A stretch of 64,000 nucleotides of DNA from an uncultured Chloroflexia bacterium (GCA_963766735.1 CAVYBU010000002.1:32001-96000); one strand, 5' to 3'; positions 1 to 64,000 are shown, counted from the stretch's first letter. The notes: generated from the letters alone by a model not told the origin. Made by a program: numbers and translations.

Positions 1-3
1 CGG

Positions 4-2631
4 TCAGGGGATCGGCGCGAGATCCAGCAGCGTGCTCCGGAGCGGCGGATCGCTCGTGGGGCGTCCGGCGTTGAACGCAGCCACGAACACGTCACCCGAG
101 ACGGTCCTGGTGCCCAGCGAGCCGACCAGGGTCACGCTGATCAGCCGCTGCGAGACACCACGATCATGCAGATCCAGCGCCGTCAGGGACCCAACGTTGG
201 TCCGGGAGTCCGAGCCAAGGATCGTCGAAAGGGCGGCCCGAGAGTACGTCCTGGTCTTCCACGTGGCGTACGGGGCAGCGGCGTCGTACGCGGCGCCCGA
301 CGGATCGCGGTCCGACGAGCCGCGCAGGTAGGAGACCGGTCCGGCCACCTTCGCTCCCGTGGACGACACGAACACGTTCTCGTTGTTCTCGGTCGCCCCA
401 CCGCCCGTGGAGTGGAACAGGGTGTTCGCTATCTTCGTTCCGCTGCGGAGGATGCGGCCTGCCGTGGCGGTGATGATGGCGTCGGTCGAGGCTGTCTCCC
501 GGCGAACTCCGCGGTAAACCTGGGACCGCGTGTCGTCATAGGCGTCGAAGGTGGAGACGCCGGGTCGCAGCCTGTAGGCGGCGTATGACCGTGCGGCAAT
601 GGCCTGTGCGGTCAGCGCCTCGGCCGGCCAGCCGGACGGCATCTCGGCCGGCACCACGCCGCGCAGGTAGCTCTCAAGGGGCAGCTCGTTCACGACATCG
701 GCGGTGGACGCCGCCAGGATCACCCGCAGGTTTCCGCGGAACAGGTCGTAGCTTGTCGGCTTGGACAGCAGCTGCAGGGTGGTCCCCGGGTCCCGCGGCT
801 CCAGCCGGAAGTCCACCGGTGCGGCTGAGTCGCGAAGGATCGAACCCGCTGCGTCGGTGACGACGAGGCGCCATCCGGGGGTGCCGGAATTCGAGATCAG
901 GCGCACTCGGGCATCGGCCGGATAGGCGGCGTCATCGCCGAGCAGGCCCCACTGGCCGCCGCGGCCGATCACCGTCAGGGGAGCGGAGGGCGTGCCGGCG
1001 AAGTCGTTGAGCAGGAGGACGCGGATCTGCGCATCAGGTGCGAGCGACCCGGAGGACGTGCCCGGATAGTAGTGCGCCAGGATCTCGTCCGCGGTCTGGC
1101 CCGCGAGCGCGCGGCCGCGCGCACCGTACTGGGAGAGCCCGACGCCGTGGCCGTAGCCGCGTCCGTAGAACGTCGTGCTGTCGGTGAGCTTCGTGGCGGA
1201 CGGTGCGGGCGCCGATGCCGGTGCGGCCTTGAGCACGCCGGTCGCCCCGTACAGGTAGGTCACGCCGTAGAGGCTCTTGACGCTCTTCCCGTCGATCGCG
1301 CTGATCCGGTACCAGCCCGAGCCCGACTTCGCGGTGGGACAGGTGGCGCTCCAGCGCGAGCCGCTCACCTTGGCCACCACGGTCACCGTGGTGCCGGTCC
1401 TGAGCCTGGCCTTGATGCTCGTGCCGGTGGAGGTGCCGGCCCGCAGGTTCACGCTCGAGCAGGCCGGGACCATGGCGGACGTCGCCGGGCTGGGCGTGGG
1501 ACTGGGCGTGGGGGTGGCGGACGGCGCGGGCGTGGCGGACGGCGCGGGCGCCGATGCCGGTGCGGCCTTGAGCACGCCGGTCGCCCCGTACAGGTAGGTC
1601 ACGCCGTAGAGGCTCTTGACGCTCTTCCCGTCGATCGCGCTGATCCGGTACCAGCCCGAGCCCGACTTCGCGGTGGGACAGGTGGCGCTCCAGCGCGAGC
1701 CGCTCACCTTGGCCACCACGGTCACCGTGGTGCCGGTCCTGAGCCTGGCCTTGATGCTCGTGCCGGTGGAGGTGCCGGCCCGCAGGTTCACGCTCGAGCA
1801 GGCCGGGACCATGGCGGACGTCGCCGGGCTGGGCGTGGGACTGGGCGTGGGGGTGGCGGACGGCGCGGGCGTGGCGGACGGTGCGGGCGCCGATGCCGGT
1901 GCGGCCTTGAGCACGCCGGTCGCCCCGTACAGGTAGGTCACGCCGTAGAGGCTCTTGACGCTCTTCCCGTCGATCGCGCTGATCCGGTACCAGCCCGAGC
2001 CCGACTTCGCGGTGGGACAGGTGGCGCTCCAGCGCGAGCCGCTCACCTTGGCCACCACGGTCACCGTGGTGCCGGTCCTGAGCCTGGCCTTGATGCTCGT
2101 GCCGGTGGAGGTGCCGGCCCGCAGGTTCACGCTCGAGCAGGCCGGGACCATGGCGGACGTCGCCGGGCTGGGCGTGGGACTGGGCGTGGGGGTGGCGGAC
2201 GGCGCGGGCGTGGCGGACGGCGCGGGCGCCGATGCCGGTGCGGCCTTGAGCACGCCGGTCGCCCCGTACAGGTAGGTCACGCCGTAGAGGCTCTTGACGC
2301 TCTTCCCGTCGATCGCGCTGATCCGGTACCAGCCCGAGCCCGACTTCGCGGTGGGACAGGTGGCGCTCCAGCGCGAGCCGCTCACCTTGGCCACCACGGT
2401 CACCGTGGTGCCGGTCCTGAGCCTGGCCTTGATGCTCGTGCCGGTGGAGGTGCCGGCCCGCAGGTTCACGCTCGAGCAGGCCGGGACCATGGCGGACGAG
2501 GCGCCCCGGACGCTGGACGGGATCGCCGCGAGGATCAACGCGAGCACGAGGAACAGAGCCGCGGACGGCCACCGGCCGATCCTCGTGCGGCGGACCGTAG
2601 AAGACCGGGCCGGCGGAGTGCGAAGGAGCAT
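4..2631 (-). CDS. Secreted SpoIID/LytB-family peptidoglycan lytic enzyme with 4 tandem N-terminal SH3b-like domains
   Basis: Signal-peptide-like N-terminus; four repeats of VNLRAGTSTG...GWYRI; C-terminal SpoIID motifs GRGYGHGVGLSQYGA, VVNELPLESYLRGVVPAEMP, AQAIAARSY, DDTRSQVY. Confidence 0.9.
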   Translation of the reverse strand: MLLRTPPARSSTVRRTRIGRWPSAALFLVLALILAAIPSSVRGASSAMVPACSSVNLRAGTSTGTSIKARLRTGTTVTVVAKVSGSRWSATCPTAKSGSGWYRISAIDGKSVKSLYGVTYLYGATGVLKAAPASAPAPSATPAPSATPTPSPTPSPATSAMVPACSSVNLRAGTSTGTSIKARLRTGTTVTVVAKVSGSRWSATCPTAKSGSGWYRISAIDGKSVKSLYGVTYLYGATGVLKAAPASAPAPSATPAPSATPTPSPTPSPATSAMVPACSSVNLRAGTSTGTSIKARLRTGTTVTVVAKVSGSRWSATCPTAKSGSGWYRISAIDGKSVKSLYGVTYLYGATGVLKAAPASAPAPSATPAPSATPTPSPTPSPATSAMVPACSSVNLRAGTSTGTSIKARLRTGTTVTVVAKVSGSRWSATCPTAKSGSGWYRISAIDGKSVKSLYGVTYLYGATGVLKAAPASAPAPSATKLTDSTTFYGRGYGHGVGLSQYGARGRALAGQTADEILAHYYPGTSSGSLAPDAQIRVLLLNDFAGTPSAPLTVIGRGGQWGLLGDDAAYPADARVRLISNSGTPGWRLVVTDAAGSILRDSAAPVDFRLEPRDPGTTLQLLSKPTSYDLFRGNLRVILAASTADVVNELPLESYLRGVVPAEMPSGWPAEALTAQAIAARSYAAYRLRPGVSTFDAYDDTRSQVYRGVRRETASTDAIITATAGRILRSGTKIANTLFHSTGGGATENNENVFVSSTGAKVAGPVSYLRGSSDRDPSGAAYDAAAPYATWKTRTYSRAALSTILGSDSRTNVGSLTALDLHDRGVSQRLISVTLVGSLGTRTVSGDVFVAAFNAGRPTSDPPLRSTLLDLAPIP
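1192..2498. repeat. Intragenic tandem repeat, 339-bp unit, about 3.9 copies
   Basis: Units start at 1192, 1531, 1870 and 2209; the only difference I found is an alternating T/C at 1204/1543/1882/2221. Confidence 0.95.
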
Positions 2632-2763
2632 CGTCGACCCAGTCTACGCTGGGCTCGAGCGTCCACCATGGCCCAGATCGGCCATCGTGCCCCCCGGATT
2701 CTGGAACGATTGGGCCAGCACGGGGTCTTCGCGCCGACGCTCTACCTCGGGCAGGATGGGGGC

Positions 2764-4011
2764 ATGCGGATCCTCCTCTGGCACGGATACCTGCTCGGCG
2801 GCACCGGCTCCAACGTCTACACACGGCAGCTCGCGCGCGCCTGGATGCAGGCAGGGCACGACGTCACGGTGCTCAGCCAGGAGCCACGACCCGATGCGTA
2901 CGACCTCGGTGGGGCCGGGGTCGTCCGTCCCGATGTCGGAGGCCTGCTGCCGGTGTTCGTGCTCGATCGATACGAGGGGTACGACGTCAAGCTCGTCGGG
3001 GACTGCCACGCCGACGAGCTGGAGCGCTGGGTCGAGGCAAACGCCCGGGCCGTTCGCGAGCACCTGCCGGCCGACGTCGTGTTCTGCAACCACGTGCTGC
3101 TCGGCGGTCCCGTCGGTGTAGCGAGCGGGGCGCGCTTCGCGGTGAAGGCCCACGGCTCCGAGCTCGAGTACGCGATGCGCGACAACGCAGACCTGGCGGC
3201 CTGGGGTCGGGACTGCCTTCGGCAGGCCGCCGCCACCTTCGTCGGCTCCGCTCACATCCGCCGCGTGCTCGAGGACGTGTGCGGCCATGTGGACGGCGTT
3301 CACGAGGTCCCGCCGGGCGTCGACATCGACGACTGGCGGCCGCAGGAGCGGGCGACGGCACTCGCTGCCCTCCTGGCCGAGGCGGCGCTCGATCCGCCGA
3401 ACGTCGGCAACGCCGAGGAGCGGCTGCCCGACGAAGGCAACGCGCGGCGCCTCGAAACGTTCCTCGCCGCCGACCGGCCGACGGTCGTCTACTTCGGCAA
3501 GCTGATTCGCAACAAGGGCGTCCACGTGCTTCTCGACGCGCTCGATGGCATCGACGCCCGCGCGGTCATCGTTGGGTTCGGGGAGGACCGTGCGGAGCTG
3601 GAGGGGCTTGCCGGCGGGGACGTCCTGTTCACGGGCCCTCTCGAGCACCGGCATCTCGTGCACCTGCTTGCCCTGGCCGACGCGTGTGTCGTCCCATCGA
3701 TCTTCCCCGAGGCGTTCGGGATGGTCGCCGCCGAGGCCGCCGCGGCCGGGTGCCCTCCGCTCGTCGCCCGCCACTCAGGACTGGCGGAGATCGCCGCCGG
3801 GCTCGAAGAGGCGTACCCGCCGGAGCTGCGCCACCTCGCAGGCTTCACGTCGGGCGACGTGGACGACCTGCGGGCGAAGCTCAGGGAGCTCCTCGGCCTC
3901 GACCCTGTCGATCGCGCGTCAATTCGGGCCGCCGCGCGGCGGGCCACCGTCGAACGGTGGAGCTGGACTAGCGTCGCGCGGCGGCTGCTGGAGCCATTGC
4001 GACCCGTCTAG
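2764..4011 (+). CDS. Glycosyltransferase family 4 (GT-B, retaining)
   Basis: Starts MRILLWHGYLLGGTGSNVY; C-terminal YFGKLIRNKGV and PSIFPEAFGMVAAEAAAAG (E-x7-E); the upstream part of ORF 1072..4011 is an antisense shadow. Confidence 0.9.
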   Translation: MRILLWHGYLLGGTGSNVYTRQLARAWMQAGHDVTVLSQEPRPDAYDLGGAGVVRPDVGGLLPVFVLDRYEGYDVKLVGDCHADELERWVEANARAVREHLPADVVFCNHVLLGGPVGVASGARFAVKAHGSELEYAMRDNADLAAWGRDCLRQAAATFVGSAHIRRVLEDVCGHVDGVHEVPPGVDIDDWRPQERATALAALLAEAALDPPNVGNAEERLPDEGNARRLETFLAADRPTVVYFGKLIRNKGVHVLLDALDGIDARAVIVGFGEDRAELEGLAGGDVLFTGPLEHRHLVHLLALADACVVPSIFPEAFGMVAAEAAAAGCPPLVARHSGLAEIAAGLEEAYPPELRHLAGFTSGDVDDLRAKLRELLGLDPVDRASIRAAARRATVERWSWTSVARRLLEPLRPV

Positions 4012-4098
4012 GGGTCACACCGGTCGCAGGCCAGATGGGCCGACGATCGGGGGCCGATATTAGTTGCCTACGGCATGCAATAGGCCTACGCTCCGTTC

Positions 4099-4581
4099 AT
4101 GGACAACGCGAGCGTCCTGCGAACTCGGCCGGGGGTGCAGGCGGTTGCGACCGCCCTCGCGGATGACCTCGAGCGCATTGCCGTCGGGACTGTGGGGCTG
4201 ACGACCCGCGTGCTGGCCGAAGCCGCGCCGCACCACGACCTGACGTTCCCCCAGTGGCGAGCGCTGTTGGTAGTCGGCGGTGACGCCAACGGGGTGCGGG
4301 TGGGTGCGGTTGCGACGCGGGTGGGGGCCACGTTGCCGGCCACCGGAAGGCTGCTCCGTCGCCTGGAGGGGCGGGGCCTGCTGTCCCTGGTGATGGACGA
4401 GCGCGACCGGCGCGCGACGCGGGCGACCCTCACGGACGAGGGTCGACGGGTCCGGACCGCCATTCTGGCGCAGCGGCGAGCGTCGCTCCGGGCGATTGCC
4501 GACGGGATCCCGGACTCCACGCACGCGGACTTGGCGTCCGGCCTGCGGGCCATCGCTGTCGCCCTGGAACAGTTCGCATGA
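4099..4581 (+). CDS. MarR-family transcriptional regulator
   Basis: LTFPQWRAL...LLRRLEGRGLL...DERDRRATRATLTDEG winged-helix signature. Confidence 0.88.
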   Translation: MDNASVLRTRPGVQAVATALADDLERIAVGTVGLTTRVLAEAAPHHDLTFPQWRALLVVGGDANGVRVGAVATRVGATLPATGRLLRRLEGRGLLSLVMDERDRRATRATLTDEGRRVRTAILAQRRASLRAIADGIPDSTHADLASGLRAIAVALEQFA

Positions 4582-5324
4582 CGGGCAGGAACGCCCAGGA
4601 AGGCAGCGCGATGGACACCACCGCGATCCGCATCGAGGGACTGTCCAAGACCTACGGGACGGGTGACCTCGCCGTCCACGCGCTGAGTGGGATCGACCTG
4701 GAGATCCGGGCGGGCGAATTCGTCGTGATCCTGGGACCCAGCGGCTCCGGCAAGACGACGCTGATGAACGTGATCGGTGGGATCGAGCCGCCCACGGCAG
4801 GGACCATCACCGTCAGGGGTCGCGAGATCACGGCCCTCGACGATGCCGCCCTGACCGACTACCGCCGGACGGAAGTCGGCTTCATCTTCCAGTTCTTCAA
4901 CCTGATCCCCACGCTCACCGCGGCCGAGAACGTCGCGCTGGTCGCCGAGCTGGTGGGTGACCGGGACCCGGACCTGGTGCTGGCCGCCCTCCAGAGCGTG
5001 GCGCTCGACGATCGGGCGGACCACTTCCCGGGTGCGCTGTCCGGCGGCGAGCAGCAACGGGTCGCCATCGCCAGGGCCCTGGTCAAGCATCCGGCCATCC
5101 TCCTCTGTGACGAGCCCACCGGGGCGCTGGACCTCGAGAACGGGCGCGGCGTGCTGGCGACTCTCCACGGCGCGAGCCGGGCCGGAGGACAGACGGTCAT
5201 CCTCGTGACCCACAACTCGGCGATTGCCACGATGGCGGATCGGGTGCTGCGGATGGGGTCTGGACAGCTGCTCGGTGACACGCCTCAGCCGTCACCGACG
5301 CCGCCCGCCGAGGTGCGCTGGTGA
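4578..5324 (+). CDS. ABC transporter ATP-binding protein (LolD/MacB-like)
   Basis: Walker A GPSGSGKTT, signature LSGGEQQRVAIARAL, Walker B LLCDEPTG, H-loop VTHN; alternative start 4611. Confidence 0.93.
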   Translation: MTGRNAQEGSAMDTTAIRIEGLSKTYGTGDLAVHALSGIDLEIRAGEFVVILGPSGSGKTTLMNVIGGIEPPTAGTITVRGREITALDDAALTDYRRTEVGFIFQFFNLIPTLTAAENVALVAELVGDRDPDLVLAALQSVALDDRADHFPGALSGGEQQRVAIARALVKHPAILLCDEPTGALDLENGRGVLATLHGASRAGGQTVILVTHNSAIATMADRVLRMGSGQLLGDTPQPSPTPPAEVRW

Positions 5325-7684
5325 GACTGCTCCGGCGGTCGCTCCGTCGCGACATTCGGGCCCGGTGGGCTCAGTTCGTGACCGTCGGCGCGACGATCAC
5401 GCTCGGCGTCGCGCTGTTCGGCGCCTCCTTCGACGCGTTCCAGAACCTGACGGCTTCCTACCAGGAGATGTATCACCGGCTGGCCTTCGCGGACCTGGTG
5501 GCCTCGGGCGGGCCCGTGGAGCAGGTCGCCGCAGCGGGCGGAGCAGTGGAGGGCGTGGACGCCACCACGACCCGGGCCGTGGGCGAGGTCCCGGTCCGGA
5601 TCGGCACGCACAGCCAGCTCGCCCGGATCGTCGGTCTGCCCGCGGACGGCAAGCCCGCGGTCGACGGCGTCCTCGTCCTGCGCGGCACGAACCTGGATCC
5701 TGCCCGCGACGACCAGGTGCTCGTCGAGCAGCACCTCGCGGGCGCCCGAAACCTGGGGCCCGGCGACACGCTGGACGTCATGGCCGCCGACGGCTGGCGA
5801 ACCATGACGGTCGCGGGGATCGTCGCCTCGCCCGAGTACCTGTGGCCGGCCCGCAGCCGCCAGGAGGTGTTGGTCCCGTTCGACCAGTGGGGTGTCCTGT
5901 TCGGACCCGGTTCGCTCGTGGAGTCGCTGCCGTCTGCCGCGATCCAGCACGAGGCGCTGTTCCGACTTGCCCCGGACGCGCCGGAAGGGGCACTGGATGC
6001 GCTCGGCAGGGCCGTTCTCGGCGCCGGCGCCGTGGACGCGCAGCCGCAGGTCGACCAGCCGTCGAGCGCCACCCTGCAGGAGGACGTGAACGGGTTCGGC
6101 GAGATGTCCATCATGTTCCCGGTCATGTTCCTGCTGGCAGGCGCGCTGGCGATGTCGGTGCTGCTCGGCAGGATGGTCGCGAGCCAGCGGGCTCAGATCG
6201 GGATGCTGCTCGCCAGCGGTTTCTCCCGTCGCGCGATCCAGCGGCACTACCTCACGTTCGGGCTGCTCGTCGGGCTCGTCGGGTCCGTGCTGGGCGTGGT
6301 CCTGGGCAGCCTGGCCGCCGCGACCATCTCGCGGCTGTACACGGCCACGATCTCGGTGCCGATCACCGTGATCGAGGTGCGCCCGATTACCGTGCTGATC
6401 GGGCTTGTCATGGGCCCCATTGCAGGCGCCGCCGCGGCCTACTTCCCGGCGCGCCGGGCGGCTCGCACATCCCCCGCGGAGGCCATGCGCGGCGAGCTGC
6501 CGCCCGGGCACGGGACCGTGAGCCTGGTCGAGCGCCTGGTCCCGCCGGTCCGCCGGCTGCCCACGCGGTGGCTGGTGTCCTTGCGCGGCCTGGGTCGGAG
6601 CCCACGCCGGACAGTCTCGACCATCCTGGGGATCGCCATCGCGACCATGCTGGTCCTGGTGTCGTGGGGCATGATCGACACGGTCCAGATCCTGCTTGAC
6701 CGCCAGTTCAACCAGGTCCAGCGCCAGGATGCCGCGGTGCTGCTCGCCGCGCCGCTGCCGGCCGGCAAGGTGGCAGCGGCGCTCGCGGTGGACGGGGTGG
6801 CGGCCGCGGAACCCGAGCTCGATGCCCAGGGTGCGATCGTGCACGGTGATGCCCGGTACGCGACCACGATCGTGGGCCTGCCGCCCGACACCACGTTGCA
6901 CGGGTTCATCGCGCCGGACGGCGCAACGGTGCCGCTGCCCGACCGCGGCGTGCTCCTGGGTGCCGCGATGCGGGATCGTCTCGACGTGCGCGTCGGGGAC
7001 GAGGTGGGGATCGATCTCGGGCGAGGCTCCGTGACCAGCCTGCCCGTCGCCGGATTCGTGGACGAACCCTTCGGGACCTACGCGTACGCCTCGCTGGACA
7101 CGGTCGCGGCCCTGACCGGGCAGGCCACGGGCGATCCGATGGTCGGTTCCGCGCTCGTCCGGTATGAGGATGGTGCCGACGCCGCGGCGGTCGCGGACCG
7201 CCTGGGTGCCCTACCGGCCGTGGCGGCGGTTGTCGCGAGCCGCGGCCTGTACGACCTCGCCCAGCAGTTCATGGGCCTGTTCTACGCCTTCATCGGGGTG
7301 ATGCTGCTGTTCGGTGCGGTGATGGCGTTCGCGCTCATCTTCAACACCATGACCGCCAACATCGCGGAGCGGGCGACGGAGCTCGCCGCCTTGCGGGCAC
7401 TGGGGATGGCGCGCGGCACCGTGTCCCGGCTGGTCACTGCCGAGAACTTCCTGCTGACGGTGCTGGGCCTCGTGCCCGGGCTGATCGGGGGCTACCTGCT
7501 GGCCGCGGTGTTCATGGCCAGCTTCTCCAGCGACCTGTTCAGCTTCGACCTGCACGTGCGCCCGACGACGTTCCTGTTCACTGCGTTGTCGATCCTGCTG
7601 GTGGGCGTGATCTCGCAGGTGCCGGCCCTGCGGAGCGTTGGTCGCATGGACCTGGGCAGGATCGTGCGCGAGCGGGCCACCTGA
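5321..7684 (+). CDS. ABC transporter permease, duplicated FtsX/MacB-type
   Basis: Two halves, each with a TM helix, extracytoplasmic domain and further TMs; motifs QRAQIGMLLASGF and ERATELAALRALG; GTGA overlap with the ATPase. Confidence 0.88.
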   Translation: MRLLRRSLRRDIRARWAQFVTVGATITLGVALFGASFDAFQNLTASYQEMYHRLAFADLVASGGPVEQVAAAGGAVEGVDATTTRAVGEVPVRIGTHSQLARIVGLPADGKPAVDGVLVLRGTNLDPARDDQVLVEQHLAGARNLGPGDTLDVMAADGWRTMTVAGIVASPEYLWPARSRQEVLVPFDQWGVLFGPGSLVESLPSAAIQHEALFRLAPDAPEGALDALGRAVLGAGAVDAQPQVDQPSSATLQEDVNGFGEMSIMFPVMFLLAGALAMSVLLGRMVASQRAQIGMLLASGFSRRAIQRHYLTFGLLVGLVGSVLGVVLGSLAAATISRLYTATISVPITVIEVRPITVLIGLVMGPIAGAAAAYFPARRAARTSPAEAMRGELPPGHGTVSLVERLVPPVRRLPTRWLVSLRGLGRSPRRTVSTILGIAIATMLVLVSWGMIDTVQILLDRQFNQVQRQDAAVLLAAPLPAGKVAAALAVDGVAAAEPELDAQGAIVHGDARYATTIVGLPPDTTLHGFIAPDGATVPLPDRGVLLGAAMRDRLDVRVGDEVGIDLGRGSVTSLPVAGFVDEPFGTYAYASLDTVAALTGQATGDPMVGSALVRYEDGADAAAVADRLGALPAVAAVVASRGLYDLAQQFMGLFYAFIGVMLLFGAVMAFALIFNTMTANIAERATELAALRALGMARGTVSRLVTAENFLLTVLGLVPGLIGGYLLAAVFMASFSSDLFSFDLHVRPTTFLFTALSILLVGVISQVPALRSVGRMDLGRIVRERAT

Positions 7685-7695
7685 GGATCGCCAGG

Positions 7696-9972
7696 TCAGG
7701 GGGACGGGGCCGCGGCCCTCGTGGCCTCCCAGGCCTCGCACCACGCGCCGAGGACCCGTGTGCCCGCGTCCGCCGTCGCCAGGACCGGGATCCCCGCGGC
7801 CCCCAACCGGTCGATCAGCGGGTCGTAGAGCGCACCTGCGTCGACCACGCAGACCCACGGCTTTGCCGTCTCCGCCCAGAGCCCGGCGAGCGTGGATACG
7901 ACCGCCCCCGGGCGGTCCAGGTCCTCGTCGTGTCCGGGGCCGGGCTCCAGCGTCTCGAACGTGTCCGTCAGCGGGACGATGCCGACGATCCCGACATCGA
8001 CCTCGTCTGCTTCCAGGATGGTCCGCGCCACGGCGCCGGTGATCGCGGCGTTCCCGATCGGGGTCAGGTCCAGCGGGTTGCGCAGGTCGACGAGGGACAC
8101 GATCCCCACGGGCACCAGGATGTCCAGCAGGCGGGCCTCCGTGTCCGGGGCGAACCGGACCAGGTCCAGCGACCCCGCGTGGTCCGCGATCGTCACGCAC
8201 TCGGAGCCGGCGTTGGACATGGCACCCAGGCGGCGGCCGCGCGCGGGCCGTCCGTCGAGCAGCGTGAACGTTCGGACCAGGTCGTCGAAGGCCGCCGGCG
8301 TCTCCGCGATGGTCACGCCCGCGGCACGGGCCAGCTCCCGGGTCACCGTCGCGTCGCCCGCGATCGCGGCCGTGTGGCTCGCGGATGCGCTCGCGCCCGC
8401 CGCCGTCCGACCGGCACGGTAGAGGACCACCCGCCGGCCCGACGCGGTGATCCGGGCCGCCGCCTCGAGGAACCGCAGGCCGTCGAGGCGGGCGAAGCCC
8501 TCCACGTAGACGCCGAACACGCGGACCTCCGGATCGTCCGCGAGGTGGGCCAGGAAATCACCGACGGTGAGGTCCATCTGGTTCCCGATGGTGATGACGT
8601 ATCGCGGGTCCAGCGGGGCCATCCGGGACAGCCGGGTGACCGCGAATGCGCCGCTGCCTGTGATCAGGGCGATCGGCGCGGGCCGTGTGCCGGGTGGCAG
8701 CTTCGAGTGAGGGAGGAACAGGGTGTCGTAGTGGCCGGGTCGGGAGCGGATGCCCAGGCAGTTGCCGCCGTTGATGACGGGACCTCCCGATCCCCGGCCC
8801 CGGGCATCGGCGAGCGCGGCGCGCATCCTCGCCGCGAGGACGCCACCGCCCTCCGTCTCCTCGAGCCCACCGGGGATCACGATCATCGACTCCGCCAGGT
8901 CCCGCTCTGCGACCTCGGCGACGAACGCAGGGGTGGCGGCCGCCGGCAGCACGACCACGAGCAGGTCCACCTTCGCGGGCAGGGACGCCAGGTCCGGCAC
9001 GCAGCGGACCCCGTCGATCTCATCGGTGCCGGGCTTCACGACGATGACGTCGGCCGGGTCGAAACCTGCGCGGAGGATGTTGCCCAGGATCACGCGCCCC
9101 GGGTTGGACCCCGACGACACGCCGACGATCCCGATCGAACGCGGAGCCAGGAGCCTCGCCACCTTGTGCAGGGGCCGCGGCACGCGAATGGGCAGCGGGC
9201 CATCACCGAGGGTGACCAGGACGTCGAGCGCGACCAGCCCGTCGGGCGTGACCGCGGCCGGGTTGATCTCGATCTCCAGCAGCTCGTCCGGCACGAGCTG
9301 GGCGAGGCGCATCAGCCGCGTGACGGCCTCGACGAGGCGGGCGGCCGGAAGGCGCGGCGCCTGCCCGCGCACGGAGGTCGTGGCCAGTCGGACGGCCGTC
9401 GAGCCGGCGAGAGCAGGACCGACGGCGTCGGGCGGCGTCAGGGCGGGGGAGACGATCGCGATCTCGCGACCGGGCTGGAGGTCGGCCGCGAGGGCCTCCG
9501 TCAGGATCCCGCCGGCCCCGACGGCCACCACGGGCCCGAGATCGTCTGTCCAGCGCAGCGAGAGGAGAAGCTCGCCGCCGGGACCCGCGTCGTGGGCGAC
9601 GAACTCGGCGACGGTGAAGCCCTCGGGCGGCTCGCCGAGTCGGTTCCGCATCGCCACCATCGCCGCCCGGACCATCGCCGGATCGCGCGGCACCACGGCC
9701 ACGCCCCCGACTTCGGTCTTGTGGCGGACGCTCCCGGACACCACCTTCACGACGACTCGATCCCCGGGCAGCGCGTCGAGGAGGGCGTCGTCGATCGCCG
9801 CTTCGTCCGCCACGAGGCGCCAGCGCGGCACCGCGATCCCGGCGGCCGCGAGGAGCGCCAGGCCCTCGGGCTCGAGGAGCGTGCTGCGGCCCGCCGCTCG
9901 CGCGCCTTCGATGAGGGCGCGGATGGCGACGAGGTCGGCACCCGGCGGGGCAGGGGAGTCGGTCGGAGTCAC
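7696..9972 (-). CDS. Acyl-CoA ligase (ADP-forming), single chain, ATP-grasp domain followed by CoA-binding domains
   Basis: VVVKVVS...HKTEVGGV and EIEINP (ATP-grasp); PRSIGIVGVS, GGNCLG, catalytic ASHTAAIAG; start placed at GTG 9972. Confidence 0.85.
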   Translation of the reverse strand: MTPTDSPAPPGADLVAIRALIEGARAAGRSTLLEPEGLALLAAAGIAVPRWRLVADEAAIDDALLDALPGDRVVVKVVSGSVRHKTEVGGVAVVPRDPAMVRAAMVAMRNRLGEPPEGFTVAEFVAHDAGPGGELLLSLRWTDDLGPVVAVGAGGILTEALAADLQPGREIAIVSPALTPPDAVGPALAGSTAVRLATTSVRGQAPRLPAARLVEAVTRLMRLAQLVPDELLEIEINPAAVTPDGLVALDVLVTLGDGPLPIRVPRPLHKVARLLAPRSIGIVGVSSGSNPGRVILGNILRAGFDPADVIVVKPGTDEIDGVRCVPDLASLPAKVDLLVVVLPAAATPAFVAEVAERDLAESMIVIPGGLEETEGGGVLAARMRAALADARGRGSGGPVINGGNCLGIRSRPGHYDTLFLPHSKLPPGTRPAPIALITGSGAFAVTRLSRMAPLDPRYVITIGNQMDLTVGDFLAHLADDPEVRVFGVYVEGFARLDGLRFLEAAARITASGRRVVLYRAGRTAAGASASASHTAAIAGDATVTRELARAAGVTIAETPAAFDDLVRTFTLLDGRPARGRRLGAMSNAGSECVTIADHAGSLDLVRFAPDTEARLLDILVPVGIVSLVDLRNPLDLTPIGNAAITGAVARTILEADEVDVGIVGIVPLTDTFETLEPGPGHDEDLDRPGAVVSTLAGLWAETAKPWVCVVDAGALYDPLIDRLGAAGIPVLATADAGTRVLGAWCEAWEATRAAAPSP

Positions 9973-10078
9973 GCGGACAGGGTGCGCCGGGTGGGCACCG
10001 GCGCGCAAGGCGTTCGTGATGAGATGAGGTCGCGCGCACGCCCGACGGCGCGATCCGGGGATCGCTGGTAGGGTTCCC

Positions 10079-10279
10079 GCCGAACGGTAATCGACAGGGG
10101 TATCAGCTTCATATCGCCGACCCGGCAGGTCTCCTGCCGTTCGGTCGACCCTCGTCGATCGTCCCTTCTGCGCGCTCTCCCTCACGTGGTGACGGGCGCG
10201 CCCCCGCTCTTCCCTGCCGGCCGGCACCGTCCCTACGACATGGTGGATTCTGCCGCCATGTTCGGCAGAGAGGAACACC
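10079..10279 (+). promoter_or_regulatory. Candidate structured 5' leader with mutually exclusive helices upstream of the NlpC/P60 gene
   Basis: TAGGGT -10-like hexamer at 10069-10074; 10079-10089/10135-10145 competes with 10123-10129/10133-10139; 10238-10246/10253-10261 competes with 10249-10255/10263-10269 next to the RBS. Confidence 0.4.
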
Positions 10280-10930
10280 TTGGCGTCCAGCAACCGACTC
10301 CTCGCCCTCGGGCTCGCAACCGCCGTCGCGCTCGCAGGCCTGTCCACGCAACCCGCCGCCGTGGCGGCAACCGACCCGGTTCCGACCCCCGCCCCAACCG
10401 CAACGCCGACGCCGACGCCGACGCCGACTCCGACCCCGGTTCCGACCCCGACCCCGGTCCCTACCCCGGTCCCGACCGCGACGCCGGCGCCGGTCCCGAC
10501 CCCGACGCCGGCGCCCGTGGCGGCATCCCCATCGGTGGTGAAGCCGAACAAGGCGGCCCGGGTCGTCAAGATCGCACTGGCACAGCGCGGCAAGCGGTAC
10601 CGGCGCGGCGCCACGGGGCCCAGGGCGTTTGACTGCTCCGGCCTCGTCCGCTACGCATACCGCAAGGCGGGCGTCTCGAAGCGCATCGGCGGCGGGCACT
10701 CGGCGCGAGGCATGCTCCGCTGGGCTCGCAAGCACCACCTGACCAGCAAGTCCCACCCGAAGGTGGGCGACATCGTGATCTACGGCAACGGCACGCACGC
10801 CGCGATCTACATCGGGAAGGGACGCGTCGTCAGCGCGCTCAACCCGAGGCAGGGGATCCGGGTCACCAGGCTCCACGCGCTACGCGCGCCCGTGACGACG
10901 TTCATCCACACGAAGCTCTCCGGCTCCTAG
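10280..10930 (+). CDS. Secreted NlpC/P60 (C40) peptidoglycan endopeptidase with Pro/Thr linker
   Basis: Signal peptide, (PT)n linker, GATGPRAFDCSGLV catalytic Cys, GDIV...HAAIYIG catalytic His; TTG start after GAGAGGA. Confidence 0.9.
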   Translation: MASSNRLLALGLATAVALAGLSTQPAAVAATDPVPTPAPTATPTPTPTPTPTPVPTPTPVPTPVPTATPAPVPTPTPAPVAASPSVVKPNKAARVVKIALAQRGKRYRRGATGPRAFDCSGLVRYAYRKAGVSKRIGGGHSARGMLRWARKHHLTSKSHPKVGDIVIYGNGTHAAIYIGKGRVVSALNPRQGIRVTRLHALRAPVTTFIHTKLSGS

Positions 10931-11212
10931 GAGCGCGACAGGTTCCGATCCCGGCGCGGGCGCCCTGTGCGCCCGCGCCGGGCTGTCCCCTTCCACGAGG
11001 CTGCGCGACCGCGATCTCGTAGCCGACGGCGTCGCACCGGGCGGCCGGCCTCGTGACCAGGGAGCACCGTGATCGCCGCCGCTGGCGCAGTCGCCCAGCA
11101 CGTCACGTTGCGGCGTGCCATGCTCCCCCTGACCCCCGACGAAGCCCATCCCGCGAGGCGTCCCGCCGACCCGCCCGATCCACACGATCACGCCCGGCAG
11201 GAGGACACCGCG

Positions 11213-12535
11213 ATGACCGTCGAAGCCTCCGTCGCGATGGCGGACGATGGAGCACGTCCCACCGCACTGCTGCCCGGAGGGCAGCTCGTCCGGCTCTCCC
11301 TCTACTGGTTCGGGCTGAGCTCCATCTTCACCGGGCTCACGCAGATCCTGGGCGGCCGGATCCTGTTCGACGGCCTCGGTGACCCCGCCATGAAGGCCAC
11401 GACGCTGTTCTACCTCGGCTTCATGGGCACCATCATCGCGGTGATCGTCCAGCCGACGGTGGGCACGATCAGCGACTACACCATCAGCCGCTGGGGTCGC
11501 CGCAAGCCCTACATCTTCATCGGCACGTCGCTCGACCTCGTGTTCCTGTTCGGCGTCGCCTCCTCGAACACCGTGCTCGCCGTGGCGGCCTTCATGGCGC
11601 TCCTGCAGTTCAGCTCCAACTTCGCCCAGGGCCCCTTCCAGGGCTACGTGCCGGACCTCGTGCCGGAGCCGCAGGTGGGGCTTGCGTCCGCACTCGTGGG
11701 CCTGTTCCAGATCCTGGGCAACGGCGCCGGGTTTGCCATCGGTGCCATCGCCGTCGCCACCGGCAACTTCTTCCTGGGCACGATGGCCCTGGGCGTGCTC
11801 GAGTTCGCGACGATGCTCTCCGTCGTCATCCGGGTGAAGGAGGGGAGAACGCCGCGCGAACGGCAGGGCCGAAGCTGGGTCACCATCGCCCGTGAGGCAT
11901 GGGGCACCGACATCCTGCGCGAGCACTCGTTCGTGTGGCTGGTGAGCTCGCGCTGGTTCGTGCTGATGGGCATGAACATGCTGATCAACTTCGCGCTGTT
12001 CTACTTCGTCCAGTCGTTCGGCATCGCCCAGGAGGACACGGACGTGCCGATGATCGCCGTGCTGGTGGCGACGCTGATCGGCAACACCGTGGCCGTGGTC
12101 CCGGCGGCGCGCCTCTCCGACCGGATCGGGCGCAAGCCGGTGATCTACATGGCGTGCGCGGTCGGGTCGTTGGGGTTGGGGATCGTGGCCATCTCACCGG
12201 CGCTCCCGGTCTCGGTGCTCGGCGGCCTGGTTCTGGGGGCCGGCTTCGGCATGTTCCTGGCGGTTGACTGGGCGCTGCTCACGGACCTCGTGCCGAAGGC
12301 GTCCGCGGGGCGGTACATGGGCATCAGCAACGTGGCCACGGCGACCGCGGGGCTGGTTGGACTCGCGATTGGCGGGATCGTCATCGACCTGACCAACGCC
12401 GCGTTCGGGGAGGGGATCGGGCCCCGGCTCGCGATCGGGCTCTCGGTGCCGCTGCTGGGCATCGGAGCGCTGCTGCTGCGGCCCGTGGTGGAGCCGCGCC
12501 GGGCCGGGTCGGCCGGGACGGGCGCCGTCGCGTGA
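11213..12535 (+). CDS. MFS transporter
   Basis: About 12 hydrophobic segments; GTISDYTISRWGRRKP and RLSDRIGRKP motif-A loops; AGGAGG RBS before ATG 11213. Confidence 0.9.
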   Translation: MTVEASVAMADDGARPTALLPGGQLVRLSLYWFGLSSIFTGLTQILGGRILFDGLGDPAMKATTLFYLGFMGTIIAVIVQPTVGTISDYTISRWGRRKPYIFIGTSLDLVFLFGVASSNTVLAVAAFMALLQFSSNFAQGPFQGYVPDLVPEPQVGLASALVGLFQILGNGAGFAIGAIAVATGNFFLGTMALGVLEFATMLSVVIRVKEGRTPRERQGRSWVTIAREAWGTDILREHSFVWLVSSRWFVLMGMNMLINFALFYFVQSFGIAQEDTDVPMIAVLVATLIGNTVAVVPAARLSDRIGRKPVIYMACAVGSLGLGIVAISPALPVSVLGGLVLGAGFGMFLAVDWALLTDLVPKASAGRYMGISNVATATAGLVGLAIGGIVIDLTNAAFGEGIGPRLAIGLSVPLLGIGALLLRPVVEPRRAGSAGTGAVA

Positions 12536-12592
12536 CGCGGCCGGGGCGCGCCCGATGTGATGCGCCCGACGCGGCCGGGGCCTTCAGCGCCG

Positions 12593-14038
12593 CTAACGCT
12601 CCCGAAGCACCCATGCCGCAAGGTCGTTGACGACTTCCTGGGACACGTGCCCCGGCACGCCGTACTCCGCGGGCCGGCTGGGCCCGGTCCCCGTCATCAG
12701 CAGGTGGTTGAGCGCCGGGTACTCGCGCATGGTCACGTTGTCACGCGACCCCAGCCCGGCCCGCCAGGCGGCCAGCTCGGTTGGCGGCACCTGGTAGTCG
12801 CGGCCGCCCTGGGTGATGAGGATCGGGATCGCGAGGTCCCGGGCCGTGGCCACCGGATCGTACTCACGGAGGTCCAGCCAGTATGCGGCCGGAATGCCGA
12901 GCGGCAGCGAGGACGCCGGGGTCGTGGGCGAGAGGCCGGGCGACTCCAGCAGGGCCATCTGGGCCGGCAGCGCCTCGAGCATTGCCCCGGCCTGCGGGTC
13001 TGCTCCCCCCTCGTCGGACGCGAGGTAGGCCAGCTGGTCAGCGATCAGCTGCTGCAGGGGACTGGCGTTTGCCTCGAGCAGCGCGATGCCTGCAAGGCGT
13101 CCGGGTGCCGCTGCCGCAATCCGCGGCGCAAGGTAGCCGCCAAGGCTGTGGCCCGCCAGGAAGACACGCCCGGGATCGATGCCCTTCGTTCCCCGCAGGA
13201 GGTCCACGGCGGCGATCGCGTCATCGGTCGTCTCCTCGCGCACCGTGAGCTCGGCGGACTGCGCCGCCATCGCGGCTCCGTGGGCCTTCGTGCGCTTCTC
13301 GTACCGGAGGACGGCGATCCCCGATGAAGCCAGCCCCCACGCGACATCGCGAAGTGGCTTGTTCGGCCCGATCGTCTCGTCGCGGTCCTGGGGTCCCGAG
13401 CCCGCGACGAGCACCACGGCCGGGAACGGGCCGTCGCCCCTGGGCATGGACAACGTGCCCGGCAGCGCCCACGGCGCTGCGCCCACGGTGACCTCGGTCT
13501 CGGTGAAGGCGTTCGGGTTCACGTACGCGGCCGGGGAGGCCTCCTCGGAGGGCGCTGGCGAGCCTGACGACGGGGATCCGGAGGTTGCCGGACCCGGCTG
13601 GCCAAGGTGCAGACCCGCGACCAGGCCCTCGCCGGACACCGTGACGAGAACGGGGACGGTCGCATTGGCAAAGCGCGTCTCGACCGTCGCGGTGACATAG
13701 GGCGGCTTCTCCTCCAGCGTGACGTCGCCAAGGCCTCCATAGGCTCCGAACTGCGCGATGATCTGCGACCAGAGCTGGCCCAGCGCGGCGGCGGGTGCCG
13801 CCTTGCGCATCGTGGCGTCCTCCATCGCCTCGGCTGCGGTCATGTCCCCGGCCGCGAGGGCCTCGACGAAAGCTCGTCCGATCGCCGAAGGGTCGGTGGT
13901 GCCACCGGATGGGATTGCCGGGGCGGCTGACGCGTCGCCCGACGCGGTCGTGGCCGACGGGCCGGGGTCGCCGGACGCGCAGGCAGCCAGCCCGAGCGTG
14001 ACGAGGGCGACAACCAGCGTGCGTCCGACCACGTTCAT
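12593..14038 (-). CDS. Lipoprotein alpha/beta hydrolase with N-terminal DUF3887-like domain
   Basis: Lipobox LAAC; GSGPQDRDET; nucleophile GHSLG; QGGRDYQV; YPALNH catalytic His. Confidence 0.85.
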   Translation of the reverse strand: MNVVGRTLVVALVTLGLAACASGDPGPSATTASGDASAAPAIPSGGTTDPSAIGRAFVEALAAGDMTAAEAMEDATMRKAAPAAALGQLWSQIIAQFGAYGGLGDVTLEEKPPYVTATVETRFANATVPVLVTVSGEGLVAGLHLGQPGPATSGSPSSGSPAPSEEASPAAYVNPNAFTETEVTVGAAPWALPGTLSMPRGDGPFPAVVLVAGSGPQDRDETIGPNKPLRDVAWGLASSGIAVLRYEKRTKAHGAAMAAQSAELTVREETTDDAIAAVDLLRGTKGIDPGRVFLAGHSLGGYLAPRIAAAAPGRLAGIALLEANASPLQQLIADQLAYLASDEGGADPQAGAMLEALPAQMALLESPGLSPTTPASSLPLGIPAAYWLDLREYDPVATARDLAIPILITQGGRDYQVPPTELAAWRAGLGSRDNVTMREYPALNHLLMTGTGPSRPAEYGVPGHVSQEVVNDLAAWVLRER

Positions 14039-14222
14039 TTCCTCCGGGCTGCGCCGTGGGCGGCGCGAGTTGCGGCGTTCGCAGGGAGCGCGGCCGCTGG
14101 GACGATGATGCCGCCGGGGCGGGGGCGCCGCATGGGCCGATCGGCCGATGGTGGGAGTGCTCGATGGCGACGGTGCCCGTCGTGACAGCCGAGGTGGCAC
14201 GGCCCGGGTCGACGATGTCGGC

Positions 14223-15062
14223 ATGAGCGAGCTAGCGACACCGATCGCACCCTCAGACCTCTCGACCCTGCCGCTGCCGGCACGCGAGAGCCACTCGTCG
14301 CTCTCCACGTACGCGGCCTGTCCGCGTCGGTACGCCTTCCGCTACGTGGAACGGCTGCCCGGCGAAGTGCCGCATTGGTGGTTCACCTTTGGCTCGGCCG
14401 TCCACGCTGCCTTCGAGGCTTTCGACCGGGCGCGGATCCGGGGCCGGAGGGACGACATGCCCGCCCCCGGGTACGACGTGCTCGCGCGGGCCTTCCACGA
14501 GGCCATGGACGCCGCCGGCTGCGAGCCCGACGAGGCCGCCCGCTACCGCGCTCGCGGCGAACCGGTCCTCCGCGCCTACCTGGAGCGCGCCGTCGCGTCG
14601 GACGCGGAGCCAGTCGGGGTCGAGATGGGCTTCGGGATCGACATCCCGCTGATGGATGGCCAGACGCCGGTCCGGCTCGTCGGCTACATCGACCGCATCG
14701 ACCGCCGTCCGGACGGCGCCATCGAGGTGATCGACCACAAGACCGGCAGGGAGCGGTCGCAGGGCGACGTGGACCGGGACCGCCAGATCACCGCCTACGC
14801 CTTCGCCTGCGCCCGGGGCGGCCTGCACGACCCGGCCACCGGGGACATCCTCCCGGCTGCCGCGCGTCTCGGGCTCCACTTTGCCGAGACCGGGCTCACG
14901 GTCTGGACCACCCGGTCGACGGAGGACCTCGATGCCTTCGGGGCCCGCCTGGTCGGCGAGGTCGGAGCCATCCGCCGCCGGGAGTTCGAGCCGCGACCCG
15001 GCACGGCCTGCCGCTGGTGCGAGTACCGCGCCACCTGCCCTGATGCCGCGCCGTTGCCGTGA
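14223..15062 (+). CDS. PD-(D/E)XK nuclease, RecB/AddB/Cas4-like, predicted 4Fe-4S
   Basis: SHSSLSTYAACPRRY, GSAVHAAFE, GYIDRID, VIDHKTG, QITAY and C-terminal CRWCEYRATC. Confidence 0.85.
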   Translation: MSELATPIAPSDLSTLPLPARESHSSLSTYAACPRRYAFRYVERLPGEVPHWWFTFGSAVHAAFEAFDRARIRGRRDDMPAPGYDVLARAFHEAMDAAGCEPDEAARYRARGEPVLRAYLERAVASDAEPVGVEMGFGIDIPLMDGQTPVRLVGYIDRIDRRPDGAIEVIDHKTGRERSQGDVDRDRQITAYAFACARGGLHDPATGDILPAAARLGLHFAETGLTVWTTRSTEDLDAFGARLVGEVGAIRRREFEPRPGTACRWCEYRATCPDAAPLP

Positions 15063-15172
15063 GCAAGGCACCCCCCGGGCGAGCTGCGTGGGGTTATGGT
15101 GTCGCGACAGCAGCTCGCTAGGACTCTGTCGTCGGGGTCCAGCGTGAAGCTCGCTGTATGAGGAGCAGGCCC

Positions 15173-16306
15173 GTGAGCGATGCCACCGGGGCGACGATCG
15201 AGCGCATCGAGGTCTTCGGCTACGAGTTGAGCTACGCCCATGGCGACTACGTCATGTCGTCCGGGCGCGAGATCCGCCGTCTGCCGAGCACGGTGGTGCG
15301 CATCACGACCCGGGATGGAGCACAGGGGTTCGGAGAGGTCTGTCCGCTGGGCAGCACATACCTGCCGGCGTTCGGCGAGGGGGCTCGCGCGGCGCTCCGA
15401 GAGCTCGCTCCGGCGCTCATCGGTGCCGACGCCACGAACCTCGCCGAGATCCACCGGCGCATGGACGGCCGGCTCCGCGGCCACGAATACGCCAAGAGCG
15501 CGCTCGACGTCGCGTGCTGGGATGCCTTTGGGAGGCTCGTCGGCCAGCCGGTGGCCGCGCTCCTCGGTGGAACGCTCCAGGCCGAGCTGCCGCTCTACGT
15601 GGCGATTCCCCTCGGGACCCCGGACCGCATGGCCGCCTTCGTGGCCCGCGAGCGCTCCGAGGGGATCCGGAACTTCCAGGCGAAGCTCGGCGCCGATCCG
15701 GCCGAGGACGCCGAGCGGGTTGCGGCTGTGCTCGCTGCGACGGAGCCCGGTGACGCGGTGATCGGCGACGCCAACGGCGGCTGGCGGCGTCAGGATGCGA
15801 TCATCGCCGCCCGGCTGCTGGAGGGCTCCCAGCGCTTCCGGCTCGAGCAGCCCTGCCCCACGCTCGAGGAATGCGTCGCGGTGCGACGCCTGACCACGCT
15901 GCCGATGGTCCTCGACGAGGTGATCGTGGACCTGCCCACGCTCGTCCGGGCCGCGAGCCTGGACGCGATGGACCAGGTGAACCTCAAGGTCAGCCGTGTC
16001 GGAGGTCTGCTGCCGGCGCGCCTGATGCGCGACGCGGCCGTTGCCCTCGGCCTCCGGCTCATGATCGAGGACAGCTGGGGCGGCGACGTTGTCACGGCCG
16101 CCGTGGCGCATCTCGCGGCCGGGACGCCGCCCGAGGCGCTGTTCGCCGTCTCGTTCATGAACGACTGGACGCTGGAGCACATCGCCGGCTACCGGCCGCG
16201 TTCCGATCGCGGCTTCGGCCCGGTTCCCGATGGCCCCGGCCTGGGCATCGAGGTGGACGTGTCCGCGCTCGGCGCCCCGCTGTTCACGGTGGTCGCACCG
16301 GCCTGA
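15173..16306 (+). CDS. Mandelate racemase/muconate lactonizing family enzyme (hydroxyproline-betaine epimerase / cis-3-hydroxyproline dehydratase-like)
   Basis: GEVCPLGSTYLP, QAKLG, DANGGW, EQPC, LDE, NLKVSRVGG, EDSWGGD. Confidence 0.82.
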   Translation: MSDATGATIERIEVFGYELSYAHGDYVMSSGREIRRLPSTVVRITTRDGAQGFGEVCPLGSTYLPAFGEGARAALRELAPALIGADATNLAEIHRRMDGRLRGHEYAKSALDVACWDAFGRLVGQPVAALLGGTLQAELPLYVAIPLGTPDRMAAFVARERSEGIRNFQAKLGADPAEDAERVAAVLAATEPGDAVIGDANGGWRRQDAIIAARLLEGSQRFRLEQPCPTLEECVAVRRLTTLPMVLDEVIVDLPTLVRAASLDAMDQVNLKVSRVGGLLPARLMRDAAVALGLRLMIEDSWGGDVVTAAVAHLAAGTPPEALFAVSFMNDWTLEHIAGYRPRSDRGFGPVPDGPGLGIEVDVSALGAPLFTVVAPA

Positions 16307-16705
16307 CGGGCGACGATCCGCTCGAATCGCCCAAGGCCTGGTCCGACGCGGGTGGTGCGGCGCTCCCGGACATCCGCCTGAGCGAGACGAGCCCGCACGT
16401 CGAGTTCCGGAACCGGGCGGGGGACTGAGGAAGACCGGCTGCGGGCGCAGGCGGTCGTGGAGCGGCGCGGCTTCGCGTTGGGTGCCATTTGGCCTGCCCC
16501 AGACGGGCCGACTGAACCCCAGCCGTCAGCGGACGGTCCGGTGGTCCAGTCCGGGCGGCTCATCCCTCGTGGCGCGGCTGGGGCGCACCATGGCGGCAGG
16601 TCAGCAACCGAGGGTCCGCGGCTCCCGGGAGCAGCCGAAGCACACCAGTCGTCCCAGCCATCCGCACCCAGGTGCCGGATGAGTGTGATCGGAAGGAAGT
16701 CAGAG

Positions 16706-17407
16706 ATGTACGCACGGTTCAAGGTTGTCGGACTCGGCCTCATCATCGCCGGCCTGCTCTTCGTGGGCGTGGGTGGCTACACCTACGTGAAGACCCAGGA
16801 AGGCGCCACGGCCCTGCAGTCGTTCAGCGCGGCGCAGAACGTCACGCTCAGCTACAACGAAGAAGGCCAGCTTGTCGATCGTGGCGAGACCGCCGGCGCC
16901 GAGGCGATCATGGGCCTGCTCACCAATGACTGGGGCTACGCGGTCAACACCGCCGAGCTCAACCCCAACGACCCGGTCGTGAACACAGCGTCCGAGTACA
17001 TGTACCAGATGGCCACGATCGCGTACCACACCCTCAACGGCACGCAGACCGTCGTCCTCACGGAGCCGGCAGAGTTCAACGGTGAGACGATCGCGGCGGG
17101 GACCTACGAGGTGCCGGTGGACGGCCGCTACTGGACCGCGTTCAACCGCCAGAACCCCATCGACGCCAAGGTGCGCGAGCAGGCATGGACCGGCACGGCC
17201 CACGCCCTGATCGCCGAGCTCGGTGTCGGCAGCGTCACCGCCTCAACCCTCCAGGTGGGCCTCGGGATCGCGGCAATCGCCGCGGCCCTCGGTGCGACGC
17301 TGATGCTCCTCGGCGGGGGCGTGATCTGGGCTGCCCGCCCGGTGGAGGTCACGGAACCGGCGGCCGCCAAGGCCAAGGTCCGCGGCAACGTTCCCGCTAC
17401 CGCCTGA
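16706..17407 (+). CDS. Hypothetical membrane protein (N- and C-terminal TM helices flanking an extracytoplasmic domain)
   Basis: Strong GC3 codon bias, AAGGAAG RBS, two hydrophobic ends, followed by hairpins. Confidence 0.7.
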   Translation: MYARFKVVGLGLIIAGLLFVGVGGYTYVKTQEGATALQSFSAAQNVTLSYNEEGQLVDRGETAGAEAIMGLLTNDWGYAVNTAELNPNDPVVNTASEYMYQMATIAYHTLNGTQTVVLTEPAEFNGETIAAGTYEVPVDGRYWTAFNRQNPIDAKVREQAWTGTAHALIAELGVGSVTASTLQVGLGIAAIAAALGATLMLLGGGVIWAARPVEVTEPAAAKAKVRGNVPATA

Positions 17408-17450
17408 TCTCCCCTGGAGGGGGCAACCCCTTCGAGTGCTGATCCGCAAC

Positions 17451-17484
17451 GACACGCCGGGCCTCTCCCAGGGCCCGGCGTGTC
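17451..17484. terminator. 13-bp stem-loop between convergent genes
   Basis: GACACGCCGGGCC-N8-GGCCCGGCGTGTC. Confidence 0.6.
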
Positions 17485-17711
17485 AATCTGTGCCCGGCCG
17501 GCGCGGCCACCGGTACGGAGCGGACGATCAGCCGGTGCACGCCCGTGGGGCGAAGAAGCCCGATCGACACAGGAACGCAGGGAATTCGGCACCAGGCCGG
17601 GTGCCAGGAGCGACGCGTGTGCAGATCTGGCGTTGGACCGCGCTCCCGGAGACGGGCGGTCAGGTCGCACTCTGGTGCCGGGTGGCGGAGTGAGCTCGTG
17701 GCCAGCGAGGG

Positions 17712-18551
17712 TCAGCGAGCCGCGATGACGTCCCTCCCGAACCGCGCAAGCGACTCCGGATCGTCCGGCCCGGGGCCGACGTTCAGGTAGAGCCGCTGGG
17801 CGCCCGCCGCCTCGTAGGCCGCGATCAGCCGGACCTGCTCCTCGACGGTCCCGTCGGGCCAGGGGACCATGACGGACCGTCTCACGGTCGCCGGATCGCG
17901 CCCGATCGACGCGCAAACTGTATCGAGGCGATCGAACGCCTCCCGGCTGCCGTCCGGCCCGAGCGTGTCGATGTTGAGCTCATCGGCGTAGCGGGCGGCG
18001 AGCTCGACCGTGCGACGCTTGCCGAGCCCGCCGACGATGATCGGCGGGTGAGGGCGCTGGACGGGCTTGGGCTGGCAGATCGCGTCCCGTACCTCGTAGA
18101 ACTGGCCGCGGAACGTAAAGGGAGTCTCGGTCCACAGCCCACGCACGATCTGCAGGGCCTCTTCGAGCCGATCGAACCGTTCCACGATCGGCGGGTACGG
18201 GATGCCGAACTGCTCGTGCTCCGCGTCGTACCACCCGGCCCCCATGCCGACTTCCACCCGGCCGTCGCTCATCTCGTCGACGGTCGCCGCGATCTTGGCC
18301 AGGGCGACGGGCAGCCGGAAGGTCATCGGGCTCACCAGCGTCCCGATCCGGATCGTGGTGGTCTCGCGCGCGATCCCGGCCAGCGTCGTCCAGGCGTCCG
18401 TGGCAGGCTGCTCGAACTGCCCCTCCAGCGAGAGCCAGTGGTCGGAGCGGAAGAACCCGTCGAAGCCGGCCGCCTCCGCACGCTGGGCGAGGTCCAGCAA
18501 GCCACGATACGTCGACCCCTCCTGGGGCTCCAGCATGAGCGCGAACTGCAT
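17712..18551 (-). CDS. LLM-class (probably F420-dependent) oxidoreductase
   Basis: AEAAGFDGFFRSDH, DAWTTLAGIARETTTIRIGTLVSP, GAGWYDAEH, PKPVQRPHPPIIVGG. Confidence 0.88.
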   Translation of the reverse strand: MQFALMLEPQEGSTYRGLLDLAQRAEAAGFDGFFRSDHWLSLEGQFEQPATDAWTTLAGIARETTTIRIGTLVSPMTFRLPVALAKIAATVDEMSDGRVEVGMGAGWYDAEHEQFGIPYPPIVERFDRLEEALQIVRGLWTETPFTFRGQFYEVRDAICQPKPVQRPHPPIIVGGLGKRRTVELAARYADELNIDTLGPDGSREAFDRLDTVCASIGRDPATVRRSVMVPWPDGTVEEQVRLIAAYEAAGAQRLYLNVGPGPDDPESLARFGRDVIAAR

Positions 18552-18620
18552 CGGTCACACCGTCCACATCGTTTACGTCTCGGGCCGTGCGGCTGGGGAT
18601 GCCAGCACTCCCGACCAGAC

Positions 18621-20309
18621 CTACCCCTTCGCCTGTACCTTCGCCCAGGTGTCCCTCAGCGTCATCGTCCGGTTGAACACCAGCGCCCCCGGTGCCGAGT
18701 CCGAGTCGACGCAGAAGTAGCCCAGCCGCTCGAACTGCACGGTCTCGCCCATCGGCACATCCGCCAGCGACGGCTCCAGGAGCGCCCCCGAGAGCACGGC
18801 CTCGGACTGCGGGTTCAGATCCTCCAGGAGGTCCCTCCCCTCGGAGCCAGGATCCGACCGGCTGAACAACTGGTCGTAGAGGCGTACCTCGGCCGGGATC
18901 GCGTGCGCCGCCGACACCCAGTGGAGCGTCGCCTTGGGCCGGCGGCCGTCCGGTGAGTCGCCGCCCCGCGTGGCCGGGTCGTAGGTGCAGCGAAGCTCCA
19001 CGATGCGGCCATCGGCATCTTTCACCACGCTCTGACACGTGATGAAGTACGCGTTCCGCAGCCGGACCTCGCGCCCGGGCGAGAGGCGGAAGAACTTGGG
19101 CGCGGGCTCCTCCATGAAGTCGTCGCGCTCGATCCACAACTCACGCGAGAACGCCACGCGCCTCGTGCCGGCCGCCGGATTCTCCGGATTGTTGACGACC
19201 TCCATCTCCTCGACCTGGCCGTCCGGGTAGTTCTCGATGACCACCTTGACGGGATCGAGGACGGCGAACCGCCGCACGGACGTCCGGTTGAGGACGTCGC
19301 GGATCGAGTGCTCAAGCATCGCGTACTCGTGGACGGCGTTGTCCTTCGCCACCCCGACCGCCGTGGCGAAGTTGCGGATGCCCTCGGCGGGAAAGCCGCG
19401 TCGTCGCAGGCCCGCGATGGTGGGCATCCGGGGATCGTCCCAGCCGCGCACGTGGCCGTCCTGGACCAGCCTGAGCAGGAAGCGCTTGCTCATGACGACG
19501 TATGTGAGGTTGAGCCGCGCGAACTCGTATTGGTGGGGGCGGGACGGAACCGGCAGGGCCTCGATGAACCAGTCGTAGAGCGGGCGATGGTTCTCGAACT
19601 CCAGGGTGCAGATCGAGTGCGTGATTCCCTCGATCGCGTCTGACTGGCCGTGCGCATAGTCGTAGGTGGGGTAGACGCACCAGGCGTTGCCCGTGCGCGG
19701 GTGTTCGGCGTGCACGATCCGATAGAGCACGGGGTCCCGCAGGATGATGTTGGGCGCGGCCATGTCGATCTTCGCCCGCAGCACGCGCGCCCCATTGGGG
19801 AATTCGCCCGCGCGCATCCGCTCGAACAGATCCAGGCTCTCCCCGATCGGCCGCTCCCGCCACGGCGAGTTCCGCCCGGGCTCCGTCAGCGTCCCGCGGT
19901 GCTCGCGGATCTCGTCCGCGGTGAGGTCGTCCACGTATGCCTTGCCGGTCTCGATGAGGTGGACGGCCCACGCGTACAGCTGCTCGAAGTAGTCCGACGC
20001 GTGGTAGAGGTGCTCGCCCCAGTCGAAGCCCAGCCAGCGGACATCCGCCTCGATGGCATCGATGTACTCCTGCTCCTCCTTGACCGGGTTGGTGTCGTCG
20101 AAGCGCAGGTGGCAGCGGCCTCCGAACTCCTTGGCGACGCCGAAGTTCAGGCAGATCGACTTCGCGTGGCCGATGTGGAGGTAGCCGTTGGGCTCCGGGG
20201 GGAAGCGGGTGACGACGTTCGTGACCCGGCCCGCGCGCAGGTCCGCGGCCACGATGTCACGGATGAAGTCGGTCCGGTCCGGGGTGGGGGAGGGGGTCTC
20301 CGTGCTCAC
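18621..20309 (-). CDS. glnS: Glutamine--tRNA ligase
   Basis: [17 protein letters not shown] (HIGH), [29 protein letters not shown]; GTG start with AGGAG RBS. Confidence 0.95.
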
Positions 20310-20386
20310 CGTTCGTTGCCGCTCCTGGCTGATGGCTGGCAGGACACGCGGCTCGCGCGGCGGCTGCACCACACTCCCGAAGGAGT

Positions 20387-20461
20387 TGGCTGGCGCGCTA
20401 GGATTCGAACCTAGAACCCCCTGATCCAGAGTCAGGTGCCATACCATTAGGCCACGCGCCA
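20387..20461 (-). tRNA. tRNA-Gln (anticodon CTG), CCA encoded
   Basis: Minus strand TGGCGCGTGGCCTAATGGTATGGCACCTGACTCTGGATCAGGGGGTTCTAGGTTCGAATCCTAGCGCGCCAGCCA folds as a cloverleaf; TAGACT -10 at 20475-20480. Confidence 0.97.
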
Positions 20462-20629
20462 GCGACCGTCGCGAAGTCTACCCCATGTGCGCGCGAGCGA
20501 ACCATCCGCTGGGCTGGCCAGATGCGGCCCGGGGTTCGATCGACGGCGGTCATGGCGCCTCCCGCTGCGGGCCCGCGGGACGCAGGGCGGGAGCGATCCC
20601 TTCCAGAGCGGAGCCGGATCGGTGGTGGC

Positions 20630-21058
20630 CTACGCAGGCTCCACGACGAGGAAGCCCTCGCGTTCCGCCGCTCGGGCGAGGCGGTCGTCCAGCGTGACGA
20701 AGGGCAGGCTGCGGGGATCGTCATCGGCCGCGACGATCGCGGCGGCCAGCTGGAAAGCGTCCGCTGCCCGGATCGCATGGACCCGGAGGAGTCGCTCGGC
20801 GGTCTTCCGCAATCGCGACGTGGGCTGGATCTCCTGCCAGGACGCAGCGTGGGCCTCGAGCCGTCGGTACGCGATTGCGGCCCCAGGGGCTCCGAGCCTT
20901 CCCTCGCGCTCGAGTCGAGCGATGGCCGACGTGCATTCCACCTCGGTTCCCCACCAGGCCACGATCACCGGGTCCCGGTCAAAAGCCGCGGCGACGGTCG
21001 CGCTCGAGGGCTCCGTGGCCAGCAGGGGGACAATCGATGATGCGTCCCAGAACCTCAC
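20630..21058 (-). CDS. vapC: VapC-family PIN-domain toxin
   Basis: MRFWDASSIV, EVECTSA, IRAADAFQLAAA, FVTLDDRLARAA acidic PIN pattern; GTGA overlap with antitoxin. Confidence 0.9.
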   Translation of the reverse strand: MRFWDASSIVPLLATEPSSATVAAAFDRDPVIVAWWGTEVECTSAIARLEREGRLGAPGAAIAYRRLEAHAASWQEIQPTSRLRKTAERLLRVHAIRAADAFQLAAAIVAADDDPRSLPFVTLDDRLARAAEREGFLVVEPA

Positions 21059-21351
21059 CAGCCGGTCCGCCGCTCTTCGAGGATGATCTCGACCGCGCTC
21101 AGGCCCTCTCCCTTCACCGCGGGTCCGGGCGTTCTCATGAGCTCGACCGGCGGCTCGATCCGGCCCCGCCGGACCAAGCCTGCCCGCTCCAAACGCGACA
21201 GCCGGTCTTCGACATCGATCCGCCCGCTCACCGGCTCGATCACGGCCACTGGTACCCCCCTGTCGGTGACGACGATGGACTCGCCAGCGCGCACGCGGTC
21301 AATGAGCGCCGAGAGGCCGTTCTTGACCTCGGTGATCGTTGCGGTCTCCAT
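21055..21351 (-). CDS. Phd/YefM-family antitoxin
   Basis: ITEVKNGLSALIDRVRAGESIVVTDRGVPVAVI. Confidence 0.9.
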   Translation of the reverse strand: METATITEVKNGLSALIDRVRAGESIVVTDRGVPVAVIEPVSGRIDVEDRLSRLERAGLVRRGRIEPPVELMRTPGPAVKGEGLSAVEIILEERRTGW

Positions 21352-21358
21352 GATGGCT

Positions 21359-21387
21359 AGAATGGCCATATCGAGATGGCCTGTCAA
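21359..21387 (-). promoter_or_regulatory. Sigma70-type leaderless promoter of the TA operon with an operator palindrome in the spacer
   Basis: TTGACA (21387-21382), 17 nt, CATTCT (21364-21359), 7 nt, ATG; near-palindrome GGCCATATCGAGATGGCC at 21364-21381. Confidence 0.75.
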
Positions 21388-21397
21388 GGCCTCAGCC

Positions 21398-22510
21398 TCA
21401 GACCGATCCGGCTGCCGACAGGATTGACCGCCGCGCGTGATCCCTCGCCAGTCCATCGGCCAGCGCCTCGCCCAGCAGCCGGGCCAGCTGGTCCCACTCG
21501 ATCAGGAATCCGTCGTGGCCCTTGGTGGTCTCGATCTCGTGGTACCCCGAATCGACGCCCGCCGCGGCCGCTTCGCCCACGAGGATCCGTACCTGGTCCG
21601 GGCCATAGAGGATGTCGCCCTCGATGCCGATGCCGGTGAGCGCGGTGTCCGTCGCCGCGAGGGCCCGGAAGGCCTCCAGGACGCCGCCGCGGTCCCGGCC
21701 CACGTCGTGGCCGTCCATGACGCGCACCAGGACGCTGTAGGTGTCCGGGTCGAAGCGGCCGATGAGCTTGCGTCCCTGGTGGTCGAGGTAGGACACCACC
21801 GAGAAGCGGCCGTCGGGTCCGGTCTCGCGTCCGAAGCGGCCGTCGAAATCGGTCTCGGAGCGGTAGGTGGTCATCGCCAGCTGGCGGGCGATGGACAGGC
21901 CCTCCAGGCCCAGCCGGCCGACGATCTCCAGCTGCAGGTGGTTCCATGCGATGGCGAGAGGCCCCGTGGCCGCCGGCGCCCCGATCGGGACGACGTGGCA
22001 GACGGATCGGGGGCGGGCGAGCGCAACCTCCAGGGCAACCATGCCGCCGAGGCTGCCGCCGGCGACGAGGGCGAACCGCTCGATGCCGAGGTGGTCCGCA
22101 AGGCGCCAGATCGCCCGGGCCTCGTCCCGTGCGGTGACCTCTGGAAACGTTCTGCCCCAGGCCTGACCGGTCTCCGGGTTGACGGACGTAGGACCCGTTG
22201 ACCCGTATCGGCCGCCGAGGAGGTTGGCGCACAGGACCCCGATCCTCGTCGTGTCGAAGACCTTGTCGGGCCCGATGAGCGGCTGCCACCAGTCGCCGGC
22301 GGCATCGGCGGACCCGGTGAGCGCGTGGATGACCAGGGCCTGCGGTGCATCCGGGCCGGGCCCATCGTGCCGGTAGGCCATGGTCAGGGACAGGGGCTGG
22401 CCACCGGTCTCCGGGAGGAAGGTCCCGAGATCGGCGGCCTGGACCCGCCCGGTCCCGAGGGGAGGCCGGGCGGCGTTCGCCGGTTCGGCGCGCGACTCGC
22501 CTGTCGCCAT
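21398..22510 (-). CDS. metX: Homoserine O-acetyltransferase
   Basis: HALTGSAD, ANLLGGRYGSTGP, GGSLGGM, GHDGFLIE; follows metY. Confidence 0.88.
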   Translation of the reverse strand: MATGESRAEPANAARPPLGTGRVQAADLGTFLPETGGQPLSLTMAYRHDGPGPDAPQALVIHALTGSADAAGDWWQPLIGPDKVFDTTRIGVLCANLLGGRYGSTGPTSVNPETGQAWGRTFPEVTARDEARAIWRLADHLGIERFALVAGGSLGGMVALEVALARPRSVCHVVPIGAPAATGPLAIAWNHLQLEIVGRLGLEGLSIARQLAMTTYRSETDFDGRFGRETGPDGRFSVVSYLDHQGRKLIGRFDPDTYSVLVRVMDGHDVGRDRGGVLEAFRALAATDTALTGIGIEGDILYGPDQVRILVGEAAAAGVDSGYHEIETTKGHDGFLIEWDQLARLLGEALADGLARDHARRSILSAAGSV

Positions 22511-22518
22511 CGCGCGGC

Positions 22519-24042
<1,524 letters not shown>

Positions 24043-24129
24043 TCAGCGCGGAGAAACTCGGCGCCCGTCCTCCGAACGACGGGGCCGCCCACGCATGCAC
24101 ATCAGCCAGGAAACGGTGGTGTGGCTCAT
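24043..24129 (-). CDS. Candidate 28-aa leader peptide MSHTTVSWLMCMRGRPRRSEDGRRVSPR with a Met-Cys-Met cluster
   Basis: ATG at 24129 to TGA at 24045-24043, 10 nt after a TTGACG-N18-CATCCT promoter and upstream of a terminator preceding metY-metX. Confidence 0.62.
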   Translation of the reverse strand: MSHTTVSWLMCMRGRPRRSEDGRRVSPR

Positions 24130-24305
24130 CAGGTCGCGAAGGATGGGGGACGGTACGGGTATGCGTCAAGTCCGCGGGCCGGTCGCAACGCAACTGCAAC
24201 TGTCGGAGGCACGCGCGGCATACCAGGCCGGCGGGAGGAGCATGGACGCAGGAGGCCCGCCGTTGCCGGCGGGCCTTGTCGCGACGGTTGGGTGAGACGC
24301 GGGTG

Positions 24306-24899
24306 TCAGCCGCTGGTGGTCGGGGAAGCGGAGGGTGCTGCGGGGGCGATCGGGACGCCCTGCTTCCAGTTCTGGCCGTTCTTCCAGCCACGGCCTCCGC
24401 CGAAGCCCATGCCCTTCTTGCCGTCCCGACCGAGGGCCTTGAGCTCATCCGTCGTGATCTTGCCGTCGTCCATCAGCGTGGTGAGCGTGCGGAGGGGGTG
24501 ATCCGCGGGCAGCTGGTCCAGCTCCGCCTGCGTGATCTCGCCGTCGGCGAGGAAGCCCTTGATCTTCTGCTGGAGCGCCTTCTGCTCTTCCCAGGCGGCC
24601 TTGCGCTCCGCCTGGCGAGCGGCGCGCTCGGTCTTGAGCGCGTCGAGGATCGCGGTCTTCTGGGCCGCGGTGATCGTGTTCTTGGCCACCAGGTCGTCCA
24701 GGACCTCTGTCAGGGCGGTGTCCTTCTCGGGCTTGACCGTGGTGCCCGCCGACGGCGCGGGCGCCGCACTCTCGGCCGCAGGGACCACGTCGCCCGTGTC
24801 CGCGGCGGGCGCAGAGCCGGACGTGGCGAGGACCGCACCGGCCCCAACGGCCAGGAGCAGAGCGGCGAGCGGGAGGACGAGCGTCTTGCTGAGTGTCAC
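24306..24899 (-). CDS. Secreted hypothetical protein (helical, G-x-I-T repeats), probable target of the adjacent two-component system
   Basis: Signal peptide LVLPLAALLLAVGAGAVLA; repeated LVAKNTIT / LADGEIT / MDDGKIT; GGAGG RBS. Confidence 0.75.
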   Translation of the reverse strand: MTLSKTLVLPLAALLLAVGAGAVLATSGSAPAADTGDVVPAAESAAPAPSAGTTVKPEKDTALTEVLDDLVAKNTITAAQKTAILDALKTERAARQAERKAAWEEQKALQQKIKGFLADGEITQAELDQLPADHPLRTLTTLMDDGKITTDELKALGRDGKKGMGFGGGRGWKNGQNWKQGVPIAPAAPSASPTTSG

Positions 24900-24954
24900 G
24901 AGGAGCCTCCGGGTAGGGTGCACCGGGAATGGTACGGGTCGGCGTGTTGACTGG

Positions 24955-26407
24955 CTAGAGCGTGGTGGCCGGGCCTGAGCCCTCGCCGGGATCGGGCTGT
25001 GAGCCGGCTGTGAACGGGAGCCATGCGCCGAAGGTGGCGCCACCCCCCGGCGTGGCCTCGTGCCACAGGCGGCCGCCGTGGGCATCCACAAGGGACGCGA
25101 CGATCGAGAGGCCGAGCCCCGACCCGCCGCGTTCCCTGGAGCGTCCGGGGTCCGCGCGGAAGAAGCGGTCGAACACGCGCGACGCGTGCTCCGGGTCGAT
25201 CCCCGGGCCGTGGTCGACCACGCGCAGCTCCGCCCGATCGCCATCCTGCCGGAGGATCACCTCCACGGGCGTCGCGGCAGGGGTGTGCACCCGGACGTTG
25301 GCGAGAAGGTTGCCGATGACCTGCCGGAGCCGGTCCTCGTCGCCGGTCACCTGGATCGCGGGCTCGATGGCGCCCACGATCGGCCGGTCCGGCTCCACGG
25401 CCCTCGCGTCCGCCACGGCCTCGGTGCAGATTCGTGACAGGTCCACGGGGTCACGGCGCAGCGCCCGGCCCTGGTCCAGGCGGGCAAGGAGGAGCAGGTC
25501 TTCCACGAGCACGCCCATGCGCCGGCTCTCCGTCCCGATGCGCCCCATTGCCGCATCGAGCTCCGCGGGCTCCGCCAGCCCGCCGGCCTGGTACAGGTCC
25601 GCGTATCCGCGCACGGCGGTGAGCGGCGTCCGGAGCTCGTGCGAGGCATCGGCCACGAAGCGGCGCAGCCGGTCCTCGCTGTGCGCCTTCGCATCGAGCG
25701 CCTGGTGCTGCTGCACGAAGGCGACCTCGATCTGGTCCAGCATGGTGTCGAAGGCTGCGCCAAGGCGCCCGACCTCGGTGCCGTCATGGGGGACGCCGGT
25801 CCGCTGCGCCAGGTCACCCTCCGTGATCGCCTCCGCGGTACGCGCGATCTTCTCGAGCGGCAGCAGCCCGCGCCGCAGGACCGCCCACCCGACGACCAGC
25901 AGACGCGCCCATGGCGATCACCCCCACCAGCACCAGGGTCCGGACCAGGGCGCCCACGGCGGCGTCGACGCCCGCCAGCGGCGCCGCGATCGCGACGAGG
26001 GCCCCGCCCCGGCCCTGCACCGTCCTAACGTGGTAGCGCAGTGAACCGTCCACCGCCGGCCGCTCCACGATGGGGCCGAGGGCGGACGCCGGGACGCCGT
26101 CCGGGTAGCTCGGCAGGGCGGGGATGGGATCGGGCTCGTCCGCGAAGCCGGACGGGAACGCGCGGTTCACGTTGCCGCGCTTGTCGAGGCGGAGGATGGC
26201 GAGCCGGCGCCCGGCCACGTCCTCGCTGTCCGCGAGGTCCGTCATCCGCTGGACGAGCGCCGCCGCCGATGAGATGGACTGAAGCTCAGCGTCCACGCGG
26301 TCGATGAGCGCGGCCCGGGTGAGGCCGACCAGCAGGACGCCGGCGCCGAGCAGTGCCACGGCGAGCATGACCGCCAGGGACGCGAGCAGGCGCGCCCGGA
26401 GGCTCAC
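24955..26407 (-). CDS. HAMP-HisKA-HATPase sensor histidine kinase (apparent 1-nt frameshift near 25903)
   Basis: N-terminal TM VSLRARLLASLAV; after the shift LLVVGWAVLRRGLLPLEKIA (HAMP), H-box FVADASHELRTPL, N-box NLLANVRVH, DHGPG, FDRFFRAD, GSGLGLSI. Confidence 0.85.
24996..25013 (-). promoter_or_regulatory. Direct-repeat OmpR/PhoP-type box TCACAGC-N4-TCACAGC upstream of the secreted protein gene
   Basis: Perfect heptamer pair at 25013-25007 and 25002-24996, inside the kinase 3' end. Confidence 0.7.
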
Positions 26408-27211
26408 GGCGGCGTTCCGGCGCCCGGTCCCGTGCCCGCGTCCGGTCCCGCGCCCGCGCCCGGCCCCGGTCCCGCGTCCCGCGCCCGCGCCCGGCCCAGC
26501 GCCCGGGCCGTCCGCCCTGAGCACGTACCCGAACCCGCGCACGGTCCGCAGCAGCCGCGGCTCGGCGTCGTCCATCTTGCGCCGCAGGTAGCTCACGTAC
26601 GTCTCCACGACGTTGTCCTCGCCGTTGAAGTCGTACTGCCAGACATGATCCAGGATCTGCTGCTTGGACAGGACCCGTTCCGGGTTCAGCAGGAAGTAGC
26701 GCAGCAGCCGGAACTCGGTTGGCGAGAGGTCCACCTCGCGGCCGGCCCGCCAGACCTGGTGGCGATCCTCGTCCATCTCCAGGTCCCGGTAGCGGAGCCT
26801 GGGGGCATCCTCGCCCGCGGCCCCGCCCCGGACGCGACGGAGGAGGGCGCCGATCCGGAGGGTGAGCTCCTCGAGGGAGAACGGCTTGGTGACGTAGTCG
26901 TCGCCGCCGCGGACGAAGCCGGTGACCCGGTCATCCTCGGAATCGCGCGCGGACAGGAAGATCACCGGGACGAAGTCGCGCGCGGCGCGGAGCCGGCGAC
27001 AGACCTCGAAGCCGTCGATGTCGGGGAGCATGACGTCCAGCACGACGAGGTCCGGCGCGGCCGTCGCTGCAGCCTCCAGCGCGGCGAACCCGGACGCGGC
27101 CGTGGTCACCTGGTAGCCCATGTAGCGCAGGGCCGTGGAGAGCAGCTCGGTGATGGACGCCTCGTCATCCACGACGAGGATGTGGGCGGGTCCCGCGGGC
27201 GCGGCTTGCAT
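26404..27211 (-). CDS. OmpR/PhoP-family response regulator (as assembled, reads in frame into the kinase N-terminus)
   Basis: ILVVDDE, LVVLDVMLP, FLSARD, DDYVTKPFS, LSPTEFRLL, VVETYVSYLRRK, TVRGFGY; alternative starts 27220 and 27232. Confidence 0.9.
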
Positions 27212-27233
27212 GCGCCCCATTGCACGCCCCATT

Positions 27234-27262
27234 CCTGAGAGGTTGCTGTGAATTTGTCGTGA
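27234..27262 (-). promoter_or_regulatory. Triple 11-bp-spaced OmpR/PhoP-type box upstream of the response regulator
   Basis: Minus strand TCACGAC-aaat-TCACAGC-aacc-TCTCAGG. Confidence 0.65.
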
Positions 27263-27335
27263 AGCAGCCGGACGCCCGACCCCACCTCGCGCGACGACGG
27301 ATGACGCGTCCGCGCTCCCGGTGCATCATCCGCAC

Positions 27336-28346
27336 ATGTCGAAGCTGCCCGCCACGTTCCGTGCCTATGTCGTGGACCGCCCGGATGGCGGCGCGCTCTC
27401 CCGCGGCTTCCGCGAGATGACCCCCTCCGACCTGCCCTCCGGCGAGGTCACCGTCCGCGTCGAGTGGTCCGGCGTCAACTTCAAGGACGGCCTGGCCGCG
27501 AGCGAGGATGGCCGGGTGGCCCGCGCCTACCCGCTGATCCCCGGCACCGACCTCGCCGGGACGGTCATGGCCACGGACGACGACGCGTTCCCTGAGGGCT
27601 CGAGGGTCCTCGCTCATGGCTATGAGATCGGAGTCTCGCACCACGGCGGGTACGCGGACGTGGCGCGGGTCCCGTCGGGCTGGATCGTGCCGCTACCGGA
27701 TGGCCTCACGACACGGGACGCCATGGAGATCGGCACCGCCGGCTTCACCGCGGCGATGAGCGTCGCCGCCCTGGAGGACCGCGGCCTCAGGCCCGGCGAC
27801 GGACCCGTGCTCGTCACGGGCGCGTCAGGCGGCGTGGGTTCGGCTGCCGTCGCCATCCTCGCGCTGCGCGGTCACGAGGTCTGGGCAGCCACCGGCAAGG
27901 CGGACGAGGCCGAGCGCCTCACGCTGCTCGGTGCCGCCGGCATCCTGGCCCGCGAGGAGGTCACGACCCAGGGCCGACCCCTCGACAAGGTCCGCTGGGC
28001 CGGCGCGGTGGACACGGTCGGCGCGGCCACGCTGCCCTACGTCCTGAGCACCCTCCGGATCGGGGCCGCGGTCGCCGCGTCCGGCAACACGGGTGGCCCG
28101 CAGCTCGTCACCACGGTCTTCCCGTTCATCCTCCGCGGCGTCGCGCTGCTCGGGATGGACACGGCCAACATGGCGATCGAGCCGAGGCGCGCGCTCTGGA
28201 GCCGGCTGGCGACGGACCTGCGACCGCGGGGTGTCGAAGGCGGCACCACCGAGGTGGACCTGGACGAGGTGGAGCCGGCCCTGGACGCGATCCTGGCCGG
28301 GCAGGCGCGCGGCCGCTGGGTGGTGCGGGTCACCGGCCAGGGCTAG
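27336..28346 (+). CDS. YhdH/AcuI-family MDR oxidoreductase (acryloyl-CoA reductase-like)
   Basis: SGVNFKDGLA, IPGTDLAG, GTAGFTAA, VLVTGASGGVGS, PFILRGVALLG. Confidence 0.88.
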   Translation: MSKLPATFRAYVVDRPDGGALSRGFREMTPSDLPSGEVTVRVEWSGVNFKDGLAASEDGRVARAYPLIPGTDLAGTVMATDDDAFPEGSRVLAHGYEIGVSHHGGYADVARVPSGWIVPLPDGLTTRDAMEIGTAGFTAAMSVAALEDRGLRPGDGPVLVTGASGGVGSAAVAILALRGHEVWAATGKADEAERLTLLGAAGILAREEVTTQGRPLDKVRWAGAVDTVGAATLPYVLSTLRIGAAVAASGNTGGPQLVTTVFPFILRGVALLGMDTANMAIEPRRALWSRLATDLRPRGVEGGTTEVDLDEVEPALDAILAGQARGRWVVRVTGQG

Positions 28347-28377
28347 GACCTCGCGCAGGCCGGGTCCGCCGCGACCC

Positions 28378-29196
28378 CTACTCGTCCAGCTCGCCCCGCA
28401 GCTGCATCAGCGCCCGGACGAGCGGCTCCTCCATCTGGGCCGCGGGATAGGGTCCGTCCGCCAGGGCGGCCTCGACCTCCATGAACCCGGTATGGACCAG
28501 CGACGCCCGCGCCACAACCTCGCGCAGCTCCTCCAGGGACCGTTCCGCGAACGGGCGCCCGGCGTGATCCCCGTGACCCGGAACCACCACGGTCGAGGGT
28601 CCGGTCATCTCCAGCATCGCCTCCACGGTTGCGGGCCAGTCCATCGGGTAGCCGTCCCCGAAGAATGGGGTTGCCCCGTTCTCGAGCAGGTCGCCCGCGC
28701 ACAGGACGTCGGCGTCCGGGATCCGGACGACGATGTCGTTGTCGGTGTGGCCACGGCCGAGGTACGCAAGCTCGACGACCCGGTCACCCAGGTCGATGAC
28801 GGCGCGATCCGTGAAGGTCCGGTCCGGCGGATCCAGGACCACGGCCCCGAGGTCGGCCGCCAGCTCCGGCAGCTCCTCGGCGAGTGTCCGCCGCCTGTCC
28901 TCGCCCGTGCGCTCGATCATCGTCACGCAGCGCTCGTGGCCCCAGATCACCACCGGGCGCAGGTCGTGGTTGCCGAAGACGTGGTCGTAGTGACCGTGCG
29001 TGTTCACCACGACGTCGAACCGCCTGATCCCGAGCTCGCGTGCGTCCGCGATCAGCTCCCGTGCCTGGCGGGGCGTGGTCCGTGTGTCCACGACCAGCGC
29101 CAGATCCCGGCCACGCACGACCACGATGTTCTGGTCATAGAACGCGTAGCGACGCACGAAGACCCGATCGGCGACCTCCTGCCAGAGACCTGTCAT
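28378..29196 (-). CDS. MBL-fold metallo-hydrolase
   Basis: NTHGHYDHVFGN, GHTDND, AGDL, VVPGHG. Confidence 0.9.
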   Translation of the reverse strand: MTGLWQEVADRVFVRRYAFYDQNIVVVRGRDLALVVDTRTTPRQARELIADARELGIRRFDVVVNTHGHYDHVFGNHDLRPVVIWGHERCVTMIERTGEDRRRTLAEELPELAADLGAVVLDPPDRTFTDRAVIDLGDRVVELAYLGRGHTDNDIVVRIPDADVLCAGDLLENGATPFFGDGYPMDWPATVEAMLEMTGPSTVVVPGHGDHAGRPFAERSLEELREVVARASLVHTGFMEVEAALADGPYPAAQMEEPLVRALMQLRGELDE

Positions 29197-29255
29197 GTCC
29201 GGGATCGTACCCGCGCAACACGCGACCGACTACCCTGTCGCGACAAGGAGGCCCC

Positions 29256-30129
29256 ATGACCGTCATCACCATCCCGTCGGGGACCGCACCGTCCCAGGGA
29301 ACCGCAACCGTTGCCGACGGCACCACGCTCCGCACGCTCCACTGGGCACCCGTGGGCGATCCGTGGGCGGCCGCGCTCGTAGTCCACGGCCTGGGCGAGC
29401 ACGCCGGGCGGTACGGGACGGTCGCGGCGGCCCTGACGACGGCGGGGATCGACGTCTACGCCTACGACCAGCGCGGCTTCGGCGGATCGGCCGGCGCGCG
29501 GGCCTACGTGGACAGCTACGAGCCAGTTCCACGACGACCTGGCGGAGCGGGTGCTCGACGCCCGTGCTGCGACACCCGGATTGCCGCTGGTGATGTACGG
29601 CCACTCGCTGGGCGGCCTGACCGTCGCCGGCTACGTGCTCTCCGGGCGGGACCTTCCGATGCCGGACCTCGTGGTTCTCTCCGCGCCGGCCCTGGACGCG
29701 GAGCAGCCGGCCTGGAAGAAGATCCTGGCGAGGATCCTCACGAACATCACGCCGAAGATGAGGCTGGCGGACGGGCTGCCCAGGGACGGCCGATCCCGTG
29801 ACCCGGAGGTCCAGGCAGCCGTGGACGCGGACCCGCTGTATGTCACCAGGACCACGGTCCGGTTCGGCGCCGAGGCGTTCGCGGAGCAGGCGCGGGTCCA
29901 GACGGCGATCGCGGGGATCTCGGCCATGCCGATGCCCACCTACGTGTTCCACGGCTCCGCCGACCCGATCGTGGCGCCGGCGGCGAGCGCGATGCTCGAG
30001 GGCAAGGGCAACGTGACGCGTCGCGTGCACGAGGGGCTGCGCCACGAGTGCCACAACGAGCCGGAGCACGAGCAGGTGCTGGGCGAGGTCGTGGCCTGGA
30101 TTCGGGCCACCGTCCCCGTGCCGGTGTAG
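29256..30129 (+). CDS. Alpha/beta hydrolase, lysophospholipase-like (apparent +1 frameshift near 29523)
   Basis: VHGLGEHAGRY and DQRGFG in the first frame; GHSLGG, HGSADPIV and RHECHNEP in the second; removing one C restores YEQFHDDLAERV. Confidence 0.82.
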
Positions 30130-30153
30130 AATTGCTGCGACAACTGAAGACTC

Positions 30154-30244
30154 GCCTCCGGGGAGCGCAATCGTGCGCTGAGAGTGTGGTTTGACCACAG
30201 ACCCGCGGAACCTGATCCGGTTCGTACCGGTGTAGGAAGCAGGC
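30154..30244 (+). ncRNA. TPP riboswitch
   Basis: GGGGAGC...GCTGAGA...GACCC..GAACCTGATCCGGTTCGTACCGGTGTAGGAA matches the TPP core; precedes an NMT1/THI5-type binding protein; TAGAAT -10 at 30127-30132. Confidence 0.92.
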
Positions 30245-30314
30245 CCGCACGCGTCGACGCCGTCCTCGGACCCCGGGGGCGGCGATGTTTCTTCCTGGAG
30301 GCCTCGACGCGATC

Positions 30315-31419
30315 GTGATCCATCGTTCCCGCCGCTCCGCAAGCGCCCTCGCGGCGCTGCTGGTGCTCGCCGCCGCTCGCCGGGTGCGGCTCACCGGCCC
30401 CGCCAACGCCTCTCCCGGCCGGGCCGACGGCCTCCCCCGAGGCAGCCGCTACGCCGTTGGGCACGGTGCTCGTCCCGGCAACGCCTGCCGTCCCCTCCAG
30501 GGTCCGCCTCGCGCTGGACTGGACGCCCAACACCAACCACCTCGGGTTCTTCGTCGCGCAGGAGAAGGGCTGGTACGCGGAGGCGGGCGTGGAGCTGGAG
30601 GTGCTCCCGTACGGCGGCACCGCGCCGGAGGCGATCCTCGCCGCGCACCAGGCGGAGTGCGGGATCAGCTTCCAGGACTCGATGACGTTCGCTGTGGCAG
30701 CCGGCGCCCCAATCGTCTCGGTCATGGCGATCCTCCAGCACACGGCTCAGGACATCGCGGTCCTGGCGGAGTCCGATATCGAGCGGCCGAAGGCCCTCGA
30801 CGGGAGGATCTACGCTGGCTTCGGCTACCCGAACGAGGTCCCCACGCTGCAGGCGGTGATCCGGGCGGACGGTGGCACGGGCACATTCGACACCGTGACG
30901 CTCGATGCCGCGGCATACGAGGCGCTGTACTCGAAGCGGGCGGACTTCGTGATCACGTTCGCAGCGTGGGAGGGGATCGAGGCTGCCCAGCGCGGTATCG
31001 ACCTGCGCACATTCCGGTTCTCGGACTTCGGGTTCCCGGACTTCTACCAGGTGGTGCTGGCCTGCGACCACGACTGGCTGGCGAAAGACCCGGTGGCCGC
31101 AAAGGCGTTCGTGAGCGCGACGGCGCGCGGGTTCGGGTTCGCGGCCCTCAACCCTGACGAGGCGGCAGCCATCCTGGTTGCGGCCAACCCGGGCATCTTC
31201 GACGCCAATCCGGACCTGCCGCAGGCGTCCGCGACGTACCTTGCCGAGCAGGGGCTGTTCATGGACACGCACGCGGCGGTGGGGACACAGACTCTGGAGA
31301 AGTGGAGCGGCTACTCCGGGTTCCTGTACGAGCAGGGACTGCTGGTGGATGCGCAGGGCGCCGCACTCGCGGCGCCGCCGGACTACTCGTCCCTGTTCAG
31401 CAACGAGTTCCTGCCGTGA
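30315..31419 (+). CDS. ABC substrate-binding lipoprotein, NMT1/THI5 (ThiY/YkoF-like; thiamine or HMP precursor), apparent frameshift near 30376
   Basis: LALDWTPNTNHLGFFVAQEKGWY; GGAGG and GTG at 30315; signal peptide joins an LAGC lipobox after a 1-nt shift. Confidence 0.85.
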
Positions 31420-31432
31420 GCCCGGAACCCCG

Positions 31433-32209
31433 GTGAAGGCCCGGCTCCCGTCGCTCGTCCTGGTCGCCCTGCTCCTCGTGGGGTGGGAAGCGTACGTGCG
31501 CGCGGCGGGGGTGAGTCCCGTGGTCCTGCCGGGGCCCGTGCGTATCCTGCAGGCACTGTGGGAGTACCGCGCCGACGCGGTCCGCCACGCCATCCCCACG
31601 CTCATCGAGACCGTGCTCGGGTTCCTGCTGGCGGTGGTCTTCGCCATCGCGTCCGCGGTGGGGATGGACCGGACGCCGATCGTTCGCCGTGCGCTGGAGC
31701 CACTCCTCGTGACCAGCCAGACGATCCCGATCGTGGCCCTGGCGCCCCTGTTCCTGCTCTGGTTCGGGTTCGGCCTTGCCCCCAAGGTGCTGGTGGTGGT
31801 GCTGGTGACCTTCTTCCCGATCGTCGTCGCGCTGCTGGACGGGTTCCGCAGCGCCCAGCCCGAGGCCTCGGACCTGCTCCGCTCCTACGGCGCGTCCGAC
31901 GGGCAGGCGTTCCGCCTCCTCCGGTGGCCGTCCGCCCTGCCCAACCTGTTCATCGGGCTGCGGATCTCCGTGGTGTACGCGGTGATCGGGGCGGTGTTCG
32001 GCGAGTACGTCGGGGCGCGCGAGGGGCTGGGGATCTGGATGCAGATCTCCGCCAACGCGTTCCGGACGGACCTCGTGTTCGCGGCGGTCGTGGTGACATC
32101 CGCGCTGTCGCTGGTCCTGTACTGGGCCGTGGGGGCGCTCCGGCGGATCGTGGTTCCCTGGGCGCCGGGCGTCCGGCACGAGAGGGCGGTGAGCTCGGAG
32201 CCGTTCTGA
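31433..32209 (+). CDS. ABC transporter permease (ThiX/SsuC-like)
   Basis: SQTIPIVALAPL, FFPIVV, EAA-like DLLRSYGAS, GAVFGEYVGAREGLG. Confidence 0.88.
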   Translation: MKARLPSLVLVALLLVGWEAYVRAAGVSPVVLPGPVRILQALWEYRADAVRHAIPTLIETVLGFLLAVVFAIASAVGMDRTPIVRRALEPLLVTSQTIPIVALAPLFLLWFGFGLAPKVLVVVLVTFFPIVVALLDGFRSAQPEASDLLRSYGASDGQAFRLLRWPSALPNLFIGLRISVVYAVIGAVFGEYVGAREGLGIWMQISANAFRTDLVFAAVVVTSALSLVLYWAVGALRRIVVPWAPGVRHERAVSSEPF

Positions 32210-32324
32210 GGCGGCGGAGTGCGCCACGCCATGCCGTGAGATCATCGGCGCCAGTCGGGGGTTGTGCAGACCACGGAGAGCCCCCAGGCCCAGCAACCAG
32301 CGTGCAGTGCGGCGAGGTGCGACG

Positions 32325-33638
32325 GTGGCGGACGCCCGGACGATCGTGTTCTTCCCGGAGGGCGCCTACGGCCCGACGAACAACTGCGCCGGCATCGGCA
32401 GCGTCCTGCGCGCCCGCGGCCATCGGGTCGTGTTCATCCTGGAGGAGAGCTTCGCCGGCAGTCTCGAGGCCAGGGGTTTCGAGGAGCGGCTGATGCGCCT
32501 CGGCCCGCCGCCCGCGGTGCCGGAGGTTCCCGGCCAGTTCTGGATCGACTTCATCCGGGACACGGCGCCGGTGTTCCGCAAACCCACCATCGATCAGCTG
32601 GGCGAGTTCATCGCGCCCACATTCGAGGCCCTCATCGACGGTTCGAAGTACGTCAACCCGCGCATCGAGGAGATCCTGGGGGAGCTCGAGCCGGACGCCA
32701 TCGTCGAAGACAACGTGGTCAGCTTCCCGGCCGTGATGGCCGCCGGCCGTCCGTGGGTCCGCCTCCTGTCCTGCAATCCGGCCGAGGTCAAGGACCCGCT
32801 CGTGGCGCCGTTCTCGTCCGGCTACCCTGCGGCGGACAGGAGCGCATGGCCCGCCTTCCTGGACGAGGTGCGCCGGACCCACGACGACATGTGGTCCGAC
32901 TTCGACGCGTTCTGCCGCGAACACGGCGCGGGTGGCCTGACGTGGGGTGCCAGCGGCCCGGACTTCATGCACGAGTCGCCCTGGCTGAACCTCTACTCCT
33001 ACCCTGCGGAGGTCGACTATGCCCGCGCGAGCCCGCTGCCACTCACCTGGCACCAGCTCGACTCCACGGTCCGCGCCGCCGACACGACCTGGACCCTGCC
33101 GGAGCCGCTCGCGAGTCGTCCCGGGGCGCTCGTCTACCTGTCCCTCGGCTCGCTCGGCGCCGCGGACGTCGGCCTGATGCAGCGCCTCGTGGACGTCCTG
33201 GGCAGGACGGACCACCGGGTCATCGTGTCCATGGGCCCGCTCGCAGACCAGATCCGGCTCCACGACAACATGACCGGCGAGGGCTTCCTGCCGCAGCCCG
33301 CGATCCTGCCCATGGTCGACCTCGTGATCACGCACGGAGGCAACAACACCGTGGTCGAGTGCTTCCACCACGGCAAGCCGATGATCGTGCTGCCGCTGTT
33401 CTGGGACCAGGTGGACAACGCCCAGCGCGTGGACGAGACGGGCTTCGGACGGCGGCTGGCGACCTACGACTTCGCGGAGGACGAGCTGACGGGCGCGATC
33501 GATGCGCTTCTGGCCGATACGGGCCTGCGGGCAAGGATGGCGACGATCGCGGCCCGGATGCAGGCGTCCAAGGGGACCGAGCGCGCCGCGGACCTGATCG
33601 AGCAAGTGGCGATCACCGGGGCGCCGGTGATGTCGTGA
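32325..33638 (+). CDS. Glycosyltransferase family 1 (MGT/UDP-glycosyltransferase-like)
   Basis: VYLSLGSLG, FLPQPAIL, VITHGGNNT, PLFWDQVDNAQR. Confidence 0.88.
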   Translation: MADARTIVFFPEGAYGPTNNCAGIGSVLRARGHRVVFILEESFAGSLEARGFEERLMRLGPPPAVPEVPGQFWIDFIRDTAPVFRKPTIDQLGEFIAPTFEALIDGSKYVNPRIEEILGELEPDAIVEDNVVSFPAVMAAGRPWVRLLSCNPAEVKDPLVAPFSSGYPAADRSAWPAFLDEVRRTHDDMWSDFDAFCREHGAGGLTWGASGPDFMHESPWLNLYSYPAEVDYARASPLPLTWHQLDSTVRAADTTWTLPEPLASRPGALVYLSLGSLGAADVGLMQRLVDVLGRTDHRVIVSMGPLADQIRLHDNMTGEGFLPQPAILPMVDLVITHGGNNTVVECFHHGKPMIVLPLFWDQVDNAQRVDETGFGRRLATYDFAEDELTGAIDALLADTGLRARMATIAARMQASKGTERAADLIEQVAITGAPVMS

Positions 33639-33669
33639 GGCATGTTCCGAGCGCCACGGGCGCCTGACG

Positions 33670-35142
33670 ATGGACCTCCCGAGGGCAGACGTCGCGGCTG
33701 CCGTTCGCGCCCTCGACCCTTCGGACATTGCCGCCCGTCGATGGTTCCTCCAGAAGGGTGAGGTGCCCACCTCCGCGCGCCTTGCCCACGCGTTCTCCCT
33801 CTCGGGCTCGGCCGTGATCGCGCTGGTGGACCTGCGGATGGGCGAGGGGAGCGGCCGGCAGGAGCGCTATGCGATCCCGTTCGTCCGCGACCAGGCCAGT
33901 GGCACCTTCCGCGAGGCGGTCGAGGGTGACGGGGCCTGGCGGGCGCTTGCGGTGGCGATCGCGGAGGGCCGGACGATCCCGGCGCTCCCCCGAGAACCAG
34001 GAGCCGACCCCACCCATGTCGAGGCGGCCCTGATCTGCCGGCCCTCGCCGGGCTTCGCAGCCTCGTGGGCGGGGACGGCGGCGGATCTTGGCGTGGCCGA
34101 CGAGCGCGCTCTCGGCCGCGACCAGTCCAACACCTCGGTGGTGCTGGGCGACGCGCTGCTGCTCAAGGGCTACCGCCGCATCCAGCCGGGTCTCAATCCG
34201 GACCTGGAGCTCACCGCGTACCTCTCGGAGGAGGCCCTGTTCCCCGGCGTCCCGCGCCTCGCCGGCTGGGCGGATGCCGTCACCCGTGACGGCGGTGCCG
34301 CGACTGTGGCCATGCTGGGGGCGTTCATCGCGGACGCGGACGACCTGTACGAGAGCATCGCGGAGCGCCTGGCGATGCTGGTCGCGGCGCTGCACGCGGT
34401 GGACCTGGAGGCTGCCACGGAGGTCGCGGAGGACCTCGGCACGCTCGTGGCCGGCCTCCACGCGGCCCTTGCCTCGCCGCCCGCGGACGCGCCGGACCTT
34501 GCCCCGCGACCCGCCACCCACGATGAGCTCAAGGCCTGGCGTCTGGATGCCCACCGCCAGCTGAACCGCGCCATTCCCGCGGTCGACGCCGTGGATGCCC
34601 AGACCGCCACGGAGCTCCGCCTCGAATCGGCAGCAATCGCCGCCCGCGCCTCGCGCTTCGAGGCCGTGGCGAGCGCCCCGCTGGTCATGAGGATCCACGC
34701 GGACCTGCACCTCGGACAGGTTCTCGTGAGCGAGGACGGCTATCGCATCGTCGACTTCGAGGGCGAGCCGCTGCGGCCCGTCGAGGACCGGCGGCGCCTC
34801 GAGTCCCCGCTGCGGGACGTGGCCTCGATGCTCCGCTCGCTGGATCACGTGGCACGAAGCGCGCGGCGCCGCGCCGAGCGGCGGAACGGCGGCCCGCTGG
34901 AGCGGCCGGGGCTGGACATGGACGCCTGGATCGAGCGGGCGCGCGAACGGTTCCTGGGCGCCTACGCGAAGGGCCTGCACCGGGCCGGCTCACCGATCAT
35001 CCTCGACCTCGACCTCCTCGATGCGTTCGAGGTGGTCAAGGAGACGCACGAGTTCGTCTATGCGGCGGCTGTGCTGCCCTCCTGGCTGTGGGCCCCGCGG
35101 GAGGGGATGCGATGGCTGCTGGCACACGGGGAGGACCGATGA
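33670..35142 (+). CDS. Maltokinase-fold sugar kinase (maltokinase or glucosamine kinase-like)
   Basis: RRWF, DQSNTSVV, LLKGYR, NPDLEL, RIHADLHLGQVL, IVDFEGEP, SPLRDVASMLRS. Confidence 0.8.
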   Translation: MDLPRADVAAAVRALDPSDIAARRWFLQKGEVPTSARLAHAFSLSGSAVIALVDLRMGEGSGRQERYAIPFVRDQASGTFREAVEGDGAWRALAVAIAEGRTIPALPREPGADPTHVEAALICRPSPGFAASWAGTAADLGVADERALGRDQSNTSVVLGDALLLKGYRRIQPGLNPDLELTAYLSEEALFPGVPRLAGWADAVTRDGGAATVAMLGAFIADADDLYESIAERLAMLVAALHAVDLEAATEVAEDLGTLVAGLHAALASPPADAPDLAPRPATHDELKAWRLDAHRQLNRAIPAVDAVDAQTATELRLESAAIAARASRFEAVASAPLVMRIHADLHLGQVLVSEDGYRIVDFEGEPLRPVEDRRRLESPLRDVASMLRSLDHVARSARRRAERRNGGPLERPGLDMDAWIERARERFLGAYAKGLHRAGSPIILDLDLLDAFEVVKETHEFVYAAAVLPSWLWAPREGMRWLLAHGEDR

Positions 35143-36149
35143 ACGACCCGGTCGCAGATCGTGTCGAGGCGTTCCTCTCCGACATCATCGCCGCCCCCGC
35201 GGAGCTGGCCGTCGTCCTGGAGGCCCAGCGCGCTGCCATCCACGACATTCCGCTCGGTGTCACGGCGCGTCCCTCGTGGCGCTTCATCGGAATGGGCAGC
35301 TCGCGGTTCGCTGCTCTCGATGCCGCCGCACGGCTCCGGGCGGTCGGACGGGATGCCCACGCGGAGGCGGCGTCGGCCTCGGGCGGGTCGCCGGGTGGCC
35401 GGGACGTGCTGGTCCTGGCGATCTCTGCATCCGGGCGCACTCGGGAAGTGCTCGACGCGGCGGAGCGGCACCGGGCGTCGTCGTTCGTGCTGGGGCTGAC
35501 GGCGATGTCTGAGTCCCCGCTGGCAGGTGCGGCGGGCGCCGTGGTGCCGCTGCAGGGCGCCCGCGCCGAGACGGCGGGGATCGCATGCCTCACGTACCGC
35601 GGGACCGTGGCGGCGCTGGCCCTGATGGCCGCGGAGGCAGAGCCGGAGCTGGAGGCCGGCGGGATCGCCGGAGCCGCGCCATCTCTGGCGGCGCTGATCG
35701 ACGGGCGCGCCACATGGCTGGACGCCGCCGCGGACATTCTCGACACCGGCCGTGGTATCCACGTCCTTGGCGACGGGCTCCGCGCCGGCACGCTGGAGCA
35801 GGCGGCGCTCATGTTCCGCGAGGCGCCGCGCATCGAGGCCCTGCCGTTCGACACCGGGGACTGGCTGCACGCCGGCCTGTACACGCTGTTCCCGGGCGAT
35901 GCCGTCCTGCTGCTCACGGGCTCGCCCGCGGACGAGGAGGCTGTCGCGATGATCCGCGCCCGGGGTGGTTCGATCGTCTCCGTGGGTGCACCGCGATCCG
36001 ACACGGACGTGTCCGTCGCCCTGCCCGACGCAGCCCTGGCGGATCCGGTGATCCGGGCACTGGTGGAGCCGGCCGTGCCCGAGCTGATCGCGGCGGAGCT
36101 GTGGCGCCGGGTCGGGGCCCGCATGATCCGGGAGTTCCGGTCGACCTGA
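35139..36149 (+). CDS. SIS-domain sugar-phosphate isomerase/deaminase-like protein
   Basis: IGMGSSRFAA, AISASGRTREV, ALMFREAP, DWLH; ATGA overlap with the kinase. Confidence 0.8.
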   Translation: MNDPVADRVEAFLSDIIAAPAELAVVLEAQRAAIHDIPLGVTARPSWRFIGMGSSRFAALDAAARLRAVGRDAHAEAASASGGSPGGRDVLVLAISASGRTREVLDAAERHRASSFVLGLTAMSESPLAGAAGAVVPLQGARAETAGIACLTYRGTVAALALMAAEAEPELEAGGIAGAAPSLAALIDGRATWLDAAADILDTGRGIHVLGDGLRAGTLEQAALMFREAPRIEALPFDTGDWLHAGLYTLFPGDAVLLLTGSPADEEAVAMIRARGGSIVSVGAPRSDTDVSVALPDAALADPVIRALVEPAVPELIAAELWRRVGARMIREFRST

Positions 36150-36202
36150 CGCCACGTCCGCCGGCCGTTTGGCCCGATCGGAGGGGTCCGGGCCGCCGTC
36201 CG

Positions 36203-38149
36203 CTACGCGATGCCCAGCAGCCTTGCCAGCACCGCGCCCACGCCCAGTGCCAGCGCGAGGGACGCGGCGGAGATCAGGAGCGCCGCGCGCCCGCCGAGCT
36301 CGCTGCGCAGGGCCGCCAGCGTCGCGATGCACGGGATCGACAGGCTGGCGACGACCGCGTACACGAACAGCTGGGCCGGCGAGAGCAGTTCGCCGAGGCC
36401 CGCCCGGTGCCCGAGCGACACCGCCGCGAACACGAGCAGCAGCTGCAGGGCCAGCTCCTTGCGCAGAAACGCGAACACGATCGCGACGCCCGCGATTGCC
36501 GGCAGCCCCAGGAGCCCCTCCGTGGCCGGACCCGTGGCGTCGGCGATGACCGTCCACGCCCCCGTCTCGTAGATGAGCCCAAGTACCAACGAGCCGGCGA
36601 GCATGATCGGCGTTGCAGTGACGACGAAGCCCCGGAAGCGCCACCAGGCCTTGGCGCCGACGTGCCGCGCGACCGGCATGCGGAGCGGAGCCAGCTCCAG
36701 GACCAGCGCCGGCTGGCGGCCGGGGACCAGGGCGTTGGCCCCGAGGCCGGCGGCGATCGTCGCCGCTGCAACCACGCCGAAGGCCGCGATCGCCACGGGC
36801 ACGCCCGCGAACGGAGCAAGCGCGGCGATCACGACCGCGGAGCGCGCGGAGCAGGGCGTAAGGGTGATCAGGAACGAGGCCAGGACCCGCTCCCGTCGGG
36901 TCCGCAGCACGCGGGTCCCGTAGATTGCGGGGACGTTGCAGCCGGCCGCGGCGAGGAGTGGGATTGCGGCCCGTCCGGGCAGGCCGAGCACTCCGAACAC
37001 GCGGTCCATGAGGACCGCCGCGCTGGTGAGGTACCCCGAGTCCTCGAGGGCGGCAAGCAGCAGGTAGAACGTCAGGACGTACGGGATACCGACGGCGAGC
37101 ATGCCCAGCATCCCGCCGTCGAGTGCCCAGAGAAGCGAGGACGACAGGATCGGCACGGGTACGAGGGTGGGAATGGCCGCCAGGAGGATCGGGGAGACGA
37201 CGGCGGCCCAGGCGGCGCTCAGCGCCCCGGCTAGCCAGCCACCCGCGAGGATCACCGCCAGGAACGCCGCAAGGCTGATGCCGAGGAACAACGGGATCCC
37301 GGGCCAGGGCGCCGTGGACCACCGTCCGAACCGGTCCGCGAGCGGCTCGGACACGTCCCGGTGCCGTTCGACGTCCGCGGACCATGCCGCGGCGATCGTC
37401 CAGCGCAGCGGCTCCAGCTCCCGGGCGTGCCGTAGCGTCGCCGCGCCACGACCGGAGACCAGGCCGGAGAGCACACCTGCCTGCAGCGGCTCTGCGACGG
37501 CGGCTGCGCCGAGCGAGCGCGGCGGTTCGGCGAGGTCGGCGGCAGTCTCCCGCAGCAGCTGCTCGATTGACCACGAGTAGACCGGAGCCGGGACGGTGGA
37601 TCGCGGCGAGGATGCGCCCTTGCGGACGGCTACTCGCGTCCGCGCCAGGCGGACCACATCGGCCAGAGCCGCATCCACGCCCTCGCCCGTGCGGCCGCAG
37701 GTCGCGTGGACCCGGGCGTTGAGCAGCTGCCCGAGGCGTCCGGTGTCGACCGTGACCCCGCGCTTGTCCGCCTCGTCGGCCAGGTTGGCGGCCAGGACCA
37801 CCGGCAGCCCGAGGTCTCGGCAGGCGAGTGCGAGGGGGAGGTGCCGCTCCAGGTGTCCCGAGTCCGCGACGACGAGGATCGCGTCCGGGGCGGCCTCCAG
37901 CACGAGCTTCCAGAACGGCTCGTTGCCGGCAGGCCGGTCGTCCATGGCGCGGGTCCCCGGGAGGTCGACGAGCCAGGCATCACCGGAGCCCGTCTGCACC
38001 CGCCGTCGCTCGAGTGCAACCGTTGTGCCGGGAGCATTGGCGGTCTCAACGAAGCGCCCGCTGGCCTGCGCCAGGAACGTGGACTTGCCGACGTTGGGGC
38101 GGCCGACAAGGGCGACAACGGGAAGGTCGTCGTCCCGGGCGGACATCAC
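36203..38149 (-). CDS. feoB: Ferrous iron transporter B
   Basis: GRPNVGKST, DLPG, NLAD; LEDSGY, GCNVPA, TPCSARS, LELAPLRMP, LRKE, PCIAT. Confidence 0.92.
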   Translation of the reverse strand: MMSARDDDLPVVALVGRPNVGKSTFLAQASGRFVETANAPGTTVALERRRVQTGSGDAWLVDLPGTRAMDDRPAGNEPFWKLVLEAAPDAILVVADSGHLERHLPLALACRDLGLPVVLAANLADEADKRGVTVDTGRLGQLLNARVHATCGRTGEGVDAALADVVRLARTRVAVRKGASSPRSTVPAPVYSWSIEQLLRETAADLAEPPRSLGAAAVAEPLQAGVLSGLVSGRGAATLRHARELEPLRWTIAAAWSADVERHRDVSEPLADRFGRWSTAPWPGIPLFLGISLAAFLAVILAGGWLAGALSAAWAAVVSPILLAAIPTLVPVPILSSSLLWALDGGMLGMLAVGIPYVLTFYLLLAALEDSGYLTSAAVLMDRVFGVLGLPGRAAIPLLAAAGCNVPAIYGTRVLRTRRERVLASFLITLTPCSARSAVVIAALAPFAGVPVAIAAFGVVAAATIAAGLGANALVPGRQPALVLELAPLRMPVARHVGAKAWWRFRGFVVTATPIMLAGSLVLGLIYETGAWTVIADATGPATEGLLGLPAIAGVAIVFAFLRKELALQLLLVFAAVSLGHRAGLGELLSPAQLFVYAVVASLSIPCIATLAALRSELGGRAALLISAASLALALGVGAVLARLLGIA

Positions 38150-38403
38150 GGGACCTCCGCCGTGGTCGAAACGCGCTGGGCGACGTCCATCGAGAGGGCG
38201 AGCCGGGTCCGTCCCAGCTCGACGATGATGGGCCCGCCCAGCGGTGTCCGAGTCCGTACGACCACGACGCTGCCGGGCAGGAGGCCCTCTTGCTCCAGCT
38301 CGTCCCGCGACGAACCAGACAGGGAGACGATGACCCGGCGCTCACCCGCGAGGACGCGCGAGAGCGGGACGGGGGCGGCGACGGGACGGGTCGTCTGGGA
38401 CAT
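38146..38403 (-). CDS. feoA: Ferrous iron transport protein A
   Basis: GLLPGSVVVV..TPLGGPIIVELG..RLALS; directly upstream of feoB. Confidence 0.88.
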   Translation of the reverse strand: MSQTTRPVAAPVPLSRVLAGERRVIVSLSGSSRDELEQEGLLPGSVVVVRTRTPLGGPIIVELGRTRLALSMDVAQRVSTTAEVP

Positions 38404-38654
38404 CGACGCCAGTAGGCCGTATCAAGGCTCCTTGACAACAGGGACCAAGGGTCCCTGTGTTGAGTGACCGATGTCCCGGACCGCCTGGGCCGCGGTGCCT
38501 GCGTGCAACGGCGAATCTGGGTACGACGCCGCGAAATACCAAGGTTCCGGCCCCCCTGGCACCGGGCCGGCGTCGTCTGGGTAGGGCCGCCGCCGGGCCA
38601 TTTGGGTCCCAAGCCGGGCCGGTCGGCCCTGCCGGGAGCCCCGCGATCCGGGCG

Positions 38655-38703
38655 TAGGATGCGGTAGCTTCGAGTTGGTTTGGTAGGTTTGGGAGGTTTC
38701 GAG
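38655..38703 (+). promoter_or_regulatory. Promoter -10 (TAGGAT) followed by three 9-bp-spaced GGTTT direct repeats
   Basis: TAGGAT at 38655-38660; GGTTT at 38677, 38686 and 38695 in an unusually T-rich patch. Confidence 0.55.
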
Positions 38704-38708
38704 CGGCA

Positions 38709-39401
38709 ATGCCGGCACGTGCAAGCGTGAATGACCCCGGGTGGGTGACGCTCACCGAGGCCTGCCGCATGCTCGGCGTCTCTCCCTCCACCGTCCGTCG
38801 CTGGGCCGACAGTGGCATGGTCCGGACCTTTGTCACACCCGGTGGTCACCGCCGCTTCTCCCGGGCAGGCCTCGAGGCCCTCCTGCCGGACCGCCCAACC
38901 GGTCGCCCGTCCCTGTCGGACCTTGGGGAGACCCCGGGTCGCATGGCCCGCGGGTACCGCCGCGAGACCGACGAGACGACCGGTCATCTCCCGTGGATCG
39001 AGGAGCTTGACGACGCACGTCGCGAGCACTTCCGCAACCACGGGCGGGGGATCGTCACGGCATTGCTCGAGGCGCTGGACACCGACGATCCAGACCTCCG
39101 CGCCGACCTCCTTCATTCCGCCGAGGGATCCTGCACCGAGTACGGCCAGTTCGCCGGTCGAGAGGGCCTCCCGTCCTCCGTCACCGCGGACCTCTTCCTG
39201 CGTTTCCGCCGCCCGTTCCTCGCCGAGCTCGGCGCCCTCGCCCGGCGCCGCGAGCTCGACGCCTCCGCCACGTCCACACTGATCGCCGAGGCCAACACGG
39301 CTCTCGACGGCCTCCTCCTGGCGACGCTCCGCGGCTGGGAGGCCGCGGCACCGGGAGCCGGCCGCCGTCCGCGCCGCAAGGTCGCGTCCCCAGCGTCCTG
39401 A
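38709..39401 (+). CDS. Xis/BldC-like (MerR-type) HTH regulator with C-terminal all-helical putative sensor domain
   Basis: WVTLTEACRMLGVSPSTVRRWADSG...TPGGHRRF; C-terminal amphipathic helices with EYG...G...LFLRFRRP; alternative start 38727. Confidence 0.8.
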   Translation: MPARASVNDPGWVTLTEACRMLGVSPSTVRRWADSGMVRTFVTPGGHRRFSRAGLEALLPDRPTGRPSLSDLGETPGRMARGYRRETDETTGHLPWIEELDDARREHFRNHGRGIVTALLEALDTDDPDLRADLLHSAEGSCTEYGQFAGREGLPSSVTADLFLRFRRPFLAELGALARRRELDASATSTLIAEANTALDGLLLATLRGWEAAAPGAGRRPRRKVASPAS

Positions 39402-39423
39402 CCACCAACCCAGGAGCCGAATC

Positions 39424-40755
39424 GTGACCGTCCCGAACCCTGTCCGCGCCGTCAACCCCCATCATGGAGACGGGCACCCGATGACCGAGGACGGCGATCC
39501 CGCCTTCGACCTCATGCACGGGCACCCCGGTCTGCTGCCCGCCGACCTGCCGCCCGACCTGCGCCTGGTCGCCCTGGTTGTCCACGCGCGTGACGTCCCG
39601 AGCGAAGCTCGCGAGGCGTTCGGTGATGAGGCTGAGGCGATCGCGCATGACCCGCGGGCGATCCTGCTCCGAACCTGCCACCGGGTCGAGCTGTACGTGA
39701 CCGGTGAGGCTGTTGCGGGCCGGGCGCCGCTGGCGCTGCCGGCCCTGCCCGAGGGTGGACGGCGTCTCGAGGGCGCCGATGCAGCACGTCACGTGCTCAT
39801 GGTGGCAGCCGGACTCGACAGCGTGGTCGTGGGCGAGGACCAGGTCCTCCACCAGCTCCGCGAGTGCGTCGCCGATCGGCATCTGCCGGAGGCCGGCAGA
39901 TGCCCGGTCGACGTGGGGTCCTCGAGCCCGCAGGCGCCCGTGCTGGAGCCGCTGCTCGAGCGGCTGCTCCAGGTCGCGCTCCACCTGGGGCGCGAGACGC
40001 GATCGTGGCGCGACGGCCCGCCGCGCTCGTTGGGCGACGTTGCGCTCGACCGGATCCTGCCTGTCACGGGACCGCTCCTGGGGCGCCGGGTGCTCGTCGT
40101 CGGCGCCGGCCGCATGGCCCGCCTGGCCGCTTTGGCCGCGGCTCGGAACGGCGCCCGGGTCATGGTCGCGAACCGTGGCGCCGACCGTGCCGTCGCGCTT
40201 GCGCACGAGGCGAACGGCGAGCTCGCCCCGTTCGGCCCGGCGGCACCGCTGCCGAAGGCCGACGCCGTCATCCTCGCGATCTCCGCCACCTGGCCCCTCT
40301 CGCCGGTCGCCCGTGACGATCTGCTCGCCGGCACCTGCCCCGTGATGGATCTCTCGTCCCCGCCAGCCGTCGACCCCGACCTCCGACGAGCCCTCGCGGA
40401 GCGCTACACGTCGGTGGACGACCTCGCCCGCACCCCGCGGGGCGACATCGGCCCCCGAGCCGAGCGCCGTTACCAGCGCGCCGTCGACGCGGCGTTGACC
40501 GGTTTCAGCCACTGGGTACGTGCCCGGTCCTCGGTGCCGGTGATCCGGGCGCTGAGCGAGCTCGCCGAGGACCGTCGGGCGGAGGAGGTGGACAGGATCA
40601 TGCGGCGCCTGGACCTCCCCGAGCACCAGCGCGCCCTGGTGGTCCAGATGAGCCACCGGCTGGTCGCGGGGCTGCTCCACGCCCCCCTGGTCGCATTGCG
40701 CGAGGACACGAGCGGCCATGCCGAGCGTGCGGCGCGGTCCCTGTTCGATCTCTAG
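39424..40755 (+). CDS. hemA: Glutamyl-tRNA reductase (divergent)
   Basis: TCHRVELY, VAAGLDSVVVGEDQVLHQ, VVGAGRMA, ANRG, LLHAP; first enzyme of the hem operon. Confidence 0.85.
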   Translation: MTVPNPVRAVNPHHGDGHPMTEDGDPAFDLMHGHPGLLPADLPPDLRLVALVVHARDVPSEAREAFGDEAEAIAHDPRAILLRTCHRVELYVTGEAVAGRAPLALPALPEGGRRLEGADAARHVLMVAAGLDSVVVGEDQVLHQLRECVADRHLPEAGRCPVDVGSSSPQAPVLEPLLERLLQVALHLGRETRSWRDGPPRSLGDVALDRILPVTGPLLGRRVLVVGAGRMARLAALAAARNGARVMVANRGADRAVALAHEANGELAPFGPAAPLPKADAVILAISATWPLSPVARDDLLAGTCPVMDLSSPPAVDPDLRRALAERYTSVDDLARTPRGDIGPRAERRYQRAVDAALTGFSHWVRARSSVPVIRALSELAEDRRAEEVDRIMRRLDLPEHQRALVVQMSHRLVAGLLHAPLVALREDTSGHAERAARSLFDL

Positions 40756-40770
40756 CTGGTGATGCGTCCC

Positions 40771-42468
40771 ATGTCCCGAACATTCCGTATCGGCACTCGC
40801 GGCAGCGAGCTCGCCCTGGTCCAGGCCCGCTGGGTCGCCGCCCGCCTCGCGGAGCACGGCGTCACCTCGGAGATCACGATCGTCCGAACCGAGGGCGACG
40901 ACCGCCCTGTGGACACCGCCTGGGGCGAGGGCGCCTTCGTCGGCCGCATCGTGGCGGCCCTGCTGGACGGCACCGTGGACCTCGCGGTCCACTCCGCGAA
41001 GGACGTCCCGACGACGGAGCCGGACCAGCTGGTGATCGCCGCCTATCCGCCCCGGGAGGATCCCCGCGACGCGCTCGTCTGCCGGGTCCGGGGAACGACG
41101 CTCGCAACGCTCCCTGTCGGCTCCCGCGTGGGCACGGACTCCCCGCGCCGGGCCGCCTTCCTGCGGGCGGTCCGCCCGGACCTTGACCTCCACCCACTTC
41201 ACGGCAACGTGGACACCCGGCTGGCCAAGCTGGATCGCGGAGACAGCGATGCGCTGGTCCTCGCGGTGGCGGGGCTGACGCGCCTCGGTCGTGCGGAGCG
41301 GATCGACGACACCCTGCCAGCCGACGTTGTCCCGTCCGCTCCGGGCCAGGGCTCGCTGGCGCTGCAGGTCCGTGCCGGGGACGCCGAGGCGATCGCGGTC
41401 GTGGGGCTCCTGGACGATGCGGACACGCGGGTCGCGGTCGAGGCGGAGCGGGCGCTCCTCGCCGGGACCGGCGGTGGTTGCCGGTCCCCGATCGGGGCCG
41501 TCGGGACAGTCCGGGACGGGCGACTGGAGATGCTGGCGGGGGCCGAACGGACATGGACCCCGGGCGAGGACGCTGCGATCGCGGTGTCTCGCGTGGCCTG
41601 GGTCAGGGGCAATGCCACCGCTGCCGACCGCGCCCACCTGTCCACACGTCTGGCCCGCCGCATCGTGGCGCTGCGCACGCGGCCCAGGGCGCTGGTCGCC
41701 CGGCCAATCGGACAGGCCGAGGCGATGGTAGTGGCGCTCGATAGCGCGGGCGTCGAGCCGGTTCACGTGCCTGCCATCGAGATCCGCGCGGCCGCTCCCG
41801 GTGGCGCCTTCGACACCGCGGTCGCCCGGGTCAATGCCGGGGACACCGTGGTCGTGACCAGCGCGAACGCCGCACGGGCAATGCTCCGGGCGGCGACGCG
41901 CATGGACCTGGCCCCGGCCGTCCTCGCCTGGGCCGCGGTGGGGGAGGCGACGGCCGCCGTCCTCACCGACGCCGGGCTGGAAGGCGTCTTCATCCCCACC
42001 GAGCCCAACGCCGCCGCGCTCGCGCGGGAGTTGCCCATCCGGCCCCACGACCGGGTCCTGGTGCCGCACGCGGACATCGCGGACAGGGCCCTCGCGGAGA
42101 CGCTGCGCGCACGGGGTGCGACCGTCACCGATGTCGTTGCCTACGAGACGGCCGAGGCCCCCGAGACGTCCCGCCCGCTGCTCGCCGCGGCGCTCGACGA
42201 CGGCCCGGTGGACGTCCTGGTGCTCACCAGCGGTTCGACGGCGCGCGGGCTGCTGGCCCTCGCCTCGGACGACGCGCTGGCGCGGCTCCTGGCCACGCCG
42301 GTGATCACCGGTGGGCCGGCAACCTTCGCCGCCGCCCGCGAGCTGGGCTTCGAGACCGTGCTCCAGGCCCCTTCGCCCGGCGCCCTGGCCCTCGCCACCT
42401 TCACCGCCGCCGCGCTGGGCGTGGCGGCGCCCGATCCCCGGCCCACCCCCGCAGGAGAGACCCGATGA
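40771..42468 (+). CDS. hemC: Hydroxymethylbilane synthase fused to uroporphyrinogen-III synthase (HemC-HemD)
   Basis: IGTRGSELALVQA, AVHSAKDVP, GNVDTRLAKL, GGCRSPIG; C-terminal VVTSANA, AVGEATA, VAYET, LTSGSTA. Confidence 0.92.
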   Translation: MSRTFRIGTRGSELALVQARWVAARLAEHGVTSEITIVRTEGDDRPVDTAWGEGAFVGRIVAALLDGTVDLAVHSAKDVPTTEPDQLVIAAYPPREDPRDALVCRVRGTTLATLPVGSRVGTDSPRRAAFLRAVRPDLDLHPLHGNVDTRLAKLDRGDSDALVLAVAGLTRLGRAERIDDTLPADVVPSAPGQGSLALQVRAGDAEAIAVVGLLDDADTRVAVEAERALLAGTGGGCRSPIGAVGTVRDGRLEMLAGAERTWTPGEDAAIAVSRVAWVRGNATAADRAHLSTRLARRIVALRTRPRALVARPIGQAEAMVVALDSAGVEPVHVPAIEIRAAAPGGAFDTAVARVNAGDTVVVTSANAARAMLRAATRMDLAPAVLAWAAVGEATAAVLTDAGLEGVFIPTEPNAAALARELPIRPHDRVLVPHADIADRALAETLRARGATVTDVVAYETAEAPETSRPLLAAALDDGPVDVLVLTSGSTARGLLALASDDALARLLATPVITGGPATFAAARELGFETVLQAPSPGALALATFTAAALGVAAPDPRPTPAGETR

Positions 42469-43493
42469 CGCTCCTCGCCGGCGGCCCGCTGGCCTCCGTG
42501 TCCGACGCAGAGACCACGGATCCCGCCCACCGCCTCCGACGCACCCGCCGGACGGAGACCCTCCGCGCGTTCGTGCGCGAGACCCGCATCCATCCCCGCA
42601 ACCTGGTCGCGCCCATGTTCGTGACCCCGGGCCGCGGCGTCCGCGAGCCCGTGGGGTCCATGCCCGGCGTGGTACGCGTGTCGCCCGACGAGGCTCTGGG
42701 CGACGCCCGGGCCCTCGCCGCGCTCGGCATCGGCGGCCTGATCCTTTTCGGCCTGCCGGCTGAGAAGGACGGCGTCGGCACCGGTGGCTGGGTGCGCGAT
42801 GGCATCGTGCAGGAGACGCTCCGCCGGTTGCGGGACGCGGACCTGGACCTCGTGCTGATCGCCGACACCTGCCTCTGCGAGTACACGGATCACGGGCACT
42901 GCGGCCCGCTCCTCCCGGACGGTCGCGTCGACAACGATGCCACCATCGAACTCTTTGCCCGGACGGCGGCTTCACAGGCGGAAGCCGGCGCCGACATCGT
43001 CGCGCCCAGCGGCATGATGGACGGTCAGGTGGCCGCGATCCGACGTGGCCTGGATGCCGACGGCCACCAGGACGCCGCGATCCTGGCCTACGCCGCCAAG
43101 ACCGCGTCCGCGTTCTACGGCCCGTTCCGCGAGGCTGCGGGCTCGGCGCCATCGTTCGGCGACCGCCGCGGCTACCAGATGGATCCGGCCAACGGCCGCG
43201 AGTCGATGCGCGAGATCGCAGTGGACATGGCCGAGGGCGCCGACATGCTGCTCATCAAGCCCGCGCTGCCGTCGCTGGACATCCTCGCCGCGGCCCGTGC
43301 CCGCTTCGACGTCCCGATCGGCGCCTACCAGGTGAGCGGCGAGTACGCCTCCATCGAGGCCGCCGCTCAGCGCGGCTGGCTTGACCGCCGCCGCGCCCTC
43401 ACCGAGAGCACCGTCTCGATCCTGCGCGCGGGCGCCGGGTTCGTCATCACCTATGCCGCCGCCGACCTCGCGGCCTGGTCGCAGGAGGCCTGA
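42465..43493 (+). CDS. hemB: Porphobilinogen synthase (Zn-type)
   Basis: DTCLCEYTDHGHCG, APSGMMDG, SAFYGPFREA, DRRGYQMD, IKPA, YQVSGEY. Confidence 0.95.
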   Translation: MTLLAGGPLASVSDAETTDPAHRLRRTRRTETLRAFVRETRIHPRNLVAPMFVTPGRGVREPVGSMPGVVRVSPDEALGDARALAALGIGGLILFGLPAEKDGVGTGGWVRDGIVQETLRRLRDADLDLVLIADTCLCEYTDHGHCGPLLPDGRVDNDATIELFARTAASQAEAGADIVAPSGMMDGQVAAIRRGLDADGHQDAAILAYAAKTASAFYGPFREAAGSAPSFGDRRGYQMDPANGRESMREIAVDMAEGADMLLIKPALPSLDILAAARARFDVPIGAYQVSGEYASIEAAAQRGWLDRRRALTESTVSILRAGAGFVITYAAADLAAWSQEA

Positions 43494-43494
43494 C

Positions 43495-44805
43495 ATGAGT
43501 TCCGACACCACGACATCCAGCATCCCGCCCGCCGACGGTCGCCAGGCCCAGCTTCGCCGGGAGGCGGCGGACCTGTTCCCGGGTGGCGTCAACAGCCCCG
43601 TGCGGGCATTCCGGTCCGTCGCCCGCCCGCCCCTCATTCTCGACGCCGGCAAGGGCCCCCGCGTCCGCGACGCGGACGGCCACTGGTACCTGGACTACAT
43701 CGGCAGCTGGGGTCCCGCGATCCTGGGCCACGCTGCCCCAGCGGTGGTCTCCGCGGTCCGTGAGGCGGCCCTCGACGGGTTCGCCCTGGGCGCCACCGGC
43801 CCCCGCGAGGTGGAGCTGGGCGAGCGCGTCCGCGCCGCGATGCCCTCGATGGAGCGAATGCGGTTCGTATCGTCCGGCACCGAGGCCGTCATGAGCGCGA
43901 TCCGCCTGGCGCGTGGCGCCACGGGGCGTGACCTGATCGTGAAGTTCGCCGGCGGCTACCACGGCCACGGTGACAGCCTGCTGGTGGACGCCGGATCCGG
44001 CCTGGCGACGCTGGGGATGCCCGGGTCCGCGGGCGTCACTGCGGCGGCCGCGCGCGACACGATCGTGATCCCGTACAACGACGTCGCCGCGGTGGCCGAG
44101 GTGTTCCGTGCCCACCCGGAGCAGGTCGCCGCGATCATCGTGGAGCCGGTCGGCGCCAACGTGGGCGTCATCGCCCCGGAGCCCGGATTCCTCGAGGCGC
44201 TGCGCAGGCTGACCGAGGCGAACGGTGCCCTGCTGATCTTCGACGAGGTCATCACCGGGTTCCGCGTCGCGCGCGGCGGGGCGCAGGAGCGCTACGGGAT
44301 CGTGCCGGACCTCACGACGCTGGGCAAGATCGTCGGCGGCGGGATGCCGATCGGTGCCTACGGCGGCCGCGCGGACCTCATGGCGCAGGTCGCCCCGGAT
44401 GGCGGCGTCTACCAGGCCGGGACCCTGTCCGGTCATCCGCTGTGCATGGCCGCTGGCGTCGCCGCCCTCGACCTGCTCACACCGACCGTGTACGAGCAGC
44501 TGGAGGCGACGGGAGCCGCGCTTGAGACGGGGCTGAGACAGGCTGCCGCCGAGGCCGGCCGGGAGGTTGCGATCTCCCGCGTGGGCTCGCTCCTGACGGT
44601 GTTCTTCCTCCGGGACGTTCCGCGCAACTCCGCCCAGGCACTGACCGCCGACAGGGAGGCCTTCACCCGGTTCTTCGGCGCCATGCTGGACGAGGGGGTG
44701 CTCCTCGCGCCGTCCCAGTTCGAGGCCTGGTTCATCTCGGTCACCCACGGCGATGACGAGATCGCCGAGACGCTGGCGGCGGCGCGGAAGGCGTTCGCGG
44801 CATGA
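43495..44805 (+). CDS. hemL: Glutamate-1-semialdehyde 2,1-aminomutase
   Basis: PGGVNSPVRAF, SSGTEA, FDEVITGFR, LGKIVGGG, YQAGTLSG, PSQFEA. Confidence 0.95.
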   Translation: MSSDTTTSSIPPADGRQAQLRREAADLFPGGVNSPVRAFRSVARPPLILDAGKGPRVRDADGHWYLDYIGSWGPAILGHAAPAVVSAVREAALDGFALGATGPREVELGERVRAAMPSMERMRFVSSGTEAVMSAIRLARGATGRDLIVKFAGGYHGHGDSLLVDAGSGLATLGMPGSAGVTAAAARDTIVIPYNDVAAVAEVFRAHPEQVAAIIVEPVGANVGVIAPEPGFLEALRRLTEANGALLIFDEVITGFRVARGGAQERYGIVPDLTTLGKIVGGGMPIGAYGGRADLMAQVAPDGGVYQAGTLSGHPLCMAAGVAALDLLTPTVYEQLEATGAALETGLRQAAAEAGREVAISRVGSLLTVFFLRDVPRNSAQALTADREAFTRFFGAMLDEGVLLAPSQFEAWFISVTHGDDEIAETLAAARKAFAA

Positions 44806-45830
44806 GTCCTGATGCGCGGTACCTCCGCGCGGCGCGCGGCCTGCCGGTGGACACGACCCCGGTCTGGTTCATGCGCCAGGCCGGGCGGGCGCTGCCCGAG
44901 TACCGCAAGGTCCGCGAGCGGGCGACTCTTCTCGAGATCACCCGGGACCCGGCGCTGTGCGCGGAGGTCACCCTCCAGCCGGTGCGCCGCCTCGGCGTGG
45001 ACGCCGCCATCCTGTTCGCGGACATCACGACGCCGCTCGCGGGCCTCGGCGTCGCTTTCGACATCAAGGAGGGTGTCGGCCCCGTCATCGAGCATCCCGT
45101 CCGGACCATGGCCGACGTGGAGGCCCTGCACCCCTTCGACCCCGAGGCGTCGGTAGCGCCCCTCCTCCAGGCCATCCGGCTGATCCGCGCCGAATCGCCG
45201 GTGCCCCTGATCGGCTTTGCCGGCGCGCCGTTCACCCTCGCCTGCTACCTCATCGAGGGTGGCCCGTCACGCGACTTCCAGCGGACCAAGCGGCTGATGC
45301 ACGCCGAGCCCGGGACGTGGGCCGCTCTGCTGGATCGTCTCGTGGATGCGACCATCGTCTATCTCTCCGCCCAGGTGGCCGCAGGGGCCCAGGCCGTGCA
45401 GGTGTTCGACTCGTGGGTCGGCGGCCTGAGCCCGCTGGACTACGAGCGCCGCCTGTGGCCGTGGATGCGCCGCCTGTTCGAGGGCATCGCGCCGCTTGGT
45501 GTCCCGATGACGCACTTCGGCGTGGGTACCGGCGGGATCCTGGGCCTCCAGGCATCGGCCGGCGGCGACGTGATCGGCCTCGACTGGCGGATCGCGCTGT
45601 CCGAGGGCCGGCGGCTCGTCGGCGACCGGGCGGTCCAGGGGAACCTGGACCCGGTGCTGCTGCTCGGCCCCTGGGAGGGGGTGGAGGAGGCGGCCCGCTG
45701 GGTCCTCGCCGAGAACGACGGGCGGCCCGGCCACATCTTCAACCTGGGCCACGGCGTCCTGCCCGGCACGGACCCCGATCACCTCGCGCGACTCGTCGAC
45801 CTCGTCCACAGCTCTGGAGCGTCCCGATGA
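44802..45830 (+). CDS. hemE: Uroporphyrinogen decarboxylase
   Basis: PVWFMRQAGR, DAAILFADI, GFAGAPFTLA, QVFDSW, QGNLDP, FNLGHG. Confidence 0.95.
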   Translation: MSPDARYLRAARGLPVDTTPVWFMRQAGRALPEYRKVRERATLLEITRDPALCAEVTLQPVRRLGVDAAILFADITTPLAGLGVAFDIKEGVGPVIEHPVRTMADVEALHPFDPEASVAPLLQAIRLIRAESPVPLIGFAGAPFTLACYLIEGGPSRDFQRTKRLMHAEPGTWAALLDRLVDATIVYLSAQVAAGAQAVQVFDSWVGGLSPLDYERRLWPWMRRLFEGIAPLGVPMTHFGVGTGGILGLQASAGGDVIGLDWRIALSEGRRLVGDRAVQGNLDPVLLLGPWEGVEEAARWVLAENDGRPGHIFNLGHGVLPGTDPDHLARLVDLVHSSGASR

Positions 45831-46759
45831 CCACCGCCGTCCTGCTCATGGCCTACGGCAGCCCCGACCGGCTGGACCAGGTCGAGGCCTACTACACGGA
45901 CATCCGCCGCGGCAATCCGCCCCCGCCTCACCTCCTGGAAGAGCTGCTGGATCGCTATCGGGCGATCGGAGGCGGCTCCCCGCTGTCGCGGATCGTGGAG
46001 GAGCAGCGGGCCGCCGTGGAGGCGGAGCTGGCGTCGCGGGGCGTGCCCGTCCGCGTGTACGCGGGCATGCGGCACATCGAGCCGCGGATCGGCGACATCG
46101 TCAAGGGCATGGTCGCGGACGGGGTGGACCGTTTCGTCGCGATCGCCCTCGCCCCGCAGAAGTCGTCCAATGCCGCCGGGTACCGCCGGGCGGTCGACAC
46201 CGCGAGCGCCTCGATCGCCGAGGCCGGTGGCCGCCCTCCCGAGGTGATCTTCGTTGACTCGTGGCACGACCAGCCGCGGTTCATCGAGGCGTTGGCCGAG
46301 ACCACCCGCGAGGCGCTCGCCCGCTTCGACGATCCGTCCCGGGTCCGCGTCATGTTCACCGCCCACAGCCTGCCCGCACGCGTCGTGGCGGAGGGGGATC
46401 CGTACCCGGACGAGCTGGCCCGGACCGCGTCACTCGTGGCCGCCGCGCTGGGGCTGGAGCGCTATGACTTCTCGTTCCAGAGCGCAGGCCGAACCGGCGA
46501 GCCGTGGCTTGGCCCGGACATCCTCGACGAGATCCGGCGCCTGGCCGCCGACGGCGTCACGGAGCTGGTGATCCGGCCCGTGGGCTTCGTCGCCGACCAC
46601 CTGGAGGTCCTCTACGACATCGACATCGAGGCCCAGGGCGTCGCTCGCCCGCTCGGGGTGCGCCTGGAGCGCGCCCGCTCGATGAACACCGACCCGACGT
46701 TCATCGCCGGCCTCGCCGATATCGCGGCCGACGCCCTGCGTCCCACGACGGTCGCCTGA
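45827..46759 (+). CDS. hemH: Ferrochelatase (probably coproporphyrin ferrochelatase, CpfC-type)
   Basis: LLMAYGSP, YRAIGGGSPL, FTAHSLP, QSAGRTGEPWLGPD, GFVADHLEVLYDID. Confidence 0.93.
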   Translation: MTTAVLLMAYGSPDRLDQVEAYYTDIRRGNPPPPHLLEELLDRYRAIGGGSPLSRIVEEQRAAVEAELASRGVPVRVYAGMRHIEPRIGDIVKGMVADGVDRFVAIALAPQKSSNAAGYRRAVDTASASIAEAGGRPPEVIFVDSWHDQPRFIEALAETTREALARFDDPSRVRVMFTAHSLPARVVAEGDPYPDELARTASLVAAALGLERYDFSFQSAGRTGEPWLGPDILDEIRRLAADGVTELVIRPVGFVADHLEVLYDIDIEAQGVARPLGVRLERARSMNTDPTFIAGLADIAADALRPTTVA

Positions 46760-46778
46760 GCGACCGGAGGAGTTCCCG

Positions 46779-48053
46779 ATGACCACGCCGTCCCACAGCC
46801 AGATCGATCCCGCCCCGGCCGGCCGCCCGGGAGGACACCCCGGCGGACATCCCGGCGGCCACCCGGGCGGGCACCCCGGTGGCATCACCGGCGTCGGCGC
46901 CGTCCGCGCCGAGGGCTACGTCTACGACCGCGCCCCGATGCTCGTCTACTGGGAGACGACGCTCGCCTGCGGCCTCGCCTGCCGTCACTGCCGGGCCACG
47001 GCCCAGGCCGAGCGCAACCCGCTCGAGCTGACGACCGAGGAGGGCTACCGCCTCCTGGACGAGGTGATCAGGTTCGGGCGCCCGTACCCGCACGTCGTGT
47101 TCACCGGCGGCGACCCGCTCAATCGCCCCGACCTCCACGAGCTGGTCCGCGCGGCCACCGAGCGGGGGATCGGCGCCTCCCTGGCCCCGGCCGCCACGCC
47201 GCTCCTCACCCAGGAGGTGATGGAGAGCCTGCGCGATGCCGGCGTCCAGAACATCAGCCTCTCGCTCGATGGCTCCGACGCGAAACGCCACGACGGCTTC
47301 CGCATGGTCGAGGGCACGTTCGACAAGACGCTCCAGGCGGCGAAGTGGGCCCGCGCGGCCGGCCTCCCGATCCAGGTCAACACGCTGGTCACGGACGAGA
47401 CCCTGAGCGACCTGCCTGCGGTCTACGAGCTCCTGCTGGGCATGGACATCCTGCGCTGGAGCCTGTTCATGCTGATCACCACGGGGCGGGGGAGCGACCT
47501 GCGCGAGGTCACCCCGGCCCAGTCCGAGAAGCTCAACGCATGGCTGTTCGGGCTCTCGAAGGAGGCCCCGTTCCAGGTCAAGACGACCGAGGCCACCCAC
47601 TACCGCCGGCATGCCATCCGGGACATGGAGGCGGCCGGGATGTCCTTCGACGACATCCTCAAGACGTCCGTGGGCCGTGGGTTCGGCATCCGGGACGGCA
47701 ACGGGATCGTGTTCATCAACCACGACGGCACGGTGAACCCGTCGGGCTTCCTGCCGATCCCGCTGGGGAACGTGCGCGAGGCGTCGATCGTGGACCTGTA
47801 CCGCGATCACCCGGTGATGCGCGGCCTGCGCAACCCGGAGGGCTTCAAGGGCCGCTGCGGCGCCTGCGAGTACGCGCGGATCTGCGGCGGATCGCGGGCG
47901 CGGGCCTACGCCTGGACGGGCGACCCGCTCGAGTCCGATCCGCTCTGCCCGTACGTGCCGTCGGGTTCGGTGGCCCAGTACGGGATGCCGGTCGATGCCG
48001 GCGCCGCCCGCCCTGTTGCCGCCGGTCCGGCCACGGCCGGAATCAAGGCCTGA
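46779..48053 (+). CDS. Radical SAM/SPASM enzyme, AhbD/NirJ-like (candidate coproheme decarboxylase), with N-terminal GGHP repeats
   Basis: WETTLACGLACRHCRA (CX3CX2C), FTGGDP, SLSLDG, C-terminal GRCGACEYARICGGSRARAYA...DPLC. Confidence 0.82.
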   Translation: MTTPSHSQIDPAPAGRPGGHPGGHPGGHPGGHPGGITGVGAVRAEGYVYDRAPMLVYWETTLACGLACRHCRATAQAERNPLELTTEEGYRLLDEVIRFGRPYPHVVFTGGDPLNRPDLHELVRAATERGIGASLAPAATPLLTQEVMESLRDAGVQNISLSLDGSDAKRHDGFRMVEGTFDKTLQAAKWARAAGLPIQVNTLVTDETLSDLPAVYELLLGMDILRWSLFMLITTGRGSDLREVTPAQSEKLNAWLFGLSKEAPFQVKTTEATHYRRHAIRDMEAAGMSFDDILKTSVGRGFGIRDGNGIVFINHDGTVNPSGFLPIPLGNVREASIVDLYRDHPVMRGLRNPEGFKGRCGACEYARICGGSRARAYAWTGDPLESDPLCPYVPSGSVAQYGMPVDAGAARPVAAGPATAGIKA

Positions 48054-48067
48054 GAGGGCCCCAGGCG

Positions 48068-49570
48068 ATGAGCGTCCTGGTTGTCGGCGGCGGGATCACG
48101 GGACTCGTGGCCGCTCGCGCGCTCGCGCTCGACGGTGTCCCGGTCACCCTGGCCGAGGCCGGCCCCCGACTCGGCGGCAAGGTGGTCACCGAGCGCGTGG
48201 ACGGGTTCACGCTGGAGCACGGGCCGGATTCGTTCCTGGCCACGCGCCCGGCGGCGATCTCGCTGGCTCGGGAGCTGGGGCTCGGCGCGGAGCTGACCGG
48301 CACGCTCGATCCCCGGGCGGTGTTCATCCGCCACAACGGCTCGCTGGTGCCGATGCCGGAGGGCCTGGGGCTCGTCCTGCCGACGAAGGCGATGCCGTTC
48401 GCGAAGAGCAAGCTGTTCTCGTGGCCGGAGAAGGCCCGGATGGCCGTCGACGTCGTCTCGCCGCGCCGGCTCGGCCCCGATGACGTGGCCGTGGGGACGT
48501 ACCTGCGCTCGAGGCTCGGGTCTCCGCTCGTTGACCGGCTGGCCGGGCCGCTGGTGGGCGGGGTCTACGGGACGCCGATCGACGAGCTGAGCCTGGACGC
48601 GGTGGTGCCGCAGCTGCGGACCGCAGAGCGCCAGCACCGCAGCCTGCTGTTCGCCGGCCTCTCGGACGGACGGTCGATGCGCCGGGCAGCCGCCGCGCGG
48701 GCGGCGAGCGCGGCCCGGGCGGAGGCTGCGGCCGCCTCCGGTGCCCCTGCCGCGCCGGGGACGAAGCCGCTGGGGACCTTCGTCTCGCTCCGCGGCGGCA
48801 TGGACCGGCTGATCGATGCCGTCGTGGCATCGGCGGAGGTTGCGGGCGCCGACCTGCGCACGAGGTTCGCGGTACGTGCGCTCGCGCGGTCCGGGTCCGG
48901 CGTCACGGCGCGGTTCTCGGATGGGTCCGAGGCACGGTTCGACGCAGTGATCATCGCCGCGCCGGCGCCGGTGGCTGCCGTCCTGCTCGACGACGAGGCG
49001 CCGGGCGCGTCCGCCGCGCTCGATGAGATCCCGCACGGGACCAGCATCCTCGTCACGCTCGCGTACCCGCGCGAGGCCGTCGGCCACCCACTCATCGGTC
49101 ATGGCTACCTCGTGCCTCCGTCTGACGGCGGCGCGATCAGTGCCTGCACCTGGACGTCGCAGAAGTGGCCCGACCGCGCGCCTGAGGGCACCGTCCTGCT
49201 CCGGATGTTCGTCCGCGACGAGGGTGCGTGGACCCGCCTTGCGGACGAGGCGCTGGTCGCCTCGGCTCGCGAGGACGCCGGCCGCACGCTCCGGATCACC
49301 GGCGAGCCGCTCCTCGTCCGCGTCTCGCGCTACGAGCACTCGATGCCCCGCTACACCGTTGGACACCTGCGGCGTGCCGCGGCTATCGAGGCGGCGGTCG
49401 GCGCGTGGCCGGCGGTGACGGTGACCGGGGCCTCGTACCGCGGCGTGGGGCTGCCGGACTGCATCTCCCAGGGCCTGGCCGCGGCCTCGTCCGTGGCTGC
49501 GCGCCTCCGGGAGGCCGCCGAGCCGGCGGACCCGGACCTGCCCGCGGCGCGGGAGATGGCGACCGCCTAG
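48068..49570 (+). CDS. hemY: Coproporphyrinogen/protoporphyrinogen oxidase (HemY-type flavoprotein)
   Basis: VVGGGITGL, RLGGKV, EHGPDSFL, GGVYG, KWPDRAP, MPRYTVGH, YRGVGLPDCI. Confidence 0.9.
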   Translation: MSVLVVGGGITGLVAARALALDGVPVTLAEAGPRLGGKVVTERVDGFTLEHGPDSFLATRPAAISLARELGLGAELTGTLDPRAVFIRHNGSLVPMPEGLGLVLPTKAMPFAKSKLFSWPEKARMAVDVVSPRRLGPDDVAVGTYLRSRLGSPLVDRLAGPLVGGVYGTPIDELSLDAVVPQLRTAERQHRSLLFAGLSDGRSMRRAAAARAASAARAEAAAASGAPAAPGTKPLGTFVSLRGGMDRLIDAVVASAEVAGADLRTRFAVRALARSGSGVTARFSDGSEARFDAVIIAAPAPVAAVLLDDEAPGASAALDEIPHGTSILVTLAYPREAVGHPLIGHGYLVPPSDGGAISACTWTSQKWPDRAPEGTVLLRMFVRDEGAWTRLADEALVASAREDAGRTLRITGEPLLVRVSRYEHSMPRYTVGHLRRAAAIEAAVGAWPAVTVTGASYRGVGLPDCISQGLAAASSVAARLREAAEPADPDLPAAREMATA

Positions 49571-49603
49571 TCCGGACGGGCCCGGCCCGGATTGGGGGTC
49601 CGG

Positions 49604-50533
49604 TCAGCCGTCCAGCGCCGCCCGGAGCTCAGGGAGCCGGTCCATCGTCTCGAAGTCGAAGGGCGTCCGGAAGATCAGGATCGGATGCGCGAAACCGGCT
49701 TCCCGGTAGCGGGCGAGCGTCGCCGCCACCTCCTCGACCGGCCCGCCTGCCGACAGCTCCCGCTCCTCGTCCTGCGGCAGGTGCGCGGCGAGGTATCCCG
49801 CCCAGGCGGCCTCCGCCTCGGCGCGGCTTGAGCGGATGACCACGTTGAGGTTCACCGTGCGCTCGATCTCGCCCTCGTCGCGTCCGGCGGCCTCGCAGGC
49901 CCCCCGCAGGATCGTGTCGGCCGCCGCCACCTCGTCCGGCGTCCCGTAGGCGTTCCACATGTCCGCGCTCCGGGCGATGAGCGGCAGCGTCTTCTTCGGC
50001 CCAGAGCCACCGATCAGGATCGGCAGGTGCTCCTGGACCGGGCGCGGCGCGCAGACGGCGTCACGGAACGTGTAGAAGCGCCCCACGTGGGTGACCGACT
50101 CGCCGTCCAGGAGCCGCCGCATAAGCGGCACGGCCTCGACCAGCCGATCCAGCCGCTCCCCGATGCCGCTCCCGAAGTCGAAGCCGAACGCTTCGTGCTC
50201 GCGCTCGAACCAGCCGGCTCCGAGGCCCAGGATCGCGCGTCCGCCGGAGACGTGGTCGATCGTCGTCGCCATCTTGGCCGTGAGGCCGGGGTTGCGGAGG
50301 GTGTTGGCGGAGACCATGTGGCCGAGCCGTGCCCGGTCGGTGATCGCGGCGATCGCCGCCAGCGTGGTCCAGCCCTCGAACTTGGCGTCCGGCCAGTCCC
50401 CCTCGTCGGAGAGCAGGTGGTCGTCGATCCACAGGTCGTCGAACCCGGCCGCTTCGGCGTGCAGGACCGCCAGGCGCAATTCCTGCCAGCCCGTGCGCTG
50501 GACCCAGAACGCCGCCCCGAACTGCATCGCCAT
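49604..50533 (-). CDS. LLM-class flavin/F420-dependent oxidoreductase
   Basis: AGFDDLWIDDH, FEGWTTLAA, RNPGLTAKMATTIDHVSGGR, GAGWFEREH, PILIGGSG. Confidence 0.88.
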   Translation of the reverse strand: MAMQFGAAFWVQRTGWQELRLAVLHAEAAGFDDLWIDDHLLSDEGDWPDAKFEGWTTLAAIAAITDRARLGHMVSANTLRNPGLTAKMATTIDHVSGGRAILGLGAGWFEREHEAFGFDFGSGIGERLDRLVEAVPLMRRLLDGESVTHVGRFYTFRDAVCAPRPVQEHLPILIGGSGPKKTLPLIARSADMWNAYGTPDEVAAADTILRGACEAAGRDEGEIERTVNLNVVIRSSRAEAEAAWAGYLAAHLPQDEERELSAGGPVEEVAATLARYREAGFAHPILIFRTPFDFETMDRLPELRAALDG

Positions 50534-50692
50534 GATCGCCTCCTCGCCTCCTATCCTAGGGGGTGCCCGTCACCCTGCCCTCCCGGCGGCGCGCGGGGAC
50601 GGCGTACGAGGCGCGTTCGTGGTGCCTCGGTTGACGCACCTGGAACGGCGAGCCATTCTCGGAGATCACCGACAGACACCCCCGGAGGACGA

Positions 50693-51583
50693 GTGAACGG
50701 ACCGACCGTCCACCACGTGACCCTCACCGTCACCGACATCCATCGAAGCGCCGAGTGGTACCAGATGCTGCTGGGCCCGGCCGCGCCGGTCGAGCGGCAG
50801 GGACCGACATGGCAGCGCATCCGCATGCAATGGCCGTGGGGGCTGGTGATCGGCGTCACCCGCCACGACGCGACGCCAGGTTCGTCCTTCGATTGCACTC
50901 AGCCGGGCCTCGACCACCTGGGCCTCGCCTGCGCAAGCGAGATGGACGTGCGCCGCTGGAAGGAGCGGCTCGACGAGCTGGGCCTGGAGCACGGCCCGCT
51001 CGAGACCCATGCGTACGGATGGGCCGTCACCGCCCGGGACCCCGACGGCATCGCCATCGAGTTCTTCAGTCCGACGGCCGTGGCTCCGCCCGGACCGGTC
51101 ATCGCGGGTGTCGGGGTCGTGTCGATTCGGTCCGTCCCGGAGGATCGGTCCCTGCTGAGGTCACCAAGCATCTACGAGGACTGGGGCGAGATGGCCCCGG
51201 AAGCGATGACAGTGAGGCAGGAGCGCTGGCTCGTCGAGCTCACTGCCGACGGGGCCACCACTCCCGTGGGCGACCTGAGCGCACGCGCAACTTGGAACGG
51301 TCCGACCCCGGGTTCGCGGGCCTACAACATCGGGATCAGCATCCTGGCCGATTTCCGTGGCCGCGGGATCGGTGCCGTCGCCCAGCGACTCCTCGCGGAC
51401 GAATTGCATGATCGCGGCGTGGTGAGGGTGGAAGCCAGCACGGACGTCGGCAACGTCGCCGAGCAGCGGGCTCTCCGCAAGGCGGGCTTCGAGCTCGAGG
51501 GCGTCCTGCGAAGCGCCCAGGCTCGGCGGGACGGCATTCACGACCTCCAGCTGTGGTCGCACGTCGTGCCGCGCCCGGAGTAG
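50693..51583 (+). CDS. VOC (glyoxalase-like) domain fused to a RimJ/RimL-type GNAT acetyltransferase
   Basis: HHVTLTVTD..S.EWY, GLDHLGL, RDPDGIAIEF; then FRGRGIG, STDVGNVAEQRALRKAGFELEG; GGAGG RBS. Confidence 0.78.
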   Translation: MNGPTVHHVTLTVTDIHRSAEWYQMLLGPAAPVERQGPTWQRIRMQWPWGLVIGVTRHDATPGSSFDCTQPGLDHLGLACASEMDVRRWKERLDELGLEHGPLETHAYGWAVTARDPDGIAIEFFSPTAVAPPGPVIAGVGVVSIRSVPEDRSLLRSPSIYEDWGEMAPEAMTVRQERWLVELTADGATTPVGDLSARATWNGPTPGSRAYNIGISILADFRGRGIGAVAQRLLADELHDRGVVRVEASTDVGNVAEQRALRKAGFELEGVLRSAQARRDGIHDLQLWSHVVPRPE

Positions 51584-51708
51584 GTGGCGGGACCCTCGGG
51601 CGAGCGCTGTCGCCCGGGGACGTGGTCAAGGTCTGCGCGCGCAACCCGGGCGAACTCGATCCCCGGCACATTGCCCCGTGCACATCCGACCTGGGTGAAC
51701 CGGCCGGC

Positions 51709-52422
51709 TCACGCGCCTCCGTAGAGCGGAATCCGGGCTCCGTTCACCACGCGGGCCTCGTCGGAGAGCAGGTATGCGAGTGCCGCCGAGATCTCCTCGG
51801 GCGTCGTCCATGACGCGTTCTTCGGGGTGGGGTCCGCAGCGCGCGCGCGTGCCGCGTCGATGGTCTTCACGAGCAGCATGTTCACCGTGATCCCACTCGC
51901 AGCGACCTCCCGGGAGAGCGTGGACAGCAGGGCCTCCTGCGCGGCCTTGCCGACCGCGTACGCGGACATCCCGGCGGGCGGGTTCGAGGCGACGGGTGAC
52001 GAGATCGCCACGATCCGCCCCCAACCCCCGGCGGCCAGGTGCGGGACCAGCGCACGGGTGACGTGGAGCGTCGTCCGGAAGTGCTGGTCGAGCATCGAGG
52101 TGTAGGCGTCCAGCGGTGTCTCCGTCACCGTGGTGCCGCCGCTCCAGCCGCCGACGACGTGGACGAGGATGTCGGCCCGGCCGAGACCCGCGACGAGGGC
52201 GTCGATGGCCTGGGAGGTCTTGTCGGCGTCCGTGAGGTCGACGGCCTCGCCCTGCCAGCGGTCGGGTGCCAGCGAGAGCTCCGCGGCAAGCGCCTCCAGG
52301 CGATCCATCCGCGTCCCCAGCAGCCCCAGTCTCGCGCCCGCGGCAGCCAGGTCCCGGGTGACGACCTTCCCGAGGCCGCCGGTCGCGCCGGTGACGATCG
52401 CGACGCGATCACGCAGGTCCAT
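51709..52422 (-). CDS. SDR-family oxidoreductase
   Basis: VTGATGGLG, GRIVAISS, YAVGK (YxxxK). Confidence 0.9.
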   Translation of the reverse strand: MDLRDRVAIVTGATGGLGKVVTRDLAAAGARLGLLGTRMDRLEALAAELSLAPDRWQGEAVDLTDADKTSQAIDALVAGLGRADILVHVVGGWSGGTTVTETPLDAYTSMLDQHFRTTLHVTRALVPHLAAGGWGRIVAISSPVASNPPAGMSAYAVGKAAQEALLSTLSREVAASGITVNMLLVKTIDAARARAADPTPKNASWTTPEEISAALAYLLSDEARVVNGARIPLYGGA

Positions 52423-52625
52423 TGGTCTCCTCCTCGAGCGCAGTGATGGCCTTGGGCGTCATGCCGTCCATGATCGGGCGGTCCATCTGCTCGCACAGGT
52501 GCACCCTGCCGTCCAGGTCGAGCAGGTGGCCGGACTTGGTCGCCCTGGTCTCAAGCCCGGTCCGGGCGACCTGCCGATGGTACGCAGGGTCTGCCCAGGC
52601 TGGATGTGGCGATGGTCACGGGAGA

Positions 52626-53510
52626 CTACGGCCTCACCCGGGCGCAACCGTCGAGCAGCTCGAGGAATCCCTCGCGCTCCAGGCTTCGCGCAGCCGCCAT
52701 GATCGCTGCCGCGTCGTGATCGCCAATCCGGGGCGGCAGCGGGATCCAGGCGCCGGGGCTGGCGCTGGTCAGCGACGCGACCAGGCGGCCACGCAGCCAC
52801 CGGGTGGTCTGCGGGAATGGAAGAGACCGGCGCGGCATCGCGGCGACGCTGATGTCTCCGCGCGACGCGCACATTCGGCTCAGCGGGCAGGAGCCGCATC
52901 GCGGCGCCGCCTTCGTGCAGGTGCTTGCGGCAAGGTCCATCACCGCGTTGAGCCACCGGCGGGGGTGGCGAGGATCCACGAGTGCGTCCGCGGTCTCCTG
53001 GAGGTCGCGTGATCCCGGGTCCGAGCCACTCACGCGACTCATGACCCGCCTCACGTTGACGTCGAGCGGTGCGACGGGCGTGCCGAAGGCCGTCGCGGCG
53101 ACGGCGCGAGCCGTGTAGGGACCGATGCCCGGCAGCGTCTCGAGCTCGATCACGTTGACGGGCACCCGCCCCCCGTGATCAACAACGATCCGGCGAGCGG
53201 TCTCGCGCAGGGCCAGCGCCCTGCGGTTGTAGCCCAGCCCTGACCACGCGGCAAGGAGGTCATGCGTGCCGGCGTCGGCGAGAGCCGAGGGGGAGGGCCA
53301 CGTGTCTACGAAGCGGCGCCACGCCGGGCCGACCCGCTCGATCCCCGTCTGGTGGGACATGACCTCGGCGACGAGGACCTCCCACGGTGTTGAAGCATCC
53401 CGGATCACCAGCGAACGCCCGGCCTCCGCATGCCAGGCGAACAGGCGTGTCGCGAGGCGCCGACGGGTCAGCGGCTCACGCTTGCGATCTCGGATCTGCC
53501 TCGTGGGCAC
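52626..53510 (-). CDS. mutY: A/G-specific adenine glycosylase (short MutY, HhH-GPD with Fe-S cluster)
   Basis: PWEVLVAEVMSHQT, WSGLGYNRRA, LPGIGPYTA, DVNVRRV, CTKAAPRCGSCPLSRMC; start uncertain. Confidence 0.85.
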   Translation of the reverse strand: MPTRQIRDRKREPLTRRRLATRLFAWHAEAGRSLVIRDASTPWEVLVAEVMSHQTGIERVGPAWRRFVDTWPSPSALADAGTHDLLAAWSGLGYNRRALALRETARRIVVDHGGRVPVNVIELETLPGIGPYTARAVAATAFGTPVAPLDVNVRRVMSRVSGSDPGSRDLQETADALVDPRHPRRWLNAVMDLAASTCTKAAPRCGSCPLSRMCASRGDISVAAMPRRSLPFPQTTRWLRGRLVASLTSASPGAWIPLPPRIGDHDAAAIMAAARSLEREGFLELLDGCARVRP

Positions 53511-53717
53511 TGCTGCGTGCACTCCCTGTGGGTGACCCGCGCACGCTCGCATGCCCGAAGGGGAGCGGAGCGGGACGCTGGTGGGAGGAGCATTCCACAG
53601 GCTCGCACCGGACGCAGGCGATGCTCGAGACAGCACCCGGGCACAGGCAGCGGGATCCGGGCGAGACCCCCCGGCCCCGGGGACCACCCGCCCGTCCGGC
53701 GCGGTACCCTCTGTGAC

Positions 53718-54500
53718 GTGCCCTCTGGAACCAGCCCCCTGCCTGCCGACGACCCGGATCTGCGCTCGCTCACCCTGGACGAGCTCGAGCTCCGCTGGAC
53801 GGAGGCCGCGTCCCGCACGGCGATCTCCGCCGAGTCGATGACGGGTGCGGATCGCAAGGCACAGGCCCTCGGCATCCCAGGCGAGCAGCTGATGGAGCAT
53901 GCAGGAACTGCCGTCGCCGCCGCCGCGAGGGCGCTCCTGCAGCACAACGCGCGCGAGGGCCGCTCGATCCTGATCCTGGCCGGCCCCGGCAACAACGGCG
54001 GCGACGGGTTTGTGGCCGCCCGGCGCCTCGCGGAGTGGGGCTATCCGGTGATCGCCGTGCTGGTCGCGGCCGAGGAGAGGCCGAGGACCCGCGACGCGGC
54101 GCACAACTGGAAGCGCCTCGACGGCATCGCTGGCATCACCCTTATCCATGTCCCGGTGGCGCGCGATCTCGCCATCCTGGAACAGGGGATCGAGAAGGCG
54201 GGGATCATCGTCGACGCGCTCCTGGGTACCGGCGTGCAGGGACGCCTCCGGGAACCCGTCCGGGGCGCCGTCGAGATGATCCGGCGGGCCCGCGACGCGG
54301 GGACCCCGGTCCTTGCCGTGGACACGCCGACCGCCGTGGACCTGACCTCGGGGGACCCGTCCGATCCGGTTGTCCGGGCGGATCTCACCGTCACCTTCCA
54401 CCGCCCGAAGCTCGGGCTCCGGGCACGCGTCGGCAAGGCCTATGCCGGGCGCGTCCTGGTGGCGCCGATCGGCATCCCGCAGGAGGCCGACCGTGGCTGA
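53718..54500 (+). CDS. nnrE: NAD(P)H-hydrate epimerase (standalone YjeF N-domain)
   Basis: LMEHAG, GPGNNGGDGFVAARRL, VDALLGTG, AVDTPT, ADLTVTF, IGIP. Confidence 0.88.
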   Translation: MPSGTSPLPADDPDLRSLTLDELELRWTEAASRTAISAESMTGADRKAQALGIPGEQLMEHAGTAVAAAARALLQHNAREGRSILILAGPGNNGGDGFVAARRLAEWGYPVIAVLVAAEERPRTRDAAHNWKRLDGIAGITLIHVPVARDLAILEQGIEKAGIIVDALLGTGVQGRLREPVRGAVEMIRRARDAGTPVLAVDTPTAVDLTSGDPSDPVVRADLTVTFHRPKLGLRARVGKAYAGRVLVAPIGIPQEADRG

Positions 54501-54729
54501 ACCCGAGAGCCTGCCCACGGCATCCACCCACGACCGCCAGCCCGGCATCCGCGCGGTGCTCCTGGTCGCGGCTGCGGTCGTGCTGACCGTGTTCGTGGCG
54601 GCCGCCGCCACCGCGCTGCTGCCCCGCGAGGGCCAGGCGCTCGTCTTCGACACGCCACTCCTCATCGTCGTGCTCATCGCGGGGACCACGATCGTCCTCT
54701 GGCGCATCCTGCGTTCACCGCATACCTGA
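54493..54729 (+). CDS. Small 2-TM membrane protein
   Basis: AGGAGG RBS and GTG; two hydrophobic helices; fills the gap between nnrE and glpD. Confidence 0.65.
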   Translation: MAEPESLPTASTHDRQPGIRAVLLVAAAVVLTVFVAAAATALLPREGQALVFDTPLLIVVLIAGTTIVLWRILRSPHT

Positions 54730-54741
54730 GAGGGAACTCCC

Positions 54742-56415
54742 GTGACCGACCAGCCGACCCCGCACGCGACGCGACCGCCGCTCGCGCGGCGCGGCGCCGA
54801 CCTCGAGCGACTTGCCAACGAGCAGTGGGACCTGTTGGTCGTGGGGGGCGGGATCGTCGGTGCGGGCGCGCTGCTGGACGCCGCCAGCCGCGGGCTGCGG
54901 GTCGCGCTGGTCGAGCAGGACGACATCGCGGTCGGGACCTCGTCCCGTTCGAGTCGTCTGATCCATGGCGGCCTCCGCTATCTCCAGCAGTTCGAGGTCA
55001 ACCTCGTCCGCGAAGCGCTTCGTGAAAGGGCCAGGCTCCTGCGCCTCGCTCCGCACCTCGTTCGCCTCGAGGACTTCCTGTTCCCGCTCTACGGGCCACC
55101 CGCGGCGACGCGCGCCCTGTACACGGCCGGCCTGACGATGTACGACCTCCTGGGATCGGCGAAGTCGGGTGGCCGCCACCGGCACCTGTCCGTCGAGGAG
55201 ACGCTGGAGTACGCGCCCAACCTCGTCCGCAAGGACCTTCGGGGAGCGCTGCTCTACCACGACGCGATGGAGGACGACGCTCGCTTCACCCTCGCCGTCG
55301 TCCGCACGGCCCTGGCCCAGAAGACCGGCATCGCCGTCGCCCTCACCCGCGTACGCGCGACCGGCCCCATCCGCAAGGGCGACCGTGTCACCGGCGCCAA
55401 CGTGGAGGATCGCCTGACCGGGGCCACCTTCGAGGTCCGGGCCGACGCCGTCCTCGACGCGACGGGCGTCTGGGGCGCGATGCCGGACCGCCCGTTCGGC
55501 GCCGGTTCCTTCAACGTGCTGCCGTCGCGCGGCAGCCACCTGGTCATCCCGCGGGAGCGGATCCCGGCCCGCGGCGGCATGACGCTCCGGATCCCGGGCC
55601 GCGTCGCGTTCCTGGTCCCGTGGCCGCACCACTGGCTCATCGGCACGACGGATCACCCGTTCCGCGGGGAGGTCGACCGGGTCGGGGCCAGCCCGGAGGA
55701 GGTGGACGAGATCCTGGGCACCCTCAATGGGGCCCTGGATACGACGATCACCCGTGACGACCTCCTGGGGACGTACGCGGGTCTGCGGCCGCTCATCGCG
55801 CCCTCGGACTCCAGCTCCACGGTCAAGATCTCCCGTGAGCACAAGGTGAGCGTGGAGGGCGAGGGCCTGGTCCGCATCAGCGGCGGCAAGTACACGACGT
55901 ACCGCGTCATGGCCCGGGATGCCGTGGACGCGATCCTGGGCGACGGCGCGAAGGCCCGCCCGAGCGGGACCGCGAACCTGCCGATCATCGGTGCCGCCGC
56001 CCGATCCGGGTTGGACGCGCTCGTTGCCCGCCTGGCGACCGGGGCCGGCGACGAGGCCGGGATAGGGGAGGAGGCCGCCCGCTCGCTGGTGGACCGCCAC
56101 GGCACGGATGCCGAGGACGTCCTGGCGCTCGGTCGGGAGCACGACCTGGTCCGGCCGCTGTTGGACGGGCACCCGTACCTGGAGGCCGAGGTCGCCTGGG
56201 CTGCCGAACGCGAGCTGGCCCTGTCCCTGGACGACCTTCTGGCGCGCAGGATCCGGCTCGCGCCGGCACTCCGGGACCGGGGCGCATCCATCGCCCCGCG
56301 CGCTGCAGCAATCGCGGGCCACGTCCTGGGCTGGGACGCCGACCGCCAGGCCGCTGAGGTCGTGTCGTACCTCGAGGGCGCGCGCCGCGAGTACGACGTC
56401 CCGCCGCCCGCATGA
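54742..56415 (+). CDS. glpD: Glycerol-3-phosphate dehydrogenase/oxidase (FAD)
   Basis: VVGGGIVGAG, GTSSRSSRLIHGGLRYL, DDAR, GTTD, AGLRPL, GGKYTTYR. Confidence 0.93.
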   Translation: MTDQPTPHATRPPLARRGADLERLANEQWDLLVVGGGIVGAGALLDAASRGLRVALVEQDDIAVGTSSRSSRLIHGGLRYLQQFEVNLVREALRERARLLRLAPHLVRLEDFLFPLYGPPAATRALYTAGLTMYDLLGSAKSGGRHRHLSVEETLEYAPNLVRKDLRGALLYHDAMEDDARFTLAVVRTALAQKTGIAVALTRVRATGPIRKGDRVTGANVEDRLTGATFEVRADAVLDATGVWGAMPDRPFGAGSFNVLPSRGSHLVIPRERIPARGGMTLRIPGRVAFLVPWPHHWLIGTTDHPFRGEVDRVGASPEEVDEILGTLNGALDTTITRDDLLGTYAGLRPLIAPSDSSSTVKISREHKVSVEGEGLVRISGGKYTTYRVMARDAVDAILGDGAKARPSGTANLPIIGAAARSGLDALVARLATGAGDEAGIGEEAARSLVDRHGTDAEDVLALGREHDLVRPLLDGHPYLEAEVAWAAERELALSLDDLLARRIRLAPALRDRGASIAPRAAAIAGHVLGWDADRQAAEVVSYLEGARREYDVPPPA

Positions 56416-57908
56416 CCACCGATCGGGTCGTCCTCGCGCTTGACCAGGGGACCACCTCGTCCCGCGCCATCGCGTTCGACGCGCTCGGGGTCCCGGTGGC
56501 ACAGGCCCAGCGCGAGTTCCCCCAGGGGTTCCCGTCCCCCGGCCATGTGACCCACGACCCCGAGGACATCTGGGGCAGCCAGCTGCGCGTCGCGCGGGAG
56601 GTGGTCGAGGCGGTCGGGGTGGACCACATCGCTGCCATCGGCGTGACGAACCAGCGCGAGACCACCGTCGTCTGGGACCGTGCGACCGGTCGTGCCGTCG
56701 CCCCCGCCATCGTCTGGCAGAGCCGGATCACGGCCCCCTTCTGCGAGCGATTGCGCGCGGATGGCACGGAGCAGTTCATCCGCGAGCGCTCGGGACTGCC
56801 GCTGGACCCGTACTTCTCGGGCGCGAAGATCCGGCACATCCTCGACGAGGGCGGCCTGCGTGCACGGGCGGAGCGTGGGGAGCTCCTCTTCGGGACCGTG
56901 GACACCTGGCTGGTCTGGCGGCTTACCGGGGGGCGGATCCACGCCACGGACGTCTCGAATGCATCGCGGACGCAGCTTCTCAACCTGCGAACGCTGGCCT
57001 GGGACGACGACCTGCTCCGCCTGTTCGAGGTGCCGCGGGCGATGCTGCCGGAAGTCCGGCCCTCGTCCGCGGTCTGGGGCGAGACGGATCCGGCGACCTT
57101 CGGCCGGGCGATCCCGATCGCGGGCGTGGCCGGAGACCAGCAGGCGGCGATGTTCGGGCAGGCCTGCTTCTCGCCGGGCGAGGCCAAGAACACCTTCGGG
57201 ACGGGCGCCTTCCTGCTGGCCAACGTGGGCGCCGAGCCGGTGGCGTCGAGTCATGGCCTGCTGTCCACCGTGCTGTGGCAACTGGGCGATGGTGGACCGG
57301 TGGCCTACGCGCTGGAGGGCTCCGTGTTCATCGCCGGGGCCGCCGTTCAGTGGCTGCGGGACGGGTTGCGGGCGATCCGCTCAGCGGACGACCTCGATGA
57401 TCTGACACGGGGCGTGGAGGATACCGGCGGCGTGTACGTGGTCCCGGCGTTCACGGGCCTGGGCGCGCCGTACTGGGATCCGCACGCCCGCGGCCTGATC
57501 ATCGGCCTCACCCGCGGGTCGGGGCTGCCGGAGATCGCCAGGGCGACGGTCGACTCGATCGCCTACCAGGTGGCGGATGTTGCCGCGGCCATCGTCGCCG
57601 ATCGCGGTGCGCCACTCGCGGACCTCCGGGTGGACGGGGGAGCGGCGCGCAACGACGACCTGCTCCGGTTCACGGCGGACCTGCTGGACGTCCCGGTGGA
57701 GCGGCCCAGGGTCACGGAGACCACGGCCTGGGGCGCGGCCTCCCTGGCCGGTCTGGCGACCGGTGTCTGGAGCTCGATCGACGAGCTGGCGTCCATCCGT
57801 GCCGTGGACCGGCGGTTCGCGCCGGCGATGGATCCGCTCCGCCGGGAGGGGCTCATGCGGGGCTGGCACCGGGCCGTCGACCGGTCCCGCGGCTGGGCCG
57901 AGGACTGA
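56412..57908 (+). CDS. glpK: Glycerol kinase
   Basis: LDQGTTSSR, TNQRETT, DPYFSG, TDVSNASRT, GDQQAA, ALEGS, PAFTGLGAPYW, VDGG. Confidence 0.95.
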   Translation: MTTDRVVLALDQGTTSSRAIAFDALGVPVAQAQREFPQGFPSPGHVTHDPEDIWGSQLRVAREVVEAVGVDHIAAIGVTNQRETTVVWDRATGRAVAPAIVWQSRITAPFCERLRADGTEQFIRERSGLPLDPYFSGAKIRHILDEGGLRARAERGELLFGTVDTWLVWRLTGGRIHATDVSNASRTQLLNLRTLAWDDDLLRLFEVPRAMLPEVRPSSAVWGETDPATFGRAIPIAGVAGDQQAAMFGQACFSPGEAKNTFGTGAFLLANVGAEPVASSHGLLSTVLWQLGDGGPVAYALEGSVFIAGAAVQWLRDGLRAIRSADDLDDLTRGVEDTGGVYVVPAFTGLGAPYWDPHARGLIIGLTRGSGLPEIARATVDSIAYQVADVAAAIVADRGAPLADLRVDGGAARNDDLLRFTADLLDVPVERPRVTETTAWGAASLAGLATGVWSSIDELASIRAVDRRFAPAMDPLRREGLMRGWHRAVDRSRGWAED

Positions 57909-58017
57909 TCGCAGCCCGACCCGAAGATTGGGTATCGCCACGGCTGCGGTTCCACCGTAGACTGCGCCCGTTGCGCGGATCGCCGCGCCGCCCACACCCG
58001 TTCGCACGTTCGACACT

Positions 58018-58080
58018 TGGTCTCCTCCGGCAAGCTCGTCGAGGACCCGGGCAAGAGGCGGCGACACCTGGAGGAGATCG
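58018..58080 (+). promoter_or_regulatory. RBS-sequestering stem in the 5' UTR of the zinc-ribbon gene
   Basis: TGGTCTCCTCCGG (58018-58030) pairs with CTGGAGGAGATCG (58068-58080); TAGACT -10 at 57958-57963. Confidence 0.55.
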
Positions 58081-58084
58081 GCAC

Positions 58085-58483
58085 GTGGCCGACAAGACAC
58101 TGACCTGTTCGGACTGCAGCACGGAGTTCGCGTTCACCGACCGAGATCAGGCCTTCTATGCGGAGAAGGGGTTCACGGAACCCCGGCGGTGCCCCTCGTG
58201 CCGCGCGAGCCGCAAGGCCGCGCGGGCGGGCGGCGAAAGCGGGTACGGCGGCGGCTCCTACTCGAGCGGCGGCTATGACACCGGCTACGGCGGTGGCGGC
58301 GGCTACTCCGCCGGCGGCTACGGTGACACAGGCGGGGGCTACGGCAGCCGAAGCAGCGCTCCCCGCGAGATGTTCGCGGCCACGTGCAGCAGCTGCGGGA
58401 ACGAGGCGAAGGTTCCGTTCAAGCCGACCAACGGCAAGCCCGTGTACTGCTCGGACTGCTTCCGGACGATGCGGGGCGGCTGA
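58085..58483 (+). CDS. Double zinc-ribbon protein (zf-trcl-like and CxxC-x17-CxxC) with Gly/Tyr-rich linker
   Basis: DKTLTCSDC...FYAEKGFTEPRRCPSC and MFAATCSSCG..AKVPFKP..GKPVYCSDCF. Confidence 0.88.
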   Translation: MADKTLTCSDCSTEFAFTDRDQAFYAEKGFTEPRRCPSCRASRKAARAGGESGYGGGSYSSGGYDTGYGGGGGYSAGGYGDTGGGYGSRSSAPREMFAATCSSCGNEAKVPFKPTNGKPVYCSDCFRTMRGG

Positions 58484-58499
58484 GCTCTCGACTCCCAAG

Positions 58500-58534
58500 A
58501 CCGGGCCGCGGCTTCGCGGCCCGGTTTCGCGTTT
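58500..58534 (+). terminator. Intrinsic terminator
   Basis: ACCGGGCCGCG-GCTT-CGCGGCCCGGT followed by TTCGCGTTT. Confidence 0.75.
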
Positions 58535-58597
58535 CCCGGGCGCGGATGCCGCGGATCTGGTCGCGCGCAGGCGGCGTTCCGACGCGGTGCGTGCGCG

Positions 58598-59236
58598 TCA
58601 GTCCCGGGCGAGCATGTCCAGGTCGAATCGTCGCTCCGAACCGGTGAGCAGCCGGTGGATGTTGTCCGCGTGGGCCACCCAGACGACCGCGCAGCCGAGC
58701 GTCACTCCCACCGGATAGGCCACCGGGACGGTGCCGTTGGCGGCCAGCCACCAGATCGCGACCAGCGCGGCGCCCGCCGCGGTCGCCAGCAGCGATCCCA
58801 GCGAGACGTAACGCGTCGCGAGTATCACGACCACGAACACCGGCACCCCGACCAGGATTGCCGGCGGGAAGATCACCAGCATCGTCCCCACGCTCGTGCC
58901 GACTCCGCGCCCGCCCCTGAGCCCCAGGAACACGGAGTGCGTGGCGCCGAGGATCGCGAAGATGGCGCACAGGACCTCGACGGCCGCATTGCCGGTCACG
59001 TAGCGAGCCACGAGCACGGGGACCGCGCCCTTGAGCACATCCCCGGTCACCACCACCAGCGCCCGCTTGCGGCCCATCGCCCGCAACGCGTTCGTCCCGC
59101 CCGTCCGGCCGCTGCCGAGGGATCGAGGGTCGGGGGCACCGGTCAGCTTGGCGACCACGACGCCGAACGGGATGGAACCCGCCACGTAGGAGGCCGCGAC
59201 GAGCAGAATCGCGACGATGATCTCGTCGGCGCTCAT
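58598..59236 (-). CDS. plsY: Glycerol-3-phosphate 1-O-acyltransferase
   Basis: SYVAGSIPFG, GSGRTGGTNALR, DVLKG, RGGRGVGT, TRYVSLGSL, HADNIHRLLTGSE. Confidence 0.92.
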   Translation of the reverse strand: MSADEIIVAILLVAASYVAGSIPFGVVVAKLTGAPDPRSLGSGRTGGTNALRAMGRKRALVVVTGDVLKGAVPVLVARYVTGNAAVEVLCAIFAILGATHSVFLGLRGGRGVGTSVGTMLVIFPPAILVGVPVFVVVILATRYVSLGSLLATAAGAALVAIWWLAANGTVPVAYPVGVTLGCAVVWVAHADNIHRLLTGSERRFDLDMLARD

Positions 59237-59486
59237 CCCGGACACCTACCTCCGAGGCGCGCCCGAGGGGATCCGGACGCTCGTTCCCGAATCTAACACC
59301 GTGACGCCAGATTGCGAACGAGAACGAACCGGCGTTCGTCCGAGCCCTGCGCACCGGGCCGACTGGCCCGCCGCGTTCCTCGACGAACCTCCGTAGTACG
59401 ATCCACCCCGATGTCCCGTCCCTCCCACGCACGCCGCGGCTCCTGCTTGACGGCCCGCCCGTGACCCCAGCGGAGACTCCATAACG

Positions 59487-60929
59487 ATGGCCGTCGGCTC
59501 TTCCAACGACTTCGATCTCGTCGTCCTCGGCGCCGGGACGGGCGGCTACGCCGCTGCCTTCCGCGCCTCCCAGCTCGGTCTCCGGGTGGCCCTCGTGGAC
59601 GAGGACAAGCTCGGCGGGACGTGTCTGCATCGCGGGTGCATCCCCACCAAGGCCCTGCTGGAGTCCGCGGCGGTCAACGAGCGCGTGCGCCATGCCGGCG
59701 ACTTCGGCATTCGCATTCCCGGTGCCGCCGAGGTGGACTACGCCCAGATCGCGAAGCGGCGGGACCAGGTCGTCAACCGCATGTGGAAGGGCGTCCAGTC
59801 CCTCGTCAAGAAGTACGACGTGACATGGGTCCAGGGCCGCGGCCGTCTCGAGGGCGCCACCAAGGTCCGCATCCGCCTCGCGGGCGAGGACGGGACCCCG
59901 GGTGCCGGCGGCGAGCGCCTGCTGAACGCCACGGACGTGATCCTGGCCACCGGCTCCCGCGTCAAGTCGCTGCCGGGCATCGTGCCGGACGGGAAGCGGA
60001 TCGTGACCTCGGACGACGTCCTGCGCATGGACACGATGCCGGCGAGCGTCATCGTCATCGGCGCGGGTGCGGTGGGCGTGGAGTTCGCGTCCATGTACCA
60101 CGACCTGGGAGCCGTGGTGACCCTGCTCGAGTACCTGCCGGCCATCGTCCCACTCGAGGACCGCGACGTGAGCAAGGAGCTCGAGCGGACCTTCACCCGG
60201 CGCGGGATCAAGGTGATCACGAGCGCCCGCTTCGACCCCGCGTCCGTCGTCGCGGATGAGGCCGGTGTGCGGATCACCGTCGGGCCCGAGGGCAAGGACG
60301 CCAGCGAGATCTCGGCCGAGATGCTCCTGGTTGCCGCGGGGCGCGCCACCAACGTCGAGGACGTCGGCCTCGAGACCACGTCCGCCGAGGTCGATCGCGG
60401 CATCGTGAAGGTGGACGGGCACATGCGGACGAAGGAGCCCCACCTCTACGCGATCGGTGACATCGTGGGCGGCCTCATGCTCGCGCACACGGCCGCGCAC
60501 GAGGGGATCATCGCGGCCCATGCGATCATCGGGGACGCCGACGTCCACGCCATGGACTACGTCAAGCAGCCCAAGGCCACGTACTGCCGGCCCGAGATCG
60601 CATCGGTGGGCCTCACGGAGCAGGAGTGCGAGGCGCGCGGCCTGCCCACGAAGATCGCGAAGATCCCGTTCCAGGCGGTGGGCAAGGCGATCATCGGCGG
60701 CGAGTACGAGGGGTTCGCCAAGATCATCGCGCACGCCGGGACGGACGAGACCCTCGGCATCCACCTGATCGGTCCCCACGCCACGGACCTCGTCGGCGAG
60801 GCATCGCTGGCGCTCACACTCGAGGCGACGCCGTGGGAGATCGGCGCCGCAACGCACGCACACCCGACGCTCTCGGAGATCCTGGGCGAGACCGCGATGG
60901 CGGTCGACGGGCGGTCGATCAACTTCTGA
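59487..60929 (+). CDS. lpdA: Dihydrolipoyl dehydrogenase (E3)
   Basis: GAGTGGY, GGTCLHRGCIPTK, IGAGAVGVE, AIGD, HAHPTLSE. Confidence 0.95.
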   Translation: MAVGSSNDFDLVVLGAGTGGYAAAFRASQLGLRVALVDEDKLGGTCLHRGCIPTKALLESAAVNERVRHAGDFGIRIPGAAEVDYAQIAKRRDQVVNRMWKGVQSLVKKYDVTWVQGRGRLEGATKVRIRLAGEDGTPGAGGERLLNATDVILATGSRVKSLPGIVPDGKRIVTSDDVLRMDTMPASVIVIGAGAVGVEFASMYHDLGAVVTLLEYLPAIVPLEDRDVSKELERTFTRRGIKVITSARFDPASVVADEAGVRITVGPEGKDASEISAEMLLVAAGRATNVEDVGLETTSAEVDRGIVKVDGHMRTKEPHLYAIGDIVGGLMLAHTAAHEGIIAAHAIIGDADVHAMDYVKQPKATYCRPEIASVGLTEQECEARGLPTKIAKIPFQAVGKAIIGGEYEGFAKIIAHAGTDETLGIHLIGPHATDLVGEASLALTLEATPWEIGAATHAHPTLSEILGETAMAVDGRSINF

Positions 60930-61003
60930 CGGGAATGCGCGGTGGGCAGAACCGGGGCGGACGGTCCGACCCGCCGCCGACGAGCCGCCGCACGGAGGAC
61001 GCG

Positions 61004-62098
61004 ATGACGCTCACCGGTAACAGCGGCGACGCCGCCGCGGGCCCCCTGGCGGCCGGAATCGGGCTGGCCGACGCGGACCTCGTGGCGATGTACCGGACGG
61101 TCGCCCTTGCCCGGGCGCTGGACGAGCGGTTGTGGATCCTCAACCGTGCGGGCCGGATCCCGTTCGTCATCAGCGGCCAGGGCCACGAGGGTGCGCAGGT
61201 CGGGACGGCCTGGGCGCTCCGCCGCGGCCACGACTGGATTGCGCCCTTCTACCGGTCCATCGCAACCTGTCTCGCGTTCGGAATGACGCCGCGGGACCTG
61301 ATGCTCGCCCAGTACGCGAAGGTGTCCGACCCGGGTTCGGGCGGGCGCCAGATGCCCGGCCACTACAGCAGCCGCGAGCACAATCTCGTCAGCGTCTCCT
61401 CACCCGTCGCCACCCAGATCCTGCACGCGGTGGGGATCGCGCTGGCCGCCAAGATCCGCGGCACCGGCCAGGTCGCGGCCGCGATGATGGGGGAGGGAAG
61501 CTCCAACCAGGGCGACGTGCACGAGGCGCTCAACTTCGCCGCGATCCACCGCCTGCCGTTCGTGCTCATCGTGGAGAACAACGGCTACGCGATCAGCGTC
61601 CCCGCGGAGCGTCAGGTGTCCGTCAAGGACGTGGCCATGCGTGCCGCCGGGTATGGCATCCCGGGCGTCGTGGTGGACGGAACCGACGTCCTCGCCTGCT
61701 ACGCGGCGAGCCACGAGGCGGTGGAGCGAGCGCGAAGCGGCGGTGGCCCCACCCTGATCGAGGCCAAGGTGACGCGCCTGACGGCGCACTCCTCGGACGA
61801 CCAGCAGACCAAGTACCGGACCGAGGACGACCTGGCCGAAGGCCGGACGCACGACCCATTGCCGATCTTCCGCGAGCAGCTGCAGGGGGCGGGCGTCCTC
61901 ACGCCCGCGATCGAGGCGGCGCTCCAGGCCGAGATCGCGGTCCTGGTGGAGGACGCCACGGACTTTGCCGAGGCCGAGCCGGATCCCGATCCGGCCACCG
62001 CGATGGACTGGGTGTTCGCCGACGCATCGGCGGGCGAGCCGCCTCCGCCCTGGCACCCGGCGCCGGGCGCCGGCAGCAGTTCCGGGGGCCACGGCTGA
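61004..62098 (+). CDS. 2-oxoacid dehydrogenase E1 alpha (branched-chain type likely)
   Basis: FVISGQGHEGAQV, GRQMPGH, GEGSSNQGDVHE...ENN (TPP motif), HSSDD. Confidence 0.9.
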   Translation: MTLTGNSGDAAAGPLAAGIGLADADLVAMYRTVALARALDERLWILNRAGRIPFVISGQGHEGAQVGTAWALRRGHDWIAPFYRSIATCLAFGMTPRDLMLAQYAKVSDPGSGGRQMPGHYSSREHNLVSVSSPVATQILHAVGIALAAKIRGTGQVAAAMMGEGSSNQGDVHEALNFAAIHRLPFVLIVENNGYAISVPAERQVSVKDVAMRAAGYGIPGVVVDGTDVLACYAASHEAVERARSGGGPTLIEAKVTRLTAHSSDDQQTKYRTEDDLAEGRTHDPLPIFREQLQGAGVLTPAIEAALQAEIAVLVEDATDFAEAEPDPDPATAMDWVFADASAGEPPPPWHPAPGAGSSSGGHG

Positions 62099-63081
62099 TG
62101 ACGATGCGCACGTTCATCGAGGCGATCCGCGACGGGATGGCCGAGGAGATGCGCCGGGACTCTTCGGTCATCGTGCTGGGCGAGGACGTCGGCAAGAAGG
62201 GCGGCGTCTTCCTCGCCACCGATGGGCTGTGGGCCGAGTTCGGCGATGACCGCGTGATCGACACCCCGCTCACGGAATCGATGATCATCGGGGCGTCGAT
62301 CGGCGCCGCGGTCAACGGGCTGCGGCCCATCGCCGAGATCCAGTTCGCCGACTTCATCTTCCCGGCCTTCAATCAGATCCTGTCCGAAGCGGCCCGGATG
62401 CGCTATCGCTCGATCAGCACGTTCTCCGTCCCGATGGTGATCCGGGCTCCGTTCGGCGGCGGCGTGCACGGCGCGCTGTACCACTCGCAGTCCGTGGAGG
62501 CGTTCTTCACCCACATCCCGGGCCTCAAGGTCGTGGTCCCGTCCACGCCGTACGACGCGAAGGGCTTGCTGCGTTCGGCGGTCCGGGACGACGACCCGGT
62601 CCTCTTCTTCGAGCACAAGAAGATGTATCGATCGGTCCGCGGCGAGGTCCCGGCGACGGACTTCACGGTGCCCATCGGGCGGGCGGCGGTGCGGCGGGCC
62701 GGCCGTCACGTCTCGGTCATCGCGTACGGGTTGATGGTCCACTACGCCCTGGAGGCAGCCGAGCGCGTGGCCGACGAGGGTATCGACTGCGAGGTCATCG
62801 ACCTCCGATCGCTCCGACCGCTCGATCGCGAGACCCTTCTCTCGTCCGTGCGCAAGACCGGCAAGTGCCTCATCGCGTACGAGGACAACAAGTTCGGCGG
62901 GTATGGAGCGGAGATCGCGGCGATCGTTGCCGAGGAGGCGTTCGACTACCTGGACGGACCGGTCTCGCGGATCGCCGGGCCGGACGTGCCCGCGATGCCG
63001 TACAACCACGTCCTGGAGGACTGGTTCATGCTCAGCCCGGCCAAGATCGCGGACGCGATCCGCCGGCTCGCCGCGTACTGA
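62098..63081 (+). CDS. 2-oxoacid dehydrogenase E1 beta
   Basis: GEDVGKKGGVF, DTPLTES, EIQFADF, HGALYHSQS, FFEHK, IDLRSLRPLD. Confidence 0.92.
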   Translation: MTMRTFIEAIRDGMAEEMRRDSSVIVLGEDVGKKGGVFLATDGLWAEFGDDRVIDTPLTESMIIGASIGAAVNGLRPIAEIQFADFIFPAFNQILSEAARMRYRSISTFSVPMVIRAPFGGGVHGALYHSQSVEAFFTHIPGLKVVVPSTPYDAKGLLRSAVRDDDPVLFFEHKKMYRSVRGEVPATDFTVPIGRAAVRRAGRHVSVIAYGLMVHYALEAAERVADEGIDCEVIDLRSLRPLDRETLLSSVRKTGKCLIAYEDNKFGGYGAEIAAIVAEEAFDYLDGPVSRIAGPDVPAMPYNHVLEDWFMLSPAKIADAIRRLAAY

Positions 63082-63088
63082 TACAGGG

Positions 63089-63433
63089 GTGGCGGGGGAG
63101 CTCGCTCCGATCGAAGCGCGCCTGTGGACGGTCCTGGATCCGTACCGGGACCGGCTGGTGGCGGGCTCTGTCTACGGGATCGCGACGCTGACCCGTCCAG
63201 GCGCGAAGGCCCACGGCTACTTCGCCGGGGTGAGCCTCGCCAAGGGGCACGTCTCGCTCCACCTGATGCCGATCTACCACGACCCATCGCTGCTGGACGG
63301 GATCTCGCCGGCGCTCCGCAAGCGTGTGTCGGGCAAGGCCACGCTGAGGTTCACGGCCGTGGACGAGGCAGTCTTCGCGGACCTGGATGCGCTGGTGGCG
63401 CGTTCGTTCGAGGCGTACGTCGCGGCCAGATGA
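63089..63433 (+). CDS. Small hypothetical protein (DUF1801-like)
   Basis: YFAGV..AKGHVSLHLMPIY...ISPALRKRVSGKATLRF pattern; sits inside the operon. Confidence 0.65.
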   Translation: MAGELAPIEARLWTVLDPYRDRLVAGSVYGIATLTRPGAKAHGYFAGVSLAKGHVSLHLMPIYHDPSLLDGISPALRKRVSGKATLRFTAVDEAVFADLDALVARSFEAYVAAR

Positions 63434-63591
63434 GGTGAGCCTCCGGGTGGGCGCCCGGCATGGCACGAAGCAGGATCCCTGGTGGCTCCGGTGGCGAGGC
63501 GGGGACCCAGCGCCGACACGTCGTCGCGGGATGCGCAACACTAGCCCCTCGACATCGCGTCCCACGCCCGCTCATCGGAGGAAGTGACCCA

Positions 63592-64000
63592 GTGGTCAAG
63601 GTGACGATGCCCCAGCTCGGCGAGAGCGTCGCGGAAGGGACGATCGGGCGCTGGCTCAAGCAGCCTGGCGATACCGTGGCCAAGTACGAGGCTTTGGTCG
63701 AGGTCGTCACCGACAAGGTCAACGCCGAGGTGCCGTCGCCGTACGCGGGTGTCCTCCGCGAGATCCTCGCGCCCGAAGGGTCCGTCGTGCCCAACAACGC
63801 GGACATCGCGGTGATCGAGACCGAGGAGGAGGCCGCATCCGGGGTATCCGTAGCGACGGTGGCCCCGGCAGCAGCCCCGAGCCCGGCCACGACTGCGACC
63901 GCGGCGGCGACCCCGGCAGCGATACCGGGCCCGGCAGCAGCCCCGATCCCGGCCGCGGCCCCGGCTCCCGCCACGGAGCCCGTCGGCGACCCCAACGCCC
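63592..64000 (+). CDS. Dihydrolipoamide acyltransferase (E2), N-terminal part, truncated by the window edge
   Basis: VTMPQLGESVAEGTIGRWLKQPGD...EVVTDKVNAEVPSP lipoyl domain followed by an Ala/Pro linker; no stop before the end. Confidence 0.9.
   Translation, partial: MVKVTMPQLGESVAEGTIGRWLKQPGDTVAKYEALVEVVTDKVNAEVPSPYAGVLREILAPEGSVVPNNADIAVIETEEEAASGVSVATVAPAAAPSPATTATAAATPAAIPGPAAAPIPAAAPAPATEPVGDPNA

Follow-up and report, generated by a model that had tools for sequence, protein, structure and literature searches.

Heme-synthesis regulation is known for few phyla only. In the window (the whole stretch of DNA analysed here, 64 kb), a gene for a putative DNA-binding protein stands directly ahead of a series of heme-synthesis genes, which raises the question of whether this protein governs them and, if so, in response to which signal.

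The heme operon and its leading gene

The regulator ORF, here called P0001, is present at 38709-39401 on the plus strand and its translation is 230 aa long, with the motifs GHLPW (92-96), EHFRNHG (106-112) and GSCTEYG (139-146). The initial annotation had placed it at the head of a tight hemA...hemY operon divergent from feoAB, which the gene layout confirms:

36203..38149, minus strand: feoB, divergent neighbour of the regulator gene
38146..38403, minus strand: feoA, divergent neighbour of the regulator gene
38709..39401, plus strand: regulator gene P0001, 230 aa; predicted winged helix-turn-helix (wHTH) at about residues 12-59, flexible linker at about 60-75 and globin-like sensor/dimerisation domain at about 64-217
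39424..40755, plus strand: hemA, glutamyl-tRNA reductase
40759..42468, plus strand: hemC-hemD fusion, hydroxymethylbilane synthase and uroporphyrinogen-III synthase
42465..43493, plus strand: hemB, ALA dehydratase
43495..44805, plus strand: hemL, glutamate-1-semialdehyde aminomutase, the start chosen being the ATG behind GGAGG
44802..45830, plus strand: hemE, uroporphyrinogen decarboxylase
45827..46759, plus strand: hemH, ferrochelatase
46779..48053, plus strand: radical SAM/SPASM protein of family TIGR04053 by profile score, a relative of AhbD
48068..49570, plus strand: hemY, protoporphyrinogen/coproporphyrinogen oxidase family

From the regulator gene to hemY, gaps and overlaps are at most 25 nt, and no terminator-like site was found between the regulator gene and hemA. 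The radical SAM/SPASM gene scored 455 bits against TIGR04053 (cut-off, 395) and 298.6 bits against AhbD (cut-off, 500), and by its sequence the product is a candidate oxygen-independent coproheme decarboxylase; ChdC was not found in the source genome, which is 94% complete. As had been claimed, the locus itself carries no fur- or dtxR-like gene, none lying within the 64-kb window on contig C2, while genome-wide there are three Fur matches and one DtxR match, on contigs C19, C3 and C17.

The family is phylum-wide, with matches in 179 of the 401 Chloroflexota genomes sampled, some of the matching genomes being closed assemblies. Among the close loci (L001-L052), hemA or hemCD lay directly downstream of the homologue in all 51 that had downstream DNA, and the same was true of 21 of the 30 best loci of the phylum scan. 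A tetrapyrrole gene also adjoined the homologue in 13 of 20 distant regions, spread over 10 of the 15 genome families sampled. The usual neighbours are hem operons, sirC-hemA, or PucC-type transporters with ChuX/HemS. Unrelated genes adjoin the homologue in 7 of the 20 distant regions and also the paralog in the same genome and one Limnocylindria subclade; the non-heme neighbours of some members are peptidase, peptide-ABC, phosphoglucomutase and kinase genes. The survey bears out the link of homologues to heme genes, and the regulator-hem arrangement is not due to chance.

A BldC-type winged helix and its predicted operator

At the P0001 N terminus, Pfam matched HTH_17 (residues 12-59, E 6e-11) as well as MerR. 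Among NCBIfam models, the excisionase domain TIGR01764 reached 35.1 bits (cut-off, 28.8) and the BldC model NF033787 47.6 bits, below its cut-off of 77. The top PDB sequence matches were the BldC-DNA complexes 6amk (E 5e-8) and 6ama (E 3e-7); P0001 and this Streptomyces protein share a MerR/excisionase-type wHTH with ∼42% identity over ∼50 residues. BldC residues named in the available text of PMC5859096 as DNA contacts or parts of the head-to-tail interface are K26, T27, R30, W31, G44, H46, R47 and R48. In the alignment to 6amk, seven of these eight are kept in P0001 (T27, R30, W31, G44, H46, R47 and R48 correspond to T28, R31, W32, G45, H47, R48 and R49), and K26 is replaced by S27. The kept residues are invariant in 33 homologue sequences, except for R31 (at least 90%). 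The domain matches and this alignment uphold the MerR/excisionase-type wHTH proposed earlier, and from its sequence the P0001 N terminus is a BldC/excisionase-type winged helix with the DNA-contacting and oligomerising residues of BldC.

Upstream of P0001, the following elements were delineated:

38616..38633, plus strand: conserved GGGCCGgtCGGCCC palindrome and invariant GCCCTGyC block in the -35 region, from conservation
38655..38660, plus strand: TAGGAT, a putative -10 hexamer in the promoter of the regulator and hem genes, from conservation
38665..38701, plus strand: four direct repeats forming a predicted operator, TAGCTTCGA (38665-73), TTGGTTTGG (38675-83), TAGGTTTGG (38684-92) and GAGGTTTCG (38693-38701), from conservation, motif searches and likeness to BldC sites

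The TTT tracts of the operator repeats are spaced exactly 9 bp apart. In the aligned loci the repeat columns are the best-conserved intergenic DNA, and a consensus was built from 35 loci. Three to four 9-bp copies (RRTTTSGNA) follow the conserved -10-like hexamer and precede the start codon. The operator region overlaps the Shine-Dalgarno sequence GGGAGG, and its overlap with the last repeats accounts for part of the repeat conservation in Limnocylindria. In the 3.6-Mb genome, a 22-nt motif allowing at most three mismatches gave one match (reversed control, 0), and a loose regular expression gave two, which stand immediately before the two family genes, one for each. Within TAGGAT, positions 2 (A) and 6 (T) are invariant across 18 aligned loci; since a simple sigma-70 scan of 38300-39500 found no promoter, the -10 assignment is based on conservation only. 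The intergenic region had no Rfam match.

Similar sites accompany the family throughout the phylum, where 9- to 10-bp direct repeats of (T)AGRTTT, resembling BldC sites, precede family genes. Repeats of the TAGATTT type occur upstream in the distant loci L096, L097, L109, L106, L111, L094, L095 and L105, and also upstream of hemY (L102) and of PUCC (L100 and L101); in lower-GC lineages the repeats resemble -10 hexamers (TAGAAT, TAGATT). According to the available text of PMC5859096, the sites bound by BldC itself are direct repeats of 9 bp that follow the pattern AATTxxxx(C), GATTTCCCC being one of them, and the predicted P0001 sites AGGTTTGGG and AGATTTGGG are like these, with the same 9-bp spacing. 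P0001 is thus very likely a transcription factor acting on the repeats, through which it probably switches its own operon, and a role as repressor appears likely. The likeness to BldC has limits, as that protein, a pleiotropic regulator of development, has 68 aa and no domain for an effector or for dimerisation, whereas P0001 has 230 aa, 150 of them in a sensor domain, and appears to act locally on its own operon.

The C-terminal domain and its relatives

Residues 65-230 of P0001 had no match in Pfam or NCBIfam. In the AF2 model (mean pLDDT, 78.4) the domain is all-helical and folded over residues 64-217, with helix 128-151 passing into helix 156-180 through a four-residue loop and helix F missing. 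Structure comparison with VIA-align gave pXO2-61 (3pmc_B; Z 12.7, rmsd 2.6, 131 of 132 residues aligned), MtR (3zta; Z 10.6), the DosC globin (Z 9.7), MabR-N (Z 9.2) and RsbR-N (Z 9.1), scores to be read with the caveat that helical models often attain Z of ∼13 by chance. Of the 50 structure matches listed, at least 36 have titles that mark them as globin-type. Pfam found no RsbRD_N (PF14361) match in P0001 itself, but an echo below the gathering cut-off of 24.3 bits appeared in two of six family members (E ∼0.01, 16.6 to 17.1 bits). Alignment by hhalign to 14 genuine Chloroflexota RsbRD_N domains gave a probability of 7.4% (P 0.0048), and an ESM Atlas cluster labelled RsbRD_N+HTH_17 scored 0.84. 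Residues 64-217 are thus predicted to fold as a sensor globin like the non-heme RsbR-N/pXO2-61 type, and the earlier guess of a globin/RsbR-N-like rather than Rossmann-like domain appears right by predicted structure and fold search.

The predicted P0001 homodimer reached an ipSAE of 0.67, compared to 0.00 for the best control. Of 30 solved homo-pairs, 20 came up to the P0001 mark, and of 23 proteins solved as single chains, one did. Separate runs shared at least 93% of contacts, with a partner pLDDT of at least 72. The domain is hence predicted to dimerise via its last two helices (residues 155-211), an interface that includes many conserved residues, among them 178-189 and R179-D184; because solved dimers of similar globin sensors exist, this result may mirror likeness to them. 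Conserved residues outside the predicted interface (W96, R105, R109, G112, Y145, G146, F163, F166 and R167) suggest a second conserved site.

No His or Cys of the C-domain (columns 65-230) is invariant or at least 90% conserved among homologues. The initial annotation had regarded the His and Cys residues of GHLPW, EHFRNHG and GSCTEYG as ligands; this was not borne out, as H92, H107, H111 and C141 vary across the family, C141 being kept within the close Limnocylindria clade. The C-domain residues conserved family-wide are R105, R109, Y145, G146, F163, F166 and R167; they are kept also in members unlinked to heme genes, and no heme-specific residue signature was found that separates linked from unlinked members.

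According to the model, P0001 shares with RsbR-N (2bnl), pXO2-61 (3pmc) and MabR/Rv2242-N (9fb1) a globin-like fold without helix F or a heme-ligating His, and dimerisation via the last two helices. pXO2-61 binds a fatty acid. The outputs of these proteins are STAS, histidine kinase or PucR-HTH domains, whereas that of P0001 is an N-terminal BldC-type wHTH; P0001 also differs in its tetrapyrrole gene context and in a Pfam RsbRD_N similarity below threshold. MabR is an example of such a globin-like domain within a transcription factor, and the available text of PMC11617747 gives its effector as unknown. The heme-binding globin-coupled sensors HemAT, DosC and AfGcHK resemble the modelled domain in overall fold (Z 7.5 to 9.7) and in dimerising via helices G and H, but they bind heme via a proximal His on helix F, and P0001 has neither that His nor that helix.

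CarH/LitR and the photocobilin-type B12 photoreceptors (5c8e, 8jbs, 8j2w) likewise combine a MerR/HTH_17-type wHTH with a sensor, in their case for a tetrapyrrole-derived ligand, and CarH binds direct repeats. The wing TPGGHRRF is common to 8jbs and P0001, and photocobilin bilin-binding domains matched the C-domain with Z of 8.2 and 6.9. The likeness stops short of light sensing, for which we found no evidence in P0001. P0001 was rejected as a CarH/LitR protein: Pfam found neither a B12-binding Rossmann domain nor a B12-binding_2 bundle, the protein ends at residue 230, and CarH aligns only at an rmsd of 19 to 21 Å. Photoglobins are recognised by an Asp on helix 3 that is specific to the family and by a hydrophobic position on helix 4, and are usually linked to a B12 domain (PMC8717448); P0001 has no B12 domain.

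Regulators with the same apparent task, hem expression, include HrrSA/ChrSA, DtxR/IdeR, Fur, Irr, PerR, SpxA1, HemX and Rex, all with folds and DNA-binding modes unrelated to those of P0001. In Streptomyces, rex comes first in the rex-hemACD operon and regulates itself, as P0001 appears to, and Rex senses NADH, so that a place at the head of a hem operon does not by itself imply heme sensing. P0001 was rejected as a Rex protein, since a Rossmann NAD(H)-binding domain was not found and the C-domain is all-helical in the model and has no Pfam match. The available text of a 2024 review (PMC10991733) names no regulator of P0001 type and none of heme synthesis for Chloroflexota. The P0001 family is an undescribed regulator family assembled from known parts.

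Proposed mechanism and effector

The best overall reading, to which we assign a probability of roughly 55%, is that P0001 works as a dimer and represses the hem operon locally, its own gene included, with its wHTHs on the repeats and a globin-like sensor whose effector is probably a tetrapyrrole. P0001 would act as a one-component transcription factor governing its own operon, that is, the whole heme pathway. Tethered by flexible linkers, the wHTHs of two or more dimers would line up head to tail along the repeats, as in BldC, and the occupied repeats would block the RNA polymerase or ribosome site, which would make P0001 a repressor. The globin-like domain would take up a small molecule that alters DNA occupancy. 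Since the family adjoins heme-synthesis operons and elsewhere PucC-type transporters and ChuX/HemS, the effector would most likely be heme or one of the porphyrin intermediates and would exert end-product feedback; its binding would dispense with His and might rely on the conserved Tyr145-Gly146 together with Arg105, Arg109 and Arg167. Gene context across the whole family makes a tetrapyrrole effector plausible, and we put this part of the reading at even odds.

If tetrapyrrole sensing holds true, a globin fold would sense a tetrapyrrole without the canonical histidine, the BldC head-to-tail mode of DNA binding would extend to ligand-controlled regulators, and the protein would be a compact heme- or porphyrin-responsive switch. 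More tentatively, the family might form a new, Chloroflexota-wide class of tetrapyrrole-sensing factors, in which a His-less globin binds heme or porphyrin non-canonically (possibly through Tyr145 and Arg) and governs BldC-style head-to-tail wHTH assembly on (T)AGRTTT repeats, with paralogs separately controlling heme synthesis, the siroheme branch, and heme uptake or utilisation (PucC/ChuX operons); it would then be the main heme-homeostasis system of the phylum.

The same DNA-binding mechanism could instead answer to the redox state or to some metabolite, such as a fatty acid or acyl-CoA, matching heme supply to what respiration requires, in the manner of Streptomyces Rex. Such a signal would fit the missing helix F, the C-domain without conserved His or Cys, the members beside peptidase, peptide-ABC, phosphoglucomutase or kinase genes, and the nearest structures among the matches listed, which are non-heme globin sensors with known or suspected non-heme ligands. 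We nevertheless consider it unlikely, as tetrapyrrole context is enriched (10 of 15 sampled families) and takes in ChuX/HemS and PucC-type transporters besides biosynthesis, the operator is local, with two genomic sites only, unlike a global redox regulon, and neither a Rossmann nor another redox-cofactor domain was found in P0001. Even with another signal, the family would define a local heme-pathway regulator of a large, poorly studied phylum, and it is a concrete, testable candidate with a predicted operator, DNA-contact residues and sensor site.

Somewhat less probable still is a protein that has no small-molecule effector and whose globin-like domain merely dimerises, a dose-dependent autoregulator or architectural factor that buffers hem expression. 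BldC operates without an effector domain (available text of PMC5859096), and the many conserved residues taken up by the predicted interface, like the missing ligand-specific signature, would agree with this; on the other hand, the conserved residues off the interface suggest a second site, and a 150-residue sensor-type fold exceeds the needs of dimerisation.

The initial annotation had envisaged a His/Cys-ligated heme sensor coupling iron import to heme synthesis by co-regulating feoAB and the hem operon from their common intergenic region. What speaks for this coupling is synteny, feoAB being divergent from the regulator gene in 26 of 49 evaluable close loci, and, for the ligands, C141 in the close clade. 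Yet feoAB adjoins the regulator gene in 0 of 20 distant regions and is missing from Dormibacterota-labelled loci, neither the repeat motif nor a second operator was found on the feoA side, the loose motif occurring only twice in the genome, and the conserved blocks proximal to feoA are other palindromes. With Fur and DtxR encoded elsewhere in the genome and the four proposed ligands varying across the family, the coupling is not supported and the whole proposal improbable.

Lastly, a mobile-element protein left beside hem genes by accident, acting as excisionase or recombination directionality factor, would account for the TIGR01764 match and for a fold match to mycobacteriophage Pukovnik Xis (Z 8.6), but can be dismissed, given immediate neighbours that are feoA and hemA rather than an integrase, the 150-residue sensor domain, hem genes at all 51 close loci and a place ahead of hem operons that is conserved across the phylum.

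Linkage of the regulator family to heme genes

The locus proved to be as the initial annotation had described it, with feoAB divergent from the regulator gene and hem genes from hemA to hemY packed downstream. In this window of 70-75% G+C, the gene of the regulator P0001 is followed on the same strand by hemA, a hemC-hemD fusion, hemB, hemL, hemE, hemH, a radical-SAM/SPASM gene and hemY, with gaps or overlaps of at most 25 nt within the row.

Genes and RNA elements of the window
20390-20461, - strand: tRNA gene
30149-30256, + strand: TPP riboswitch (63.9 bits, gathering score 54.3)
33670-35142, + strand: maltokinase-like gene at the operon flank (TreS_Cterm, below cut-off)
36203-38149: feoB, divergent, upstream of P0001
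38146-38403: feoA, divergent, upstream of P0001
38709-39401, + strand: P0001, ORF of 230 aa
40759-42468: hemC-hemD fusion, one 569-aa ORF
46779-48053: radical-SAM/SPASM gene (TIGR04053, 455 bits against a cut-off of 395)
49604-50533, - strand: F420-dependent LLM-class oxidoreductase at the operon flank (TIGR03560, 232.8 bits against 231.4)

The tRNA and the TPP riboswitch, both away from the regulator locus, were the only Rfam matches at the gathering threshold in the whole window, and a search of 38350-38800 at E up to 1 returned nothing but a chance snoRNA fragment. The occurrence of hemE, hemH, hemY and the TIGR04053 gene in one operon, together with the failure to find ChdC/HemQ (PF06778) in the 94%-complete genome, suggests a coproporphyrin-type route completed by an oxygen-independent AhbD-like decarboxylase. 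Against the AhbD model, the radical-SAM/SPASM protein scored 298.6 bits (cut-off 500). The hemC-hemD fusion is retained in close relatives, and the match divides into two pieces in more distant ones.

Linkage of homologs to heme genes was borne out by the neighbourhood survey. The window's relatives are Limnocylindria-group Chloroflexota and MAGs labelled Dormibacterota; 57 loci were fetched, among which L001-L052 carry full-length relatives (39-82% identity). Either hemA or hemCD lay directly 3' of the regulator in 51 of the 51 close loci with downstream DNA (L033 stops within the gene). Two paralogs are present in L010 (909-1598 and 6001-6696), each at the head of one half of a split hem cluster. 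The loci L072 and L085 each hold two divergent family copies, with hemA after one of them. Weaker relatives (L053, L055 and L056) adjoin a peptidase, a BtrH-like gene and a peptide ABC transporter. The window's own genome encodes a second family copy, the paralog P0272 (42% identity; C6:140883-141497, - strand; locus L062, 9833-10660), which is followed 3' by a 348-aa gene without Pfam or NCBIfam matches and then by genes for a nucleotidyl transferase and a PASTA Ser/Thr kinase.

With the C-domain alone as query, phmmer recovered 192 proteins from 1.84 billion representatives (E up to 1e-3); almost all measure 210-270 aa, with the domain at ∼65-220. At an E limit of 1e-5, a C-domain profile (A4) matched in 179 of the 401 Chloroflexota genomes sampled; among the best 30 profile loci (1.5-kb flanks), a hem gene was directly 3' in 21 and not in 9. 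A further 20 distant regions from 15 genome families were analyzed by tblastn and Pfam, with counts given by family as well, since kin are not independent. A tetrapyrrole gene was adjacent in 13 of the 20 regions, corresponding to 10 of the 15 families, and the neighbours were unrelated in the remaining 7.

Gene arrangements around the regulator in distant regions
L096, L097, L102, L109, L112: hem operon directly 3' of the regulator
L106, L111: regulator, then sirC, then hemA
L105: cobA-hemD fusion 3' of the regulator
L107: ahbAB, chdC, hemA and hemL 1.4 kb downstream of the regulator
L094, L095: PucC-family MFS gene 3' of the regulator
L100: PucC, then regulator; hem operon 2.5 kb off on the other strand
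L101: ChuX/HemS, then PucC, then regulator

In L094, L095, L100 and L101, which represent two other Chloroflexota families, the regulator shares one operon with a PucC-family MFS transporter, an arrangement that hints at a module for importing and using heme or a tetrapyrrole, governed by a regulator of this type.

A quick maximum-likelihood tree comprised 102 rows (79 heme-linked, 20 unlinked and 3 unknown), HTH-only or truncated hits, own-genome duplicates and hits below 150 aa or ending short of query residue 190 being omitted, and one row, the + copy of L085, being tagged unlinked solely because its hemA fragment fell under the 60-aa limit. The deepest split has heme-linked rows on either side, and the heme-link label requires 9 changes on the tree, compared with a shuffled mean of 20.9.

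A BldC-like DNA-binding domain and its predicted operator

Residues 12-59 of P0001 matched HTH_17 (Pfam, E 6e-11) and also MerR. The NCBIfam excisionase domain was above cut-off, and the BldC model reached 47.6 bits, below its cut-off of 77. The closest PDB sequences were the BldC-DNA complexes 6amk and 6ama, and a TPGGHRRF wing is common to P0001 and the cobalamin-binding protein 8jbs. The residues that the BldC structural study names include the recognition-helix contacts Thr27, Arg30, Trp31 and Lys26, the wing contacts His46, Arg47 and Arg48, and Gly44 at the head-to-tail interface (PMC5859096). By sequence alignment, seven of these eight named residues are identical in P0001 (T28, R31, W32, G45, H47, R48 and R49), with Lys26 replaced by Ser, and each of the seven is invariant or at least 90% conserved among 33 homologs.

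The most conserved columns of 18 aligned intergenic regions were a -10-like TAGGAT, a GCCCTGyC block around -35 and the stretch 38670-38698.

Predicted operator region
38655-38660: -10-like TAGGAT, A2 and T6 invariant in the 18 intergenic regions
38665-38673: repeat 1, TAGCTTCGA
38675-38683: repeat 2, TTGGTTTGG
38684-38692: repeat 3, TAGGTTTGG
38693-38701: repeat 4, GAGGTTTCG

The consensus of the repeats over 35 Limnocylindria loci is ACCTTCGAnnAGGTTTGGnAGATTTGGGAGGTTTcgc, and in the window their TTT tracts are spaced by exactly 9 bp. According to the binding-site description in PMC5859096, each BldC protomer binds a 9-bp direct repeat AATTxxxx(C), natural examples being GATTTCCCC and CATTTGCAC, and His46 reads the narrowed AT minor groove. 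Repeats of the same type precede family genes in distant, lower-GC lineages: TAGATTTCTAATGG TAGATTTGG TAGAATTTA TAGATTC stands before the ATG in L096 and L097, TAGATTTCGA TAGATTTCTGG occurs in L109, and similar repeats were seen in L106, L111, L094, L095 and L105. They lie 5' of hemY, the operon's first gene, in L102, and 5' of PucC in the opposite orientation in L100 and L101.

Within the 3.6-Mb genome, the 22-nt motif occurred once at up to 3 mismatches (reversed control, 0), and the loose pattern AGRTTT-N2-5-AGRTT gave two matches on both strands together, one at 38685 of the window and one just upstream of P0272, whose own upstream repeat is AGATTTACTCAGGTT. The position of these only two matches, one upstream of each family gene, argues more strongly than any other single observation for the repeats as cognate sites, through which each family member would regulate its own operon. 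One caveat is that the final repeats and the Shine-Dalgarno sequence overlap. A scan of 38300-39500 for consensus sigma-70 promoters and terminators found nothing. In some lineages the repeats themselves resemble -10 hexamers, which allows more than one placement of them relative to the transcription start. In the -35 region (38616-38633), a perfect palindrome GGGCCGgtCGGCCC followed by the invariant GCCCTGyC is conserved in most Limnocylindria loci and might be bound by a second factor.

A predicted globin-like C-terminal domain and its possible effector

No Pfam or NCBIfam model matched P0001 residues 65-230. An AF2 model made from 33 sequences (mean pLDDT, 78.4) had helices at 76-89, 95-99, 102-124, 128-151, 156-180 and 185-213, preceded by a low-confidence linker at 60-75. 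Foldseek against the PDB recognised only the HTH, without any match at E ≤0.001, and PDB sequences searched with a profile likewise matched only in the HTH. A Foldseek-independent structure search of the predicted model agreed with the initial guess of a globin- or RsbR-N-like fold, aligning residues 64-217 to globin-type structures. Since helical models can reach Z ∼13 by chance in this search, the evidence for such a fold is good but not conclusive.

Fold matches to the predicted model of P0001 residues 64-217
pXO2-61, non-heme globin sensor (3pmc_B): Z 12.7, rmsd 2.6, 131/132 aligned
MtR stressosome sensor: Z 10.6
DosC globin: Z 9.7
MabR N-domain: Z 9.2
RsbR N-domain: Z 9.1
AfGcHK: Z 9.0
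Photocobilin: Z 8.2

Phycobiliproteins were also among the matches, and at least 36 of the 50 listed were globin-type as judged by their titles. Weak sequence echoes came from RsbRD_N, at E ∼0.01 in 2 of 6 family members scanned, and from an Atlas cluster named RsbRD_N that also has HTH_17 (score, 0.84); when the C-domain profile was compared by hhalign with 14 genuine RsbRD_N domains from Chloroflexota, the probability was 7.4% (P 0.0048).

In the model, helix 128-151 passes into helix 156-180 by a four-residue loop, and there is hence no helix F, the helix on which heme globins bear their proximal His. PMC11617747 describes the MabR N-domain, too, as being without helix F. The His and Cys residues initially pointed out (H92, H107, H111 and C141) vary among homologs, C141 being retained in the closest Limnocylindria clade only, and a role for them as ligands was not supported. 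Among 33 homologs, R105, G112, G146 and R167 are invariant, and Y83, R84, W96, R109, Y145, F163, R165, F166, F170, R179-181 and D184 are at least 90% conserved. On comparison, no residues separating heme-linked from unlinked family members were seen.

Homodimer prediction for residues 65-218 gave an ipSAE of 0.67 (best control, 0.00). Among proteins of solved structure, 20 of 30 homo-pairs attained this mark, compared with 1 of 23 that had been solved as single chains; the pass may in part reflect likeness to similar globin sensors with solved dimers. The runs agreed in at least 93% of contacts, with a partner pLDDT of at least 72. The predicted interface (residues 155-211) is formed by the last two helices and includes R179-D184. 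Because W96, R105, R109, G112, Y145, G146, F163, F166 and R167 lie outside it, the model has a second conserved surface, which could be a ligand site.

The computations thus provide BldC-like wHTH contacts, 9-bp repeats confined to family promoters, a predicted dimeric globin-like domain devoid of the His, and a phylum-wide tetrapyrrole link. From these we infer a mechanism in which the repeats would be occupied head to tail by the tethered wHTHs of dimers; in OmpR/PhoB-type regulators and CarH, too, a symmetric sensor dimer serves tandem DNA-binding domains. Once bound, the dimers would keep transcription or translation of the regulator-hem operon from starting, and they would be responsive to a ligand that occupies the globin-like domain. 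We favour heme or porphyrin as the effector, at a probability of about one-half, because paralogous members accompany genes of heme synthesis, of the siroheme branch and of heme utilisation or transport. Such a ligand would be held without His, and Tyr-ligated heme sensors, e.g., FhtR, exist. Bilin-binding globin folds use Arg/Asp contacts, as noted in the photoglobin paper (PMC8717448). The next candidate, a different metabolite or a redox signal, is less favoured on the same neighbourhood evidence. It would follow the logic of Rex. A regulator with no effector at all ranks behind both heme or porphyrin and these signals.

Public names of the family proteins are generic ('excisionase family DNA binding protein', 'helix-turn-helix domain-containing protein'), and a protein search with the C-domain profile returned, among the matches listed, only close relatives with generic names. 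No publication assigning the family a role in heme-gene regulation turned up in the literature search, subscription journals and bioRxiv supplements being outside its scope. The passages on heme-synthesis regulators in the review PMC10991733 name HemX, HrrSA/ChrSA, DtxR/IdeR, PerR and SpxA1, and none for Chloroflexota; the architectures described in the photoglobin survey (PMC8717448) mention HTH_17 in B12-photoglobins only. The parts are already known; the combination, the target and the operator are new.

The feoA side of the intergenic region

Control of iron import jointly with heme synthesis, as the initial annotation had envisaged, was unsupported, though it may still occur, because synteny is limited, the feoA-proximal elements differ from the repeats, and Fur and DtxR genes (three and one, respectively) lie elsewhere in the genome. 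The feoAB genes were divergent in 26 of the 49 close loci having enough upstream DNA, co-directional in one further locus (L037) and absent from the Dormibacterota-labelled loci; the synteny extends to only part of the Limnocylindria. The repeat motif is not among the conserved feoA-proximal elements of 38404-38561.

Conserved feoA-proximal elements
38422-38435: palindrome TCAAGGctCCTTGA
38438-38458: palindrome ACAGGGACCaagGGTCCCTGT
∼38515-38545: inverted pair ATCTGGGT...ACCnAGAT

For the feoA-sense leader, RNAalifold applied to 17 loci gave no consensus structure; a hand-drawn two-hairpin structure, taken from the window's own sequence, had 67% paired cells compared with 34-44% for slid controls, an ambiguous outcome. 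In one RNA library, contigs of ∼90-95%-identical relatives, which carry no start, strand or level, covered feoA with 38100-38561, a portion of the regulator gene and portions of hemA. The conserved region 38404-38561 could be the feoA leader or the operator of another regulator.
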